Part shown: positions 1-64,000 of the stretch, piece after piece
How the letters are laid out: every line of letters starts with the position of its first letter
How positions within the stretch are numbered: position 1 is the stretch's first letter
DNA from: Escherichia coli
GTDB lineage: Bacteria > Pseudomonadota > Gammaproteobacteria > Enterobacterales > Enterobacteriaceae
Length of the DNA stretch: 64,000 bases
Assembly: GCF_030013595.1 (NCBI RefSeq)
Contig: NZ_CP122768.1
Strand: one strand, 5' to 3'
Translations under genes and position numbers: made by a program
Notes under the pieces: generated by a model
What the model was told of the DNA's origin: nothing
What the model saw: the letters and a program-made list of their open reading frames with translations, nothing else
Databases searched by the model: none

Positions 1-788
1 ACTTCGCCGAGCATGAACTGACTGCGCAATGCATAATGAAAGTAATATGGTCAATGGTTCTTTCCCATCTTAATGGAAAACGTCAATCACAAGAACGTAG
101 GGAACCGCTTGAGCTTTATAGAATTTACTTCTATGACTGTCCACCACTCGACATTCAAACACGCCTTCCACTTCCTGAGCCTGGCAATAAGACGCCTGGT
201 CGCAAGAATTTCAAACTCGAAAAATCATATATTCTGAGAACGGAGCTGCATGAAGAGTTAAGAAAAACTCGAAAAACAGCCTTAAGATTAGGGAATCTTG
301 TTGATAATAAGCGATGGCAACTAACTACATTCTCCCTTGATGCTCTGATGAAAGGAACGAAAAAATGGGATGAACTGACAAATGATGATTTTTACTATGA
401 CATCAAACAAAAACAAGTTGATATCAAGCTAGGGATGGATATCACGACTTTAGCTTATGAAAAACTTGTTGATGTAATTGTCCTTGTTGCTGGGGACTCA
501 GACTTTGTGCCTGCCGCCAAACACGCCAGAATTAAAGGTATTGATTTTATTCTTGATCCACTAAGACAGAATGTTACCCCATCACTGTCAGAGCACATTG
601 ATGGAGTTCAGTCATACAGCTTGATATCAGGACTTGCCGATGCTTTACATGTTGAGCCAGACCCGGCACCTGACTGGTGGGAAGATCGAAAAAAAGGCAA
701 GCCTAGAGGAAAAAACAATAGCGGTAAACGCAGGTATGGAAACACTCAAGCTGAGTCAGCAAAGAAACATCAAAGAAATAAACGATAA
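1..788 (+). CDS. NYN/LabA-like (PIN-type nuclease fold) domain protein with basic C-terminal tail; immunity-region accessory gene; possibly 5'-truncated by window edge (first ATG at 36, frame open to position 3)
   Basis: 250-aa ORF; motif VLVAGDSDFVPAAKHARIKGIDF typical of NYN/LabA domains; lies upstream of pL/nutL/N, same strand, followed by terminator. Confidence 0.55.
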   Translation, partial: FAEHELTAQCIMKVIWSMVLSHLNGKRQSQERREPLELYRIYFYDCPPLDIQTRLPLPEPGNKTPGRKNFKLEKSYILRTELHEELRKTRKTALRLGNLVDNKRWQLTTFSLDALMKGTKKWDELTNDDFYYDIKQKQVDIKLGMDITTLAYEKLVDVIVLVAGDSDFVPAAKHARIKGIDFILDPLRQNVTPSLSEHIDGVQSYSLISGLADALHVEPDPAPDWWEDRKKGKPRGKNNSGKRRYGNTQAESAKKHQRNKR

Positions 789-796
789 TCCCATCA

Positions 797-823
797 ACCC
801 GGCCACCGAGCCGGGTTTTCTTT
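797..823 (+). terminator. Rho-independent terminator after immunity-region ORF
   Basis: ACCCGG...CCGGGT 6-bp stem followed by TTTTCTTT. Confidence 0.5.
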
Positions 824-1008
824 GCCTCACGCCCCCACCTAAAGACACATAACCAAATGTATTTATTGAAAAATAAATAGATACAACTCACTAAACCACG
901 CAATTCTGATCTCTCCTTACATCGCCGAGGCGATACACCCACGCTAAAAAACAACACTATTAAATACAAAGCGTTATAAAAAATCACCCCATTTTAGAAC
1001 AAATTGTA

Positions 1009-1037
1009 TTGACCCAATAAAGTACATATCGTACTAT
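1009..1037 (+). promoter_or_regulatory. Candidate pL promoter (-35 TTGACC, 17-bp spacer, -10 TACTAT)
   Basis: Sigma70-like hexamers about 45 nt upstream of nutL boxA and about 190 nt upstream of N start. Confidence 0.35.
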
Positions 1038-1083
1038 TTAACCGTCAGCAGGACGCTGTAAGCCAAACGGAGCAGACTGGCAG

Positions 1084-1129
1084 GCTCTTTAAACAACGTC
1101 GAACACTCGACTACGTGGCTGAAAAGCCA
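1084..1129 (+). promoter_or_regulatory. nutL-like site: boxA (GCTCTTTAAACAA, 1084-1096) plus boxB-like hairpin (TGGCT-GAAA-AGCCA, 1116-1129)
   Basis: boxA nearly identical to the rrn/lambda boxA consensus; small GNRA-looped hairpin about 20 nt downstream, in the N leader. Confidence 0.45.
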
Positions 1130-1227
1130 GATCACCCAACCATATAAGCTGTGGGATGCAATGCCGAAGCAACCGTCTCAGGAGGAGCTTCGAGATTGCA
1201 TCGCCAAAGTTTATTCGGGAGGAATCT

Positions 1228-1500
1228 ATGTCCAGAAAAACAGAATTTAAAGGCACCGCAGCTTCTCGCCGTAGAGCTCGTCGTGCAAACCTGCAAAGTC
1301 AGGAGGCGATCAGCTCTGACAAGCTACACAGGCCAACCCCTTCACGAGTGGTCTTACAATGCAAACGCAAACCAGTAATGAGAGCAGAAGTAATAACACT
1401 GACAACGTTGACCAGAAAATATGAAGGCTCAACTTGTCTTCCAAATGTAGCCATTTACGCGGCAGGCTACAGGAAATCCAAACAGCTGACAGCAAGATGA
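1228..1500 (+). CDS. N: Antitermination protein N, non-lambda type (933W / P22 gp24-like)
   Basis: 90 aa; N-terminal arginine-rich motif (GTAASRRRARRANL); C-terminus ...CLPNVAIYAAGYRKSKQLTAR resembles recalled P22 gp24/933W N; GGAGG SD 5 nt upstream. Confidence 0.7.
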   Translation: MSRKTEFKGTAASRRRARRANLQSQEAISSDKLHRPTPSRVVLQCKRKPVMRAEVITLTTLTRKYEGSTCLPNVAIYAAGYRKSKQLTAR

Positions 1501-1558
1501 CTTGTGTTGGTCGCCAGAAAATGAAATTAGGCAGCAAACCACTTATTTGAGGTGAGAT

Positions 1559-1645
1559 ATGGAAGAAGAATTTGAAGAGTTCGAAGAGCATCCTCAGGAT
1601 GTGATGGAACAATACCAGGACTATCCGTATGACTACGACTATTGA
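1559..1645 (+). CDS. Small acidic ORF (28 aa, MEEEFEEFEEHPQDVMEQYQDYPYDYDY), lambda orf28-like
   Basis: ATG 1559 to TGA 1643-1645; position between N and ral. Confidence 0.35.
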   Translation: MEEEFEEFEEHPQDVMEQYQDYPYDYDY

Positions 1646-1829
1646 TACAAATCAATGGTGTGGACAATTCAAACGATGCAATGGATGCAAGCTGCAATCG
1701 GAATGCATGGTTAAGCCTGAAGAAATGTTTCCTGTAATGGAAGATGGGAAATATGTCGATAAATGGGCAATACGAACGACGGCAATGATTGCCAGAGAAC
1801 TTGGTAAACAGAACAACAAAGCTGCCTGA
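1629..1829 (+). CDS. ral: Ral (restriction alleviation)
   Basis: 66-aa ORF matching recalled lambda Ral length and position. Confidence 0.7.
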   Translation: MTTTIDTNQWCGQFKRCNGCKLQSECMVKPEEMFPVMEDGKYVDKWAIRTTAMIARELGKQNNKAA

Positions 1830-1965
1830 TAGTGGCCTTTATTTTTGGCATAAATAACAGAATAAACACTGCACTGTGTATTCATTCCAACGAGTGAATA
1901 CACGGAGCAATGTCGCTCGTAACTAAACAGGAGCCGACTTGTTCTGATTATTGGAAATCTTCTTT

Positions 1966-1992
1966 GCCCTCCAGTGTGAGGGCGATTTTTTA
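1966..1992 (+). terminator. Rho-independent terminator in pL operon
   Basis: GCCCTC-cagtgt-GAGGGC hairpin followed by T-run. Confidence 0.45.
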
Positions 1993-2011
1993 TCTATGAG
2001 GATATGAATAG

Positions 2012-2380
2012 ATGTCAAACATCAAAAAATACATCATTGATTACGACTGGAAAGCATCAATAGAAATTGAAATCGACCATGACTTAATGACAGAGGAAAA
2101 ACTTCACAAGATTAATAATTTCTGGTCAGACTCTGAATACCGACTCAATAAACACGGCTCTGTATTAAATGCTGTATTAATCATGCTGGCGCAACATGCT
2201 CTGCTTATAGCAATTTCAAGCGACTTAAATGCATATGGTGTTGTGTGTGAGTTCGACTGGAATGATGGAAATGGTCAGGAAGGATGGCCTACAATGGATG
2301 GTAGCGAAGGAATAAGAATTACCGATATCGATACATCAGGAATATTTGATTCAGATGATATGACTATCAAAGCCGCCTGA
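2012..2380 (+). CDS. ea10: Ea10-like early protein
   Basis: 122-aa ORF in lambda ea10 position and size. Confidence 0.65.
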   Translation: MSNIKKYIIDYDWKASIEIEIDHDLMTEEKLHKINNFWSDSEYRLNKHGSVLNAVLIMLAQHALLIAISSDLNAYGVVCEFDWNDGNGQEGWPTMDGSEGIRITDIDTSGIFDSDDMTIKAA

Positions 2381-2452
2381 GCGCGGCGTTACCGCATACC
2401 AATAACGCTTCACTCGAGGCGTTTTTCGTTATGTATAAATAAGGAGCACACC

Positions 2453-2617
2453 ATGCAATATGCCATTGCAGGGTGGCCTGTTGCTGGCTGCCCTTCCGAA
2501 TCTTTACTTGAACGAATCACCCGTAAATTACGTGACGGATGGAAACGCCTTATCGACATACTTAATCAGCCAGGAGTCCCAAAAAATGGATCAAACACTT
2601 ATGGCTATCCAGACTAA
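2453..2617 (+). CDS. cIII: CIII (FtsH/HflB inhibitor)
   Basis: 54 aa [54 protein letters not shown]; matches recalled lambda CIII. Confidence 0.85.
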   Translation: MQYAIAGWPVAGCPSESLLERITRKLRDGWKRLIDILNQPGVPKNGSNTYGYPD

Positions 2618-2729
2618 ATTCACTATCGCCACTTTTATTGGCGATGAAAAGATGTTTCGTGAAGCCGTCGACGCTTATAAAAAATGGATATTAATGCTGA
2701 AACTGAGATCAAGCAAAAGCATTCACTAA
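2586..2729 (+). CDS. kil: Kil (host-killing, FtsZ inhibitor)
   Basis: 47 aa, overlaps cIII 3' end as in lambda. Confidence 0.75.
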
Positions 2730-2804
2730 CCCCCTTTCCTGTTTTCCTAATCAGCCTGGCATTTCGCGGGCGCTATTTTCACAGCCATTTTCAGGAGTTC
2801 AGCC

Positions 2805-3101
2805 ATGAACGCTTATTACATTCAGGATCGTCTTGAGGCTCAGAGCTGGGCGCGTCACTACCAGCAGATCGCCCGTGAAGAGAAAGAGGCAGAACTGGCA
2901 GACGACATGGAAAAAGGCCTGCCCCAGCACCTGTTTGAATCGCTATGCATCGATCATTTGCAACGCCACGGGGCCAGCAAAAAAGCCATTACCCGTGCGT
3001 TTGATGACGATGTTGAGTTTCAGGAGCGCATGGCAGAACACATCCGGTACATGGTTGAAACCATTGCTCACCACCAAGTTGATATTGATTCAGAGGTATA
3101 A
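2805..3101 (+). CDS. gam: Gam (RecBCD inhibitor), short form
   Basis: 98 aa [21 protein letters not shown]...; AGGAG SD 7 nt upstream. Confidence 0.9.
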
Positions 3102-3106
3102 AACGG

Positions 3107-3892
3107 ATGAGTACAGCACTCGCAACGCTGGCAGGGAAGCTGGCTGAACGTGTCGGCATGGATTCTGTCGACCCACAGGAACTGATCACCACTCTTCGCC
3201 AGACGGCATTTAAAGGTGATGCCAGCGATGCGCAGTTCATCGCATTGTTGATCGTCGCCAACCAGTACGGCCTTAATCCGTGGACGAAAGAAATTTACGC
3301 CTTCCCTGATAAGCAGAACGGCATCGTTCCGGTGGTGGGCGTTGATGGCTGGTCCCGCATCATCAATGAAAACCAGCAGTTTGATGGCATGGACTTTGAG
3401 CAGGACAATGAATCCTGTACATGCCGGATTTACCGCAAGGACCGTAATCATCCGATCTGCGTTACCGAATGGATGGATGAATGCCGCCGCGAACCATTCA
3501 AAACTCGCGAAGGCAGAGAAATCACGGGGCCGTGGCAGTCGCATCCCAAACGGATGTTACGGCATAAAGCCATGATTCAGTGTGCCCGTCTGGCCTTCGG
3601 ATTTGCTGGTATCTATGACAAGGATGAAGCCGAGCGCATTGTCGAAAATACTGCATACACTGCAGAACGCCAGCCGGAACGCGACATCACTCCGGTTAAC
3701 GATGAAACCATGCAGGAGATTAACACTCTGCTGATCGCCCTGGATAAAACATGGGATGACGACTTATTGCCGCTCTGTTCCCAGATATTTCGCCGCGACA
3801 TTCGCGCATCGTCAGAACTGACACAGGCCGAAGCAGTGAAAGCTCTTGGATTCCTGAAACAGAAAGCCTCTGAACAGAAGGTGGCTGCATGA
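3107..3892 (+). CDS. bet: Bet (Red-beta single-strand annealing protein)
   Basis: 261 aa, matches recalled lambda Bet. Confidence 0.95.
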
Positions 3893-4569
3893 CACCGGAC
3901 ATTATCCTGCAGCGTACCGGGATCGACGTGAGAGCTGTCGAACAGGGGGATGATGCGTGGCACAAATTACGGCTCGGCGTCATCACCGCTTCAGAAGTTC
4001 ACAATGTGATAGCAAAACCCCGCTCCGGAAAGAAATGGCCTGACATGAAAATGTCCTACTTCCACACCCTGCTTGCCGAGGTTTGCACCGGTGTGGCTCC
4101 GGAAGTTAACGCTAAGGCGCTGGCCTGGGGAAAACAGTACGAGAACGACGCCAGAGCCCTCTTTGAGTTCACTTCCGGCGTGAATGTTACTGAATCCCCG
4201 ATCATCTATCGCGACGAAAGTATGCGCACCGCCTGCTCTCCCGATGGTTTATGCAGTGACGGCAACGGCCTTGAACTGAAATGCCCGTTTACCTCCCGGG
4301 ATTTCATGAAATTCCGGCTCGGTGGTTTCGAGGCCATAAAGTCGGCTTACATGGCCCAGGTGCAGTACAGCATGTGGGTGACGCGAAAAGATGCCTGGTA
4401 CTTTGCCAACTATGACCCACGAATGAAGCGTGAAGGCCTGCATTATGTCGTGGTTGAGCGGGATGAAAATTACATGGCGAGTTTTGACGAGATGGTGCCG
4501 GAGTTCATCGAAAAAATGGACGAGGCACTGGCTGAAATTGGTTTTGTATTTGGGGAGCAATGGCGATGA
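3889..4569 (+). CDS. exo: Exo (lambda exonuclease, Red-alpha)
   Basis: 226 aa, matches recalled lambda Exo; overlaps bet stop. Confidence 0.95.
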
Positions 4570-4748
4570 AGCATCCTCACGATAATATCCGGGTAGGTGC
4601 GATCACTTTCGTCTACTCCGTTACAAAGCGAGGCTGGGTATTTCCCGGCCTTTCTGTTACCCGAAATCCCCTGAAAGCACAGCGGCTGGCTGAGGAGATA
4701 AATAATAAACGGGGAGCTGTATGCACAAAGCATCTCCTGTTGAGTTAA
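4566..4748 (+). CDS. exo-xis region small protein, orf60a-like
   Basis: 60 aa from second in-frame Met; position immediately after exo. Confidence 0.45.
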
Positions 4749-4912
4749 GAACGAGCATTGAGATGGCACATAGCCTCGCTCAAATTGGAGTCAGGTTTGT
4801 GCCAATACCAGTAGAAACAGACGAAGAATTTCATACGTTAGCCGCATCCCTTTCACAAAAGCTGGAAATGATGGTGGCGAAAGCAGAAGCAGATGAGAGA
4901 GACCAGGTATGA
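4721..4912 (+). CDS. exo-xis region small protein, orf63-like
   Basis: 63-aa ORF. Confidence 0.5.
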   Translation: MHKASPVELRTSIEMAHSLAQIGVRFVPIPVETDEEFHTLAASLSQKLEMMVAKAEADERDQV

Positions 4913-4988
4913 CAACCACTGAATGCATTTTTCTGGCAGCGGGCTTCATATTCTGTGTGCTTATGCTTGCCGACATGGGACTTGTTCA

Positions 4989-5204
4989 ATGACACATCAG
5001 CAAGAAAACGCCCTTCGCAGTATTGCCCGTCAGGCTAATTCTGAAATCAAAAAAGCCAGACAGCAGTTTCCGGATAAAAACGTCGATGACATTTGCCGTA
5101 GCGTACTGAAGAAGCACCGCGAAACGGTAACGCTGATGGGATTCACACCGACTCATTTAAGCCTGGCGATCGGCATGTTAAACGGCGTCTTTAAGGAACG
5201 GTGA
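4989..5204 (+). CDS. exo-xis region small protein, orf61-like (start uncertain; frame open from 4923)
   Basis: ORF in expected position; start codon choice unresolved. Confidence 0.35.
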   Translation: MTHQQENALRSIARQANSEIKKARQQFPDKNVDDICRSVLKKHRETVTLMGFTPTHLSLAIGMLNGVFKER

Positions 5205-5302
5205 GCATGAAAAACAAAATCATCATGGAGCTACAGGCTCCTTTTTTATTATTCGCATTCACCCTCAAGCGTATTAACCAACAATTCAGGGATTAATGAA
5301 AG

Positions 5303-5524
5303 ATGGCAGACATCATTGATTCAGCATCAGAAATTGAAGAATTACAGCGCAACACAGCAATAAAAATGCGCCGCCTGAACCACCAGGCTATATCTGCCAC
5401 TCATTGTTGTGAGTGTGGCGATCCGATAGATGAACGAAGACGCTTGGCCGTTCAGGGTTGTCGGACTTGTGCAAGTTGCCAGGAGGATCTGGAACTTATC
5501 AGTAAACAGAGAGGTTCGAAGTGA
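5303..5524 (+). CDS. exo-xis region C4 zinc-finger protein (DksA/TraR-like), orf73-like
   Basis: 73 aa with CxxC...CxxC (CCECGDPIDERRRLAVQGCRTCASC). Confidence 0.6.
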   Translation: MADIIDSASEIEELQRNTAIKMRRLNHQAISATHCCECGDPIDERRRLAVQGCRTCASCQEDLELISKQRGSK

Positions 5525-6069
5525 GCGAAATTAACTCTCAGGCACTGCGTGAAGCGGCAGAGCAGGCAATGCATGACGACTGGGGATTTGACGCAGACCT
5601 TTTCCATGAATTGGTAACACCATCGATTGTGCTGGAACTGCTGGATGAACGGGAAAGAAACCAGCAATACATCAAACGCCGCGACCAGGAGAACGAGGAT
5701 ATTGCGCTAACAGTAGGGAAACTGCGTGTTGAGCTTGAAACAGCAAAATCAAAACTCAACGAGCAGCGTGAGTATTACGAAGGTGTTATCTCGGATGGGA
5801 GTAAGCGTATTGCTAAACTGGAAAGCAACGAAGTCCGTGAAGACGGAAACCAGTTTCTTGTTGTTCGCCATCCTGGGAAGACTCCTGTTATCAAGCACTG
5901 CACTGGTGACCTGGAAGAGTTTCTGCGGCAGTTAATCGAACAAGACCCGTTAGTAACTATCGACATCATTACGCATCGCTATTACGGGGTTGGAGGTCAA
6001 TGGGTTCAGGATGCAGGTGAGTATCTGCATATGATGTCTGACGCTGGCATTCGCATCAAAGGAGAGTGA
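5521..6069 (+). CDS. ea22: Ea22
   Basis: 182-aa ORF in lambda ea22 position and size. Confidence 0.75.
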   Translation: MSEINSQALREAAEQAMHDDWGFDADLFHELVTPSIVLELLDERERNQQYIKRRDQENEDIALTVGKLRVELETAKSKLNEQREYYEGVISDGSKRIAKLESNEVREDGNQFLVVRHPGKTPVIKHCTGDLEEFLRQLIEQDPLVTIDIITHRYYGVGGQWVQDAGEYLHMMSDAGIRIKGE

Positions 6070-6260
6070 GATCGGTTTTGTAAAAGATAACGCTTGTGAA
6101 AATGCTGAATTTCGCGTCGTCTTCACAGCGATGCCAGAGTCTGTAGTGTCAGATGATGACCGTACTCAAACATCGGGTTGAGTATTATCTTACTGTTTCT
6201 TTACATAAACATTGCTGATACCGTTTAGCTGAAACGACATACATTGCAAGGAGTTTATAA

Positions 6261-6542
6261 ATGAGTATCAATGAGTTAGAGTCTGAGCAAAAAGATTGGG
6301 CGTTATCAATGTTGTGCAGATCCGGTGTCTTGTCTCCATGCAGACATCACGAAGGTGTTTATGTAGATGAAGGTATAGATATAGAGTCGGCATACAAATA
6401 TTCCATGAAGGTTTATAAGTCTAATGAAGACAAATCCCCATTCTGCAATGTGCGAGAAATGACTGATACCGTGCAAAATTATTATCACGAGTACGGTGGA
6501 AACGATACTTGCCCTCTCTGTACAAAACATATAGATGATTAA
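6261..6542 (+). CDS. ea8.5: Ea8.5
   Basis: 93-aa Cys/His-rich ORF in lambda ea8.5 position and size. Confidence 0.75.
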   Translation: MSINELESEQKDWALSMLCRSGVLSPCRHHEGVYVDEGIDIESAYKYSMKVYKSNEDKSPFCNVREMTDTVQNYYHEYGGNDTCPLCTKHIDD

Positions 6543-6630
6543 ACCCAATATTACATAACAATCCTCGCACTCGCGGGGATTTATTTTATCTGAACTCGCT
6601 ACGGCGGGTTTTGTTTTATGGAGATGATAA

Positions 6631-6798
6631 ATGCACTTCCGAGTCACAGGAGAATGGAATGGAGAGCCATTCAACAGAGTTATCGAAGCGGAGAACATCA
6701 ACGACTGCTACGACCACTGGATGATATGGGCGCAGATAGCACATGCAGACATAACCAATATTCGAATTGAAGAACTGAAAGAACACCAAGCCGCCTGA
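6631..6798 (+). CDS. Small ORF (55 aa) between ea8.5 and xis
   Basis: ATG 6631 to TGA 6796-6798, followed by hairpin plus T-run; below the 60-aa cutoff of the ORF track. Confidence 0.4.
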   Translation: MHFRVTGEWNGEPFNRVIEAENINDCYDHWMIWAQIAHADITNIRIEELKEHQAA

Positions 6799-6813
6799 TG
6801 GCGGTTTTTTCTT
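6789..6813 (+). terminator. Rho-independent terminator upstream of xis
   Basis: CCGCC-tgat-GGCGG hairpin followed by TTTTTTCTT. Confidence 0.4.
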
Positions 6814-6837
6814 GCGTGTAATTGCGGAGACTTTGCG

Positions 6838-7056
6838 ATGTACTTGACACTTCAGGAGTGGAACGCTCGCCAGCGACGCCCAAGAAGCCTTGAAACAGTT
6901 CGTCGATGGGTGCGCGAATGCAGGATATTCCCTCCTCCGGTTAAGGATGGAAGAGAATATCTGTTCCACGAATCAGCGGTAAAGGTTGACTTAAATCGAC
7001 CAGTAACAGGTAGCCTTTTGAAGAGGATCAGAAATGGGAAGAAGGCGAAGTCATGA
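6838..7056 (+). CDS. xis: Excisionase Xis
   Basis: 72 aa MYLTLQEWNARQRRPRSLETVRRWVRECRIF...; matches recalled lambda Xis. Confidence 0.95.
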   Translation: MYLTLQEWNARQRRPRSLETVRRWVRECRIFPPPVKDGREYLFHESAVKVDLNRPVTGSLLKRIRNGKKAKS

Positions 7057-8104
7057 GCGCCGGGATTTACCCCCTAACCTTTATATAAGAAACAATGGAT
7101 ATTACTGCTACAGGGACCCAAGGACGGGTAAAGAGTTTGGATTAGGCAGAGACAGGCGAATCGCAATCACTGAAGCCATACAGGCCAACATTGAGTTATT
7201 TTCAGGACACAAACACAAGCCTCTGACAGCGAGAATCAACAGTGATAATTCCGTTACGTTACATTCATGGCTTGATCGCTACGAAAAAATCCTGGCCAGC
7301 AGAGGAATCAAGCAGAAGACACTCATAAATTACATGAGCAAAATTAAAGCAATAAGGAGGGGTCTGCCTGATGCTCCACTTGAAGACATCACCACAAAAG
7401 AAATTGCGGCAATGCTCAATGGATACATAGACGAGGGCAAGGCGGCGTCAGCCAAGTTAATCAGATCAACACTGAGCGATGCATTCCGAGAGGCAATAGC
7501 TGAAGGCCATATAACAACAAACCCTGTCGCTGCCACTCGCGCAGCAAAATCAGAGGTAAGGAGATCAAGACTTACGGCTGACGAATACCTGAAAATTTAT
7601 CAAGCAGCAGAATCATCACCATGTTGGCTCAGACTTGCAATGGAACTGGCTGTTGTTACCGGGCAACGAGTTGGTGATTTATGCGAAATGAAGTGGTCTG
7701 ATATCGTAGATGGATATCTTTATGTCGAGCAAAGCAAAACAGGCGTAAAAATTGCCATCCCAACAACATTGCATGTTGATGCTCTCGGGATATCAATGAA
7801 GGAAACACTTGATAAATGCAAAGAGATTCTTGGCGGAGAAACCATAATTGCATCTACTCGTCGTGAACCGCTTTCATCCGGCACAGTATCAAGGTATTTT
7901 ATGCGCGCACGAAAAGCATCAGGTCTTTCCTTCGAAGGGGATCCGCCTACCTTTCACGAGTTGCGCAGTTTGTCTGCAAGACTCTATGAGAAGCAGATAA
8001 GCGATAAGTTTGCTCAACATCTTCTCGGGCATAAGTCGGACACCATGGCATCACAGTATCGTGATGACAGAGGCAGGGAGTGGGACAAAATTGAAATCAA
8101 ATAA
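7034..8104 (+). CDS. int: Integrase Int (tyrosine recombinase)
   Basis: 356 aa MGRRRSHERRDLPPNLYIRNNGYYCYRDPRTGKEF...; matches recalled lambda Int; overlaps xis. Confidence 0.97.
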   Translation: MGRRRSHERRDLPPNLYIRNNGYYCYRDPRTGKEFGLGRDRRIAITEAIQANIELFSGHKHKPLTARINSDNSVTLHSWLDRYEKILASRGIKQKTLINYMSKIKAIRRGLPDAPLEDITTKEIAAMLNGYIDEGKAASAKLIRSTLSDAFREAIAEGHITTNPVAATRAAKSEVRRSRLTADEYLKIYQAAESSPCWLRLAMELAVVTGQRVGDLCEMKWSDIVDGYLYVEQSKTGVKIAIPTTLHVDALGISMKETLDKCKEILGGETIIASTRREPLSSGTVSRYFMRARKASGLSFEGDPPTFHELRSLSARLYEKQISDKFAQHLLGHKSDTMASQYRDDRGREWDKIEIK

Positions 8105-8200
8105 TGATTTTATTTTGACTGATAGTGACCTGTTCGTTGCAACAAATTGATAAGCAATGCTTTTTTATAATGCCAACTTAGTATAAAAAAGCAGGCTTCA
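8105..8200 (-). other. attL: attL (P' arm plus 15-bp core GCTTTTTTATACTAA at 8178-8192, read on minus strand, plus B arm)
   Basis: Core TTAGTATAAAAAAGC on + strand; lambda P' arm sequence immediately 3' of int; bacterial B-arm bases continue into ybhC leader. Confidence 0.9.
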
Positions 8201-8238
8201 ACGGATTCATTTTTCTATTTCATAGCCCGGAGCAACCT

Positions 8239-9522
8239 GTGAACACATTTTCAGTTTCCCGTCTGGCGCTGGCATTGGCTTTTGGCGTGACGCTGACCGC
8301 CTGTAGCTCAACACCGCCCGATCAACGTCCTTCTGATCAAACCGCGCCTGGTACCTCTTCTCGCCCGATTCTGTCGGCAAAAGAAGCGCAGAATTTCGAT
8401 GCTCAACACTATTTTGCATCCCTGACACCAGGTGCGGCAGCGTGGAATCCTTCCCCGATTACCCTGCCTGCGCAACCTGACTTTGTTGTCGGCCCGGCGG
8501 GTACTCAAGGTGTAACGCATACCACGATTCAGGCGGCGGTAGATGCGGCAATTATCAAGCGCACCAACAAGCGCCAGTATATTGCCGTGATGCCTGGTGA
8601 GTATCAGGGAACGGTGTATGTCCCTGCCGCTCCGGGTGGAATTACTCTGTACGGTACAGGTGAAAAACCGATTGATGTGAAGATTGGGCTTTCCCTTGAT
8701 GGTGGCATGAGCCCTGCCGACTGGCGTCACGACGTCAACCCGCGCGGCAAATATATGCCAGGTAAACCGGCGTGGTATATGTACGATAGCTGCCAGAGCA
8801 AACGCAGCGACAGTATCGGCGTTCTCTGCTCTGCGGTCTTCTGGTCACAAAACAATGGCCTGCAACTGCAAAACCTGACCATCGAAAACACGCTGGGCGA
8901 TAGCGTAGATGCGGGTAACCATCCGGCGGTGGCACTGCGTACTGATGGCGACAAAGTGCAGATCAATAACGTCAACATTCTCGGTCGTCAGAACACCTTC
9001 TTTGTCACCAACAGCGGTGTGCAGAACCGTCTGGAAACCAACCGTCAGCCGCGTACTCTGGTGACCAACAGTTACATTGAAGGGGATGTGGATATCGTTT
9101 CTGGTCGCGGCGCAGTGGTGTTCGATAACACCGAATTCCGCGTGGTGAACTCACGTACTCAGCAAGAAGCGTATGTGTTTGCACCGGCAACACTGTCTAA
9201 CATCTATTACGGTTTCCTCGCCGTAAACAGCCGTTTCAATGCTTCCGGTGATGGCGTGGCGCAACTGGGCCGCTCGCTGGATGTTGATGCCAATACCAAC
9301 GGTCAGGTGGTGATCCGTGATAGCGCCATCAACGAAGGTTTTAACACAGCCAAACCGTGGGCTGATGCGGTGATCTCTAATCGTCCGTTTGCGGGTAACA
9401 CCGGCAGCGTTGATGATAACGACGAAGTACAGCGTAATCTGAATGACACTAACTACAACCGCATGTGGGAATACAATAACCGCGGCGTGGGTAGCAAAGT
9501 GGTTGCAGAGGCGAAGAAGTAA
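8239..9522 (+). CDS. ybhC: YbhC, outer-membrane lipoprotein of the pectinesterase fold (acyl-CoA thioesterase)
   Basis: 427 aa, lipoprotein signal (LTACSS); GTG start; attB-flanking position. Confidence 0.9.
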   Translation: MNTFSVSRLALALAFGVTLTACSSTPPDQRPSDQTAPGTSSRPILSAKEAQNFDAQHYFASLTPGAAAWNPSPITLPAQPDFVVGPAGTQGVTHTTIQAAVDAAIIKRTNKRQYIAVMPGEYQGTVYVPAAPGGITLYGTGEKPIDVKIGLSLDGGMSPADWRHDVNPRGKYMPGKPAWYMYDSCQSKRSDSIGVLCSAVFWSQNNGLQLQNLTIENTLGDSVDAGNHPAVALRTDGDKVQINNVNILGRQNTFFVTNSGVQNRLETNRQPRTLVTNSYIEGDVDIVSGRGAVVFDNTEFRVVNSRTQQEAYVFAPATLSNIYYGFLAVNSRFNASGDGVAQLGRSLDVDANTNGQVVIRDSAINEGFNTAKPWADAVISNRPFAGNTGSVDDNDEVQRNLNDTNYNRMWEYNNRGVGSKVVAEAKK

Positions 9523-9540
9523 GAGCTATTAACTATTTGC

Positions 9541-10309
<769 letters not shown>

Positions 10310-10413
10310 ATCAGCATACTTGTCCTTAGCCTTCTGCAGTGACAGCTGGTAGTACAGCGTGCTTCTGGCCAGCCCTGCAGCCTTTAACAGGTCAGACTGG
10401 CAGTGTCCGCACC

Positions 10414-10944
10414 TCAGGCTCCGGATGACTTTCGTTTTTTCTCCAGCTCCTGGCGCTTTTTTTCCAGGAGATGCTCCTGCATGGCTTTCAGATATGCATT
10501 TTCTGCGCGAAGATAACGCAGCTCATTCTTCATCTCTTCCGGCGTCATGTTTGCCTCGTTTTCATGGGTATCATCAGAACGGGTCATGCTTTTCTCCTTC
10601 CTGCGCCTGATAAAGGCCTCATTACCAGATTTGCGGTAGCCTTTTATCCAGTTTTTAACCGTGTTGTGGCTGGGAATGTTAAACCGGGCAGCTACCCGGG
10701 GTAGAGACTCAGAATGCCCGAGAGCATAAAGAACCACGCAAAGTTTATCTTCAGGAGAATAGCTACGCTTGTGTCTGCAATCCAGTGCACGAGGACCGTG
10801 AAGAAGAAAAAGATTAATCCAGTGTGAGAGGCTGGTGTGAGAAAGTTGAAAGAGTTTTGCCGTAGAAATGATGCCTGCATGACCAGCCAGGTAATGATTT
10901 ACAGCGGCAAGTTTTACTTCAAATGAATGTTTCATAAACTGCAC
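10414..10944 (-). CDS. IS transposase OrfA (HTH plus leucine zipper)
   Basis: 176 aa; ends just after slippery heptamer A AAA AAG (+ strand T-run 10457-10463). Confidence 0.8.
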   Translation of the reverse strand: MQFMKHSFEVKLAAVNHYLAGHAGIISTAKLFQLSHTSLSHWINLFLLHGPRALDCRHKRSYSPEDKLCVVLYALGHSESLPRVAARFNIPSHNTVKNWIKGYRKSGNEAFIRRRKEKSMTRSDDTHENEANMTPEEMKNELRYLRAENAYLKAMQEHLLEKKRQELEKKRKSSGA

Positions 10945-10986
10945 CTTCAGATGTCAGATTATGTCCAACATTTGGGGTGCAGTTCA

Positions 10987-11090
10987 GTAAACGCCTTATC
11001 CGGCCTACGGTTCGATGCGATTTGTAGGTCGGATAAGATGCGCCAGCATCGCATCCGACAATAAGTGCCGAATGCGACCTACATTCACAT
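10987..11090. repeat. BIME: REP right half plus additional REP copies
   Basis: ACGCCTTATCCGGCCTAC..., GTAGGTCGGATAAGATGCGCCAGCATCGCATCCGAC palindromic units. Confidence 0.6.
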
Positions 11091-11098
11091 GGCGCTTT

Positions 11099-13360
11099 TT
11101 ACATCTGACGGTTTTTATTGAAGTTAATCAAACTACCCGCCTTGATAATCTCGCGCTCTTCGGCCGTCAGGCTTTCCATGTAAAGCGTAATTTCCGTTAC
11201 CGGCGCATCTTCATGGATCACATAACCTTTAAACGTCGTACCCGGATTATCCAGCGCTGCTTTAATGCCAGGGATGTAAATGTAATCCCCCACTTCAAAC
11301 GTTGGTGCTTCCGCCATCTGCAGCGGTAACATCCCCCAGTTGATGACGTTAGAACGGTAGCGTTTAGTCGCGTACTCCTCGGCAATATTCGCCAGACCGC
11401 CAATCACACGCTGGCAGCTCGCCGCCTGCTCACGCGCAGAACCATCGCCTGGTTTCACCGCATAGACCATGCTGCCAATTTCAGTTTGCAGCGGATCAAT
11501 ATGCTCCTGACCAGCAATCTGCTTAATGCGCGCAAACACCTCTGTCAGCTCGCTGACATTCCCCGCCAGACGCTGATTTTCCAGCTCAGCAGTCGCTTTA
11601 CTTCTGCCAACATAACCTGGATCGCGGCGTGACAGGGTAAACTCCGCCAGACCAATCGGATTTGAACGATAAGAAGAGGTTTCACCGGAAGGGATCAGTT
11701 CGTCGGTGGTGGTCACTTCGTCGAGGATCTTCGAGCACACTTTGAGGACGATATTGTCAGTTAGCGCCCCCAATTCTGGCCAGTCTTTTATGTTCGGTCC
11801 GTAAATCAATGGTTGCTGGGTCGCCCCTTTCACAAAGCCCTGATAAACACGGTTTTTATACGGAGTTACATCGAAGGCGTACTCCGGTACGTTGTCCCAG
11901 CAATCAAGTTCGCTGGCAGAGGTTAAATAGCCACCGTTTGCCGCAGTCGCAGCGATAGAACGAGCGTCCATCAACGCCACCGCTGACATCTGCCCATTGG
12001 CTGGCTTAGAGCCTTCGCGGTTCGGGAAGTTACGCGTGGTGTGGCGAATACTCAAACCGTTGTTGATTGGCGTATCGCCCGCGCCAAAGCATGGGCCGCA
12101 GAACGCGGTTCTGATGATTGCGCCTGCGCCAATCAAATCTGCTACCACGCCTTTTTTGGCTAAATCCATAAACACCGGCTGTGATGACGGGTAAACCGCT
12201 AACGAGAAGGTGTCATTGCCACAGGATTGACCGCGCAGCGCATTCGCCGCCGCGATGACGTTTTCATAGTTACCGCCAGAACAGCCCGCGATAATCCCCT
12301 GCTGCACTTTCAGGCGACCATTTTCCACTTTATCCAGCAGCGAGAGTTTGGCTTTACCGTGCGCCACGCGTTCGGACTCAATTTCAATCTCACGCAGAAT
12401 ATCGGTCAGGTTCTGGTTCAGCGTGTCGATTTCATATACGTTGCTCGGGTGGAACGGCAGCGCAATCATTGGTTTGATGGCGCTTAAATCAACGCTGATG
12501 CAGCCATCGTAGTATGCCATCGGTTGAGGGTTAAGCTGGCAGTAATCCTGGCCGCGTCCGTGCAGCGCCAGCCAGTTATGGACTTCTTCATCGGTTTGCC
12601 AGACAGAACTTAAACAGGTCGTTTCAGTGGTCATAACGTCAACGCTGTTACGGAAATCGGTAGAGAGCGCAGCAACACCGGGACCTACGAATTCCATCAC
12701 TTTGTTTTTGACGTAGCCGTTTTTGAACACGGCACCGATGATAGCCAGCGCCACATCCTGTGGCCCCACATACGGCGCAGGCTTTCCGGTCAAATGCACC
12801 GCAACAACTCCCGGATAGTCGATATCCCATGTGTCATTAAGCAGCTGTTTTACCAACTCACCGCCACCCTCACCGACTGCCATTGTCCCTAATGCACCGT
12901 AACGGGTGTGGCTGTCTGACCCGAGGATCATTTTGCCGCCGCCTGCCATCATCTCACGCATATATTGATGGATGACCGCAATATGCGGAGGCACAAAAAT
13001 ACCGCCATAACGCTGAGCCGCCGATAAACCAAAAACATGGTCATCACCGTTAATGGTGCCGCCGACGGCGCAAAGTGAGTTATGGCAGTTGGTCAGCACA
13101 TACGGCAGCGGGAAACGTTCCATACCGGACGCTTTAGCGGTCTGTACAATACCAACAAAGGTAATATCGTGAGAGGCTAATGAATCAAACTTAATTTTAA
13201 GTTTATCCATATTTCCGGACGTATTATGAGAAGAGAGAATAGACCAGGCAATAGTGCCTTTTTTTGCTTCTTCTTTTTTAATTTCGCCGGTGAAATGTTC
13301 TTCGGCAATTATTTCGTTATTACTGGCGAGAAACACGCCTTTTTCAGATAACTTGATCAT
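11099..13360 (-). CDS. ybhJ: YbhJ, aconitase-family hydratase
   Basis: 753 aa from second Met (MIKLSEKG); aconitase family Fe-S hydratase fold. Confidence 0.85.
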
Positions 13361-13413
13361 CAAATGCTCCAGATATCTGCGCACCGTGAAGTGCGCAGAA
13401 AGATAATAAATGG

Positions 13414-13542
13414 ATATACTCTAAATAATTCGAGTTGCAGGAAGGCGACAAGCGAGTGAATCCCCAGGAGCTTACATAAGTAAGTGACTGGGGTGAGCGA
13501 ACGCAGACGCAGCACATGCAACTTGAAGTATGACGAGTATAT
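13414..13542. repeat. ERIC (IRU) element
   Basis: Contains GTGAATCCCCAGGAGCTTACATAAGTAAGTGACTGGGGTGAGCG; terminal ATATACTC / GAGTATAT. Confidence 0.8.
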
Positions 13543-14976
13543 TTACAGCATGTTCCAGCCGATCAGCATATTCCACCACCACACGCCGAGGGTGATATGC
13601 ACCAGGAAGGTTAATATCGTCAGTACCGCACCGACCAACCACCAGGATTTAATATCGTTGTAACCCACGCCAAAGATGACCGGACCTGCCGCGCCGCCAT
13701 AGTGAGTAACCATGCCGCCATAGGAGTTAGAGAACAACAGTGCCAGCGCGGTTAACATTAACGGTGCGCCGGAGACGTTCGCCAGCATGGCAAATACCGG
13801 TAACATAGCAACGATATAGGCACTACCGGAAGCGAAGAAATAACGAACGATGATGCTGAGGAAAATAATAACGAAGAAAGCAACGTTACCGTGACCATCA
13901 AATGCCAGGTTATTTTTAAAGACTTCAGCTAACCATTCGAAAAATTTAACTTTCGATAATAAGGAGCTTAAGCCGATAATACCGCCGTACCAGATTAAGG
14001 TATTCCATCCGCCTTTATTTTTAACCACGTCTTCCCAGGTAACGATACCCAGCAGCAGCATGGTCGCCATAACAACGATTGCCACGGTGGATTCATCAAC
14101 CCCCAGAGACTTACTGAAAATCCAGCCCAGTAGCGCCAGCACAAAGACACCGAGCAGCATTTTTTCGCGGATTTTCATCGGTCCCAGTTCGGCAAGGCCC
14201 GCTTTGGCGATGGTTTTGTTATCCACCTTCTTAATTTCTGGCGGATACATGGTGTAAATCACCAGCGGGGTGACCAGCAGCATAATGATGCCCGGCAATC
14301 CGGCTGCCAGCGCCCATCCACCCCAGCTAATTTGCAGGTGCAGAATGTCGTTGATCATTTTCAGCGCCAGAATGTTCCCCGCCATTGCGGTAAAGAACAT
14401 ATAGCTGGTGGTTTTGGTGACCATGTAAATGGACATCATCAGGTAATGTCCGACACGACGCGGACTTTTTTCCGGTTCGGACCCCAAAGCCACCGCCACG
14501 CTGTTGATGATCGGTAACACAATGCCGCCCGCACGCGCGGTGTTAGACGGTGTTGCCGGAGCCAGTACCAGATCGAGGAATACCGTAACGTAACCCAGAC
14601 CCAGCGTGGTGTTACCGATTTTACCAATCAGCAGATAGGCTATACGTTTACCTAAGCCGGTGGTCACAAATGCGGCGCTTAAGGTAAACGCCGAGAACAC
14701 CAGCCAGGTGGTACCTGAAGAGTAACCGCTTAATACGGCGGTGGTCTTAAACGCACCGTCGGATAAGTTACCGACCACCACCATTGAGGCAGCAACGGCA
14801 ATTAACAGTACGACAGGTTCCGGGAAAGGCTTGATAACCAGCCCCACAATGGCCGCCAGGTAAATACCAAAAAGCACCCACGCCAGTTCGCTTAATCCTG
14901 CCGGAGCTGGCATAAAGCCAATAATACATGGGATCGCTAATATCAGAATTAGCTTCCATAACGATTTTTTATTCAT
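13543..14976 (-). CDS. ybhI: YbhI, DASS-family anion:sodium symporter
   Basis: 477 aa polytopic membrane protein. Confidence 0.85.
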   Translation of the reverse strand: MNKKSLWKLILILAIPCIIGFMPAPAGLSELAWVLFGIYLAAIVGLVIKPFPEPVVLLIAVAASMVVVGNLSDGAFKTTAVLSGYSSGTTWLVFSAFTLSAAFVTTGLGKRIAYLLIGKIGNTTLGLGYVTVFLDLVLAPATPSNTARAGGIVLPIINSVAVALGSEPEKSPRRVGHYLMMSIYMVTKTTSYMFFTAMAGNILALKMINDILHLQISWGGWALAAGLPGIIMLLVTPLVIYTMYPPEIKKVDNKTIAKAGLAELGPMKIREKMLLGVFVLALLGWIFSKSLGVDESTVAIVVMATMLLLGIVTWEDVVKNKGGWNTLIWYGGIIGLSSLLSKVKFFEWLAEVFKNNLAFDGHGNVAFFVIIFLSIIVRYFFASGSAYIVAMLPVFAMLANVSGAPLMLTALALLFSNSYGGMVTHYGGAAGPVIFGVGYNDIKSWWLVGAVLTILTFLVHITLGVWWWNMLIGWNML

Positions 14977-15051
14977 TTAAAATCCTGTTCTTTCTGTATG
15001 ACTCATACAGAAGTCCTTTATTGATTGTCCTTATCCTGACAACGAATTTTT

Positions 15052-16104
15052 TCAGGGAAGAAAAACTTCACCGGAAAATATTTTTCTGGTTGTCCGAATA
15101 ACAGATGCGCGTAACGTCGTGGCATCCTGACCTTCATTACTTAAATGAACGTCGAGCGCACCACTGGGGTGTTCAATATTGATATTGCCGTATCCTACAG
15201 AAGGGACGATTTGTCGGGTGACGGTGCCTTCCAATGCACAACTACTGGAAATGGCAATAGCACCGGTTATCGCCAGCGCGCGATGGCAAGAATGCGGCAT
15301 AAAATAACGCACATTAATTGCTCCGCCTTTCTGCGCTGGAGAAATAAGCACAGGTTTAGGGATAACCATATTACTGACATCGCCTAAGCCCATTGCTTTA
15401 CCCGCTTGTAGACGGATAGATTCAATGCGGGCTAATAATGCTTTGTCGGCATCCAGCTCCGCCGGTAATTCATAGCCTGTTTTTCCCAGATATTCAGCAG
15501 GAATAATGACAACTGGCATCGCCATATCGATACAGGTCACCGGGACATCGTCAAAATAATCAATCTGATTATCCGTCGGGAAGACTTTTCCGGTTTTGGT
15601 TCCGGCGGCATTCAGGAAAGTGAGCGCAACCGGTGCGGCAGTACCCGGTACGCCGTCAATTCTGGCGCAACCCTCGTACTCGACAACACCATTTGGCGTT
15701 TGCACATCAGCTTCGATGAACGTACCCGTATTGACGTTGCGGATACGTACGCGGGTAACTGGCGAAGTCGCTGCAATCAAACCATTTTCAATGGCGAATG
15801 CCCCAACGCCAGACAGCATATTGCCGCAGTTAGGCGTGGTATCGACACGTTGCTCATGGACGATAACTTGAGCAAACAGATAATCGACATCTGCACGCGG
15901 ATCGCTGGAGCGGCTAATAATGGCGACTTTACTGGTCAGCGGATTACCGCCGCCAATACCGTCAATTTCCAGATCGTTACCGGAACCCATAATTGCCATC
16001 AATATTTTATCGCGCTGCGTTTGATCTTCGGGTAGATGTTCCGCTAACAGGAACGCGCCCCTCGAGGTTCCACCTCGCATCATCACGCAGGGTATTTTTT
16101 TCAT
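15052..16104 (-). CDS. ybhH: YbhH, PrpF/AcnD-accessory family isomerase
   Basis: 350 aa. Confidence 0.85.
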   Translation of the reverse strand: MKKIPCVMMRGGTSRGAFLLAEHLPEDQTQRDKILMAIMGSGNDLEIDGIGGGNPLTSKVAIISRSSDPRADVDYLFAQVIVHEQRVDTTPNCGNMLSGVGAFAIENGLIAATSPVTRVRIRNVNTGTFIEADVQTPNGVVEYEGCARIDGVPGTAAPVALTFLNAAGTKTGKVFPTDNQIDYFDDVPVTCIDMAMPVVIIPAEYLGKTGYELPAELDADKALLARIESIRLQAGKAMGLGDVSNMVIPKPVLISPAQKGGAINVRYFMPHSCHRALAITGAIAISSSCALEGTVTRQIVPSVGYGNINIEHPSGALDVHLSNEGQDATTLRASVIRTTRKIFSGEVFLP

Positions 16105-16287
16105 AATAATGCCCTCAATTTAAAAACATAACTTATTGCGATATGGTTACATTAAGGGCAAAGCATCTCTAATGACTTTAGCTCAACGATTAATAACATT
16201 TTTTCATTAATTTAAGTTGGCTAAATGCAGTTAAAATTTTTAACGGCCAGCTACCCAAAATCGACGCTTCCATTTTCCGGAGTAATA

Positions 16288-17241
16288 ATGAAGCATGAAT
16301 TATCAAGTATGAAGGCATTTGTCATACTGGCAGAGTCCAGTTCATTTAACAATGCCGCTAAATTACTCAATATTACGCAACCTGCATTAACGCGAAGAAT
16401 AAAAAAGATGGAGGAAGATTTACATATCCAACTATTTGAGCGTACAACTCGCAAGGTTACGTTAACAAAAGCAGGAAAAAGATTGCTCCCGGAGGCGCGG
16501 GAATTAATAAAGAAACTCGATGAAACGCTTTTTAATATTCGTGATATGAATGCTTATCATCGTGGTATGGTGACGTTAGCGTGTATTCCGACTGCAGTAT
16601 TTTATTTTTTACCGCTGGCAATCGGTAAATTTAATGAGCTGTATCCCAATATTAAAGTGCGAATTCTGGAACAAGGCACGAATAATTGCATGGAATCGGT
16701 GCTGTGTAACGAATCAGACTTTGGCATAAACATGAACAACGTCACAAATTCATCCATTGATTTTACCCCACTGGTCAACGAGCCGTTCGTGCTGGCCTGT
16801 CGGCGTGACCATCCATTGGCCAAAAAGCAGCTTGTTGAATGGCAGGAGTTAGTGGGTTACAAAATGATTGGCGTACGTTCCTCCAGCGGCAACCGATTGT
16901 TGATAGAACAACAGCTAGCCGACAAGCCCTGGAAGCTGGACTGGTTTTACGAAGTGCGTCATCTTTCGACGTCATTAGGACTGGTGGAGGCAGGACTGGG
17001 GATTTCGGCGCTTCCTGGTCTGGCAATGCCCCATGCGCCCTATTCTTCGATTATTGGTATCCCACTGGTGGAACCCGTTATACGTCGGACATTGGGGATT
17101 ATTCGCCGCAAAGATGCCGTGCTTTCTCCGGCAGCTGAACGCTTTTTTGCCTTGCTGATTAATTTGTGGACTGACGATAAAGACAATTTGTGGACCAATA
17201 TCGTCGAACGCCAGAGACATGCGTTACAGGAGATAGGTTAA
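16288..17241 (+). CDS. ybhD: YbhD, LysR-family transcriptional regulator
   Basis: 317 aa from MKHELSS; N-terminal HTH; divergent from ybhH. Confidence 0.8.
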   Translation: MKHELSSMKAFVILAESSSFNNAAKLLNITQPALTRRIKKMEEDLHIQLFERTTRKVTLTKAGKRLLPEARELIKKLDETLFNIRDMNAYHRGMVTLACIPTAVFYFLPLAIGKFNELYPNIKVRILEQGTNNCMESVLCNESDFGINMNNVTNSSIDFTPLVNEPFVLACRRDHPLAKKQLVEWQELVGYKMIGVRSSSGNRLLIEQQLADKPWKLDWFYEVRHLSTSLGLVEAGLGISALPGLAMPHAPYSSIIGIPLVEPVIRRTLGIIRRKDAVLSPAAERFFALLINLWTDDKDNLWTNIVERQRHALQEIG

Positions 17242-17281
17242 TACACCGGCGCAGGAGAGACTGCGCCGGGTAAATCAGCGG

Positions 17282-18313
<1,032 letters not shown>

Positions 18314-18431
18314 CTAAAATTAGTCGCTTTTGGCGGTGAATGCTGAATTAAAACGCAGAATTTTGTCCGATAGTGGTATCGGTGTACCATTCGCGCAGAC
18401 GAAAATTCTTAACCTTAATCTGGAATACGCC

Positions 18432-19250
18432 ATGACCACACGCGTGATTGCTCTCGACTTAGACGGCACCTTATTGACCCCGAAAAAGACCCTGCTTCCT
18501 TCATCGATAGAAGCTCTGGCCCGTGCTCGCGAAGCAGGCTATCAATTAATCATCGTCACAGGTCGCCATCACGTCGCTATTCATCCTTTTTATCAGGCGC
18601 TGGCGCTGGATACACCTGCTATTTGCTGTAATGGCACCTATTTGTATGATTATCATGCAAAAACAGTGCTGGAAGCGGACCCAATGCCCGTTAATAAAGC
18701 CCTGCAACTCATTGAGATGCTGAATGAACACCACATTCACGGTCTGATGTATGTGGATGATGCGATGGTCTATGAGCACCCGACCGGGCATGTCATTCGC
18801 ACGTCTAACTGGGCGCAAACCCTGCCGCCGGAACAGCGTCCGACTTTCACACAAGTCGCTTCTCTGGCTGAAACGGCGCAACAAGTTAACGCCGTATGGA
18901 AGTTCGCCCTGACGCACGACGACCTGCCGCAATTGCAGCATTTTGGTAAGCATGTCGAACATGAACTGGGACTGGAGTGTGAATGGTCCTGGCACGATCA
19001 GGTTGATATTGCACGCGGCGGCAACAGCAAAGGTAAACGTTTGACGAAATGGGTTGAGGCACAAGGTTGGTCGATGGAAAACGTCGTGGCATTCGGCGAT
19101 AACTTTAATGATATCAGTATGCTGGAAGCCGCTGGTACAGGCGTGGCGATGGGCAACGCCGATGACGCGGTAAAAGCGCGCGCCAACATTGTGATTGGTG
19201 ATAACACCACCGACAGCATTGCCCGGTTCATTTATAGCCACCTGATTTAA
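18432..19250 (+). CDS. ybhA: YbhA, HAD-family pyridoxal phosphate phosphatase
   Basis: 272 aa from MTTRVIALDLDGTLL (HAD motif I). Confidence 0.85.
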   Translation: MTTRVIALDLDGTLLTPKKTLLPSSIEALARAREAGYQLIIVTGRHHVAIHPFYQALALDTPAICCNGTYLYDYHAKTVLEADPMPVNKALQLIEMLNEHHIHGLMYVDDAMVYEHPTGHVIRTSNWAQTLPPEQRPTFTQVASLAETAQQVNAVWKFALTHDDLPQLQHFGKHVEHELGLECEWSWHDQVDIARGGNSKGKRLTKWVEAQGWSMENVVAFGDNFNDISMLEAAGTGVAMGNADDAVKARANIVIGDNTTDSIARFIYSHLI

Positions 19251-20309
19251 TCAGGCAGTTATCGACACACTTTTAATTTGCGCGTACAGCCACAGGCCAG
19301 GTTTGATCGCCAGTTCATCCCTGGCCCACGGGCTGATACGCGCCCACAGCGTTTTACCGCCGACTTCCAGCTCCACTTCCACCTGGCCGTTGTCGTCATA
19401 ACTATTAACAACTTTTGCCCGCAATACGTTACGAATGCTGGTTTGCTGCGGCGGTTGTAAAACCAGCGAGACATCGGAAGCCTGAATGCGGATGCGTAGC
19501 GCAGCTTGCAGCGGTTCGTCCAGCTTATTGACCCACAAATGCTGATCGCCCAGCGCCAGCGCGGTCATCGCGTAATGCGGATGATGCTCAAGCACCGTCA
19601 CTTTCAGAATGCTACTTTGTTGCTCTTTCGGCAGCCACGGATTCATCACGCTACTGCCCCACACTTCCTCCAGCGCGCCAAAGGCTTTCACCTGACCGTT
19701 TTCCAGTACCATCACTCTGTCTGCCAGATGGAGGATCTCATCCAGCGAATGGCTGACATACAACATCGGAATGTTGATTTCCCGTGTCAGCCGTTGCAGA
19801 TAAGGCAACAGTTCGCGTTTACGCGGAATATCCAGTGACGCCAGCGGTTCATCCAGCAACAGCAATTCCGGTGCTGTCAGCAAAGCCCGACCAATCGCCA
19901 CGCGCTGTTTTTCGCCTCCGGACAGGCTGCCTGGTAAACGGTCAAGCAACGGTTCAATGCCTAAAAGCGCCACCAGCTTATCGAACTGAACGACCATACT
20001 TTTCGACATGCCGTAGCGCAGATTGCCACGCACTTTGTAATGCGGGAACAGCCGCGCATCCTGAAAAACATAGCCAACGCGACGCTTTTCCGGCGTCAGG
20101 CAGATACCTTTTTCGGCATCATTTAGTACCCGCCCATTGAGGACAATCCGCCCTTTTTGCGGGCGCGTCAGTCCACTGATGGCGTTAATCAGCGAAGTTT
20201 TTCCGGCACCGGAGACGCCAAAGATAGCAGTGATGCCATTGGCGGGCAGCGTTTCATTAATGATCAGGCAATGGTTGCCCAACGTCTGGGAAAAATTCAG
20301 TTCCAGCAT
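19251..20309 (-). CDS. modC: Molybdate ABC transporter ATPase
   Basis: 352 aa; Walker [10 protein letters not shown]. Confidence 0.92.
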
Positions 20310-20311
20310 GA

Positions 20312-21001
20312 TTAGCGCCCCGCCCGTTCACGGCTGATTCTGGCCAGCCATTCTGAAATCAACAGGGAGATCATCGCCAGCGCAATAGAAATAATGCACA
20401 GTCTCGCCGCGCCACTTTCCCCGCCGGGGGTCTGGATCAGGGTATACATGGCAGAAGGAATGGTTCGCGTTTCACCAGGAATGTTCGACACAAAGGTGAT
20501 GGTTGCACCAAACTCACCGAGAGAACGAGCAAAAGCCAGTACCGTACCAACAATAATGCCCGGTAAGGTCAGCGGTAACGTGATAGTAAAGAAAACGCGC
20601 CAGCGCCCGGCACCCAGTGTTCTTGCGGCCTGTTCCAGTTTGACATCAACCCCTTCCAGCGCCAGACGAATTGCCCGCACCATCAGCGGAAACGACATGA
20701 CGGCGGCAGCGAGAACCGCGCCGCGCCAGCTAAAGGCGAAGGTAATGCCAAACCAGTCATACAGACGTTCACCGATAAATCCGCGCCGTCCCATCGAAAC
20801 TAATAATAAGTAACCGACGACCACGGGCGGTAACACCAGCGGTAGATGCAGTACGCTATCGAGCAGAGCTTTGCCCGGAAACGTGCAACGCACCAGTAAC
20901 CAGGCAAAAAAGATCCCAAACGGCAGGCTAAACAGCACAGCCAGGGAAGAAACTTTCAGGCTTAGTAAAACCGCCTGCCATTCTGGATCGGTCAGTATCA
21001 T
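20312..21001 (-). CDS. modB: Molybdate ABC transporter permease
   Basis: 229 aa. Confidence 0.92.
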
Positions 21002-21774
21002 TACTTGGTTGTAAATCCGTAACGTTTAAAGATTTCCGCAGCCTGCGGCCCCTTCAGATAATCATAAAATGCTTTCACTGTCGCATTGTTATGCCCTTCC
21101 ACAACTGCAACCGGATATTCCACTTTTTTATGTGAATCTTCCGGGAAGGTGGCAACCACTTTTACCCCTTTGCTGGCAACTGCGTCAGAACCGTAAACAA
21201 TACCCAGCGGCGCTTCATTGCGTTCGACCAACGCCAGCGCGCCACGAACATCTTCCGCCGGAGCCAGTTTCGGGGAGAGCGTATCCCATGCGCCCAGTTT
21301 TTGCAGTGCTTCTTTTGCATAAATGCCAGCGGGAACATGTTCCGGATCGCCAACCGCCAGGCGACCGCCATTCAGCAGTGAAGTCCAGTTGGTTTTGCTG
21401 TCGATGGTGAAATCTTTCTGCTCGCTGGCTTTCGGTGCTACAACGACCAGGCTATTGCCGAGCAGTGTCTGACGCGTAGCTGTATCGATCGCTTTTTTAT
21501 CAACCGCATAATCCATCCATTTCTGATCGGCAGAAATAAACAGATCCGCAGGGGCACCCGCTTCAATCTGACGGGCGAGAGTAGATGACGAAGCGAAAGA
21601 AGAAACCACATCCACGCCTTTCTCTTTTTTATACTGCGTAGCAATGTCCTGCATTGCGTTAGTCAGTGATGCGGCGGCGAACACCGTGATTTTCCCTTCA
21701 TCTGCCACTGCATTGCCAGCAACAGCGAAAGAGAGTGCCGCCCCGGCAAACAAGTTCAACCATTTACGAGCCAT
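21001..21774 (-). CDS. modA: Molybdate-binding periplasmic protein
   Basis: 257 aa with signal peptide. Confidence 0.92.
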   Translation of the reverse strand: MARKWLNLFAGAALSFAVAGNAVADEGKITVFAAASLTNAMQDIATQYKKEKGVDVVSSFASSSTLARQIEAGAPADLFISADQKWMDYAVDKKAIDTATRQTLLGNSLVVVAPKASEQKDFTIDSKTNWTSLLNGGRLAVGDPEHVPAGIYAKEALQKLGAWDTLSPKLAPAEDVRGALALVERNEAPLGIVYGSDAVASKGVKVVATFPEDSHKKVEYPVAVVEGHNNATVKAFYDYLKGPQAAEIFKRYGFTTK

Positions 21775-21789
21775 TGGTAACCCCTTAAT

Positions 21790-21820
21790 GTAACGTTATG
21801 TAGGCGACAATATAACGACT
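21790..21820 (-). promoter_or_regulatory. ModE operator in modA leader
   Basis: CGTTATATTGTCGCCTACATAACGTTA (minus strand), TAACGTTA-type palindromic half-sites directly upstream of modA. Confidence 0.45.
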
Positions 21821-21940
21821 AACTCGGAATTTTCCCAGCAGTTATTGCTAACCTTTGTGAGGTAGTTAAGAAAAAATATCGGCAGGAAAAGCAGGAAGTT
21901 GAGAAAAAGAAAATGCCCGACTAAGCGGGCATTCAGGGAA

Positions 21941-22108
<168 letters not shown>

Positions 22109-22218
22109 TCATGAGACTATTCTAACCGCTAAGCACAGAAAAGCACTCCCCTTTTGTGCGGTCAGCTTTGCGTGGCGTTCGTTTTCCGTCACAATAAGAC
22201 TTTTGCCAGGACATTGTT

Positions 22219-23007
22219 ATGCAGGCCGAAATCCTTCTCACCCTTAAGCTCCAACAAAAATTATTCGCCGACCCGCGCCGCATTTCGCTACTAAAACACA
22301 TTGCGCTTTCCGGTTCCATTAGCCAGGGAGCGAAAGATGCCGGTATCAGCTATAAAAGCGCCTGGGATGCCATTAACGAGATGAATCAGTTAAGTGAGCA
22401 TATTCTGGTCGAGCGCGCAACAGGCGGTAAAGGTGGCGGCGGCGCAGTACTGACCCGCTATGGTCAGCGACTGATTCAGCTCTATGACTTACTGGCGCAA
22501 ATCCAGCAAAAAGCCTTTGATGTGTTAAGTGACGATGACGCCCTGCCGCTGAACAGCCTGCTGGCCGCGATCTCACGTTTTTCACTGCAAACCAGCGCCC
22601 GTAACCAGTGGTTCGGTACCATCACCGCCCGCGATCATGATGACGTTCAACAGCATGTTGATGTCTTACTGGCTGATGGAAAAACACGCCTGAAAGTCGC
22701 AATTACCGCACAAAGCGGCGCGCGTCTGGGGCTGGATGAAGGCAAAGAAGTGTTGATATTGCTAAAAGCGCCGTGGGTAGGCATTACTCAGGACGAAGCT
22801 GTCGCACAAAACGCCGACAACCAATTACCGGGTATTATTAGTCATATTGAGCGCGGCGCAGAGCAGTGCGAAGTATTAATGGCGCTACCCGACGGGCAAA
22901 CACTGTGCGCCACAGTGCCGGTAAATGAAGCGACTTCTCTTCAGCAAGGACAGAATGTCACGGCCTACTTTAATGCCGACAGCGTGATTATCGCCACGCT
23001 GTGCTAA
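22219..23007 (+). CDS. modE: Molybdate-responsive transcriptional regulator
   Basis: 262 aa. Confidence 0.92.
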   Translation: MQAEILLTLKLQQKLFADPRRISLLKHIALSGSISQGAKDAGISYKSAWDAINEMNQLSEHILVERATGGKGGGGAVLTRYGQRLIQLYDLLAQIQQKAFDVLSDDDALPLNSLLAAISRFSLQTSARNQWFGTITARDHDDVQQHVDVLLADGKTRLKVAITAQSGARLGLDEGKEVLILLKAPWVGITQDEAVAQNADNQLPGIISHIERGAEQCEVLMALPDGQTLCATVPVNEATSLQQGQNVTAYFNADSVIIATLC

Positions 23008-23074
23008 GCGTGTTGACAATTTGTTATGAAACACGTATCCCTGTCAGTAATCGCTGCACAAAATGGGATATAAA

Positions 23075-24547
23075 ATGTCATCGTTGCAAATTTTGCAAGG
23101 CACGTTTCGTCTTGGCGACACAAAAACGCTGCAATTGCCTCAGCTAACGTTAAACGCGGGTGATAGTTGGGCGTTTGTCGGTTCGAATGGAAGCGGGAAA
23201 TCGGCCCTGGCCCGTGCGCTGGCGGGGGAACTTCCGCTTTTGAAAGGTGAACGGCAAAGCCAGTTTTCCCACATCACTCGTCTCTCCTTCGAGCAATTGC
23301 AAAAGCTCGTCAGCGACGAATGGCAGCGGAATAATACCGATATGCTTAGTCCTGGCGAAGATGACACCGGGCGTACCACGGCTGAGATCATTCAGGATGA
23401 AGTAAAGGATACTCCGCGTTGCATGCAACTGGCGCAGCAGTTCGGTATTACCGCCCTCCTCGACCGACTCTTTAAATACCTTTCCACTGGCGAGACGCGA
23501 AAAACCCTGCTGTGTCAGGCGCTGATGTCGGAGCCTGACTTGTTGATTCTTGATGAGCCGTTCGATGGCCTGGATGTTGCCTCACGTCAGCAGCTGGCTG
23601 AGCTACTCGCCTCGTTACATCAGTCCGGTATTACTCTGGTAATGGTGCTCAATCGCTTCGATGAGATCCCAGAATTTGTCCAGTTTGCTGGCGTGCTGGC
23701 GGATTGTACGTTAGCGGAAACTGGCGCTAAAGAGGAACTGCTCCAGCAAGCACTCGTCGCGCAACTGGCGCATAGCGAACAGCTTGAAGGTGTACAACTG
23801 CCGGAGCCGGATGAACCTTCAGCACGTCACGCCTTACCCGCCAACGAACCGCGCATTGTGCTGAACAACGGCGTGGTTTCTTATAACGATCGCCCCATTC
23901 TTAATAACCTTAGCTGGCAGGTGAATCCAGGCGAGCACTGGCAAATTGTCGGGCCAAATGGCGCGGGAAAATCGACGTTATTAAGCCTGATTACTGGCGA
24001 TCATCCGCAAGGTTACAGCAACGATTTGACGCTTTTCGGACGACGTCGCGGCAGCGGCGAAACCATCTGGGATATCAAAAAGCATATCGGTTACGTCAGC
24101 AGTAGTTTGCATCTGGATTACCGGGTCAGCACTACCGTGCGTAATGTGATCCTTTCTGGCTATTTTGATTCGATTGGCATTTATCAGGCCGTTTCGGATC
24201 GCCAGCAAAAACTGGTGCAGCAGTGGCTGGATATTCTCGGCATTGATAAACGCACGGCTGACGCTCCTTTCCATAGTCTTTCCTGGGGGCAACAACGCCT
24301 GGCGCTGATCGTCCGTGCACTGGTGAAACATCCGACGTTGCTTATTCTCGATGAACCACTACAGGGGCTTGATCCGCTCAATCGCCAGCTTATCCGCCGG
24401 TTTGTTGATGTGCTGATTAGCGAAGGTGAAACGCAATTGTTGTTTGTTTCGCACCACGCTGAAGATGCGCCTGCCTGTATTACCCATCGTCTTGAGTTCG
24501 TGCCAGACGGCGGACTCTATCGCTATGTGCTGACAAAAATAAATTGA
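23075..24547 (+). CDS. modF: ModF, ABC-type ATPase with duplicated ATP-binding domains
   Basis: 490 aa from MSSLQ; two Walker A motifs. Confidence 0.88.
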   Translation: MSSLQILQGTFRLGDTKTLQLPQLTLNAGDSWAFVGSNGSGKSALARALAGELPLLKGERQSQFSHITRLSFEQLQKLVSDEWQRNNTDMLSPGEDDTGRTTAEIIQDEVKDTPRCMQLAQQFGITALLDRLFKYLSTGETRKTLLCQALMSEPDLLILDEPFDGLDVASRQQLAELLASLHQSGITLVMVLNRFDEIPEFVQFAGVLADCTLAETGAKEELLQQALVAQLAHSEQLEGVQLPEPDEPSARHALPANEPRIVLNNGVVSYNDRPILNNLSWQVNPGEHWQIVGPNGAGKSTLLSLITGDHPQGYSNDLTLFGRRRGSGETIWDIKKHIGYVSSSLHLDYRVSTTVRNVILSGYFDSIGIYQAVSDRQQKLVQQWLDILGIDKRTADAPFHSLSWGQQRLALIVRALVKHPTLLILDEPLQGLDPLNRQLIRRFVDVLISEGETQLLFVSHHAEDAPACITHRLEFVPDGGLYRYVLTKIN

Positions 24548-24714
24548 GTCGGTAGTGCTGACCGTGCCGGAGGCGGCCTAAGCGCCCTCTCCGGCCAACG
24601 GTTCGACGCATCCAGGCATGAAACCGCGTCTTTTTTTCAGATAAAAAGCGCAATCATTCATAAACCCTCTGTTTTATAATCACTTAATCGCACATAAAAA
24701 AAGGTTAAACTCTT

Positions 24715-24730
24715 GTGTAAACGATTCCAC
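24715..24730 (+). promoter_or_regulatory. gal external operator OE (GalR/GalS site) within gal P1/P2 promoter region
   Basis: GTGTAAACGATTCCAC. Confidence 0.6.
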
Positions 24731-24808
24731 TAATTTATTCCATGTCACACTTTTCGCATCTTTGTTATGCTATGGTTATTTCATACCATAAGCCTAATGG
24801 AGCGAATT

Positions 24809-25825
24809 ATGAGAGTTCTGGTTACCGGTGGTAGCGGTTACATTGGAAGTCATACCTGTGTGCAATTACTGCAAAACGGTCATGATGTCATCATTCTTGA
24901 TAACCTCTGTAACAGTAAGCGCAGCGTACTGCCTGTTATCGAGCGTTTAGGCGGCAAACATCCAACGTTTGTTGAAGGCGATATCCGTAACGAAGCGTTG
25001 ATGACCGAGATCCTGCACGATCACGCTATCGATACCGTGATCCACTTCGCCGGGCTGAAAGCCGTTGGCGAATCGGTACAAAAACCGCTGGAATATTACG
25101 ACAACAATGTTAACGGTACTCTGCGCCTGATTAGCGCCATGCGCGCCGCGAACGTCAAAAACTTTATTTTTAGCTCCTCCGCCACCGTCTATGGCGATCA
25201 GCCCAAAATTCCATACGTTGAAAGCTTCCCGACCGGCACACCGCAAAGCCCTTACGGCAAAAGCAAGCTAATGGTGGAACAGATCCTCACCGATCTGCAA
25301 AAAGCCCAGCCGGACTGGAGCATTGCCCTGCTGCGCTACTTCAACCCGGTTGGCGCGCATCCGTCGGGCGATATGGGCGAAGATCCGCAAGGCATTCCGA
25401 ATAACCTGATGCCATACATCGCCCAGGTTGCTGTAGGCCGTCGCGACTCGCTGGCGATTTTTGGTAACGATTATCCGACCGAAGACGGTACTGGCGTGCG
25501 CGATTACATCCACGTAATGGATCTGGCGGACGGTCACGTCGTGGCGATGGAAAAACTGGCGAACAAGCCAGGCGTACACATCTACAACCTCGGCGCTGGC
25601 GTAGGCAGCAGCGTGCTGGACGTGGTTAATGCCTTCAGCAAAGCCTGCGGCAAACCGGTTAACTATCATTTTGCACCGCGTCGCGAGGGCGACCTTCCGG
25701 CCTACTGGGCGGACGCCAGCAAAGCCGACCGTGAACTGAACTGGCGCGTGACGCGCACACTCGATGAAATGGCGCAGGACACCTGGCACTGGCAGTCACG
25801 CCATCCACAGGGATATCCCGATTAA
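24809..25825 (+). CDS. galE: UDP-glucose 4-epimerase
   Basis: 338 aa from MRVLVTGGSGYIGSH. Confidence 0.95.
   Translation: MRVLVTGGSGYIGSHTCVQLLQNGHDVIILDNLCNSKRSVLPVIERLGGKHPTFVEGDIRNEALMTEILHDHAIDTVIHFAGLKAVGESVQKPLEYYDNNVNGTLRLISAMRAANVKNFIFSSSATVYGDQPKIPYVESFPTGTPQSPYGKSKLMVEQILTDLQKAQPDWSIALLRYFNPVGAHPSGDMGEDPQGIPNNLMPYIAQVAVGRRDSLAIFGNDYPTEDGTGVRDYIHVMDLADGHVVAMEKLANKPGVHIYNLGAGVGSSVLDVVNAFSKACGKPVNYHFAPRREGDLPAYWADASKADRELNWRVTRTLDEMAQDTWHWQSRHPQGYPD
24828..24843 (+). promoter_or_regulatory. gal internal operator OI inside galE
   Basis: GTGGTAGCGGTTACAT. Confidence 0.6.
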
Positions 25826-25834
25826 GGAACGACC

Positions 25835-26881
25835 ATGACGCAATTTAATCCCGTTGATCATCCACATCGCCGCTACAACCCGCTCACCGGGCAATGGATT
25901 CTGGTTTCACCGCACCGCGCTAAGCGCCCCTGGCAGGGGGCGCAGGAAACGCCAGCCAAACAGGTGTTACCTGCGCACGATCCAGATTGCTTCCTCTGCG
26001 CAGGTAATGTGCGGGTGACAGGCGATAAAAACCCCGATTACACCGGGACTTACGTTTTCACTAATGACTTTGCGGCCTTGATGTCTGACACGCCAGATGC
26101 GCCAGAAAGCAACGATCCGCTGATGCGTTGCCAGAGCGCGCGCGGTACCAGCCGGGTGATCTGCTTTTCACCGGATCACAGTAAAACGTTGCCAGAACTG
26201 AGCGTTGCGGCATTGACGGAAATCGTCAAAACCTGGCAGGAGCAAACCGCAGAACTGGGGAAAACATACCCATGGGTGCAGGTCTTTGAAAACAAAGGTG
26301 CGGCGATGGGCTGCTCTAACCCGCATCCGCACGGACAGATTTGGGCAAATAGCTTCCTGCCTAACGAAGCTGAGCGTGAAGACCGCCTGCAAAAAGAATA
26401 TTTTGCCGAACAGAAATCACCAATGCTGGTGGATTATGTTCAGCGCGAGCTGGCAGACGGTAGCCGTACCGTTGTCGAAACCGAACACTGGTTAGCCGTC
26501 GTGCCTTACTGGGCTGCCTGGCCGTTCGAAACGCTACTGCTGCCCAAAGCCCACGTTTTACGGATCACCGATTTGACCGACGCCCAGCGCAGCGATTTGG
26601 CACTGGCGTTGAAAAAGCTGACCAGTCGTTATGACAACCTCTTCCAGTGCTCCTTCCCCTACTCTATGGGCTGGCACGGCGCACCATTTAATGGCGAAGA
26701 GAATCAACACTGGCAGCTGCACGCGCACTTTTATCCGCCTCTGTTGCGCTCCGCCACCGTACGTAAATTTATGGTTGGTTATGAAATGCTGGCAGAGACC
26801 CAGCGAGACCTGACCGCAGAACAGGCAGCAGAGCGTTTGCGCGCAGTCAGCGATATCCATTTTCGCGAATCCGGAGTGTAA
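25835..26881 (+). CDS. galT: Galactose-1-phosphate uridylyltransferase
   Basis: 348 aa. Confidence 0.95.
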
Positions 26882-26884
26882 GAA

Positions 26885-28033
26885 ATGAGTCTGAAAGAAA
26901 AAACACAATCTCTGTTTGCCAACGCATTTGGCTACCCTGCCACTCACACCATTCAGGCGCCTGGCCGCGTGAATTTGATTGGTGAACACACCGACTACAA
27001 CGACGGTTTCGTTCTGCCCTGCGCGATTGATTATCAAACCGTGATCAGTTGTGCACCACGCGATGACCGTAAAGTTCGCGTGATGGCAGCCGATTATGAA
27101 AATCAGCTCGACGAGTTTTCCCTCGATGCGCCCATTGTCGCGCATGAAAGCTATCAATGGGCGAACTACGTTCGTGGCGTGGTGAAACATCTGCAACTGC
27201 GTAACAACAGCTTCGGCGGTGTGGACATGGTGATCAGCGGCAATGTGCCGCAGGGTGCCGGGTTAAGTTCTTCCGCTTCACTGGAAGTCGCGGTCGGAAC
27301 CGTATTGCAGCAGCTTTATCATCTGCCGCTGGACGGCGCACAAATCGCGCTTAACGGTCAGGAAGCAGAAAACCAGTTTGTTGGCTGTAACTGCGGGATC
27401 ATGGATCAGCTAATTTCCGCACTCGGCAAGAAAGATCATGCCTTGCTGATTGACTGCCGCTCACTGGGGACTAAAGCAGTTTCCATGCCGAAAGGTGTGG
27501 CTGTCGTCATCATTAACAGTAACTTCAAACGTACCCTGGTTGGCAGCGAATACAACACCCGTCGTGAACAGTGCGAAACCGGTGCGCGTTTCTTCCAGCA
27601 GCCAGCCCTGCGCGATGTCACCATTGAAGAGTTCAACGCTGTTGCGCATGAACTGGACCCAATCGTGGCGAAACGCGTGCGTCATATCCTGACTGAAAAC
27701 GCCCGCACCTTTGAAGCTGCCAGCGCGCTGGAGCAAGGCGACCTGAAACGTATGGGCGAGTTGATGGCGGAGTCTCATGCCTCTATGCGCGATGATTTCG
27801 AAATCACCGTGCCGCAAATTGACACTCTGGTAGAAATCGTCAAAGCTGTGATTGGCGACAAAGGTGGCGTACGCATGACCGGCGGCGGATTTGGCGGCTG
27901 TATCGTCGCGCTGATCCCGGAAGAGCTGGTGCCTGCCGTACAGCAAGCTGTCGCTGAACAATATGAAGCAAAAACAGGTATTAAAGAGACTTTTTACGTT
28001 TGTAAACCATCACAAGGAGCAGGACAGTGCTGA
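26885..28033 (+). CDS. galK: Galactokinase
   Basis: 382 aa. Confidence 0.95.
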
Positions 28034-29067
28034 ACGAAACTCCCGCACTGGCACCCGATGGTCAGCCGTACCGACTGTTAACTTTGCGTAACAACGCAGG
28101 GATGGTAGTCACGCTGATGGACTGGGGTGCGACTTTACTTTCAGCCCGTATTCCGCTTTCCGATGGCAGCGTCCGCGAGGCGCTGCTCGGCTGTGCCAGC
28201 CCGGAATGCTATCAGGAGCAGGCCGCGTTTCTGGGGGCCTCTATTGGTCGTTATGCCAACCGCATCGCCAATAGCCGTTATACCTTTGACGGTGAAACCG
28301 TGACGCTTTCGCCAAGTCAGGGCGTCAACCAATTGCACGGCGGCCCGGAAGGGTTCGACAAACGTCGCTGGCAGATTGTGAACCAGAACGATCGTCAGGT
28401 GCTGTTTGCCCTGAGTTCAGATGATGGCGATCAGGGCTTCCCGGGTAATCTCGGCGCGACGGTGCAATATCGTCTGACCGACGATAACCGTATCTCCATT
28501 ACTTATCGCGCCACAGTTGATAAACCTTGCCCGGTGAATATGACTAATCACGTCTATTTCAATCTTGACGGCGAGCAGTCTGACGTGCGCAATCACAAGT
28601 TGCAGATTCTGGCGGACGAATATCTGCCGGTTGATGAAGGCGGCATTCCCCACGACGGCCTGAAATCTGTCGCCGGAACGTCTTTTGATTTCCGCAGCGC
28701 CAAAATCATCGCCAGTGAGTTTCTTGCCGACGACGATCAGCGCAAAGTGAAAGGTTACGATCACGCGTTCTTGTTACAGGCCAAAGGCGATGGCAAGAAA
28801 GTGGCGGCGCATGTCTGGTCAGCAGATGAAAAATTGCAGCTGAAGGTCTACACCACCGCTCCGGCTCTGCAATTCTACTCCGGCAACTTCCTCGGCGGCA
28901 CACCGTCGCGGGGAACCGAACCTTACGCCGACTGGCAAGGGCTGGCTCTGGAAAGCGAATTTCTGCCGGACAGCCCGAACCACCCTGAATGGCCGCAACC
29001 AGACTGCTTCCTGCGTCCTGGCGAAGAGTATTCCAGCCTGACGGAATATCAGTTTATTGCTCAGTAA
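28027..29067 (+). CDS. galM: Aldose 1-epimerase (mutarotase)
   Basis: 346 aa. Confidence 0.95.
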
Positions 29068-29269
29068 TGTTAAGCCCTCGTCATGAGGGCTTTATCCTCA
29101 TATTGTTCAAATCACCAGCAAACACCGACATATTTGCAACTCAATATTCACAACAACCTTACACTGCGACACTATTTTCGCTATGGTTATGCGTAAGCAT
29201 TGCTGTTGCTTCGTCACGGCAATATAATGAGAATTATTATCATTAAAAGATGATTTGAGGAGTAAGTAT

Positions 29270-30022
29270 ATGGCTGTAACTAAGCTGGTTCTGGTTCGTC
29301 ATGGCGAAAGTCAGTGGAACAAAGAAAACCGTTTCACCGGTTGGTACGACGTGGATCTGTCTGAGAAAGGCGTAAGCGAAGCAAAAGCAGCAGGTAAGCT
29401 GCTGAAAGAGGAAGGTTACAGCTTTGACTTTGCTTACACCTCTGTGCTGAAACGCGCTATTCATACCCTGTGGAATGTGCTGGACGAACTGGATCAGGCA
29501 TGGCTGCCCGTTGAGAAATCCTGGAAACTGAACGAACGTCACTACGGTGCGTTGCAGGGTCTGAACAAAGCGGAAACTGCTGAAAAGTATGGCGACGAGC
29601 AGGTGAAACAGTGGCGTCGTGGTTTTGCAGTGACTCCGCCGGAACTGACTAAAGATGATGAGCGTTATCCGGGTCACGATCCGCGTTACGCGAAACTGAG
29701 CGAGAAAGAACTGCCGCTGACGGAAAGCCTGGCGCTGACCATTGACCGCGTGATCCCTTACTGGAATGAAACTATTCTACCGCGTATGAAGAGCGGTGAG
29801 CGCGTAATCATCGCTGCACACGGTAACTCGTTACGTGCGCTGGTGAAATATCTTGATAACATGAGCGAAGAAGAGATTCTTGAGCTGAATATCCCGACCG
29901 GCGTGCCGCTGGTTTATGAGTTTGACGAGAACTTCAAACCGCTGAAACGCTATTATCTGGGTAATGCTGACGAGATCGCGGCGAAAGCAGCAGCCGTTGC
30001 GAACCAGGGTAAAGCGAAGTAA
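29270..30022 (+). CDS. gpmA: 2,3-bisphosphoglycerate-dependent phosphoglycerate mutase
   Basis: 250 aa from [17 protein letters not shown]. Confidence 0.95.
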
Positions 30023-30044
30023 ACGTCATTCGTTTAAAAATGAG

Positions 30045-30076
30045 AAAGCCGACTGCAAGTGAGTCGGCTTTTTTGT
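30045..30076. terminator. Bidirectional rho-independent terminator between gpmA and aroG
   Basis: AGCCGACT-gcaagtg-AGTCGGCT hairpin flanked by A-run and T-run; REP follows. Confidence 0.5.
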
Positions 30077-30187
30077 TTGTCGTTGCTAACAATGGAGCAC
30101 ATTGCCTGATGCGACGCTGCGCGTCTTGCCAGGGCTACGGTGATTCATCGGATACGCCACTCTGACGGCGCATCCGACAATTAAACC

Positions 30188-31240
30188 TTACCCGCGACGC
30201 GCTTTTACTGCATTCGCCAGTTGACGTAACAGAGCATCGGTATCATCCCAGCCAATGCAGGCATCGGTGATGCTCTTGCCATAGGCCAGCGGTTCCCCAC
30301 TCTCGAGGCTCTGATTGCCTTCCACCAGATGGCTTTCCACCATCACGCCAATAATGGCCTTTTCGCCACCGGCAATCTGCTGGCAAACGTCAGTACAAAC
30401 ATCCATCTGCTTTTTGAATTGTTTGGACGAATTAGCATGGCTGAAATCGATCATCACCTGTGCTGGCAGGCCTGCTTTGTTCAGCCCTTCTTTCACTTCA
30501 GCAACGTGCTTCGCGCTGTAGTTAGGCTCTTTACCGCCGCGCAGAATGATATGGCAATCGCCGTTACCGCTGGTATTCACAATCGCCGAATGCCCCCATT
30601 TCGTTACGGACAGGAAGCAGTGCGGCGCACCGGCGGCATTAATGGCATCGATAGCCACTTTAATCGTACCATCAGTGCCATTTTTGAAGCCTACCGGGCA
30701 AGAAAGACCAGACGCCAGTTCGCGGTGCACCTGCGATTCCGTGGTACGTGCGCCAATTGCGCCCCAGCTCATCAGGTCAGCGAGATACTGCGGGGTGATC
30801 ATATCGAGAAATTCACCCGCCGCTGGCAGACCGCTATCGTTAATATCGAGCAGCAATTTACGGGCGATTCGCAAACCGTCGTTGATCTGGAAGCTGTTAT
30901 CCATATGTGGATCGTTAATCAGCCCTTTCCAGCCCACCGTGGTGCGCGGCTTTTCAAAATAGACGCGCATCACGATTTCCAGCTCATCTTGCAGCTCTTC
31001 ACGCAGCGCCAGCAAGCGAGTGGCATACTCTTTAGCAGCGACAGGATCATGAATTGAGCACGGACCAATCACAACCAACAGGCGATCATCATTACCTTTC
31101 AGGATCTTATGGATCGCTTTTCGGGCATGGGCGACCGTATTCGCGGCATTTTCAGTAGCGGGGAATTTTTCCAGCAATGCGACAGGAGGAAGTAACTCTT
31201 TGATTTCTTTGATGCGTAAATCGTCGTTCTGATAATTCAT
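30188..31240 (-). CDS. aroG: DAHP synthase, Phe-sensitive
   Basis: 350 aa MNYQNDDLRIKEIKELLPP. Confidence 0.95.
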   Translation of the reverse strand: MNYQNDDLRIKEIKELLPPVALLEKFPATENAANTVAHARKAIHKILKGNDDRLLVVIGPCSIHDPVAAKEYATRLLALREELQDELEIVMRVYFEKPRTTVGWKGLINDPHMDNSFQINDGLRIARKLLLDINDSGLPAAGEFLDMITPQYLADLMSWGAIGARTTESQVHRELASGLSCPVGFKNGTDGTIKVAIDAINAAGAPHCFLSVTKWGHSAIVNTSGNGDCHIILRGGKEPNYSAKHVAEVKEGLNKAGLPAQVMIDFSHANSSKQFKKQMDVCTDVCQQIAGGEKAIIGVMVESHLVEGNQSLESGEPLAYGKSITDACIGWDDTDALLRQLANAVKARRG

Positions 31241-31555
31241 GTCTGTTCCAGTGTTGCCATACTTATCTTAGTGAATGCAATACTTCCAATCTATATCTTC
31301 CGTCAGAATGTGTAAACGGGGTTTTACACTATGAACGGATTAATCCTGGAATTAGCAAGAAAAACGCCAGATTGTCGCGAAAAACGAGATCTCTCCTACA
31401 ATTTCTAACTGTAACTCCTTTGTTTGTTAATTATTTCAAGATTCTCTGCTGGGTATCTTTGCCTGGCTGAAATCTTAAACCATTGCCTTATATTCACCTG
31501 CAAATGCACTGTTGGAAGAGGTTATCCGACATAACGACCATAACAGGAGCATCCT

Positions 31556-31936
31556 ATGAAAATGACAAAACTGGCCACACTATTTTTGACTGCCACTCTA
31601 AGCCTTGCCAGCGGTGCCGCACTGGCTGCCGATAGCGGAGCGCAAAGCAATAACGGCCAGGCAAACGCCGCAGCTGATGCGGGCCAGGTAGCCCCTGATG
31701 CCCGTGAAAATGTCGCGCCAAATAACGTCGACAATAACGGGGTAAATACCGGTTCTGGCGGCACAATGCTGCATCCGGATGGTTCTTCAATGAACAATGA
31801 CGGCATGACCAAAGATGAAGAGCACAAGAACACCATGTGCAAAGATGGTCGCTGTCCGGATATCAATAAAAAGGTACAAACTGGTGATGGCATCAACAAT
31901 GATGTCGATACCAAAACCGACGGTACCACGCAGTAA
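31556..31936 (+). CDS. ybgS: YbgS, secreted low-complexity protein
   Basis: 126 aa with signal peptide. Confidence 0.8.
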
Positions 31937-32049
31937 CCCTGCGAAATAGCCAATAATGGGAGAGCGGAGTCTCTCCCTTTTAATTTTTCCCTTCTAAAAG
32001 CAGTATGATGTCATAAAGTTAAGTGAGAATAATTAAGGGATGACTCGTC

Positions 32050-32991
32050 ATGGCGCACTCACACTCACACACTTCCTCACACCTGCCAGAAGATAATAAT
32101 GCTCGTCGCTTGTTGTATGCTTTCGGCGTGACTGCCGGGTTTATGCTCGTAGAAGTCATTGGTGGTTTTCTTTCCGGTTCTCTGGCATTGCTGGCCGATG
32201 CGGGTCATATGTTGACCGATACTGCCGCCCTGCTTTTCGCCCTACTCGCAGTGCAATTTTCCCGTCGTCCTCCCACCATTCGCCACACTTTCGGTTGGCT
32301 AAGATTGACCACGCTCGCGGCGTTTGTGAATGCCATCGCCCTGGTGGTGATTACTATTTTGATTGTCTGGGAGGCGATAGAACGCTTCCGCACTCCGCGT
32401 CCGGTCGAGGGCGGCATGATGATGGCAATTGCCGTGGCTGGGCTGCTGGCAAATATACTTTCTTTCTGGTTACTTCATCACGGCAGCGAAGAGAAAAACC
32501 TCAACGTGCGAGCAGCGGCACTGCATGTGCTCGGGGACCTGCTGGGTTCGGTTGGGGCTATTATTGCCGCGTTGATTATTATCTGGACCGGCTGGACACC
32601 TGCTGACCCCATTCTCTCAATACTGGTGTCGCTTCTGGTTCTGCGTAGCGCGTGGCGACTGTTGAAAGATAGCGTGAATGAATTACTTGAAGGTGCACCG
32701 GTATCGCTGGATATCGCCGAACTGAAGCGTCGTATGTGCCGGGAAATCCCGGAAGTCCGCAATGTGCACCATGTACATGTATGGATGGTAGGCGAGAAGC
32801 CGGTGATGACGCTGCATGTGCAGGTGATCCCGCCACACGATCACGATGCCTTGTTAGATCAGATCCAACACTACCTGATGGATCACTATCAGATTGAGCA
32901 CGCCACTATTCAGATGGAATATCAACCTTGTCATGGGCCAGACTGCCACCTGAATGAAGGGGTGTCTGGCCATTCACATCATCACCATTAA
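32050..32991 (+). CDS. zitB: Zinc efflux transporter (CDF family)
   Basis: 313 aa, His-rich termini. Confidence 0.9.
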
Positions 32992-33707
32992 TGGGACAGC
33001 GCGCGTGAACCTCTTTCGCGTGCGCTGTTGATCCACATCCGGCTGCCGTTGAGGGCAATAAAGGTCAGGATGATGTACTCCAGAGACATGGCGTAAACGC
33101 CCTGAAGTGCAAAAATAACGACGCTAATCACGTTAATAATCACCCACAACAGCCAGTTTTCCACATACTTACGCGTCATCAGAATCATTGCCACGATAGA
33201 TAACACCATCATGCATGAATCCCAGAACGGGAAAGCGTCCGGTTGCAGTTCAGGCATCACAACCTGTAATCCTAATGCTTGCATGATCATGACTGCCACG
33301 CGGGTCAAAAATGCAAACACCGGATTGATAAATACCGTCATCAGACCAATCGAAACAACGCAAACCGCCAACCAGCTTAGCGCCTTCGGCAATGGCAACC
33401 AGCGAATTTTCAACTCCGCCTCGTTCTGACTGGTTTGTCGCGACCACGCATACCAACCGTAAATATTCGCGGCAAAGAAAAACACCTGTAATAGCAGGCT
33501 GGCATACAGCTGAATCTGAAAGAAAATAATGCCAAACAAGGTGACGTTGATCAGGCCAAAGAAGTAGTTGCTGATCTTCTCCAGACTGGCAAGGCCAATA
33601 CACAGCAACCCGGCGATCGTGCCTACCGCTTCGATCCATGAGAGATCATAACCGCCTGCTCCTATTGGTATATGTACCAGGATATTCTGCACACTAAAAA
33701 AATCCAT
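32988..33707 (-). CDS. pnuC: Nicotinamide riboside transporter
   Basis: 239 aa membrane protein. Confidence 0.9.
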
Positions 33708-33744
33708 CTTTCCCCCAAAGCGTAACGTTACGCCTTATTATTCG

Positions 33745-34788
33745 TTATCCACGTAGTGTAGCCGCAAAATCCAGCATACGATTGAGCGGCACCAGCGCCC
33801 TCTCTCGCAGCCTTTCATCAACATGAACCTCGTGATTGCTTCCTTCCTGTTCTAATGCCTCTGCGATGGCCTGAAGGCCATTCATGGCCATCCACGGACA
33901 ATGCGCGCAGCTGCGGCAGGTTGCACCCTCACCTGCGGTTGGTGCTTCCAGTAACTCTTTATCTGGCACCGCCTGCTGCATTTTGTAGAAAATACCCCGA
34001 TCGGTTGCCACAATAAGCCTCTGATGTGGCAATGTTTTCGCAGCAGCGATCAGTTGACTGGTGGAACCGACCGCATCCGCCATATCGACAATAGCTTGTG
34101 GTGATTCTGGATGCACCAGTATGGCAGCATCCGGGTATTCTTCTTGCAAGCGGGTTAACGCCTGAGTCTTAAATTCATCATGCACAATGCAGGCACCCTG
34201 CCAGCATAAAATGTCTGCGCCCGTCTGTTTTTGCACGTAACGCCCCAGATGTTTGTCGGGAGCCCAGATGATTTTTTCACCCAAACTATCCAGATGATCA
34301 ATAAGTTCGACAGCAATGCTTGAAGTTACCACCCAATCTGCCCGCGCTTTTACCGCAGCAGAAGTGTTGGCGTAGACGACGACAGTATGATCGGGATGGG
34401 CATCGCAAAATGCGTTAAATTCTTCAACTGGGCAGCCGAGATCCAGTGAACATTCAGCCTGAAGTGTCGGCATCAGAATTGTTTTTTCCGGACTGAGAAT
34501 TTTGGCGGTTTCTCCCATAAATCTCACCCCAGCGACTAACAACGTAGAAGCGGGATGCTTTGCACCGAAGCGCGCCATTTCCAGAGAATCAGAAATACAG
34601 CCACCGGTTTCTTCTGCCAGTTGTTGAATTTCGGGATCGGTATAGTAATGGGCAACCATCACCGCATTACGTTCTTTTAGCAGACGTTTTATCTTCTCGC
34701 GGTAATACGCTTTTTCATCAATGCTTAACGGCGTCGGCTTCGGGGGGAAAGGATAAATCGCCGTGTCTGGATCAAACATCACGCTCAT
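33745..34788 (-). CDS. nadA: Quinolinate synthase
   Basis: 347 aa. Confidence 0.95.
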
Positions 34789-34860
34789 CTTACCATCTCG
34801 TTTTACAGGCTTAACGTTAAAACCGACATGAGCGTAATATTCGCTGTTATCGGTGTAATT

Positions 34861-34878
34861 TGTTTTATATGCTAAACA
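34861..34878 (-). promoter_or_regulatory. Candidate NadR box upstream of nadA-pnuC
   Basis: TGTTTtatatgcTAAACA inverted repeat. Confidence 0.4.
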
Positions 34879-35190
34879 AGATAGTCGAATGGTGGGGAAA
34901 AGTCACTCGAATTACGTATGAGATGCCGAATGCCACACTTTGCGTCTTATTTCTCCGACGTAAAGTTGTTTACGCAGCAAACGCGGAGTATGTCATCTGG
35001 GTTAAGAATTGAAATTGAGAGATGCCTGAATAGCAAAAAAGCGCCTTTAGGGCGCTTTTTTACATTGGTGGGTCGTGCAGGATGACTCGCTTCGCTCGCC
35101 CTTCGGGCCGTCGCCGCGAGCGGCTCCGTTGTTTCGCTGCGCTCAACTCAAACCTGCTGCAGGTTCGAATCTTTGAGTATCGCAGATAGC

Positions 35191-35218
35191 AAAAAAGCGC
35201 CTTTAGGGCGCTTTTTTA
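35191..35218 (-). terminator. Rho-independent terminator after tRNA cluster (second copy at 35033-35061)
   Basis: AAAAAAGCGCC-ttta-GGGCGCTTTTTT symmetric hairpin. Confidence 0.6.
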
Positions 35219-35221
35219 CAT

Positions 35222-35297
35222 TGGTGGGTCGTGCAGGATTCGAACCTGCGACCAATTGATTAAAAGTCAACTGCTCTACCAACTGAGCTAACGACCC
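35222..35297 (-). tRNA. lysQ: tRNA-Lys (UUU)
   Basis: Reverse complement matches tRNA-Lys including CCA end; position in cluster. Confidence 0.9.
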
Positions 35298-35330
35298 CTT
35301 GCGGGATTATGCTGCTTTAATCATTCAGGA

Positions 35331-35406
35331 TGGTGGGTCGTGCAGGATTCGAACCTGCGACCAATTGATTAAAAGTCAACTGCTCTACCAACTGAGCTAA
35401 CGACCC
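35331..35406 (-). tRNA. lysZ: tRNA-Lys (UUU)
   Basis: Identical tRNA-Lys copy. Confidence 0.9.
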
Positions 35407-35552
35407 ATACGGGTGTTACCTGAAAGATTTCTACTCGGAACCAATCTTTAAAATTGGTGGGTCGTGCAGGATGACTCGCTTCGCTCGCCCTTCGGGCCGT
35501 TGCTGGCGCAACGTTATCCTTCACGCTTAACATCTGAGTTTGATGTTAAAAT

Positions 35553-35628
35553 TGGTGGGTCGTGCAGGATTCGAACCTGCGACCAATTGATTAAAAGTCA
35601 ACTGCTCTACCAACTGAGCTAACGACCC
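35553..35628 (-). tRNA. lysY: tRNA-Lys (UUU)
   Basis: Identical tRNA-Lys copy. Confidence 0.9.
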
Positions 35629-35631
35629 GAG

Positions 35632-35707
35632 TGGTGGGTGATGACGGGATCGAACCGCCGCCCCCCTCCTTGTAAGGGAGGTGCTCTCCCAGCTGAGCTA
35701 ATCACCC
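35632..35707 (-). tRNA. valZ: tRNA-Val (UAC)
   Basis: Reverse complement matches tRNA-Val(UAC), one base variant from the other copy. Confidence 0.9.
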
Positions 35708-35758
35708 GATACTGCGCTGGATACTACAAACTACTTCCACCGAACCCACCGTAATTAG

Positions 35759-35834
35759 TGGTGGGTCGTGCAGGATTCGAACCTGCGACCAATTGATTAA
35801 AAGTCAACTGCTCTACCAACTGAGCTAACGACCC
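35759..35834 (-). tRNA. lysW: tRNA-Lys (UUU)
   Basis: Identical tRNA-Lys copy. Confidence 0.9.
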
Positions 35835-35836
35835 GG

Positions 35837-35912
35837 TGGTGGGTGATGACGGGATCGAACCGCCGACCCCCTCCTTGTAAGGGAGGTGCTCTCCCAGCTG
35901 AGCTAATCACCC
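35837..35912 (-). tRNA. valT: tRNA-Val (UAC)
   Basis: Reverse complement matches tRNA-Val(UAC). Confidence 0.9.
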
Positions 35913-36047
35913 AATACTACGCTGGATACTACAACTAACTATGTTAGTGGTGGGTCGTGCAGGATGACTCGACTTCGTCTCGCCCTTCGGGCCGTTGCTG
36001 ACGCAACGTTATCCTTCACGTTTTACTACCGCTTCCACCTTAGCGAT

Positions 36048-36123
36048 TGGTGGGTCGTGCAGGATTCGAACCTGCGACCAATTGATTAAAAGTCAACTGC
36101 TCTACCAACTGAGCTAACGACCC
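36048..36123 (-). tRNA. lysT: tRNA-Lys (UUU)
   Basis: Identical tRNA-Lys copy, first gene of cluster. Confidence 0.9.
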
Positions 36124-36287
36124 ACTTTTTCGTTGCTTTCGGTTTGTTTGATATCCCGTGGCAACGGCGGCATATATTACTGATTTCAGACTTGAGCGCA
36201 ACAAAAATTTCGATGCAGATCACTCAACTGCTTATGATTCGCACGACACGACCAGAAATAATGCGACTTCTGGTCGTGTGTTATGCA

Positions 36288-37079
36288 TTACATCGCGTTC
36301 AGACGTTTTTGCGCCTGTTTAGCGCCATCAGTACCAGGGTATTTACTGATAACCTGCTGGTATACGGCTTTCGCTTTTGCGGTGTCACCTTTGTCCTGCA
36401 TGATGACGCCGACTTTAAACATCGCATCTGCAGCCTTTGGCGACTTCGGATAGTTTTTTACTACCGAAGCAAAATAGTACGCCGCATCATCTTTTTTACC
36501 CTTGTTGTAGTTTAACTGACCCAGCCAATAATTGGCGTTTGGCAGGTAAGTTGAATCAGGGTAATTTTTGATGAAATTCTGAAATGCCACCATTGCGTCA
36601 TCCTGGCGGGATTTATCCTGCACCAGCGCAATAGCTGCATTGTAATCCGTGTTTGCATCACCGCTTTTCACCGGCGCGCCAGCATTCGCAGTACCAGCAT
36701 CAGCTGTCGGCGTCATTGATGCCGCCGCACCGCTTTGATCGCCGCTGGTTGATTGCGCCGCTGCACCACCGCTGCTGAGGCTATCGATCTGCAACAGGAT
36801 CTGCTTTTGCCGCTCCACGACCTGATTCAGTTGATACTGATTTTCCTGAATCTGACCACGCAGGGAATCAATATCGGATTGATTATCAGAGAGTTGTTGC
36901 TGGAGTTGGGTTAAAAGCTGGCTGTGAGCATTTGAAATACGCTCAAGTTGAGTGACGCGGTCTTCGACCGAGCCTGAGCCGACACTACTGATTGGTGCCT
37001 GAGCAAAAGCGGCCCAGGGGGCCGCTATACCAACCAGTAACGACAGACTCAATAGTTGATGTCTGAAGTTACTGCTCAT
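36288..37079 (-). CDS. cpoB: CpoB (YbgF), TPR-containing cell-division coordinator
   Basis: 263 aa, signal peptide, coiled coil plus TPR. Confidence 0.9.
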   Translation of the reverse strand: MSSNFRHQLLSLSLLVGIAAPWAAFAQAPISSVGSGSVEDRVTQLERISNAHSQLLTQLQQQLSDNQSDIDSLRGQIQENQYQLNQVVERQKQILLQIDSLSSGGAAAQSTSGDQSGAAASMTPTADAGTANAGAPVKSGDANTDYNAAIALVQDKSRQDDAMVAFQNFIKNYPDSTYLPNANYWLGQLNYNKGKKDDAAYYFASVVKNYPKSPKAADAMFKVGVIMQDKGDTAKAKAVYQQVISKYPGTDGAKQAQKRLNAM

Positions 37080-37088
37080 GCAATTCTC

Positions 37089-37634
<546 letters not shown>

Positions 37635-37644
37635 TTAATTATTA

Positions 37645-38937
37645 TCACAGATACGGCGACCAGGCAGGGAATTTGACCTGTCCATCAGTTGCCGGAAGAC
37701 GCGCTTTGAAACGCCCATCTGTAGAAACCAAATTCAGCACGGATCCCATCCCCTGAGAAGAGCTGTAGATTACCATAGTGCCGTTAGGTGCCAGACTTGG
37801 CGTTTCATCCAGGAACGTGGACGACAGAACTTGTACGCCTCCCGTTGCCAGATCTTGTTTGGCAATGTGCTGCTGCCCACCATTGGAGCTGACCATTACC
37901 ATAAATTTACCGTCGCTGCTGACATCCGCATCCTGGTTCTGCGAACCTTCCCAGGTAATACGTTGTGGCGCACCGCCGTTGATATTCACTTTATAAACCT
38001 GTGGACGACCGGCCTGGTCAGAAGTAAATGCCAGGTTCTGGCTGTCCGGGAACCAGGTCGGTTCGGTATTGTTACTGCGACCATCCGTCACCTGGCGGAT
38101 CTGACCAGAAGCCAAATCCATTACGTATAGGTTCAGGCTACCAGTTTTCGACAAGGCGAATGCCAGTTTGCTGCCGTCTGGCGAGAATGCAGGTGCACCG
38201 TTGTGACGCGGGAATGAAGCCACCTGACGTACAGCGCCATTTGCCAGCGTTTGGATGACCAGCGCGGAACGACCGCTTTCGAAGGTCACATAAGCCAGTT
38301 TAGAACCGTCTGGTGACCACGCCGGAGACATCAGCGGCTGTGGTGAACGGTGAACGACAAATTGGTTGTAACCGTCATAGTCAGATACGCGCAGTTCATA
38401 CGGGAACTGACCGCCGTTGGTCTGAACAACGTAGGCAATACGGGTACGGAACGCACCTTTAATGCCGGTCAGTTTTTCAAACACTTCATCACTGGCGGTA
38501 TGACCAGCATAACGCAGCCACTGCTTGTTCACTTTGTACGAGTTCTGAGCAAGTACAGTACCCGGTGCGCCGCCAGTGTCAACAAGTTGATAAGCAACAT
38601 TGTAAGAACCATCCGGATTCGGAGTGACCTGACCGACAACTACAGCGTCAATACCCAGCGCGGACCATGCAGCTGGTTGTACTTCCTGCGCACTACCCGG
38701 CTGCTGTGGCAGACGAGCGCGATCTAACGGATTAAATTTACCGCTGTTACGCAAGTCGGCAGCAACGATGCCGCCAATATCTTCAGGTGCCGCACCAGGG
38801 CCCGCCCACTGGAAAGGAACAACTCCAATAGGACGACCGGAATCTACACCGCTGTCGATCACAATGCGGACTTCAGCATGCAGAACTGATGCCCACAGTA
38901 TGAGAAAACCAAATGCTACTCGTAATGCCTGCTTCAT
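37645..38937 (-). CDS. tolB: TolB periplasmic beta-propeller protein
   Basis: 430 aa. Confidence 0.95.
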
Positions 38938-39069
38938 CATATCTCCCTTATCTGGACCGATGGCCCACGATAATTTAGCAGAATGTTAACAAACTAAAAT
39001 ACACAAAACTACCAGAACCCCGTGGCAACCGGTGCCTGATGTTGACCGTCGGAACAGTCAACATCGCGA

Positions 39070-40335
39070 TTACGGTTTGAAGTCCAATGGCGCGTTTTTG
39101 AACACTTCATATACTGCCTGGCTTGGTGGTTTCGGGATCTTCGCAAGTTTAGCTGCTGCCAACGCAGCCTGACAAAGTGCGGGATCGCCACCTTCAGGTT
39201 TGATATCCAGTAACATACCATCGGGTGCCAGTTTTATGCGCAGCGTACAGGTTTTGCCTGCATAGGACGATGCGTCATAGAACTTACTTTCGATAGCAGA
39301 TTTAATCTGCCCGGCATAGTTATTGATATCGGCCCCTGATGCGCCATTGTTTTTAGTATTACCACTCCCGGCTGGCGAAGCATTGTTCCCTTTCGCCCCT
39401 CCCCCCGTTTTCGGTGCATTCTTACCAGAGCTTAGCTCACCGAAAATATCATCTGCCTCTGCGGCAGCTTTTGCTGCAGCGGCTTTTTCAGCTGCTGCTT
39501 TTGCCGCTGCCGCTTTTTTGTCTGCGGCGGCTTTTTCTGCCGCTGCTTTCTTATCAGCAGCTGCCTTTTCAGCAGCCGCTTTTTCTGCTGCTTTTTTGTC
39601 GGCTGCAGCTTTCTCTGCTGCCGCTTTCTTATCAGCTGCAGCCTTTTCAGCAGCCGCTTTCTTATCAGCTTCTGCCTTGGCTTTTTCAGCAGCTTCAGTT
39701 GCCGCTTTCTTTCTTGCTTCAGCTGCAGCTGCTTCTGCCGCTTCCGCTTTCTTCTTCAGTGCCGCCGCGGCTGCCTCGGCTTTTTTCTGCGCTTCGGCTG
39801 CGGCTTTGGCGGCTTCTGCTTCTGCTTTTTTCTTCGCGTCTGCAGCCGCTTTCTTCGCAGCTTCTTCCGCAGCTTTAGCATCCGCTTCGGCCTTCGCTTT
39901 AGCATCTGCCGCCGCTTTCGCTGCCGCTTCTTCCGCTTGCTTCTGCTTTAACTCGGCCTGTTTTGCGGCTTCTTCAGCCTGCTTTTTCTGTTCCTGAGCA
40001 GCTAACCGCTCTTTCTCAAGTTGCTTCAGGCGTTCCTGTTCAGCCGCTTGTTTCTCACGCAGTTCTTCAGCAGCCTGCTGTTCCTTCATCTTGCGCTGCT
40101 CATCAGAACGCTTCGCGCTTGATTCCTGGCTTTGCATGCGTTTGTACTGCTCAACTACCGCACCTGAATCAACCATGACAGCGTCGATGGATGAACCACC
40201 GCCGCCTCCGGCTGAAGCTTCTATATTCTCATCGAACGAACTCCAGATCAGCGCCGCAAATAAGATGACATGCAGCACTGCTGAAATAATTATCGCCCGC
40301 TTGAGCTTGTCGTTTTGTTCGGTTGCCTTTGACAC
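39070..40335 (-). CDS. tolA: TolA
   Basis: 421 aa, long Ala/Lys/Glu-rich helical domain. Confidence 0.92.
   Translation of the reverse strand: MSKATEQNDKLKRAIIISAVLHVILFAALIWSSFDENIEASAGGGGGSSIDAVMVDSGAVVEQYKRMQSQESSAKRSDEQRKMKEQQAAEELREKQAAEQERLKQLEKERLAAQEQKKQAEEAAKQAELKQKQAEEAAAKAAADAKAKAEADAKAAEEAAKKAAADAKKKAEAEAAKAAAEAQKKAEAAAAALKKKAEAAEAAAAEARKKAATEAAEKAKAEADKKAAAEKAAADKKAAAEKAAADKKAAEKAAAEKAAADKKAAAEKAAADKKAAAAKAAAEKAAAAKAAAEADDIFGELSSGKNAPKTGGGAKGNNASPAGSGNTKNNGASGADINNYAGQIKSAIESKFYDASSYAGKTCTLRIKLAPDGMLLDIKPEGGDPALCQAALAAAKLAKIPKPPSQAVYEVFKNAPLDFKP
39470..39700 (-). repeat. Imperfect tandem repeats within tolA central domain
   Basis: Reiterated GCAGC(C/T)GC...TTTCTTATCAGC units encoding (K/E)AAA(E/D)KKAA. 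Confidence 0.45.
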
Positions 40336-40399
40336 TCTCGGTTTCCAAAAACTGTTCGCCTGTTACCCGCTCTCTTTCAAGCAAGGGAAACGCAGATGT

Positions 40400-40828
40400 T
40401 TAGATAGGCTGCGTCATTAAACCAACCGATTTCACACCCGCACTATGTAACAAGTTCAGTGCTTTAATTATTTCATCGTAAGGCACATCTTTTGCGCCAC
40501 CGATCAGAAAGACCGTTTTCGGGTTGGCCTTGAAACGGCTGGACACTTCCGCCACCACCTGCTCTGGTGGTAAACGCTCCAGGCGATCTTTCTCAACCAC
40601 CACGGTGTACTGACCAATACCAGACACTTCAACAATCACTGGCGGATTATCGTTACTGCTCACCGCCTGTGATTCAGTAGCGTCTGGCAGATCGACCTCC
40701 ACGCTCTGGGTGATGATGGGCGCTGTCGCCATAAAGATCAGCAACAGCACCAGCAGTACGTCCAGCAACGGTACAATGTTGATTTCGGACTTGAGATCGC
40801 GACGACCTCGTCCACGCGCTCTGGCCAT
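40400..40828 (-). CDS. tolR: TolR
   Basis: 142 aa. Confidence 0.95.
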   Translation of the reverse strand: MARARGRGRRDLKSEINIVPLLDVLLVLLLIFMATAPIITQSVEVDLPDATESQAVSSNDNPPVIVEVSGIGQYTVVVEKDRLERLPPEQVVAEVSSRFKANPKTVFLIGGAKDVPYDEIIKALNLLHSAGVKSVGLMTQPI

Positions 40829-40831
40829 GGC

Positions 40832-41925
<1,094 letters not shown>

Positions 41926-42074
41926 TTTACATCCCGGTAATGCAACAAAAGTTAGAGCTTTTAAACGCTGCTACTATACGCGCGCGATTGAGGTTTGGGA
42001 ATGAGGGCAAGTTAAGGGAGCGTAAAAATTTATGGGCCTGTAGCGGCCCATAATTTTTTAAAGAGAATTCTGAG

Positions 42075-42368
42075 TTAAAAGAAGAAGAAAATCAGCCCGA
42101 CAATGAGAACAATATCGGCAAGCAATGGGCAAAAAATCCCTTGCCAAAGAACCTTCTGCGGACGAAAGCCCACGCCGTGAATCACACCAGCACAGACGGC
42201 CCACATCAGCAATAAACCATGCCAGATTTCCAGTTCACTGGTCTTCGCGGCGAAACGTGATGGGTCCCAAAACATACATCCGGCTAACAGAAGCGCCATC
42301 ACGAAGGAAAGCGCCCGCAGGGGGCGCTTGTCCATTACCGCATACAAGGTTGCGATAATCTTACTCAT
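42075..42368 (-). CDS. ybgE: YbgE, cyd operon inner-membrane protein
   Basis: 97 aa. Confidence 0.8.
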   Translation of the reverse strand: MSKIIATLYAVMDKRPLRALSFVMALLLAGCMFWDPSRFAAKTSELEIWHGLLLMWAVCAGVIHGVGFRPQKVLWQGIFCPLLADIVLIVGLIFFFF

Positions 42369-42481
42369 CAGATGTCTTCTTGACCGGCTTTGCCTGATTC
42401 GACGTGCTCAAGCGCCAGCGCGGTGATTACCCCAAACGAACAGGCAAGAAGCGTTCCCAGAATCCATGCGAAATACCACAT
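42368..42481 (-). CDS. cydX: CydX, small subunit of cytochrome bd-I oxidase
   Basis: 37 aa MWYFAWILGTLLACSFGVITALALEHVESGKAGQEDI; below ORF-track cutoff; stop overlaps ybgE start. Confidence 0.85.
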   Translation of the reverse strand: MWYFAWILGTLLACSFGVITALALEHVESGKAGQEDI

Positions 42482-42495
42482 TTTTAGCTCCTTAC

Positions 42496-43635
42496 TTAGT
42501 ACAGAGAGTGGGTGTTACGTTCAATATCTTCTTTGGTGATACGACCGAACATTTTCCAGTAACACCAGGCGGTGTAGAGCAGAATGATCGGTACCAGAAC
42601 CACCGCAACCCAAGTCATGACGTTAAGTGTCAGCTGGCTGGAAGTTGCATCCCACATTGTCAGACTTGCGTTCATCATGGTGCTGGACGGCATCACAAAC
42701 GGGAACATTGCGATACCGGCAGTCAGGATGATGCAGGCCAGCGTCAGGGAGGAGAACACAAACGCCCACGCGGCTTTATCCATACGTGCAGTCAGGATGG
42801 TCAGCAGCGGCAGAACCACACCCAGTGCCGGAATAGCCCACAGAATTGGCGTGTTGTTGAAGTTAACCAGCCATGCGCCAGCTTCACGAACCACTTCTTT
42901 ATTCAGCGGGTTAGAGGCTGCGTAATGGTCCATTGTCGATTTCACGACATAACCATCGATACCGTACATCACCCATACGCCAGCCAGTGCGAAACAGACC
43001 AGTGTCACCAGTGCCGCCACCTGAGCCGTTGCACGGGTACGCAGGTGCAGTTCGCCCACGGTACGCATTTGCAGATAGGTTGCGCCCTGAGTAATGATCA
43101 TCCCTACGCTCACCACGCCTGCCAGCAGGCCGAACGGGTTAAGCAGCTGGAAGAAGTTACCGGTGTAGTACAGACGCAGATATTCATCAACGTTGAACGG
43201 TACGCCCTGCAACAGGTTACCGAACGCTACACCAATCACCAACGGCGGAACGAAGCTACCAATGAAGATGCCCCAGTCCCACATGTTACGCCAGCGGGTT
43301 TCTTCAATCTTGGAGCGGTAGTCAAAACCGACCGGACGGAAGAACAAAGACGCCAGCACGAGGATCATCGCCACATAGAAGCCGGAGAACGCAGCGGCAT
43401 AGACCATCGGCCAGGCAGCAAAGAGTGCGCCGCCTGCGGTGATCAGCCAAACCTGGTTACCGTCCCAGTGTGGTGCGATGGAGTTAATCATAATTCGACG
43501 CTCGGTGTCGTTACGACCGAGGAAACGGGTGAGCATGCCCACCCCCATGTCGAAACCGTCAGTGACTGCAAAACCAATCAGCAGAACGCCAACCAGCAGC
43601 CACCAGATAAAACGCAATACTTCATAATCGATCAT
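42496..43635 (-). CDS. cydB: Cytochrome bd-I oxidase subunit II
   Basis: 379 aa. Confidence 0.95.
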   Translation of the reverse strand: MIDYEVLRFIWWLLVGVLLIGFAVTDGFDMGVGMLTRFLGRNDTERRIMINSIAPHWDGNQVWLITAGGALFAAWPMVYAAAFSGFYVAMILVLASLFFRPVGFDYRSKIEETRWRNMWDWGIFIGSFVPPLVIGVAFGNLLQGVPFNVDEYLRLYYTGNFFQLLNPFGLLAGVVSVGMIITQGATYLQMRTVGELHLRTRATAQVAALVTLVCFALAGVWVMYGIDGYVVKSTMDHYAASNPLNKEVVREAGAWLVNFNNTPILWAIPALGVVLPLLTILTARMDKAAWAFVFSSLTLACIILTAGIAMFPFVMPSSTMMNASLTMWDATSSQLTLNVMTWVAVVLVPIILLYTAWCYWKMFGRITKEDIERNTHSLY

Positions 43636-43650
43636 TTGACGACTCCTGTC

Positions 43651-45219
43651 TTAGCGTGCCGGCTGAGTAGTCGTGGAAGACTGCTCAAAGTGATAGCGAC
43701 CGGTTTTCAGGCTGCTTGGGCCGAGGCGTGCAAACTTGAACATTAAGAACAATTCTGCCACCAGGAACAGGGTATACAGGCCGCAAATCAGCACCATTGA
43801 GAAGATGAGATCGCCTGCGGTCAGTGACGAGTTCGCCACAGCTGTCGGCAGCACTTCACCGATAGCCCACGGTTGGCGGCCATATTCAGCCACAAACCAG
43901 CCCGCTTCTACAGCAATCCACGGCAGCGGAATACCGTACAGCGCGGCGCGCAGCAGCCATTTTTTCTCGCCAATGCGGTTGCGGATGACACTCCAGAAAG
44001 AGAGCGCGATGATTGCCAGCAGCAGGAAGCCACACGCCACCATGATACGGAACGCGAAGTACAGCGGCGCTACACGCGGAATGGAGTCTTTGGTTGCCTG
44101 TTGAATCTGCGCTTCAGTCGCATCAGCCACGTTTGGCGTATAGCGTTTCAGCAGCAGACCGTAACCGAGGTCTTTCTTCATGCTATTGAACTGGTCACGA
44201 ACCGCCTGGTCGGTAGAACCAGAACGCAGTTGCTCGAGCAGAGAGTACGCCTTCATCCCGTTACGAATGCGTTCTTCATGCTGCACCATCAGTTCTTTCA
44301 GGCCGATAACTGGAGTATCCACGGAACGCGTTGCAATGATACCCAGCGCGTAAGGGATCTGGATCGCAAATTTGTTCGTCTCCTCTTCCTGATCAGGAAT
44401 GCCGAACAGAGTAAAGGCAGCAGGCGCAGGTTGCGTTTCCCACTCGGCTTCAATAGCAGCCAGTTTGGTTTTCTGCACGTCGCCCATTTCGTAACCAGAT
44501 TCATCACCCAGAACAATAACAGACAGAACGGCAGCCATACCGAAGCTGGCAGCGATAGCAAAGGAGCGTTTAGCGAAGGCGAAGTCACGACCTTTCAGCA
44601 TATACCATGCGCTGATACCGAGGATGAACATCGCGCCAGTCACATAACCAGACGCTACAGTGTGAACGAATTTCACCTGAGCAACCGGGTTAAGCACCAG
44701 CTCGGAGAAGCTCACCATCTCCATACGCATAGTTTCAAAGTTGAAATCAGACGCGATTGGGTTTTGCATCCAGCCGTTCGCAACCAGAATCCACAGTGCG
44801 GACAGGTTTGAACCGAGCGCCACCAGCCAGGTGACACACATATGCTGAACTTTACCCAGACGATCCCAACCGAAGAAGAACAGACCTACAAAGGTGGATT
44901 CGAGGAAGAAGGCCATTAGACCTTCGATTGCCAGCGGCGCACCGAAGATATCCCCTACATAGTGGGAATAGTAAGACCAGTTAGTCCCGAACTGGAACTC
45001 CATGGTCAGACCGGTAGCCACACCCAGAGCGAAGTTGATACCAAACAACTTGCCCCAGAACTTGGTCATATCTTTATAAATCTGTTTGCCGGAAAGGACG
45101 TAGACCGTTTCCATAATGGCCAGCAGGAACGCCATACCGAGCGTCAGTGGCACAAAAAGGAAGTGGTACATCGCGGTCAAGGCAAACTGTAAGCGCGACA
45201 GTTCGACTATATCTAACAT
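43651..45219 (-). CDS. cydA: Cytochrome bd-I oxidase subunit I
   Basis: 522 aa from [15 protein letters not shown]. Confidence 0.95.
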
Positions 45220-45556
45220 CATGACTCCTTGCTCATCGCATGAAGACTCCGAGAGTGAACCCCGTTAGAAAGGGTCACACGCATGCCCCAATACAAAATT
45301 ATTTGCTCGCCTCTATCGTTGCCATTTCATCAAAAGAGGAAAAGACAATGATAAAAAAGTTACAAATATGTTAATGAATAAACCAAATTGATCCCGTAAT
45401 TATATTACGCCGCAAAATCCTTACAATAAACAGGTTTTTATTGAGCAAATTTGCATTTTTCGACAGTGATCAATTTATAGCGAAATTGTCACGATCTCAC
45501 CAATTTGATCTACGACAATTTATCGTGTTTTGCAGATTTTTTTCAAGAATTAAAAA

Positions 45557-45570
45557 TTGATTTATATCAA
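45557..45570 (-). promoter_or_regulatory. FNR-type site in cydA upstream regulatory region
   Basis: TTGATttatATCAA perfect FNR consensus. Confidence 0.45.
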
Positions 45571-46024
45571 AATCAACCAAATATGTTAATTATGTATAAA
45601 CCATAGATCATTGGTAATTTTATTGTTAATTTATTGTGAAATATTTATGCAACACAATTATTACAATGAAAAAGTATAGATAAAAAACCAGTGTTTTATT
45701 TAACAGAACCGCCCTATCCACTTTTTATAATACCAATTGATTAGAGTAGCCAATTTGTTGCTATTTTACATAACATATTTTTATCAAAGTTAATTGATTG
45801 TTGCCTTTATGAGCACCGGCCGTAAGCCCGTTATGTTATTGTTTCATTAGTAATAATCACTTAAATGTATCGATGAAACAGGTATGACTTAGCGGGAGTG
45901 ATTGTTTCTGAGTGAACAGAGACCACTTTCGCCTGATAAATGAAAAATGAGCGATTTTTGCAAGTTAGTTTTTCTATAGCCGAGTACGCTCAGCGCCTCG
46001 CTTGATTACAATGAGGTTGCTGCT

Positions 46025-46969
46025 ATGAGTCCTGATAATATCAGTTCTGCTGTCAATCGCTTCTCAGGTTGGCCATCTAATGATCCTCTAAAAACAGATA
46101 AAGAATCAATGACATCACCCATGACTGTGCAGGTAATAAAGATGATTGCCGCCATCCTTGACCCACATCGGATAGTCGTTGGAATCGATACACTTTATAC
46201 AACGCAGCGCGAAACATTTACCTCAGAGAGTCAACAGCTCATTGAATCAGCATTGCAAACACTTCATGTGATGAATTTAAATAACCTGGAAACAAATCTC
46301 GATGAGGAAGGTCACTATCTGGCTTTTGGATATAACGTTGACACTCCTGACAGAATAACCGTTTCTGCTTATAATGAAAAAAAGCCTGGCTGCTATGGCC
46401 AATGTCTTTTAATACAGGATGACGAAACAGACTTATTTAACCTGATAAAAGTTAAAATTTTTGAAGCCAGGCATAATTATGTCGCTCAATTGATGAGCGA
46501 TCCGGAATTTATGTTCAAATTTAGTTATAGCGCTCAACAAAATAGATTAGAACCTCATCTTCTGGTTCCCACTTATTTCCCTCTAAAAACAAACGAACCG
46601 GTTACGCAAGAGGATGTACTGTTACTTTATCGTTTCTTTAAAATGGATGGTGATTTTAATATATTAACATCAGATGAATACATGAGTATCATGACACCTC
46701 TAATGAAGTGTGAGCGTAGCATCCACGACCACAACAGGTATGTGACGGGCAAAGATCCCCTTCTTCTGGACTATCCTCCTTCTGGTAACCAGATATATTT
46801 CCATATTTTTCCTGACGAATCAGCAACACTAGTCCTTTATTTTTCAAACAATGACATTGAATGTTTCGTCTTTGAAAGAGATATTCCGAGCCAGTATCGC
46901 TTTTTCAAAATGTTTACCAATCTGGCACTGGTTATTGATCAGTTAACCGATGCCAATCAAATACTTTAA
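46025..46969 (+). CDS. Hypothetical protein, AT-rich accessory gene, no recognised domain
   Basis: 314-aa ORF in low-GC DNA where long random ORFs are unlikely; Ser/Pro/Asn-rich N-terminus. Confidence 0.6.
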   Translation: MSPDNISSAVNRFSGWPSNDPLKTDKESMTSPMTVQVIKMIAAILDPHRIVVGIDTLYTTQRETFTSESQQLIESALQTLHVMNLNNLETNLDEEGHYLAFGYNVDTPDRITVSAYNEKKPGCYGQCLLIQDDETDLFNLIKVKIFEARHNYVAQLMSDPEFMFKFSYSAQQNRLEPHLLVPTYFPLKTNEPVTQEDVLLLYRFFKMDGDFNILTSDEYMSIMTPLMKCERSIHDHNRYVTGKDPLLLDYPPSGNQIYFHIFPDESATLVLYFSNNDIECFVFERDIPSQYRFFKMFTNLALVIDQLTDANQIL

Positions 46970-47049
46970 TTTTTATATATTCCCTGTGGCAAATATTGCT
47001 AAACAATGCCCGGGGATTAATTTTTATTACTCACGGAAAGATTTAAATA

Positions 47050-47472
47050 ATGATCCCATCTCAAATCTCTTTCAACACCCTTCCTGTCAATGCAACATAC
47101 GCTTCAGAGACAACAGTTGACACACAAAAATTCTCTGACATCCTCTACTCAGCGGGGTGTTCCCTAAAGGATCTGGCTTATCTGAGCAGATGTCTGGCAT
47201 CAATACATCCGACTATCGCCAAAAACATTTATGAAACAGAAAATCTCAGCGATCAAAAATTACTACATATTGATTGCCGTAGTACAAATGAAATCAAGAT
47301 AAATATCTTTTTTGGTCAACAACGAGAAGGATTAATTGAAATTAGTTCTGACACAGTCATTTTTTCGATACTGTCTTCATTGATTGACTCCACCATTTCT
47401 AAATTTCAACACCAAAACCCCGTTAACGGTTCTGTAAATCCTGACCTATTGTATGAGGATTATACTGATTAA
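47050..47472 (+). CDS. Hypothetical protein, AT-rich accessory gene, no recognised domain
   Basis: 140-aa ORF 80 nt downstream of previous ORF, same strand, same low GC. Confidence 0.5.
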   Translation: MIPSQISFNTLPVNATYASETTVDTQKFSDILYSAGCSLKDLAYLSRCLASIHPTIAKNIYETENLSDQKLLHIDCRSTNEIKINIFFGQQREGLIEISSDTVIFSILSSLIDSTISKFQHQNPVNGSVNPDLLYEDYTD

Positions 47473-48019
47473 ATCCCTCCTGTCGCGAAAAATGGCCTGC
47501 GTTATTGCCAGACGTAATAAAACTTTTGATTAACGTTTCTCGTACTGGTAGCACCTTCATGTACTTTTCTTTTTTACGAAAAATCAAAAGAGCTAACAAA
47601 GGTCATAATTCGCATGAATCATTAATTATTTGTTATTTTCAACATTATTTTTACATTAAGCAGAGATGAATTGCAGTGAAATTCGACTTAATTTTTATGA
47701 AATGCATTTACTCATGGCTAAAGCCACGTCACAAAAATGCAAATTAGAAGTTGATCACAATTATCTCAATACATCAAATCAAGTTAATTTTAAAAATTTA
47801 ACATTCATGACACTAGTTGACATAACACACTGAATTAAAATGAGAATTTGGAAACACACTTTAAACAATCATTTCCCGAAAGACATTTTGAAAATAGATC
47901 AATTGCAACATTACGGTCAGATAAAGACACTCCTGTGATATTAAACCTGTGCCGTTATGAACGGCCATAAATACGACGTGTGTAACTTATTTTACTCTCT
48001 GTCTTACAAAGGATTACCC

Positions 48020-48469
48020 ATGAAGAAAGCAACACTTGTGATTGGCGTTATTGGCGCGGACTGCCATGCAGTAGGCAATAAAGTTCTGGACCGCGTTTTT
48101 AGCAACCATGGCTTCAGAGTCATTAATCTGGGCGTAATGGTCAGCCAGGACGAATATATTGATGCTGCCATTGAAACTGGCGCTGACGCGATTGTCGTCT
48201 CCTCTATCTATGGGCATGGCGATATCGACTGTCTGGGCATGCGCGAACGCTGCATCGAGCGTGGACTGGGTGACATCCTGCTCTATGTGGGCGGTAACCT
48301 GGTGGTCGGAAAACATGACTTCGCTGACGTGGAAACCAAATTTAAAGAGATGGGATTTGATCGCGTCTTTGCCCCAAGTCATGACTTAGAAGATGTTTGT
48401 CAGCTGATGGCCCACGATATCAACCAACGTCATGACGTTGATACTCGCATTCTTGAAGAGGCAATCTGA
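48020..48469 (+). CDS. Glutamate mutase sigma (S) subunit, B12-binding (methylaspartate mutase S chain)
   Basis: 149 aa from [21 protein letters not shown] (B12-binding DxHxxG motif). Confidence 0.85.
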
Positions 48470-49857
48470 TGCAAATCGTCTCTGTCGATATTGGATCGAC
48501 GTGGACCAAAGCAGCCCTCTTCGCCCGGGAGGGGGACGCGTTAACGTTGGTTAACCACGTACTGACCCCAACCACCACCCATCATCTGGCGAAGGGGTTT
48601 TTCTCCAGCCTGAACCTGGTGTTAAACGTAGATAATGCCCTCCCCCTGTTTAACAGCGGTGAGGTTACATTGAAGTATTCCTCCTCTGCCAAAGGTGGGC
48701 TGGCGGTTGCCGCAATGGGATTGGTGCCTTCTATCACCCTGGAAACCGCGAAAGTAACCGCTCACTCTGCGGGGGCTAAAATTGCGCAATATTACTCCTA
48801 CAAGCTGAACCGCCGTGATATCCAGGCACTGGAAGAAACGCAGCCCGATATTCTCTTGTTCACCGGCGGCACCGACGGCGGAGAAGAAAGCTACGGCCTG
48901 AATAACGCCCGTGTGCTGGCAGAATCCAAACTCGACTGCGCCATTATTTATGCCGGAAACCGGGATATTCAGGACGAAGTGCAGGAGATCCTAGGGCATA
49001 AAGACCTGACCATCGTCGACAACGTTCTGCCCGATCTTGACCATCCGAACCCTTTAGCCGCACGCCAGGCTATCTGCGACATATTCCTTAAACGCATCGT
49101 TAAAGGGAAAGGGCTGGATGTCGTTGTTGATAAAACAGGCGAAGAACCAATGCCGACACCATGGACGGTCTTTGAACTGGTTAAGGCAATCAGTAACGTC
49201 GATCACAGCTGGAAAGAGTTCATGCTGATCGACATGGGCGGCGCAACCACCGATGTCTATTCCGCCTGTGCCAACACGCTCTCGCCCGACACCGTTTTAC
49301 ACGGCGTACCGGAACCCTTCGTGAAACGGACGGTGGAAGGCGATCTGGGAATGCGCGTCTCGGCAATGGTGGTTGGTGAAAGTGCGAAAGAGTTAGTCAA
49401 TGTGAATTTTGCTCAGCAACCCGCACAGCTGGACGCTTTTTATCATTACCTCCGTCATCTAGTCGCTCATCCCGACTACTTACCCGCGAATGCAGAAGAA
49501 AAATATTTCGATACCGTCCTGGCCGGACTGTGTGTGGGTTATGCCACCGAAAGACATGCGGGCACCAAAAAAGAGGTCTGCACCTGCGTCGGCAATGTCG
49601 ATTTACAGATGGGACGTGACCTGACAACCGTGCGTAAAGTCGTCGGATCCGGCGGATGGCTCTCGCGTGCCAGTCAGTTCGATATGCATCACTGGTTGAA
49701 ATACCGCGAGTTAAACGACGACGGTAAACGCATTCTCTTACCGACCGAATTTGAATATTACCGCGATTCCCGGGGGCTATTACCACTGCTGGCAAACGTC
49801 GCCAGAGTCGATCCTCTGGCCGCCGCGCGCACCAGTATTCAATGCTTAACCCTATAA
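48469..49857 (+). CDS. Glutamate mutase accessory protein L (MutL/GlmL)
   Basis: 462 aa; sits between S and E subunits as in clostridial clusters. Confidence 0.75.
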   Translation: MQIVSVDIGSTWTKAALFAREGDALTLVNHVLTPTTTHHLAKGFFSSLNLVLNVDNALPLFNSGEVTLKYSSSAKGGLAVAAMGLVPSITLETAKVTAHSAGAKIAQYYSYKLNRRDIQALEETQPDILLFTGGTDGGEESYGLNNARVLAESKLDCAIIYAGNRDIQDEVQEILGHKDLTIVDNVLPDLDHPNPLAARQAICDIFLKRIVKGKGLDVVVDKTGEEPMPTPWTVFELVKAISNVDHSWKEFMLIDMGGATTDVYSACANTLSPDTVLHGVPEPFVKRTVEGDLGMRVSAMVVGESAKELVNVNFAQQPAQLDAFYHYLRHLVAHPDYLPANAEEKYFDTVLAGLCVGYATERHAGTKKEVCTCVGNVDLQMGRDLTTVRKVVGSGGWLSRASQFDMHHWLKYRELNDDGKRILLPTEFEYYRDSRGLLPLLANVARVDPLAAARTSIQCLTL

Positions 49858-49875
49858 CAATTAAGGCTGCAATCA

Positions 49876-51321
49876 ATGGAACTTCGAAATAAGAAATTAA
49901 CCCATGACGAATTCATGACCGAGCGGCAACAGGTACTGAAAACCTGGGAAACCGGCAAGGATGTTGAAAACTTTGAAGATGGCGTTAAATACCAACAAAC
50001 CATTCCTGAGCATAAACGCTTCTCTCTTGCGCTGTTGAAAGCAGACAAGGAAGGTAAAACCCTTAGCCAACCGCGCGCAGGTGTGGCGCTGATGGACGAA
50101 CACATCGAACTACTGAAAACACTACAAGAAGAGTGCGATCTGCTGCCGAGCACTATCGATGCATATACCCGTCTGAATCGGTACGAAGAAGCGGCTGTAG
50201 GGATTAAAAAATCCATCGAAGCCGGAACCTCTAAACTGAACGGTTTGCCGGTAGTTAACCATGGCGTCGCAGCTTGCCGTCGCCTCACCGAAACCCTGCA
50301 AAAACCGCTACAGATCCGCCACGGCACGCCAGATGCGCGTCTGCTGGCTGAAATCTCAATGGCCAGCGGCTTTACCAGTTATGAAGGCGGTGGCATTTCC
50401 TACAACATTCCGTATGCCAAACGCGTAACGCTGGAAAAATCGATCCGCGACTGGCAGTACTGCGACCGTTTAATGGGGATGTATGAAGAACACGGGATCC
50501 GCATCAACCGCGAACCGTTTGGCCCACTAACGGGTACGCTGATCCCGCCGTTTATCTCGCACTCTATCGCGATAATCGAAGGCTTGCTGGCGCTGGAACA
50601 GGGTGTGAAATCTATCACCGTTGGTTATGGACAGGTCGGCAGCCTGACGCAGGATGTTGCGGCGATCCAGTCTCTGCGTGAACTTGCACACGAATATTTT
50701 CAGAGCTATGGCTATACCGACTATGAATTAAGTACCGTGTTTCACCAGTGGATGGGCGGCTTTCCGGAAGACGAATCGAAAGCGTTCGCTATTATCTCCT
50801 GGGGCGCAGCCGTCGCGGGGATGTCTGGTGCCACCAAAGTCATCACCAAAAGTCCGCACGAAGCCTGGGGCATCCCGACTGCCGCTGCCAACATTCAGGG
50901 GCTGAAAGCCTCCCGCCAGATGCTCAACATGGTCAACGAGCAGAAATTCCCGCCGTGCCCTGCGGTTGAACTGGAAATTGAACTGATTAAGAGCGAGGTT
51001 CGCGCGGTACTGAATAAAGTGTTCGAACTGGGTAATGGTGATATTGCGCGCGGTACGGTGCTGGCATTTGAAGCGGGCGTACTGGATGTGCCGTTTGCGC
51101 CAGCCGCCTGCAACGCGGGCAAAATTCTTCCGGTCCGTGACAACACCGGCGCGATACGCGTACTGGAAGCCGGAGCCGTTCCATTGCCAAAAGATATTCT
51201 CGACCTCCACCACGATTACGTTGCTGAACGCGCACGCTTTGAAGGACGCCAACCGACATTCCAGATGGTTGTAGATGACATCAATGCTGTATCCCACAGT
51301 AAATTAATAGGAAGACCATAA
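49876..51321 (+). CDS. Glutamate mutase epsilon (E) subunit (methylaspartate mutase E chain)
   Basis: 481 aa TIM-barrel mutase. Confidence 0.85.
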   Translation: MELRNKKLTHDEFMTERQQVLKTWETGKDVENFEDGVKYQQTIPEHKRFSLALLKADKEGKTLSQPRAGVALMDEHIELLKTLQEECDLLPSTIDAYTRLNRYEEAAVGIKKSIEAGTSKLNGLPVVNHGVAACRRLTETLQKPLQIRHGTPDARLLAEISMASGFTSYEGGGISYNIPYAKRVTLEKSIRDWQYCDRLMGMYEEHGIRINREPFGPLTGTLIPPFISHSIAIIEGLLALEQGVKSITVGYGQVGSLTQDVAAIQSLRELAHEYFQSYGYTDYELSTVFHQWMGGFPEDESKAFAIISWGAAVAGMSGATKVITKSPHEAWGIPTAAANIQGLKASRQMLNMVNEQKFPPCPAVELEIELIKSEVRAVLNKVFELGNGDIARGTVLAFEAGVLDVPFAPAACNAGKILPVRDNTGAIRVLEAGAVPLPKDILDLHHDYVAERARFEGRQPTFQMVVDDINAVSHSKLIGRP

Positions 51322-52562
51322 TGAAAATAAAACAGGCTCTGTTCACCGCTGGCTACTCCTCATTCTATTTCGATGACCAGCAGGCGATAAAAAACGGAGC
51401 GGGTCATGACGGCTTTTTTTATACCGGGGAGCCAGTAACACAGGGGTTTAACGCCGTACGTCAGGCCGGGGAGTGCGTATCGGTACAGTTGATTCTGGAA
51501 AACGGCGCGGTCGCCGTAGGTGACTGTGCTGCCGTACAGTATTCCGGGGCAGGTGGTCGCGATCCACTGTTCCTCGCAGAGCACTTTATTCCGTTCCTCA
51601 ACGACCATATCAAGCCATTACTGGTAGGCCGCGATGTGGATGCTTTCCTGCCGAATGCCCGTTTCTTCGACAAATTGCGTATTGACGGCAACTTGCTACA
51701 TACCGCCGTGCGCTACGGATTATCACAGGCGCTGCTTGATGCTACCGCGCTGGCAACCGGCCGTCTGAAAACTGAAGTAGTTTGCGATGAATGGCAGTTG
51801 CCACGCGTGGCGGAATCCATTCCATTATTTGGTCAGAGCGGTGACGATCGATATATCGCCGTCGATAAGATGATCCTTAAGGGCATCGACGTGCTGCCCC
51901 ATGCACTGATTAATAACGTCGAAGAGAAACTAGGCTTTAAAGGTGAAAAACTGCGCGAATATGTCCGCTGGCTGTCGGATCGTATTCTGAGCAAGCGCAC
52001 CAGCGCACGCTACCACCCTACCCTGCACATCGATGTATACGGCACTATCGGTCTGATCTTCGATATGGATCCGCTTCGCTGTGCGCAATACATCGCCAGC
52101 CTGGAAAAAGAAGCGCAAGGCCTGCCGCTCTACATTGAAGGGCCGGTCGATGCCGGTAACAAGCCCGATCAAATTCGCCTGCTGACCGCGATTACCAAAG
52201 AGCTGACGCGCCTCGGTTCCGGCGTGAAAATTGTGGCCGATGAATGGTGTAACACCTACCAGGATATTGTTGATTTTACTGATGCCGCCAGTTGCCACAT
52301 GGTGCAAATCAAAACCCCGGATCTGGGCAGTATTCACAACATCGTCGATGCGGTTCTTTACTGCAACAGCCACAGCATGGAAGCGTACCAGGGCGGCACC
52401 TGCAATGAAACTGATGTCAGTGCCTGCACCTGTGTCCACGTCGCCCTTGCCGCTCGCCCTATGCGTATGCTGGTAAAGCCAGGGATGGGCTTTGACGAAG
52501 GCCTCGATATCGTCTTCAACGAAATGAATCGTACTATCGCGCTGTTGCAGGCTAAGGATTAA
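51321..52562 (+). CDS. 3-Methylaspartate ammonia-lyase
   Basis: 413 aa enolase-superfamily protein, MKIKQALFTAGYSSFYFDDQQAIKNGAGHDGF. Confidence 0.85.
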   Translation: MKIKQALFTAGYSSFYFDDQQAIKNGAGHDGFFYTGEPVTQGFNAVRQAGECVSVQLILENGAVAVGDCAAVQYSGAGGRDPLFLAEHFIPFLNDHIKPLLVGRDVDAFLPNARFFDKLRIDGNLLHTAVRYGLSQALLDATALATGRLKTEVVCDEWQLPRVAESIPLFGQSGDDRYIAVDKMILKGIDVLPHALINNVEEKLGFKGEKLREYVRWLSDRILSKRTSARYHPTLHIDVYGTIGLIFDMDPLRCAQYIASLEKEAQGLPLYIEGPVDAGNKPDQIRLLTAITKELTRLGSGVKIVADEWCNTYQDIVDFTDAASCHMVQIKTPDLGSIHNIVDAVLYCNSHSMEAYQGGTCNETDVSACTCVHVALAARPMRMLVKPGMGFDEGLDIVFNEMNRTIALLQAKD

Positions 52563-52565
52563 CAA

Positions 52566-53936
52566 ATGGCTCGTTCTTTTAAAGTCTTATCGCCAACGGC
52601 AATCCTCGGGTATGGATTCCCGGAAGAGAGCTTCCGTAAAGCGATGGCAGAATCGCCCGATCTGATCGCCGTTGATGCAGGCTCTTCCGATCCTGGCCCC
52701 CACTACCTCGGGGCGGGCAAACCGTTTACCGATCGCGCAGGGGTCAAGCGCGATCTGCGCTATATGATCACCGCAGGCGTGCAAAATAATATACCGGTGG
52801 TGATCGGAACGGCTGGCGGTTCTGGTGCCGCACCACACCTGGAGTGGTGCCGAGAAATAATTCATGAGATTGCCCGGGAAGAGCACCTCTCGTTCTCGAT
52901 GGCGTTGATCCCGGCAGACGTTGACAAAGCCATCGTCCACCAGGCGCTGGATAACGGCAAAATCACGGCGCTGGATTTTGTCCCGCCGTTAACCCACGAC
53001 GCGATTGACGAAAGTACGTATATCGTCGCGCAAATGGGCATCGAACCCTTCCAGCAGGCGCTGAAAGAAGGCGCGCAAGTGGTGCTGGGCGGGCGCGCTT
53101 ACGACCCGGCCTGCTTTGCTGCGCTACCGATCATGCAAGGCTTTGATGAAGGTCTGGCGCTGCATTGTGGGAAAATCCTTGAATGCGCGGCAATCGCCGC
53201 AACGCCCGGCTCAGGCTCTGACTGGGCGATGGGCATCATTGATGACAACGGCTTTACGCTGAAGACATTTAATCCGAAGCGTAAATTTACCGAAACGTCA
53301 GCGGCTGCACACACACTGTATGAGAAATCCGATCCCTACTTCCTGCCAGGACCTGGCGGCGTGTTGAACCTGAAAGACTGCACATTTAAAGCGGTCAATG
53401 ACGGCGAAGTGTACGTCAGCGGTTCTAAGCATGAAGAAACGCCGTATGCCCTGAAACTGGAAGGTGCGCGACGAGTGGGCTTCCGCTGTCTGACCATCGC
53501 AGGAACGCGCGACCCGATCATGATCGCCGGGATCGATAAAATCATCGATGAAGTCAAAACCAGCGTTTCGCGTAACCTGTCGCTCGACGATGACAGCATT
53601 CACATCAATTTCCACCTGTACGGCAAAAACGGGGTGATGGGCGACCATGAACCGATGCAAACTGCCGGGCATGAGCTGGGGATTGTCCTTGATGTAGTTG
53701 CACCGACCCAGGAAATTGCCAATAGCGTTTGCTCGCTGGTGCGCTCTACCATGCTGCACTACGGCTATGAAAACCGCATCGCTACCGCAGGCAATCTGGC
53801 GTTCCCGTTCTCCCCTTCTGATATCCAGGGCGGGCCGGTATACGAATTTTCCATATATCACCTGATTGAAGCCAACGACGCTCTGCGTTTTGATTTCCAT
53901 ATTGAACAGGTGACGCCAGAAGGAGTTCAGGCATGA
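52566..53936 (+). CDS. DUF1446 (AtuA-like) family protein
   Basis: 456 aa; family assignment from recalled sequence features. Confidence 0.6.
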   Translation: MARSFKVLSPTAILGYGFPEESFRKAMAESPDLIAVDAGSSDPGPHYLGAGKPFTDRAGVKRDLRYMITAGVQNNIPVVIGTAGGSGAAPHLEWCREIIHEIAREEHLSFSMALIPADVDKAIVHQALDNGKITALDFVPPLTHDAIDESTYIVAQMGIEPFQQALKEGAQVVLGGRAYDPACFAALPIMQGFDEGLALHCGKILECAAIAATPGSGSDWAMGIIDDNGFTLKTFNPKRKFTETSAAAHTLYEKSDPYFLPGPGGVLNLKDCTFKAVNDGEVYVSGSKHEETPYALKLEGARRVGFRCLTIAGTRDPIMIAGIDKIIDEVKTSVSRNLSLDDDSIHINFHLYGKNGVMGDHEPMQTAGHELGIVLDVVAPTQEIANSVCSLVRSTMLHYGYENRIATAGNLAFPFSPSDIQGGPVYEFSIYHLIEANDALRFDFHIEQVTPEGVQA

Positions 53937-54250
53937 AACAGTCAATTGTCTCACTGGCGCAAGTCATTCGTTCGAAAAATGCCGGACCTTACGAACTGGT
54001 TTTAGATATTTTATTTAAAACCAAAGAAAACTATGAGCGTGTCAAATCATCAGGGCAATTAACCCCAGAACTGATCGCGCGCTTATATCATGTTGAACCT
54101 GACTTTATTCATCGTATTGTCTGGTTTGATCCTTCTAACGCAGTAAAAATCGTCATGCCACGAGATATTATCTCCGGGAATGTAGGTGACAATGATGTCT
54201 ATGGTGCACAGCAACATGCACCTTTATTAAATATGAGTTTCGATTTGTAA
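53933..54250 (+). CDS. DUF4387 family protein, usual partner of DUF1446
   Basis: 105 aa, start overlaps upstream stop. Confidence 0.55.
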   Translation: MKQSIVSLAQVIRSKNAGPYELVLDILFKTKENYERVKSSGQLTPELIARLYHVEPDFIHRIVWFDPSNAVKIVMPRDIISGNVGDNDVYGAQQHAPLLNMSFDL

Positions 54251-54398
54251 AAATCCGAATACTTTTAGCCAACTGACATCCCGTCACTTATTGCAGTTCA
54301 ACACTTCAGCTATTTGTAAGGTTGTAATAGCAGGTAGATGCCTGAATCTCTATTCAGGCATCTACTTCTCCTGATTCTGATTTATCGCCGCGCACCTG

Positions 54399-55691
54399 AT
54401 GGAGGAAAAAATGAAGAAAATAAGTTTAACCACGATGATTCTTTTGGCGCTGGTACTTGGAATGATTATCGGCGTAGTGCTCAATAACACTGCTTCACCG
54501 GAAACCGCAAAACTCTATGCGCAAGAAATATCGATATTCACGACGATTTTCTTACGACTGATAAAAATGATTATCGCTCCGTTAGTGGTCTCTACCCTGG
54601 TGGTAGGTATAGCTAAAATGGGCGATGCCAAAGCCCTTGGTCGTATTTTTTCTAAAACACTCTTTTTATTTATTTGCGCCTCATTGCTGTCAATTGCCTT
54701 AGGCTTGATAACAGTAAATTTCTTCATGCCAGGCACAGGAATTAATTTTGTTGCACACGGAGCCGAAACCACCGGAGTGGTCGCGTCAGAACCCTTTACG
54801 CTAAAAGTATTTATTTCGCATGCTTTCCCCACCAGCATTGTCGATGCCATGGCGCACAATGAAATTTTGCAAATCGTGGTGTTCTCAATTTTCCTCGGCT
54901 GTAGCCTGACGGCGATTGGCGAGAAAGCCAGCGCCATCGTTCACGCCTTAGATTCGCTGGCACATGCCATGTTAAAGCTCACTGGCTACGTCATGCTCTT
55001 CGCTCCCCTGACCGTATTCGCTGCTATTTCAGCATTGATTGCTGAACGAGGACTGGCAGTTATGGTGAGCGCCGGGATCTTTATGGGTGAATTTTATTTC
55101 ACCATGTTATTACTTTGGGTGCTGCTTATCGGTCTGGCCATCGTTTATGTTGGCCCCTGCATCAGACGCCTGACCCGCGCCCTTTCGGAACCCGCCCTGC
55201 TGGCATTTACCACATCCAGTTCTGAAGCGGCTTTTCCAGGAACGCTTGAAAAACTGGAGCAATTTGGCGTTTCCCCCAAAATTGCCAGCTTTGTCTTACC
55301 CATTGGCTACTCATTTAATCTCGTTGGATCAATGGCCTACTGCTCCTTCGCCACAGTTTTCATCGCCCAGGCCTGCAATATCCATTTATCCATCGGTGAG
55401 CAAATCACCATGCTGTTGATCCTGATGTTGACCTCGAAAGGAATGGCTGGCGTACCACGCGCCTCAATGGTGGTTATCGCCGCCACGCTCAACCAGTTCA
55501 ATATTCCGGAAGCGGGGCTGATCTTGCTGATGGGCGTTGATCCGTTCCTTGATATGGGGCGTTCCGCGACAAACGTCATGAGCAACGCAATGGGCGCTGC
55601 GATGGTGAGTCGGTGGGAAGGCGAACATTTCGGCGAGGGCTGTCGGGGTAAAGCATTAAAACCCAATGAATCGAACGTTGCTCTGCCCTGA
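54399..55691 (+). CDS. Dicarboxylate/amino acid:cation symporter (DAACS; GltP/DctA family)
   Basis: 430 aa, polytopic, SDF-family motif TSKGMAGVP; start may be 54411. Confidence 0.8.
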   Translation: MEEKMKKISLTTMILLALVLGMIIGVVLNNTASPETAKLYAQEISIFTTIFLRLIKMIIAPLVVSTLVVGIAKMGDAKALGRIFSKTLFLFICASLLSIALGLITVNFFMPGTGINFVAHGAETTGVVASEPFTLKVFISHAFPTSIVDAMAHNEILQIVVFSIFLGCSLTAIGEKASAIVHALDSLAHAMLKLTGYVMLFAPLTVFAAISALIAERGLAVMVSAGIFMGEFYFTMLLLWVLLIGLAIVYVGPCIRRLTRALSEPALLAFTTSSSEAAFPGTLEKLEQFGVSPKIASFVLPIGYSFNLVGSMAYCSFATVFIAQACNIHLSIGEQITMLLILMLTSKGMAGVPRASMVVIAATLNQFNIPEAGLILLMGVDPFLDMGRSATNVMSNAMGAAMVSRWEGEHFGEGCRGKALKPNESNVALP

Positions 55692-55798
55692 GGGGGATCT
55701 TAAGCAATCAGAAGCCAATGACTACGCATTTTTATAAGCCGGATCATGAAGTTAGACGGCAATTAAGTAACACTAACGTTTAAGGTGAAAAGTGAAAT

Positions 55799-57451
55799 AT
55801 GTCAAAACCATTTATCTGGCAAGAACCGTTTCTACAAAATAAAGACGGTACAGAATATACATTAATTAGCGATCAGCATATTACAGTAACGGAATTAGAC
55901 GGCGAAGAAGTGATAAAAATCGCTCCTGAAGCATTAACGCTGCTTGCCCGGCAGGCATTTTATGAAGCCTCTTTTTTCTTACGTTCCGCTCATTTGCAAC
56001 AGGTCGCCAGCATTCTTAACGATCCGCAGGCCAGTAGTAATGATAAATACGTTGCGTTGCAGTTATTACGTAATGCTGAAGTCTCAGCAAAAGGGGTATT
56101 ACCCAACTGTCAGGATACCGGCACCGCAACTATTGTTGCCAGTAAAGGGCAACAGATATGGACGGGAGGTAACGACGCTGAAGCCTTAAGCAAAGGCATT
56201 TACAGTACTTTCCAGGAAAATAATCTGCGCTTTTCACAAAATGCGCCGCTGGATATGTATACCGAAGTCAATACGCAAACCAATCTCCCGGCGCAGATTG
56301 ATATCAGCGCTGTCGCTGGTAATGAGTACCATTTTCTCTGTGTTAATAAAGGGGGCGGCTCCGCCAATAAAGCCGCACTTTATCAGGAAACCAAATCCTT
56401 ATTGCAACCAGAAAAACTGACCGCATTTTTAATCGAAAAAATGAAATCGCTGGGCACCGCTGCCTGCCCGCCTTACCACATCGCCTTTGTCGTCGGAGGG
56501 CTTTCAGCCGATCAAACCTTAAAAGTTGCCAAGCTGGCCTCAACGAAATATTACGACAATTTGCCCACCAGCGGAAACGAGCAAGGACAAGCATTCCGTG
56601 ATATTGAGCTGGAAAAAGTGTTGCTCGAGGCCAGTCAGCAATTTGGTATTGGTGCGCAATTTGGAGGTAAATATTTCGCTCATGATATTCGCGTCATTCG
56701 TCTGCCGCGTCACGGTGGCTCCTGCCCGATAGCTATGGCGCTCTCCTGTTCTGCCGATCGCAATATCAAAGCAAAAATTAACAAGCACGGTATCTGGCTG
56801 GAAAAACTCGAACACAATCCGGGGCAATATATTCCAGCCTCACTGCGGGAAGAAAATCACGCGCAACATGTACAGCTGGATCTAAACCGTCCGTTGCGTG
56901 ACGTGATGCAGGATCTCGCCAGATTACCGGTAGGTACCCGCGTGTCGTTAAGTGGTCCCATCGTAGTGGCGCGCGATATCGCCCACGCCAAAATAAAAGC
57001 GCGGCTGGATAGCGGCGAACCGATGCCGGATTACCTGAAGCATCATATTGTCTATTACGCTGGCCCGGCGAAAACACCGGAGAACATGGCCTGCGGTTCA
57101 CTAGGTCCAACCACGGGCGGTCGAATGGACGGTTATGTCGATACCTTCCAGGCTGCTGGCGGCAGTCTGGTAATGTTATCGAAAGGTAACCGCAGCCAGC
57201 AGGTCACCGATGCCTGTCACAAACATGGCGGCTTCAATCTGGGAAGTATTGGCGGTGCAGCTGCGTTACTGGCGCAAGAATATGTCAAAAGTCTGCGTTG
57301 CCTGGAATACCCGGAGCTGGGTATGGAAGCGGTGTGGATGATGGAAGTGGAAAATCTGCCCGCATTCATCCTGGTAGATGATAAAGGCAATAATTTCTTT
57401 AGTCAGTTTGAGCAGCAACACCGCTGCGCCAGTTGCCCTGCGGGACATTAA
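55799..57451 (+). CDS. fumD: Class I fumarate hydratase paralog; likely mesaconase (FumD-like)
   Basis: 550 aa, Fe-S class I fumarase family; embedded in methylaspartate cluster. Confidence 0.8.
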
Positions 57452-57460
57452 GGAAAATGA

Positions 57461-58063
57461 ATGGAAGCGCGAATTTCAACTGAACGGCATGTGCAGCGCC
57501 AGCAGAAATTGAAGGAACAGGTCGATACGCGCATCGCGGCGGCGATAGAGAAAAAAGGGATTTTGATTGTTTTCACCGGCAATGGCAAAGGGAAATCCAC
57601 TGCCGCGTTTGGTACTGTGACGCGCGCGGTGGGTCATGGCAAAACGGTGGGGGTTGCGCAGTACATCAAGGGGCAATGGGACAACGGCGAATACAACCTT
57701 CTCCAGCCGCTGGGGGTTGAGTTTCATATTATGGGAACCGGTTTTACCTGGGAGACACAGAACCGGCAAGCGGATATCGACGCGGCGAAAGAGGTCTGGT
57801 CGGAAAGCAAACGGATGCTGGCTGACAAGCGTTACGACTTAGTGGTGCTTGATGAGCTGACCTATATGCTGGCTTACCATTATCTGGATACCGAAGAAGT
57901 GATCGCTTCTCTGCAAAACCGCCCGGCACAACAAAGTGTCATTGTCACCGGACGCGGTTGCCACAGTCAGATATTAAAAATGGCGGATACGGTCAGCGAA
58001 ATCCGCCCCGTCAAACATGCTTTTGATAACGGCATTCAGGCCCAGCCGGGTATCGACTGGTAA
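57461..58063 (+). CDS. Cob(I)alamin adenosyltransferase (CobA/BtuR family)
   Basis: 200 aa, P-loop FTGNGKGKSTAAFG. Confidence 0.85.
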   Translation: MEARISTERHVQRQQKLKEQVDTRIAAAIEKKGILIVFTGNGKGKSTAAFGTVTRAVGHGKTVGVAQYIKGQWDNGEYNLLQPLGVEFHIMGTGFTWETQNRQADIDAAKEVWSESKRMLADKRYDLVVLDELTYMLAYHYLDTEEVIASLQNRPAQQSVIVTGRGCHSQILKMADTVSEIRPVKHAFDNGIQAQPGIDW

Positions 58064-58065
58064 TA

Positions 58066-58096
58066 ACTGCGCCTGGCATCCCGCCAGGCGCAGGTT
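58066..58096. terminator. Bidirectional terminator between adenosyltransferase and LysR genes
   Basis: CTGCGCCTGGC-atcc-CGCCAGGCGCAG hairpin with flanking A/T runs. Confidence 0.5.
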
Positions 58097-59002
58097 TTAC
58101 ATCTCCTGCGGTACAACCGATTTCGCCAGCAACCATTCACGAAATTGCTGCAAGTGCGGTGAGTCAGACTTCTCTTCCTGCCACGTCATAATAAAACGAT
58201 TACCGGTACGAATAGGCACATCACAGGGGATCACCATATCGCCACTATCCAAATCATGTTGAATAGCGAACCGTGGTAACAGCGCCACGCCGAGATTCGA
58301 GCGCACGGCGGCAATCAGCATTGAAAGCAAATCGAAACGTGGTCCGTTGTTGACCAGCGGACTGCTAACGCCAGATAAGGCAAACCACTCTTCCCAGCCA
58401 GTAATACGGGTACTTTGATGCAGAAGTGGTAACTCTGTAAGCAGTTCTGCCACTGACAGTTTTTGATCGGACATTGCAAGCAAACTGCCGCTGCATACCG
58501 GCAAAATCTCCTCATAAAAGAGATATTCTACTTCCGCCCAGGGCGCGCAAAAATTTTCGCGCATAATGACAGCATCGTACTCCCGATTAAGAAAATCGCC
58601 GTTATTAGCTAAAGAGTGAATATTAACAATAATATCGGGATGTAACTTTGTGAATTCATGTAAATTTGGGATTAACCAGTGAGTACTAAACGTAGGATTA
58701 ACGGCAAGTTCAATAACCTGAACCGTAGGCTGCCAGGTCATAATGGTATTGGTATCGCGTTCCAGCTTATTTAATGTTTCTTTTACTATCCCCAGGTAAT
58801 ACTTCCCTGCATCATTAAGAAAAATGCGTTTTTTAGAGTGTGAAAATAACGGAGTATGTAAAAATTCCTCCAGCGCACTTACTTGTCTGAATACAGCACT
58901 TTGGGTTAACGCTAACTCCTCTGCCGCTCTGGTATAGCTTTCATGACGTGCGACGACCTCAAAAGTCACCAGCTGCTCCGTTTTAGGTATTTTTCCTCGC
59001 AT
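58097..59002 (-). CDS. LysR-family transcriptional regulator
   Basis: 301 aa from MRGKIPKTEQL; HTH TQSAVFRQVSALE. Confidence 0.8.
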   Translation of the reverse strand: MRGKIPKTEQLVTFEVVARHESYTRAAEELALTQSAVFRQVSALEEFLHTPLFSHSKKRIFLNDAGKYYLGIVKETLNKLERDTNTIMTWQPTVQVIELAVNPTFSTHWLIPNLHEFTKLHPDIIVNIHSLANNGDFLNREYDAVIMRENFCAPWAEVEYLFYEEILPVCSGSLLAMSDQKLSVAELLTELPLLHQSTRITGWEEWFALSGVSSPLVNNGPRFDLLSMLIAAVRSNLGVALLPRFAIQHDLDSGDMVIPCDVPIRTGNRFIMTWQEEKSDSPHLQQFREWLLAKSVVPQEM

Positions 59003-59213
59003 AATGCCGTCCGTGAAAAAATAACAATTCAAAAATTATTTTATAAAAAACAGTAGCACTAATGAATATCATAATTCAAATAAACAAACCAGTCAGCTAT
59101 ATGTCTAACCAGGAAAATAAAGTGACAATAATCCTAAAACAGGAATTTCACCTCAGTTATCCGCATGCAATACTTTAAAGCTATTATTGCAAGAATATTA
59201 TTCATATACATGA

Positions 59214-59341
59214 ATATACTCTAAATAAGTCAAGTTGCAGGAAGGGAACAAATAATGAATTTCCAGAAGCTTACATAAGTAAGTGACCTGGGTGAGCGAA
59301 CATCGATGCAGCACATGCAACTTGAATTATGACAAGTATAC
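59214..59341. repeat. ERIC-like element, divergent copy
   Basis: Shares ...GCTTACATAAGTAAGTGAC(C)TGGGTGAGCGAAC...GCAGCACATGCAACTTGAA with ERIC at 13414-13542. Confidence 0.65.
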
Positions 59342-59591
59342 AATGATAAATTTATATACCCTATGTTATATATTATCTATGTCCGGTTAAATTGAATGAG
59401 TCATGGCCTTAAAAGACTTCACAAAAGATAATTCCTCTTTAACAATAAGCCAGATTTACCACTTGTAAAACTTGCTATCGCCACATACACTACGCGCGTT
59501 TTCTTTCCCTTTTGCTGGCTGCTGACCGGAAAGACAAAATTACCCTCGCAATACAGGGGGTTGTTTAACGTCTATATTTCAGGACAGCGTT

Positions 59592-60989
59592 ATGCATCAT
59601 CTTTCAAGGCTTGATAAAGCCTTTCTGCGCAAAGGGATCCAACTTTCCCGCGCCAACAATATTGTTTCATTATCTCGTCCATCAGGTGCCAGTGCCCGCG
59701 TACTGCTGCCGGACGAACTGCCGCTGGAAGAAAAAGCAGTAACACAACTGCTTGATTTTGCAGAAGTGAAGCTACCAGACCACCCAGGTTATGTGCGCCA
59801 GACGTGCGCGACGCCAGATTTTCATCCCGGCAATGGAGTCCCCGTTGGCGCGGTGGTGGCCTCAACGCCGGATTTAGTCATTCCCGCCGCCATCGGCACC
59901 GATATTTCTTGTGGCATGCGGCTGCTGACGACCGGATTAACACTTGAGCAAGCCGAAGCGCATAAAGACGTCATCGCTCAGCGGTTAACGCAAGTGCTAC
60001 TGCAAAATGAGCGCGATGTTCCGTTATCCGCACAGGCGTTCACCGCGCTTTTTGATGGCGGACCGGCAGATTGCGTGTCGACCTTGCCATCAGCAGGTCT
60101 CTGGACACGCACGAATATCCCCCGAATGGTACAAGAGATTGACCGCTGCATTGGGCTTAACGAGCATAACAGTCATTCGCGTTATGCCCCACCCGCCCTG
60201 CTGGCAACGGACCGCGCATTACTCCGCGATCCTTGTCTGGGTACGCCGGGTTCAGGTAATCATTTTATTGAACTTCAGGTCGTTGATAGCGTGGTTGATC
60301 GCCATGTAGCCTGGCAACAAGGGCTGAAAACAGGCGATATTGTGGTGATGATCCACAGTGGATCGCGAGATGTTGGCTTTTACGTCGGAAGACGCTGGAT
60401 GGATCGCGCCCGTGCTGAATGGCCCACCGGACATAAACATCCACAAAGCGGGTTATATGGTCTGGCAGGCGGACTGGCGGAGGAATATCTACAAGCGATA
60501 GGAATGGCGGCGCGTTACGCGTGGTTAAATCGCGTCACAATTGCCGAAATGGTGCGCGTATGTCTCGCCAATCTCTTTCATCAGGACAATTCGCATCTGG
60601 TGGTGGATGTGCCGCATAACATCATCCTTCGCGAGCATGAAATGAATATTCATCGCAAAGGTGCAACACCGGCACGAGTGGGCGATCTGGCATTAATCCC
60701 CGGTTCAATGGGCGATTATTCGTGGCTTGCAGTCGGTTGCGGCAACCCGGAGTGGCTGTGGTCATGCAGTCACGGAGCAGGACGCAGCCAGCGTCGACAG
60801 GCCATGCGCTCAAGCGCGACTGAAGAGTCAACGCTGCCGTGGCAATGCGTCACATTGCGTGAAGAACGACGTCTTGAAGAAGCGCCAGCGGCTTATAAAG
60901 ATATTGGTCCGGTTATCGAAGCCCAACAAGAAGCCGGATTAATTCAGCCAGCGGTCAGATTTCGACCGTGGTTAACGTTTAAGGCATAA
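59592..60989 (+). CDS. RtcB-family RNA ligase homolog (orphan)
   Basis: 465 aa; motifs GTDISCGMRL, GSGNHFIEL, HSGSRDVG, SHGAGRS. Confidence 0.75.
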   Translation: MHHLSRLDKAFLRKGIQLSRANNIVSLSRPSGASARVLLPDELPLEEKAVTQLLDFAEVKLPDHPGYVRQTCATPDFHPGNGVPVGAVVASTPDLVIPAAIGTDISCGMRLLTTGLTLEQAEAHKDVIAQRLTQVLLQNERDVPLSAQAFTALFDGGPADCVSTLPSAGLWTRTNIPRMVQEIDRCIGLNEHNSHSRYAPPALLATDRALLRDPCLGTPGSGNHFIELQVVDSVVDRHVAWQQGLKTGDIVVMIHSGSRDVGFYVGRRWMDRARAEWPTGHKHPQSGLYGLAGGLAEEYLQAIGMAARYAWLNRVTIAEMVRVCLANLFHQDNSHLVVDVPHNIILREHEMNIHRKGATPARVGDLALIPGSMGDYSWLAVGCGNPEWLWSCSHGAGRSQRRQAMRSSATEESTLPWQCVTLREERRLEEAPAAYKDIGPVIEAQQEAGLIQPAVRFRPWLTFKA

Positions 60990-61086
60990 AAAAGGCCATC
61001 ATACGATGGCCAACCATGTCGAAACCGACAGCCCTTCGCCATTCCTGTAGAGGGAAGCGGCGAGGGCTATTTCTTATTACAGATAT
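60987..61086 (-). ncRNA. sdhX: sucD 3'UTR with intrinsic terminator; SdhX (RybD) sRNA locus
   Basis: Minus-strand GGCCAUCGUAUGAUGGCC hairpin plus U6 directly downstream of sucD stop. Confidence 0.55.
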
Positions 61087-61956
61087 TTATTTCAGAACAG
61101 TTTTCAGTGCTTCACCGATATCCGCCAGGCTGCGAACGGTTTTCACGCCTGCGGCTTCCAGAGCAGCGAATTTCTCATCCGCAGTCCCTTTCCCACCGGC
61201 AATGATCGCACCCGCGTGGCCCATACGTTTGCCTTTCGGCGCAGTCACACCAGCGATGTAACCCACAACTGGCTTGGTAACATGCTCTTTGATGTACGCA
61301 GCCGCTTCTTCTTCAGCGCTACCGCCGATCTCACCGATCATCACGATCGCTTCGGTCTGCGGATCTTTTTCGAACATTTCGAGGATGTCGATAAAGTTAG
61401 AGCCAGGGATCGGGTCACCGCCGATACCAACACAGGTCGACTGACCGAAACCGTAATCCGTGGTCTGTTTCACCGCTTCATAGGTCAGTGTACCGGAACG
61501 GGAAACGATACCCACTTTACCCGGTTTGTGAATGTGACCAGGCTGGATACCGATTTTGCATTCACCCGGAGTGATAACGCCTGGGCAGTTCGGGCCGATC
61601 ATGCGAACGCCCGCTTCATCCAGTTTCACCTTCACGGTCAGCATATCCAGCGTCGGGATGCCTTCAGTGATGGTGATAATCAGTTTGATGCCTGCATCAA
61701 TAGCTTCCAGAATGGAGTCTTTGCAGAACGGTGCTGGTACGTAGATAACAGAAGCGGTAGCGCCAGTAGCAGCAACAGCTTCACGCACGGTATTGAACAC
61801 CGGCAGGCCGAGGTGGGTAGTACCGCCTTTACCTGGGGTTACGCCGCCAACCATTTTGGTGCCGTATGCAATGGCCTGTTCAGAGTGGAAAGTCCCCTGG
61901 CTACCGGTAAAGCCCTGGCAGATAACCTTGGTGTTTTTATCAATTAAAATGGACAT
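61087..61956 (-). CDS. sucD: Succinyl-CoA synthetase alpha subunit
   Basis: 289 aa. Confidence 0.95.
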
Positions 61957-63122
61957 TATTTCCCCTCCACTGCGGCAACAACCTGCTGAGCTGCATCCGT
62001 CAGACCTTTTGCTGCAATAATATTCAGGCCGCTGTCAGCCAGTTTCTTCGCGCCGAGTTCGGCGTTGTTACCTTCCAGACGTACCACGACCGGTACGTTA
62101 ACACCCACTTCCGCTACCGCGCCGATGATACCGTCAGCGATCAGGTCGCAACGAACGATACCGCCGAAGATGTTAACCAGAACGGCTTTCACTTTGTCGT
62201 CAGAGAGGATGATTTTGAACGCTTCGGTTACACGTTCTTTGGTTGCGCCGCCGCCAACGTCCAGGAAGTTAGCTGGTTCGCCGCCGTGCAGTTTAACGAT
62301 GTCCATCGTACCCATCGCCAGACCTGCGCCGTTAACCATACAACCGATGTTACCGTCCAGCGCAACGTAGTTCAGTTCCCACTGTGCAGCCTGTGCTTCA
62401 CGCGGATCTTCCTGCGACTGGTCACGCATTTCGCGCAGATCAGGCTGGCGGAACAGTGCGTTGCCGTCAGCGCCCAGTTTGCCGTCGAGGCAAATCAGAT
62501 CGCCCTGTTTGGTGATGACCAGCGGGTTGATTTCGATCAGCGCCAGGTCGCGCTCCAGGAAAATGGTCGCCAGGCCCATGAAGATTTTGGTGAACTGCTG
62601 AACCAGTTTACCTTCCAGACCCAGTTTAAACGCCAGCTCGCGTCCCTGATACGGCATCGGGCCAGTCAGCGGATCAAGCGCAACTTTGTGGATCAGGTGC
62701 GGAGTTTCTTCCGCCACTTTTTCGATTTCCACGCCGCCTTCGGTGGAGGCCATAAAGACCACACGACGGGAACTACGGTCAACAACGGCACCGAGATACA
62801 GCTCTTTAGCGATATCGGTCGCTGCTTCAACCAGAATCTGGTTAACCGGTTGGCCATTGGCATCTGTTTGATACGTTACCAGACGCTTGCCCAGCCAGTT
62901 TTCTGCAAAAGCACGGATGTCTTCTTTGCTGTTTACCACTTTCACACCGCCCGCTTTACCGCGGCCACCAGCGTGAACCTGACATTTCACTACCCACGGA
63001 CCGGCACCGATTTTTGAAGCGGCTTCTTCTGCTTCGCGCGGAGTAGTACAGGCATAACCCACCGGTGCTGGTAAGCCATAGCGGGCAAAAAGTTGTTTTG
63101 CCTGATATTCATGTAAGTTCAT
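61956..63122 (-). CDS. sucC: Succinyl-CoA synthetase beta subunit
   Basis: 388 aa [18 protein letters not shown]. Confidence 0.95.
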
Positions 63123-63215
63123 GTGTTCTGTCCATCCTTCAGTAATCGTTATCTTTTAAACCGTAGACCGACACCCTATCCACGTCGGTCTACAGTGCAG
63201 GTGAAGCTTAAACTA

Positions 63216-64000
63216 CTACACGTCCAGCAGCAGACGAGTCGGATCTTCCAGCAACTCTTTGATCGTTACCAGGAAGCCCACGGATTCGCGACCATCGATC
63301 AGACGGTGATCGTAGGACAGCGCCAGGTACATCATCGGCAAGATCTCAACCTGACCATTCACCGCCATCGGACGATCTTTGATAGCGTGCATACCCAGAA
63401 TTGCGCTCTGCGGCGGGTTGATGATCGGCGTAGACATCAGGGAACCGAACACACCACCATTGGTGATGGTGAAGTTACCACCGGTCAGATCTTCAACGGT
63501 CAGCTTGCCGTCACGGCCTTTAACAGCCAGCTCTTTGATTTTCTTCTCGATGTCTGCCATGCCGAGGGTATCGACATCACGCAGAACCGGCGTCACCAGG
63601 CCGCGCGGCGTAGAAACCGCCATGCTGACGTCGAAATAGTTGTGGTAAACCACATCATCGCCGTCGATAGACGCGTTCACTTCCGGGTAACGTTTCAGGG
63701 CTTCAACCACCGCTTTCACGTAGAAGGACATAAAGCCCAGACGGATGCCGTGGCGTTTTTCAAACGCTTCACCGTACTGCTTACGCAGATCCATAATCGG
63801 CTTCATGTTGACTTCGTTGAACGTGGTCAGCATGGCGGTGGAGTTTTTCGCTTCCAGCAGACGCTCAGCCACACGCTTACGCAGGCGAGTCATCGGCACA
63901 CGTTTTTCGCTACGTGCAGCCAGAGCCGGTTGCGCCGCCGGAGCAGCCGCTGCCGGAGCAGACTCTTTCGCCGGGGCTTTCGCCAGATGTTTTTCCACAT
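63216..64000 (-). CDS. sucB: Dihydrolipoyllysine succinyltransferase (E2o), 3' part only; 5' end beyond window
   Basis: C-terminal catalytic domain, frame open to window end. Confidence 0.9.

Follow-up and report, generated by a model that had tools for sequence, protein, structure and literature searches.

A degenerate ERIC element and a conserved leader in the spacer upstream of a solitary rtcB-like gene of Escherichia coli

Genetic organization of the LysR-RtcB junction

The window analyzed in this study is a stretch of 64,000 nucleotides of the Escherichia coli contig NZ_CP122768.1 (assembly GCF_030013595.1), and all positions refer to it unless a locus is named. It contains a gene for a LysR-family regulator (58097-59002, - strand; RefSeq CDS, Pfam HTH_1 and LysR_substrate), the last gene of a methylaspartate island, and divergent from it a solitary RtcB-family gene (59592-60989, + strand; 465 aa, Pfam RtcB 318.6 bits), hereafter the rtcB-like gene. 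The RefSeq gene order of the island is cydA, two hypothetical genes, glmS, glmL, glmE and the methylaspartate ammonia-lyase gene, followed by an AtuA-family gene, a DUF4387 gene, a dicarboxylate symporter gene, a class I fumarate hydratase gene, cobO, the LysR gene, the spacer, the RtcB gene and sucD. On the K-12 map, the island occupies the place of mngR-mngA-mngB. The nearest non-enteric relatives of the RtcB protein, with 60-67% identity, belong to Pseudomonas and Betaproteobacteria, and tblastn of the protein against plasmids returned two records only.

The spacer between the two divergent genes carries an ERIC/IRU element, copy B (59214-59341, + strand), at the point where the methylaspartate island between cydA and sucD comes to its end. 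The original prediction had described the spacer as an AT-rich region of 560 bp, which agrees with the 559 bp counted from the longest LysR ORF and with a GC content of 34%, as against 49.6% for the window; counted from the RefSeq LysR start at 59002, the spacer is 589 bp long. The second element of the window, copy A (13414-13542, + strand), is a canonical ERIC located between ybhI (stop at 13543) and ybhJ (start at 13360), and an IS1397-family (IS3-like) transposase gene adjoins ybhJ at about 9600-10940.

Elsewhere in the window, the Rfam scan located the lambda cIII thermoregulator (2440-2498), which belongs to a lambdoid prophage on the left side, and the cpoB/ybgF thermometer (37050-37188). 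It also gave seven tRNA hits, five of them annotated as tRNA-Lys and two as tRNA-Val, with three RtT repeats among them (35066-36123). Relative to NZ_CM149870.1, the window is offset by amounts that disagree by 78 bp when the ybhI region (13.5 kb) is compared with the LysR-RtcB region (58.7 kb), and the two sequences are therefore not perfectly collinear in between.

Identification of copy B as a member of the ERIC family

The 19-mer common to both copies was scanned in 100,044 species-representative genomes and yielded 120 loci in about 45 species of Enterobacterales. From these, 54 full-length ERICs, representing about 45 species, were taken for the covariance model CM R1; neither window copy nor the Escherichia albertii orthologue of copy A was among them. 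This model placed full-length + strand matches (model positions 1-129) at exactly 13414-13542 (142.8 bits, E-value 3e-36) and 59214-59341 (88.3 bits, E-value 2.4e-21), and its scan of the window gave no third ERIC copy. Copy B is 128 bp long, with one 1-nt deletion relative to model positions 1-129.

Pairwise alignment gave the same picture. Globally, copies A and B are identical at 109 of 129 positions (84.5%), and their local alignment score of 88 lies far beyond the 8.4 +/- 1.3 (maximum 16) obtained from 1,000 shuffles. Within the window, the core 20-mer AGCTTACATAAGTAAGTGAC, which is exact in copy B at 59268-59287, and the 19-mer GCAGCACATGCAACTTGAA are each confined to the two ERICs, with one occurrence in either, against an expectation of about zero. 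The claim that a second ERIC copy at 59214-59341 shares its core and flanking sequence with the copy at 13414-13542 was thereby borne out. The idea that the similarity comes from chance or low complexity, with no repeat element involved, is refuted by the local score and by the E-value of the independently built model; nothing beyond the AT-rich context speaks for it, and its probability is negligible.

The anatomy of copy B is that of the family. Its terminal inverted-repeat arms (left, 59215-59239; right, 59316-59340; both + strand) are 25 nt long, 80% complementary and 76 nt apart, and the terminal repeats of both copies measure 25-26 nt; the right arm holds the Escherichia-type signature GCAGCACATGCAACTTGAA (59308-59326). 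The ERIC core GTGAATCCCCAGGAGCTTACATAAGTAAGTGACTGGGGTGAGCG is matched at 38 of 44 positions, with six mismatches, and the central core hairpin (59263-59291, + strand) is weakened in the predicted fold (CCAG..GCUUAC/GUAAGU..CUGG). By consensus the family folds into one long hairpin, and compensatory changes are seen at 19 of its 29 pairs. A BLAST search with copy B matched, at 82-85% identity, a median of six places in each E. coli genome.

Rearranged copies were also observed among the ERICs collected. In ERICs of several species a different conserved sequence, GACAAATCTGC...GGATTTGAACGCTGCTTGCAGCGGCCC, begins just past the core in place of the right half, and in other copies the left half is replaced by a GC-rich hairpin (L017 about 4579, L021 about 5896, L023 about 586, L041 about 4318, L043 about 4213, L046 about 5272, L058 about 4582, L086 about 7896); these half-replaced ERICs look like recurrent chimeras with another repeat family. 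In Kosakonia cowanii and Phytobacter massiliensis (L066 4286-4427 and L068 6035-6180), ERIC cores occur as tandem pairs at a distance of 123-127 bp.

Sequence decay and variation of copy B

The original prediction had assigned the divergence of copy B to its left half. The copy is indeed divergent, but its differences from copy A are not confined to that half, as 11 fall in the left 64 alignment columns and nine in the right 65; divergence is heaviest in the two inner arms (59246-59258 and 59302-59306). Identity to the family consensus is 76% for copy B, compared with a median of 87% for the 54 copies, about four of which are lower. Among its 18 private changes, 12 are GC-to-AT and four AT-to-GC, a bias that fits the 33-34% GC of the surrounding spacer. 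Copy B would be decaying neutrally under the AT-biased mutation pressure of the spacer.

Five of the 29 consensus pairs are broken in copy B (24 formed), among them pairs 50:79 and 51:78 of the model, versus one in copy A. The minimum free energy of copy B RNA is -33.1 kcal/mol (z -4.0) and that of copy A -54.0 kcal/mol (z -8.6), while the opposite strand of copy B folds at -34.2 kcal/mol (z -4.5). By these predictions a long imperfect hairpin can still form in copy B DNA or in any RNA through it, although it would be much weaker than that of the canonical copy.

In a small sample of five sequences, comprising the window and the four most divergent orthologous loci, 13 of 128 ERIC positions were variable. 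The remainder of the spacer had 23 variable positions out of 463 (Fisher p 0.037 against the ERIC), and the RtcB CDS had 94 out of 1398. Among these five sequences there was no sign of purifying selection on copy B, which varies at least as fast as its flanks. Several substitutions in the orthologues strike stem positions without compensation. Some bring back the consensus base, and gene conversion by other ERIC copies, and not relaxed constraint, could account for part of the excess variation. Against the standard ERIC-PCR primers, copy B has two mismatches to ERIC2 and four to ERIC1R, and because of these mismatches it would prime poorly in ERIC-PCR typing.

Origin and distribution of copy B

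Among 118 sampled ERIC copies, the right-arm signature GCAGCACATG is present only in those of E. coli and E. albertii, and in the same sample copy A is the nearest relative of copy B outside its own locus. Copy A itself is identical, flanks included, in E. albertii (L018). Since the signature is restricted in this way and copy A is the nearest relative, copy B looks home-grown in Escherichia and not imported with the island, as far as the 118-copy sample reaches.

The element was found in 150 of 5,426 complete E. coli genomes, six of which have no left flank, and the complete LysR-spacer-RtcB arrangement was found in 144 of the 5,426. By BLAST, orthologues of copy B with at least 95% identity are present in about 143 E. 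coli genomes. Over the 1.2 kb around the element, identity is 100% with E. coli HCP5S3_I2 and 99.3% with many other E. coli genomes.

The termini of copy B read A|TATAC...GTATA|C, which is compatible with a TA target site, with no empty site for comparison: flanks joined without the ERIC were sought in the 5,426 E. coli genomes and were absent, all 144 full matches carrying the element. For this reason insertion at this site, its target-site duplication and its timing are matters that we infer. Copy B may have arisen within Escherichia by the usual, still uncharacterized, trans-mobilization of the ERIC family into a TA site.

Mosaic structure of the spacer and deletion next to the ERIC

Comparison with other E. 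coli loci (L004 4304-4969 and L003 3340-4108) showed the LysR-RtcB spacer to be mosaic, its parts meeting at about 59020 and 59484. O157-type genomes match the window along the LysR gene and the 18 bp ahead of its start codon but no further, and what they have of the RtcB gene is a 3' remnant. In hut-type E. coli the same RtcB gene stands beside hutU, and only the last 108 bp before its ATG (59484-59591) are common with the window. The 464-bp middle segment (59020-59483), which carries the ERIC, had no homologue elsewhere in E. coli, and none in the O157-type or hut-type spacers. Because the DNA upstream of the LysR gene differs from that of the O157-type allele from 18 bp before the start codon, the LysR promoter of this arrangement must lie in the ERIC-containing segment. 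The LysR gene is a pseudogene in some strains: A34 has truncated forms of both it and the AtuA-family gene, and ET201 has a frameshifted LysR gene (L007 758-1483 and L009 578-1482).

A deletion of about 8.8 kb has its right end-point at 59205 in strain JNE23-011 (L002), where window position 50361 is joined to 59205, so that a truncated glmE is fused 9 bp to the left of the ERIC and the methylaspartate pathway genes from mid-glmE through LysR are lost. Strains A25 (L176) and JNE112863 (L177) have the same gene geometry, 390 bp separating the end of the truncated glmE from the RtcB gene. In the deletion genomes the RtcB gene is followed by mngB and not by sucD.

These junctions raise the question of whether the ERIC, as a palindromic multi-copy sequence, served as a substrate for rearrangement and promoted the mosaic junction. 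The closeness of the deletion end-point to the left end of the element and the patchwork of the spacer are in its favor, and ERIC-like repeats have been proposed to add plasticity in Xenorhabdus (PMC3184786). On the other hand, the glmE end-point of the deletion has no ERIC or useful microhomology, and the mosaic boundaries lie 194 and 142 bp away from the ERIC. The gene geometry shared by JNE23-011, A25 and JNE112863 points to one event in the three genomes, and a recurrent ERIC-associated deletion was accordingly rejected. We regard the role as a rearrangement substrate as very improbable.

Position of copy B relative to the predicted rtcB-like promoter

A sigma-70-like promoter was predicted for the rtcB-like gene at 59463-59491 (+ strand), with a -35 element TTGTAA (59463-59468), a 17-nt spacer and a -10 element TACACT (59486-59491), and transcription would start near 59498. 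The promoter is kept in register across four enterobacterial contexts that differ in their spacer and upstream DNA. A TTGACA/17/TAnnnT arrangement aligns with it in Pseudomonas, Chitinivorax, Burkholderia and Ralstonia, and the -10 element CTACACT is aligned in Roseateles and Eleftheria. A sigma-54 promoter was rejected by eye, since no GG-N10-GC match was present.

Copy B ends 121 bp upstream of this -35 element. Because the conserved promoter and leader (59463-59591) lie downstream of it, the ERIC would be outside the rtcB-like mRNA, upstream of its promoter, as judged from these comparisons. The same RtcB gene and leader occur without an ERIC beside hutU in other E. coli, and also in two more distant relatives (L131 and L132), whose proteins are 83-87% identical. 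In these relatives, one of which again has the gene beside hutU, only the stretch corresponding to 59484-59591 is common and no ERIC is present. The original prediction that copy B could form an mRNA stem-loop affecting the RtcB-like gene was not supported by these results: the promoter and leader are conserved downstream of the element, the gene occurs without it, and the element is under no detectable purifying selection in the five orthologous sequences.

The ERIC could still be co-transcribed, either in a long LysR 5' UTR or in an rtcB-like transcript started further upstream, and act as an orientation-dependent mRNA stability element, in the way that Yersinia ERICs are described to modulate the stability of co-transcribed mRNAs in the accounts given by PMC2229807, PMC3184786 and PMC10969869. 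Both strands of copy B fold better than their shuffles (z -4.0 and -4.5), and promoter-like matches read through it in either direction: a weak + strand match at 59174-59201 would transcribe through the ERIC, and weak - strand sites lie at 59469-59442 and 59225-59197. These matches are at chance level, however, five being found in the spacer versus 2.9 +/- 1.7 in shuffled AT-rich sequence. The element lies between divergent genes, and there is therefore no read-through transcript from the upstream neighbor. Moreover, the conserved rtcB-like promoter is downstream of the ERIC, its stems are broken with no sign of purifying selection, and the rtcB-like gene is present in other contexts without it. 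Co-transcription of this kind is unlikely.

Alternatively, the ERIC could act as DNA, either by giving the LysR gene an outward-facing -35 element or by insulating the divergent promoters as a binding or bending site. A hybrid promoter-like site exists, with TTTAGA (59225-59220) and AATAAT (59202-59197); the LysR gene has lost its O157-type upstream DNA and thus needs a new promoter; and MITEs of other families carry promoters (PMC3184786). The hybrid site is, however, a 9/12 match in DNA of 34% GC, as expected by chance, a promoter-like site at 59096-59068 is closer to the LysR start, and the only DNA motifs described for ERICs are their inverted repeats (PMC2229807, Table 1). Action at the DNA level is quite improbable. 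Taken together, a role of copy B in a long LysR leader or as a promoter donor would be unlikely.

In summary, copy B is a genuine ERIC/IRU member of the Escherichia sequence type, located in the non-coding LysR-RtcB junction and probably decaying neutrally. It is most likely not regulatory and without effect on the neighboring RNA-ligase gene, and it appears to have no required role in the expression of either neighbor. The negative result has a practical use, in that a hairpin repeat near a gene start should not be taken for a leader structure until the promoter has been located.

A conserved leader of the rtcB-like gene

The part of the spacer that deserves follow-up, and that may matter more than the ERIC, is the leader of the rtcB-like gene (59498-59594, + strand), delimited by comparison, with about 93 nt between the predicted transcription start and the ATG. 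Sixteen examples of the leader and promoter in front of a solitary RtcB subfamily were compared, from Gamma- and Betaproteobacteria of at least 11 genera; the proteins are down to about 60% identical, the gene is always solitary and its neighbors are unrelated (L003 3987-4111; L131 3880-4003; L132 676-799; L133-L135 about 1375-1503; L141 5409-5508, - strand; L169-L174 about 1075-1203; L178 255-397; L179 261-403). In two relatives the leader is 87% and 85% identical, compared with 80% and 74% for the CDS, and third codon positions are 58% identical for L131. The DNA further upstream of the leader and promoter is unrelated between relatives.

Six elements recur in the same order. The first is a pyrimidine tract (CUUUCC, CCUUCC, CCUCC or CCUCU), and the second is GCUGCUG, which never varies and lies 75-78 nt ahead of the start codon, or further away in three expanded forms. 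The third is a purine tract (GGAAAGAC, GGAAGGUAC, GGAGGUAC or AGAGGUAC), followed by an apical hairpin of free sequence and by its complement, a U/C tract (GUCU..UUUC, GUACCUUUU, GUACC or GUACUUC). The last is a CAGCAGC-like run located 0-7 nt from the start codon. In the window (+ strand), these correspond to CUUUCC (59503-59508), GCUGCUG (59518-59524), GGAAAGAC (59528-59535), the apical hairpin (59542-59561), GUCU..UUC (59570-59580) and CAGC (59585-59588), with a Shine-Dalgarno sequence AGGA at 59581-59584 and the ATG at 59592.

When 13 representative leaders were folded singly (the other three being near-duplicates), all 13 gave the same P1-P2-P3 hairpin, with z scores from -2.4 to -6.1. 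RNAalifold recovered P1, P2 and P3 from seven alignable leaders. In the predicted fold, the invariant GCUGCUG would pair with the CAGCAGC-like run beside the start codon (P1), the purine tract with the downstream U/C tract (P2), and P3 would be the apical hairpin of free sequence. Among the 16 sequences, P2 shows apparent compensatory changes between lineages (GAC:GUC, UAC:GUA, GAG:CUC, AGG:CCU and GGU:ACC), and the apical stem covaries as well.

The 5' pyrimidine tract also co-varies with the purine tract, which suggests that the pyrimidine-purine and P2 pairings may be mutually exclusive. Duplex-energy shuffles of this alternative pairing were individually non-significant, because composition alone favors pairing between pyrimidine and purine tracts. 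The three-part hairpin would occlude the ribosome-binding region, and the 5' pyrimidine tract could serve as an alternative partner of the purine tract, giving an ON/OFF switch.

A second model, CM R2, seeded from seven leaders of the GAC type, recovered the unseeded L141 and, weakly, the Burkholderia leader, and missed the UAC-type and expanded leaders. It also gave a weak match with a large insertion inside the ybhJ CDS (12695-12798, - strand; 21.6 bits, E-value 0.001), most likely a false positive. A metagenome scan with the pattern CCTT-N5-10-GCTGCTGA-N2-3-GGAAAGAC returned 33 hits, five of them beside an RtcB gene, including one new lineage (L141); one further hit lies at a contig end, and the remainder is about the hand-estimated chance number. 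The leader had no Rfam 15 match in the window or in eight other species, and a text search found no published description of an rtcB-like leader. The segment 59498-59591, which is conserved along with the gene in Enterobacteriaceae, Pseudomonas and several Betaproteobacteria, may represent an undescribed class of cis-regulatory RNA for solitary RtcB-family RNA ligases, a proposal that we consider evenly balanced. If true, the folded leader would provide a handle on the control of RNA-repair ligases that have no RtcR.

Comparison with known systems

The ERIC/IRU/RU-1 repeats of Enterobacterales (Sharples & Lloyd 1990; Hulton, Higgins & Sharp 1991; Wilson & Sharp 2006) are known here as summarized in PMC2229807 and PMC10969869. 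Copy B resembles them as an imperfect palindrome of about 127 bp with TATAC...GTATA termini and a central core, in its extragenic position and multiple copies per genome, and in its significant full-length CM score. It differs from most ERICs in its 76% identity to the consensus, the six mismatches in its 44-nt core and its five broken pairs out of 29. It also lies between divergent genes at the junction of an accessory island, whereas copy A lies inside an operon (ybhI-ybhJ). The ERIC itself is ordinary and belongs to a repeat family described as early as 1990-91; copy B adds one more degenerate ERIC in a strain-specific spacer and is of little importance in itself.

According to the accounts of De Gregorio et al. 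2005 in PMC2229807, PMC3184786 and PMC10969869, Yersinia ERICs act through RNase E to modulate the stability of the mRNAs with which they are co-transcribed: folding and ribosome passage expose an RNase E site, in an orientation-dependent manner. Copy B is of the same family and has the same long-hairpin potential in RNA. However, the Yersinia mechanism needs the element inside the transcript, beside a translated gene and in a set orientation, and the comparative evidence places copy B outside the rtcB-like transcript.

In Rfam 15, which has no ERIC family as such, the spacer had no match at gathering level. The family RF02818 V_AS5 (Vibrio antisense RNA AS5, 129 nt), the best of those below threshold, matched copy A end to end (46.9 bits, E-value 2.9e-09) and copy B weakly over the same span (19.5 bits, E-value 0.25; 13414-13537 and 59214-59336 aligned), both far below the gathering score of 96. 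As the two copies match it over the same span, V_AS5 is probably a Vibrio repeat of the ERIC type. Copy A also had a partial, sub-threshold Rfam match to isrH.

The rtcB-like gene can in turn be compared with the canonical rtcBA genes. In E. coli, rtcBA is regulated by RtcR and sigma-54, and Salmonella has an rsr-yrlBA-rtcBA operon. Background on the regulation of rtcBA and rsr-yrlBA-rtcBA is given in PMC5175333. Like rtcBA, the gene studied here encodes an RNA ligase of the RtcB family, and control of its expression is to be expected. Unlike rtcBA, it is solitary, with no rtcA or rtcR nearby, and it appears to be served by a sigma-70-like promoter and a folded leader, from which the ERIC stands apart.

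Follow-up and report, generated by a model that had tools for sequence, protein, structure and literature searches.

The RtcB-type gene located between a LysR-type regulator gene and sucD in the analyzed E. coli DNA (a 64,000-nucleotide stretch of contig NZ_CP122768.1, here called the window; Table 1) is likely to be a functional stand-alone third E. coli RtcB ("RtcB3"), which has RtcB chemistry, is not a partner of the LysR regulator and is probably controlled by its leader. We consider this the best explanation of the data as a whole. Bacterial RtcB is known in two E. coli settings, as RtcBA under the control of RtcR and as RtcB2 acting with PrfH in ribosome repair, while the natural substrates and induction signals of bacterial RtcBs are only partly understood. 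The window gene represents a third, widely distributed but unstudied RtcB lineage, with no protein partner and with an apparent RNA-level control element of its own.

The annotation "RtcB family protein" and the existence of the gene in some E. coli strains, mentioned in print, were already known. A single sentence in Tian et al. (2022, PNAS; PMC9304027) mentions a third RtcB, different from both EcRtcB1 and EcRtcB2, for about 60 strains of E. coli. The window gene is likely this "third RtcB", because it too is distinct from both enzymes and occurs in a minority of strains; the paper gives neither sequence, locus nor function, and the identity of the two is presumed.

Table 1. Features of the window around the rtcB3-type gene
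Feature	Position	Strand	Evidence or remarks
GcvA-like regulator gene of the LysR family; last in the methylaspartate/mesaconate island	58097..59032	-	NCBIfam, RefSeq annotation
ERIC-like element (imperfect palindrome) between the LysR gene and rtcB	59215..59340	.	126 bp; 25-nt arms 59215-59239 and 59316-59340, 76 nt apart
Upstream 108 bp always travelling with the rtcB3-type gene (5' boundary of the conserved unit)	59484..59591	+	Homology to relatives
Candidate structured 5' leader RNA, ~90 nt	59508..59598	+	Long hairpin enclosing the Shine-Dalgarno sequence (SD) and the start codon; SD in the 3' strand, which continues as far as the AUG
rtcB3-type gene, stand-alone RtcB-family ligase	59592..60989	+	465 aa, ATG start; RefSeq WP_112024674.1 "RtcB family protein"
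sRNA SdhX (sucD 3' UTR)	60986..61086	-	Identical to K-12 b4764
sucD, core-genome flank	61087..61956	-	

Structure and Predicted Activity of the Protein

The open reading frame is real and encodes a full-length protein of the RtcB family, as its motifs had suggested, and the catalytic set of this protein is complete. The Pfam model RtcB (PF01139) matched residues 63–464 over model positions 7–425 of 426, that is, over its full length (E = 1.4e-94), and PHROG 1075, "tRNA splicing ligase", also matched the protein (E = 6e-68). When the AF2 model (pLDDT 88.8, pTM 0.91) was compared with the PDB by Foldseek, the best 16 matches were all RtcB (TM 0.74–0.84) and the next one had an E-value above 0.1.

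Ten residues (D76, H78, D104, C107, N223, H224, H255, H342, H394 and R398) were invariant in an alignment of 120 homologues. In the RtcB of Pyrococcus horikoshii, the two Mn2+ sites are formed by D95, C98 and H203 and by C98, H234 and H329, and His404 of the HGAGR motif accepts GMP (PMC10630183). Alignment with this enzyme, which begins at residue 40 of the query, pairs D104, C107, H224, H255, H342 and H394 with D95, C98, H203, H234, H329 and H404, respectively. Both Mn2+ sites and the GMP-accepting His are therefore complete, and the catalytic Cys and His residues (C107, H224, H255, H342 and H394), whose loss would have spoken against a ligase, are retained. The protein is indeed longer than the canonical E. 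coli RtcB, as originally noted (465 aa against 408 aa in K-12), but as judged from sequence comparison this length is normal for the family, the P. horikoshii enzyme having 481 aa.

From the conserved active site we infer ligase chemistry and a role in RNA repair. With GTP and Mn2+, a covalent His394-GMP adduct would be formed on the RtcB3-type protein. The GMP would be passed to the 3'-phosphate of an RNA, a group that arises from a 2',3'-cyclic phosphate, and attack of the 5'-OH end on the activated 3' end would seal the break. A function in mending RNA after an attack by ribotoxins or phages, as suggested in the original prediction, is plausible.

Alternatively, catalysis might be lost or subordinate and the protein might act in binding or regulation, as has been said of the PrfH-linked RtcB homologue ArmZ (mexXY induction in Pseudomonas). 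This would agree with RefSeq, where the entry for the same strain's RtcB2 fragment cites a mexXY phenotype for that family; the protein behind this phenotype is presumably ArmZ/PA5471. Yet the invariance of every catalytic residue among the 120 homologues points to retained enzymology, and no conserved partner gene was found at 80 related loci, so that such a binding or regulatory role seems very unlikely.

Relation to Other RtcB Proteins

A phylogenetic tree placed the protein, regarded from the beginning as an RtcB paralogue, on a branch separate from RtcB1 and RtcB2. In MAFFT alignments it was 31.5% identical to RtcB1, 33.2% to RtcB2 of UPEC 536 and 33.0% to P. horikoshii RtcB. Both models of PrfH-coupled RtcB scored below their cut-offs (TIGR03073, 167.6 vs 271.8; NF007153, 204 vs 407). 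RtcB3-type proteins form a distinct, well-conserved clade of about 465 aa in Gamma- and Betaproteobacteria. The clade lies as far from RtcB1 as from any characterized enzyme.

RtcB1 (rtcBA, RtcR/sigma-54) belongs to the same Pfam family and has the same catalytic residues, so the window protein probably performs the same GTP/Mn2+-dependent sealing of 3'-phosphate and 5'-OH ends. Apart from length and sequence identity, the two differ in that the window gene lacks rtcA, a divergent rtcR and a sigma-54 promoter and has a structured leader instead, and in that RtcB1 is near-universal whereas the window gene is accessory. The E. coli RtcB2-PrfH ribosome repair module is thought to counter ribotoxins (PMC9304027, PMC9223846). 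Like RtcB2, the window gene encodes a strain-variable RtcB paralogue beyond RtcB1; it differs in sequence, falls below the PrfH-type cut-offs and has no adjacent prfH.

The best structural matches included the archaeal and Thermus enzymes P. horikoshii PH1602 and T. thermophilus TTHA1785 (TM 0.75–0.82), which are of similar length and align over the full length, including the N-terminal part. Their identity to the window protein is about 33% by MAFFT or 26–27% in Foldseek structural alignments. In contrast to these enzymes, the window protein has a proteobacterial host, and no archease was found among the recurrent neighbors of the clade loci; archaeal RtcBs perform tRNA splicing, a role that is not expected here.

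In the genome of the same strain, prfH is a frameshifted fragment, and rtcB2 is also a pseudogene fragment. The strain also appears to carry canonical rtcB1, since a three-part chimeric BLAST query hit three separate places, one of which was confirmed as the prfH remnant.

Search for Partner Genes

The window gene is stand-alone. In agreement with its description as an orphan, the annotation of the 20 kb to its left and right contains no rtcA, rtcR or prfH, and neither rtcA nor prfH was present at any of the 80 related loci (0/80 each). With no rtcA adjacent or within that distance, the gene is not part of an rtcBA operon. Clustering of the open reading frames in flanks of up to 6 kb on each side of the 80 loci revealed no neighbor family at more than 14 of them, and thus no conserved protein partner. 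In other genera, clade genes sit in differing, unrelated contexts. None of the PADLOC defence families matched the protein at E-values up to 0.01.

A sigma-54 promoter like that of rtcBA was considered and rejected: the 559-bp spacer contains no GG-N10-GC, and the best match in the window or at any clade locus reached 9/12, against 12/12 for the K-12 rtcB control.

An rtcR gene near a clade gene was found only in Gilliamella and Enterobacillus. There a true RtcR faces an RtcB1-like operon, both within 6 kb of the clade gene; in Gilliamella this applies to seven of the eight loci with a second RtcB. In a Comamonadaceae MAG, a second RtcB gene is in tandem with the clade gene.

The linkage of the clade gene to rtcR/RtcB1 loci in some taxa suggests RNA as the substrate. 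This bears on the possibility that capping or other modification of ends (5'-phosphate or DNA 3'-phosphate guanylylation), rather than sealing, is the main task of the protein, which might also act on DNA; the models are the activity reported for Myxococcus xanthus RtcB3 and the reported DNA3'pp5'G capping by E. coli RtcB. The M. xanthus paralogues vary in ligation and capping, E. coli RtcB caps DNA (PMC10630183), and the equal distance of the clade from RtcB1 and from any characterized enzyme fits this view as well. Sealing and capping depend on the same catalytic residues and cannot be told apart from the sequence. Given the linkage, we regard capping as the main activity as quite unlikely and retain RNA ligation as the preferred reading.

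Distribution and Decay in E. coli

The gene is accessory and located at a variable hotspot between sucD/sdhX and cydA. Of 5426 complete E. coli genomes, 289 (~5%) contain it, which bears out its original placement in accessory DNA; 401 of these 5426 genomes retain just a remnant, and the gene is dispensable. Decay was also seen in single lineages. One lineage, the P0004 cluster with its 189 member sequences, has lost the ATG start, and in E. coli 042 rtcB is cut down to a remnant of about 100 bp while the LysR gene is kept. Between alleles, dN/dS was 0.13–0.17, which means purifying selection; given this and the intact reading frames, the gene is probably functional where present.

It should be noted that the original prediction had included neither this decay at the population level, nor the structured leader, nor the identity of the terminator downstream of the gene as that of SdhX.

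A Conserved Structured Leader

Homology of the window to four Escherichia-type loci (L009, L011, L016 and L017) begins exactly at 59484, regardless of the DNA upstream. The conserved unit contains a candidate leader RNA with a stable predicted hairpin (MFE -29.2 kcal/mol, z -3.87), whose 5' strand includes an invariant GCUGCUG (59518–59524). In the hairpin, 59518–59535 pairs with 59570–59589. Covariance models built on it matched nothing but the 5' ends of genes of the clade, with 20 and then 53 hits and none elsewhere in 1.08 Mb; the leader thus accompanies the clade at 53 loci in many genera.

RNAalifold found no consensus structure in a MAFFT-only alignment of 16 leaders, in which the 3' halves are misaligned; covariance-model alignment and alignment-free folding were used in its place. 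In alignments fitted to the covariance model, 86% of cells were paired, 16 of 24 pairs showed compensatory changes and covariation was 0.463, compared with no more than 0.135 in slid controls. Alignment-free folds of 44 leader sequences (median z -3.7) supported the hairpin. These data show the existence of the leader and its covariation, and a regulatory function is probable.

The leader appears not to have been described before. The covariance model had no match at the K-12 rtc locus. At E-values up to 1, Rfam gave nothing in the segment 57000–64000 of the window; it also gave nothing in four other loci, and its only matches were at chance level (15.4 and 9.6 bits, where the gathering scores are 55 and 50).

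Two further features of the element were noted. The invariance of GCUGCUG is not accounted for by base pairing alone, and the hairpin contains numerous sense-strand G-U pairs; on the opposite strand, or in a DNA palindrome, these would become A-C mismatches.

Could the conserved element be a DNA-level feature, for example a palindromic operator or an upstream gene's terminator? In its 5' strand (GCUGCUG..GGAAA) conservation extends beyond pairing to the sequence, and in Gilliamella, Xenorhabdus and Snodgrassella the apical hairpin is followed by a U-run, as in an intrinsic terminator. But the element keeps a fixed distance from the ATG of the clade gene in unrelated contexts, whereas a terminator of upstream genes would not travel with the downstream gene, and both the compensatory changes in 16 of 24 pairs and the numerous sense-strand G-U pairs argue for RNA. 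We therefore find a DNA-level feature rather unlikely and prefer an RNA leader.

Such a leader hairpin (~90 nt) would sequester the SD and the AUG and probably control expression in cis, and translation of the rtcB3-type gene would then require a trigger that opens it. In this respect it resembles SD-sequestering leaders such as RNA thermometers and the expression platforms of translational riboswitches, in which a stable hairpin pairs the SD/AUG region with an upstream strand. It differs from them in having no Rfam match, no recognizable aptamer-like multi-stem junction and an invariant 5' strand. If translation is indeed gated in this way, the leader provides a simple handle on the conditions in which cells need the RtcB3-type ligase.

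A bolder reading, which we put forward as speculative and on balance doubtful, is that gene and leader form an autonomous one-gene RNA-repair module, in which the leader senses damage, for example by being cut or unfolded by ribotoxins, stress RNases or translation damage. In that case RNA damage itself would switch on ligase synthesis, replacing the RtcR/sigma-54 signalling of RtcB1, and the cell would gain a third pathway of repair, which would have substrates of its own.

Other candidate elements were rejected. A leader peptide in the conserved upstream box is not supported by our reading of the alignment: the nucleotides are conserved, but the short open reading frames of E. coli and Enterobacillus are in different frames. 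A LexA-like box, CTGA-N8-ACAA, has a poor core and a GC-rich center. The analysis identified no promoter for the gene; in 59484–59591, no sigma-70 promoter was detected at the scan threshold.

The LysR Gene and the Spacer

The LysR gene is divergent to rtcB, and the spacer between them measures 559 bp, or 589 bp if the RefSeq start at 59002 is used. As originally stated, this upstream region of about 560 bp contains an ERIC element. Its palindrome has the features of ERIC sequences, an imperfect palindrome of about 127 bp with a conserved core; the core (59277–59298) has two mismatches to the ERIC2 primer sequence, with 0 such matches expected by chance.

The arrangement had been thought to imply a functional link between the two genes, which the comparison of strains and genera does not bear out. 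The methylaspartate island with its LysR gene is present without rtcB in E. coli 042, and in other E. coli strains an 8-kb hut operon lies between the LysR gene and rtcB. This hut-linked arrangement has no ERIC-like palindrome, and its homology to the window begins only at 59484. The rtcB gene is not co-inherited with the glmS/glmE/mal/fumD island, as seen in strain 042 and in other genera, where clade genes have unrelated surroundings. Kronen and Berg (2015) drew a LysR-type regulator within the glutamate-fermentation cluster, and rtcB is absent from their drawing (PMC4682846). Because the LysR gene occurs without rtcB, is separated from it by the hut operon, belongs to the metabolic cluster and shows no conserved pairing with rtcB, we regard the two as uncoupled, and control of the rtcB3-type gene by the LysR regulator as unlikely.

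The fuller version of that link, with rtcB as the regulated target of the divergent LysR protein and a functional part of the methylaspartate (glutamate fermentation) island, draws on the divergent orientation across the 559-bp spacer and on divergent LysR-type neighbors at a few other loci (L036, L061 and L066). However, LysR-type neighbors occur at only 14 of the 80 related loci, in varying positions and orientations, the sequence common to relatives begins just 108 bp upstream of the ATG, and the clade is widespread in unrelated contexts. Together with the strain comparison and the assignment of the regulator to the metabolic cluster (PMC4682846), this makes the fuller version highly improbable. 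A stand-alone gene with its own leader remains the preferred reading.

The 3' End

The stop codon had been placed 5 nt from the hairpin terminating sucD. The adjacency holds, with 4 nt between the TAA (60987–60989) and the hairpin stem (60994–61011), but the hairpin is the terminator of SdhX and not merely that of sucD. Thus, two misreadings of the locus are corrected, the LysR regulator as a partner and the hairpin as a mere sucD terminator. The terminator was called on the minus strand only and, with its U-tract, overlaps the stop codon of rtcB. Rfam gave no match at SdhX, and apparently no matching Rfam model covers it. The sRNA overlaps the last 4 nt of the rtcB reading frame; its sequence begins directly after the sucD stop codon, and its homology to K-12 stops right after the T-run.

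A catalytically complete RtcB paralogue on its own branch

ORF calling in the window located the putative stand-alone RtcB gene exactly where it had been placed in the original prediction (see table), with an ATG start and a product of 465 aa that matched Pfam RtcB over its full length (E=1.4e-94; residues 63-464 on model positions 7-425 of 426). Window bases 58000-61200 are 100% identical to E. coli strain HCP5S3_I2, in which RefSeq names the product "RtcB family protein" (WP_112024674.1).

Alignment to Pyrococcus horikoshii (Pho) RtcB places D104/C107/H224 on D95/C98/H203 and C107/H255/H342 on C98/H234/H329, the two Mn2+ sites, and H394 on His404, the GMP-accepting histidine (PMC10630183). 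Loss of the catalytic His and Cys residues was looked for on the alignment and was absent: ten residues (D76, H78, D104, C107, N223, H224, H255, H342, H394 and R398) are kept in at least 98% of 120 homologues and are invariant in a 28-sequence alignment. The AlphaFold2 model is confident (pLDDT 88.8, pTM 0.91), and its comparison with the PDB returned RtcB structures only (TM 0.74-0.84; archaeal, Thermus and human enzymes). From this conservation we infer that the protein would perform ligation chemistry. It is indeed longer than E. coli RtcB (465 vs 408 aa), but this is not unusual, as it aligns from residue 40 with the 481-aa archaeal enzyme; the extra length is normal for the family.

Protein identity is 31.5% to the canonical E. 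coli RtcB1, 33.2% to the PrfH-linked RtcB2 of UPEC 536 and 33.0% to Pho RtcB. The phylogenetic check against RtcB1 and RtcB2 put the protein on a separate branch of the neighbour-joining tree, and its scores with models of PrfH-coupled RtcB were under the curated cut-offs (167.6 vs 271.8 and 204 vs 407). Close relatives (462-485 aa, 58-67% identity) are numerous, with examples from Pseudomonas aeruginosa, Burkholderia, Ralstonia, Variovorax, Chitinimonas and further taxa. When each species was represented by one genome, the scan gave 288 relatives, among them members of Janthinobacterium, Comamonas, Gilliamella, Snodgrassella, Xenorhabdus, Pectobacterium and Enterobacillus. The gene, hereafter rtcB3-type, has been catalogued before and mentioned in the literature; it fits the "third RtcB" that Tian et al. 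(PMC9304027) describe without sequence.

Coordinates of the features discussed (L, related loci compared with the window)
Feature	Sequence	Position	Strand	Remark
rtcB3-type ORF	window	59592..60989	+	
LysR gene	window	58097..59032	-	
Candidate leader RNA	window	59508-59598	+	~90-nt hairpin enclosing SD sequence and AUG; invariant GCUGCUG on 5' strand
Other leader copies	L090; L042; L019; L045	5921-6007; 5919-6004; 5913-5995; 5920-6007		and 49 more
SdhX	window	61086..60986	-	identical to K-12 annotation
Putative recombination or deletion junction	window	60984-60993		
Second ERIC copy	window	13478-13499		perfect match to ERIC2 core sequence
rtcB3 fragments of E. coli 042, window equivalents	window	60716-60772; 60946-60989		
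rtcB3 fragments of E. coli 042	L010	8944-9044		abut, beside sdhX terminator
mngB-adjacent allele	L099	2800-3001		arrangement E
hut operon, E. coli FUJ80154	L009	598-8339		divergent, upstream of rtcB3
rtcR-controlled operon, Gilliamella	L054	75-5853		
rtcR-controlled operon, Enterobacillus	L018	7420-13260		
RtcB2 pseudogene fragment, HCP5S3_I2	L097	1609-2163		
Interrupted rtcB3-type gene, Snodgrassella gandavensis	L080	1238-6020		

A conserved structured leader

In the four further Escherichia-type loci compared, upstream conservation starts exactly at 59484 in each case, and relatives with ~66% protein identity and unrelated contexts retain the box CTGAC(N)GGAAAGACAAAAT at 67-71 nt upstream of the ATG. 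The region 59510-59600 folds in silico into a single long hairpin (-29.2 kcal/mol, z=-3.87), a stability reached by none of 200 shuffles, and the leaders of Enterobacillus and a second enterobacterium fold alike. The 3' strand holds the Shine-Dalgarno sequence and extends to the AUG.

Run over 876 kb, a first covariance model built from six sequences gave 20 matches (E up to 1). Each lies directly upstream of an rtcB3-type gene, and Pectobacterium, Xenorhabdus, Gilliamella, Snodgrassella and Janthinobacterium are represented. With the second model 53 matches were found in 1.08 Mb, all at the 5' end of such a gene, and nothing at the K-12 rtcBA locus, the RtcB2-prfH locus or in the rest of the window. 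The single seemingly displaced match proved to mark the 5' end of a gene that a 4.6-kb insertion has divided. In S. gandavensis the gene is broken after ~17 codons by an insertion of ~4.6 kb, possibly a mobile element, which carries two long ORFs.

In 44 distinct leaders pairing holds in 86.3% of cells, compensatory changes are present in 16 of 24 pairs, and the covariation score is 0.463 (at most 0.135 with partners slid by 1-3 columns; reached by 0 of 500 shuffles), all these values being taken from model-fitted alignments, which favour the structure. Single-sequence folding, independent of the model, put the median MFE at -28.4 kcal/mol and the median z at -3.7; z was below -2 in 39 of the 44 leaders, and in 37 the closing stem had GCUGCUG as its 5' strand. 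The apical stems are complementary despite unrelated sequence (ACCCU/GGGGG, UCUUCUC/GAGGAGA, CUUCUUCC/GGAAGAAG, GGCCCUU/AAGGGCC). G-U pairing is frequent on the sense strand, which argues for an RNA element rather than a palindrome in the DNA. Its conservation points to a putative translation-sequestering leader, which in some taxa may also act as a terminator-like attenuator. A search of Rfam with the leader matched no family, and our literature search found no paper in which RtcB is connected with a structured-RNA motif or a riboswitch candidate.

Association with RNA-repair genes

No rtcA-like or prfH-like gene was found within 6 kb of the rtcB3-type gene in 80 related loci. The commonest neighbour family, LysR-type regulators, occurs in just 14 of them, at varying positions and orientations, and the contexts inspected singly are wholly different. 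A second RtcB lies within 6 kb in 10 of the 80 loci. It is of the K-12 type in Gilliamella (eight loci) and Enterobacillus (one), and eight of these nine (seven from Gilliamella and that of Enterobacillus) also show, within the sequence covered, a bona fide RtcR (774 bits, cut-off 650) facing the RtcB1-like operon; in a Comamonadaceae MAG the second RtcB is in tandem with the rtcB3-type gene. Other RNA-repair genes are the only recurrent link, which supports a role in RNA repair, though not a fixed partnership. Repair after toxin attack, as originally suggested, is a plausible role. What appears to be novel is an RtcB lineage with a conserved structured leader instead of either known arrangement, with RtcR or with PrfH.

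In Gilliamella and Enterobacillus, the operons under rtcR control have the RtcB1-like gene but no rtcA. They also encode unassigned proteins, of 525 and 254 aa in the former, and an SPFH-like 377-aa protein and a 262-aa protein in the latter.

In the genome of HCP5S3_I2, prfH and rtcB2 are present solely as pseudogene fragments, and a canonical rtcB is probably encoded elsewhere, judging by the number of places matching a three-part query. The RefSeq note on the RtcB2 fragment mentions a role in drug-inducible mexXY expression, a reminder that non-ligase regulatory roles have been attributed to PrfH-type RtcB homologues in Pseudomonas.

Arrangements of the region in E. coli

According to the HCP5S3_I2 annotation, cydA and two hypothetical genes are followed by the methylaspartate mutase genes glmS, glmL and that of subunit E, methylaspartate ammonia-lyase, AtuA-family and DUF4387 genes, a dicarboxylate/amino-acid symporter, class I fumarase and cobO, then by the LysR-family gene (opposite strand), the RtcB gene, and sucD and sucC (opposite strand). 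The block on the cydA side is the glutamate-fermentation (methylaspartate/mesaconate) cluster known from E. coli O157:H7, inside which a LysR-type regulator was drawn by Kronen and Berg (2015; PMC4682846). The spacer between LysR and rtcB holds, as predicted, an ERIC-like imperfect palindrome (126 bp); another ERIC copy is present elsewhere in the window.

In total, four E. coli arrangements were seen. In arrangement A, that of the window, the metabolic island is followed by LysR, the ERIC-containing spacer, rtcB and sdhX/sucD. Arrangement B (LysR, hutH-G-I-D, permease, hutU, rtcB, sucD) is homologous to the window only from 59484. In arrangement C (E. coli 042 type) the island and LysR are intact and rtcB is reduced to two fragments. 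In arrangement E (cluster P0004, 189 member sequences) island, LysR and rtcB adjoin mngB, with mngRAB kept; the rtcB start has mutated from ATG to another codon (read as Ile), and the CDS is therefore annotated from Val68. In K-12, mngR-mngAB stands in place of the island, LysR and rtcB. Full-length rtcB3 is present in 289 of 5426 complete E. coli genomes, always as one chromosomal copy, and 401 more retain only a remnant. Intact alleles differ mostly by synonymous changes (dN/dS 0.13-0.17). The gene is maintained where present, yet readily lost.

Taken together, the arrangements, genome counts and dN/dS indicate that rtcB is separate from LysR and the metabolic island. The proposed partnership with LysR is contradicted by the intervening hut operon (B), by retention of LysR without an intact rtcB (C) and by the rarity of LysR-type neighbours. 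By contrast, an orphan, catalytically complete paralogue in accessory DNA is borne out by the active site, the lack of rtcA and prfH nearby and the minority of genomes carrying it.

A divergent hut histidine-utilisation operon upstream of rtcB3 was observed in three loci (L009, L011, L016), which come from other strains and from a related species (87% protein identity); in E. coli it is placed between LysR and rtcB3.

The SdhX terminator and the 3' end of the gene

The hairpin downstream of rtcB, 4 nt past the stop codon, terminates the sRNA SdhX. In the K-12 annotation SdhX comprises 101 nt directly after sucD, and the window sequence is identical; by its window coordinates SdhX overlaps the 3' end of the rtcB ORF by 4 nt. 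The terminator scan called it on the minus strand only, and no U-tract follows the hairpin on the rtcB strand (60990-61015, +). Since the U-tract serves only the sdhX strand, rtcB3 transcripts may run antisense into sdhX and sucD.

In the mngB-adjacent alleles homology to the window stops at 60984, so the last codon and stop of the window ORF derive from sdhX-side sequence beyond a probable junction, which explains why the stop abuts the hairpin. This sdhX-side sequence resembles the K-12 sequence just past the mngR stop, and the site has the appearance of a junction left by recombination or deletion.

Follow-up and report, generated by a model that had tools for sequence, protein, structure and literature searches.

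The SdhX small RNA gene in the sucD 3′UTR at the edge of a strain-variable sucD–cydA segment of Escherichia coli

The 3′UTR of sucD in the Escherichia coli sequence analyzed here, a 64,000 nt stretch of contig NZ_CP122768.1 termed the window, is almost certainly the known SdhX sRNA gene, situated at the fixed edge of a strain-variable segment, with the boundary between the two most likely kept by selection. A first-pass annotation had placed an SdhX-type sRNA downstream of sucD, and direct alignment bears this out: positions 61086..60986 of the minus strand are identical to the annotated sdhX gene of E. coli K-12 (b4764) in 100 of 101 bases. The interval originally assigned, 60987..61086, is the K-12 equivalent, 60986..61086, less one base at the 3′ end. 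The presence of SdhX at a common polymorphic junction is in itself already known and ordinary.

The sucD gene, which encodes succinyl-CoA synthetase alpha, spans 61087..61956 on the minus strand, with its stop codon at 61087..61089. It was assigned from the open reading frame list and from the sucD annotation of collinear genomes, and its product is 99.7–100% identical to Escherichia SucD. It is the final gene of the sdhCDAB-sucABCD operon, with sucC and sucB upstream. In the K-12 reference record, the ncRNA sdhX occupies 765050..765150, i.e., 101 nt immediately after the sucD stop. The corresponding minus strand 3′UTR of the window reads AUAUCUGUAAUAAG...GGCCAUCGUAUGAUGGCC UUUUUU AUG, and in full, from 61086, AUAUCUGUAAUAAGAAAUAGCCCUCGCCGCUUCCCUCUACAGGAAUGGCGAAGGGCUGUCGGUUUCGACAUGGUUGGCCAUCGUAUGAUGGCCUUUUUUAU. 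The single mismatch to b4764 is at position 100, where A is present here and G in K-12; this is window position 60987, the first base past the U-run. In K-12, Term-seq gave a very strong signal (scores 19,842 and 34,704) for an RNA 3′ end at 765148(+) (Adams et al. 2021, PMC7815308, supplementary file 1), which corresponds to the final U of the run and to window position 60988. As the mismatch lies outside the mapped RNA, the 99 nt RNA (61086..60988) would equal K-12 SdhX in 99 of 99 bases. The long form of SdhX is accordingly placed at 60988..61086 on the minus strand, 99 nt to the mapped 3′ end and ∼101 nt in the K-12 annotation. No base differs from K-12 around the published UUU processing site, and BLAST of the sdhX region against E. 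coli genomes gives E = 7e-45; a match of this quality is well outside chance. Rfam 15 scans at gathering and permissive thresholds (E up to 10) gave no match to an SdhX family, and there is apparently no SdhX model in that collection; the sole match in the sdhX region was a chance, terminator-only match to isrD (17.3 bits vs. a gathering score of 37). Because there is no family match, it is the reference gene and the literature, and not a covariance model, that identify the RNA as SdhX.

The structural parts of the RNA are all present on the minus strand. The published seed (PMC6393394), UUCGACAUGGU, is intact at 61013..61023, with its core CGACAU at 61021..61016, and directly precedes the terminator stem-loop. 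The Rho-independent terminator, the Hfq-binding 3′ module, is found at 60988..61011; as the first-pass annotation had stated, it consists of a hairpin, GGCCAUCGUAUGAUGGCC at 61011..60994, followed by a U-run, U6 at 60993..60988. A terminator consensus scan yields seven pairs, five of them G-C, and a loop of four. The 38 nt equivalent of SdhX2 (seed, terminator hairpin and U tail) would be 60988..61025 when 38 nt are counted back from the mapped 3′ end; its 5′ end in E. coli is set by analogy with Salmonella. Folding predicts a 5′ hairpin at 61030..61068, in a part of the RNA that differs from genus to genus and that Franconibacter lacks. The 102 nt stretch as a whole folds at −42.1 kcal/mol (z = −5.0), and none of 200 shuffled sequences was as good. 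By pair counting, the terminator helix is 100% paired in nine aligned taxa, with one compensatory change of U-A to C-G, and the 5′ hairpin has a compensatory C-G to U-A change in E. albertii. A small helix that overlaps the seed is not conserved by the same counting, which is expected for a seed that is single-stranded.

Conservation of the element within the species is close to complete. Of 5,426 complete E. coli genomes, 5,425 contain a match to the 101 nt query; the match spans 80% or more of the query in 5,424 and reaches 99% identity or more in 4,225. The only genome with a match below 80% of the query is that of E. coli FDAARGOS_944 (NZ_CP065613.1). In this strain an IS1 element lies within the sdhX seed, after ...CGACAUGG at sdhX position 73, and parts the seed from the terminator; judged from the sequence, the strain is probably a natural sdhX knock-out.

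A cross-species scan, with one genome per species and a pattern extending from the sucD stop to the seed, returned 23 loci, of which seven are real: that of E. coli E69 and six from outside E. coli. The latter are in E. albertii, E. whittamii, Escherichia sp. E1V33, an E. coli-like MAG and two Franconibacter species. The pattern did not pick up E. fergusonii or Salmonella, presumably owing to deviations from its exact form. Across the nine aligned taxa, the seed, the terminator stem and the U-run are invariant out to Franconibacter, where the 5′ part is replaced. The alignment thus agrees with the description of SdhX in the literature as a conserved module of seed and terminator. In every non-K-12 genome among the matches listed, the RefSeq feature over the sdhX interval is "none". 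With neither a RefSeq annotation nor an Rfam model, SdhX is easily missed, and the value of the present assignment is mainly that of correct annotation.

SdhX, formerly RybD, is an Hfq-dependent RNA that has no promoter of its own and is cut from the operon mRNA by RNase E (PMC6393394). The sdhCDAB-sucABCD mRNA is ∼10 kb, and SdhX is released from it as longer and 38 nt forms (PMC6393394; reviewed in PMC9438474). The seed pairs with the AUG-UCG start of ackA mRNA, and ackA is thereby repressed (Miyakoshi et al. 2019, PMC6393394). Other targets are fumB and yfbV in Salmonella and fdoG and katG in E. coli (PMC6393394; PMC9438474). For katG, pairing takes place in the variable part that lies upstream of the seed and after the sucD stop (PMC6393394). 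Salmonella SdhX1 (87 nt) and SdhX2 (38 nt), for which ackA is the founding target, have the same UUCGACAUGGU directly before the terminator (PMC6393394), but the distance from stop to seed is shorter in Salmonella (the seed G is at position 41) and there is no katG-pairing region, whereas the window has the E. coli-type 5′ region. In the window, both G62, which pairs with fdoG, and the E. coli-specific upstream region that pairs with katG are unchanged.

Since the RNA is identical to K-12 SdhX, the K-12 mechanism would be expected to operate here as well. The sucD terminator hairpin and U tail would form the SdhX 3′ end and Hfq-binding module, and the seed would pair with the start-codon region of ackA, a gene located outside of the window. 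Acetate kinase would thereby be repressed and expression of the TCA cycle operon coupled to acetate metabolism. By analogy, expression, RNase E processing and Hfq binding in this strain may be taken to be as in K-12 and Salmonella.

Beyond the U-run the window departs abruptly from other E. coli genomes. In BLAST alignments, the stretch shared with K-12 extends from 63136 down to 60984, is then interrupted, and begins again at 45595, ∼370 bp upstream of cydA; for the B2 strain F11, the interruption lies between 60986 and 45860. Alignments and BLAST end points put the final bases that still resemble K-12, F11 and Franconibacter, AUGC[C], at 60983..60987, and K-12 similarity stops 4–5 bases past the U-run, which ends at 60988. 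The statement in the first-pass annotation that an accessory island begins directly beyond the terminator is therefore correct. Its further statement, that everything distal to the terminator had been replaced, is too broad: only 60983..45596, the sdhX-to-cydA portion, differs, with K-12 similarity back at 45595.

The strain-variable segment (45596..60983), as delimited by BLAST boundaries, the collinear annotation of strain GF4-3, open reading frames and Pfam, is 15.4 kb in length and stands where K-12 has the 5.9 kb mngR-mngA-mngB. It is collinear with GF4-3 at 97.9% identity. Its genes are rtcB, a LysR regulator, cobO, fumD (class I fumarase/mesaconase), a dicarboxylate symporter, DUF4387, AtuA, methylaspartate ammonia-lyase, the glutamate mutase genes glmE/L/S and two unknown open reading frames. 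A glutamate-fermentation cluster (methylaspartate/mesaconate pathway) with FumD has been described for O157:H7 and is scattered among enterobacteria (PMC4682846). The O157:H7 cluster has the same set of glutamate mutase S/L/E, methylaspartate ammonia-lyase, class I fumarase/mesaconase, cobO and symporter, but the window also keeps an intact rtcB beside sdhX. Two rtcB-less carriers of the island that were examined, EC6868 and DSM 103246, have rtcB remnants only. The two open reading frames proximal to cydA, at 46025..46969 (plus strand, 314 amino acids, termed hyp314) and 47050..47472 (plus strand, 140 amino acids), match nothing in Pfam or NCBIfam. In E. albertii, cydA is adjoined by a homolog of hyp314, which shows 56–69% identity and is apparently split in two.

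The gene that abuts SdhX, at 59592..60989 on the plus strand, encodes an RtcB-family RNA ligase paralog of 465 amino acids (PF01139, E = 1e-94; annotated as "RtcB family protein" in GF4-3). It scores 204 bits against an NCBIfam RtcB equivalog cut-off of 407 and has ∼60 extra N-terminal residues ahead of the Pfam domain. Together with a leader of ∼110 nt (∼59483..59591), it is nearly identical in the MAG (MAG locus 5720..7229). As its neighbors in the MAG are different, rtcB is a separable module that always abuts the SdhX terminator.

The convergent gene is also what distinguishes the window from K-12 at this site. Position after the sucD stop, seed, 5′ hairpin, terminator and U6 tail are all the same as in K-12 b4764, but K-12 has a convergent mngR downstream, the stop codon of which is 3 nt past the annotated sdhX end, and the window has the convergent rtcB paralog. 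The rtcB reading frame ends in F-K-A-stop, and its TAA at 60987..60989 is formed by the last two T of the U-run and the A that differs from K-12. With the stop inside the U-run, any rtcB transcript must extend antisense into sdhX. No U tail follows the terminator hairpin when it is read on the plus strand, but UAUUUCUUAUU comes after the antisense of the 5′ hairpin and by its sequence is a possible plus strand terminator ∼80 nt further on. It might be envisaged that rtcB mRNA, or mngR mRNA in K-12, crosses sdhX in antisense orientation and affects SdhX as a sponge, by RNase III cleavage or through transcriptional interference, such that the cassette present tunes SdhX. The position of the rtcB stop within the U-run, with a candidate plus strand terminator only after the antisense 5′ hairpin, is consistent with such a process, but the inference is purely structural. 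The terminator scan gave no plus strand site there, the K-12 Term-seq tables contain no minus strand 3′ end for mngR, and a literature search found no link of SdhX to mngR or to convergent transcription. Antisense control by the convergent gene is therefore considered unlikely. A further K-12 3′ end, at 765604 (plus strand), is inside mngR in the antisense direction and apparently belongs to the Rho-dependent set. It suggests some read-through past the SdhX terminator; the equivalent here would enter rtcB antisense.

The sucD–cydA interval is a multi-allelic locus with at least five alternative contents, each starting within a few bases of the U-run. Among the 5,426 complete E. coli genomes, mngR is present in 3,884; the methylaspartate cluster, scored by an ammonia-lyase gene match, in 1,122, O157:H7 strains among them; and the TPR gene of the F11 type in 1,113, a class that partly overlaps that of mngR. 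Intact rtcB is found in 296. Outside of E. coli, only a hyp314 homolog precedes cydA in E. albertii, cydA follows directly in F. pulveris, a convergent mngR is present in F. helveticus, and the MAG has rtcB beside a urocanase/permease/HutD cluster. All junction types are alike through the U-run and then diverge 2–6 bases later. The locus thus provides a clean example of a 3′UTR-derived sRNA that is kept base for base while at least five unrelated contents alternate in the DNA past its U tail.

The junction itself appears to be old. E. whittamii and the cryptic-clade Escherichia sp. E1V33 have a remnant of the rtcB 3′ end beside the terminator, and the occurrence of such remnants in other Escherichia implies that the junction either predates the diversification of E. 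coli or was spread by recombination. With respect to the proposal in the first-pass annotation that an insertion had preserved the sRNA, preservation stands, as the RNA equals that of K-12; the event itself may have been an insertion or a replacement, given several alternative contents, the lack of mobility genes and repeats, and the age of the junction.

An extension of the antisense hypothesis can be drawn from the multi-allelic locus. The SdhX terminator would mark the constant border of a replacement hot spot; the mRNAs of the abutting convergent genes, with stops 0–3 nt from the U tail, would cross the seed in antisense orientation, so that the cassette present could set SdhX abundance or activity strain by strain. 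Such a process would link accessory gene content to core acetate/TCA regulation. Its support is geometry alone, and it is quite improbable.

A mobile element inserted site-specifically at the sucD terminator would also place the junction within a few bases of the U-run, since targeting would explain its precision. The GC content of the island, 47.9% compared with ∼52–54% in flanking genes, its patchy distribution (1,122 of 5,426 genomes) and the scattered occurrence of the glutamate-fermentation cluster among enterobacteria (PMC4682846) are in keeping with mobility. However, no integrase, transposase or tRNA was found at either end, in the island annotation or in the open reading frames scanned with Pfam/NCBIfam, and the two island boundaries share no repeats of 9 nt or more. 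The segment is also a mosaic in which rtcB occurs with or without the glutamate cluster. Moreover, unrelated cassettes (mngRAB, the TPR gene, the hut-like cluster and the hyp314 homolog alone) share one start point, which fits a boundary defined by selection better than the target site of one element. Site-specific insertion is thus very unlikely to account for the junction.

The sharp boundary is most likely the result of selection: the terminator and the sRNA are needed by the sdh-suc operon and for SdhX, and only variants that leave them intact persist. As mobility signatures are absent, homologous recombination in the core genes on either side is the probable route by which the alternative cassettes were exchanged.

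Bases changed past the U-run, or an overlapping convergent gene, could in principle alter termination efficiency or RNA stability. It is nevertheless extremely unlikely that the region in this strain is just the sucD intrinsic terminator and 3′UTR, devoid of a trans-acting RNA function, for example because the island altered termination or stability: the bases after the U-run are indeed not those of K-12 and the tail shares bases with the rtcB stop codon, but the RNA up to the mapped 3′ end is that of K-12 SdhX, whose function has been shown experimentally, the seed is invariant out to Franconibacter, and sdhX is intact in the ∼1,122 of 5,426 genomes with the island-type junction.

Two further candidates were rejected. 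One was targeting of island genes by SdhX: duplex energies at 14 island gene starts were no better than those of random window segments. The fumD gene was included because Salmonella SdhX represses fumB, but it starts with AUG-UCA and not AUG-UCG, and its duplex energy is −15.1 kcal/mol. The best island gene, cobO, reached −17.2 kcal/mol; the background has a mean of −15.4 and a 5th percentile of −20.9 kcal/mol. The other was a structured RNA at 59231..59326, an inverted repeat (aagttgca...tgcaactt) in the lysR-rtcB spacer (34% GC) upstream of rtcB. It has z of about −3.5 on both strands relative to shuffled sequences. In GF4-3, however, uncompensated changes disrupt the stem, the rtcB-sharing MAG lacks the region, and Rfam gave only weak chance matches over this interval.

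Several features elsewhere in the window may be mentioned. The sucB-sucC spacer at 63123..63215 (minus strand) is 93 nt and has no REP elements, as in F11; it is 275 nt with REP copies in GF4-3 and 365 nt in DSM 103246. Positions 1..∼8192 represent a lambda-like prophage arm, from the integrase through the N region, that is 98% identical to lambda 27724..35826 and contains a cIII thermoregulator at 2440..2498. The standard Lys/Val tRNA array, with seven tRNAs and three RtT matches, is at 35066..37188 (minus strand), and a CpoB/ybgF thermometer is at 37050..37188; both are expected in this region of E. coli.
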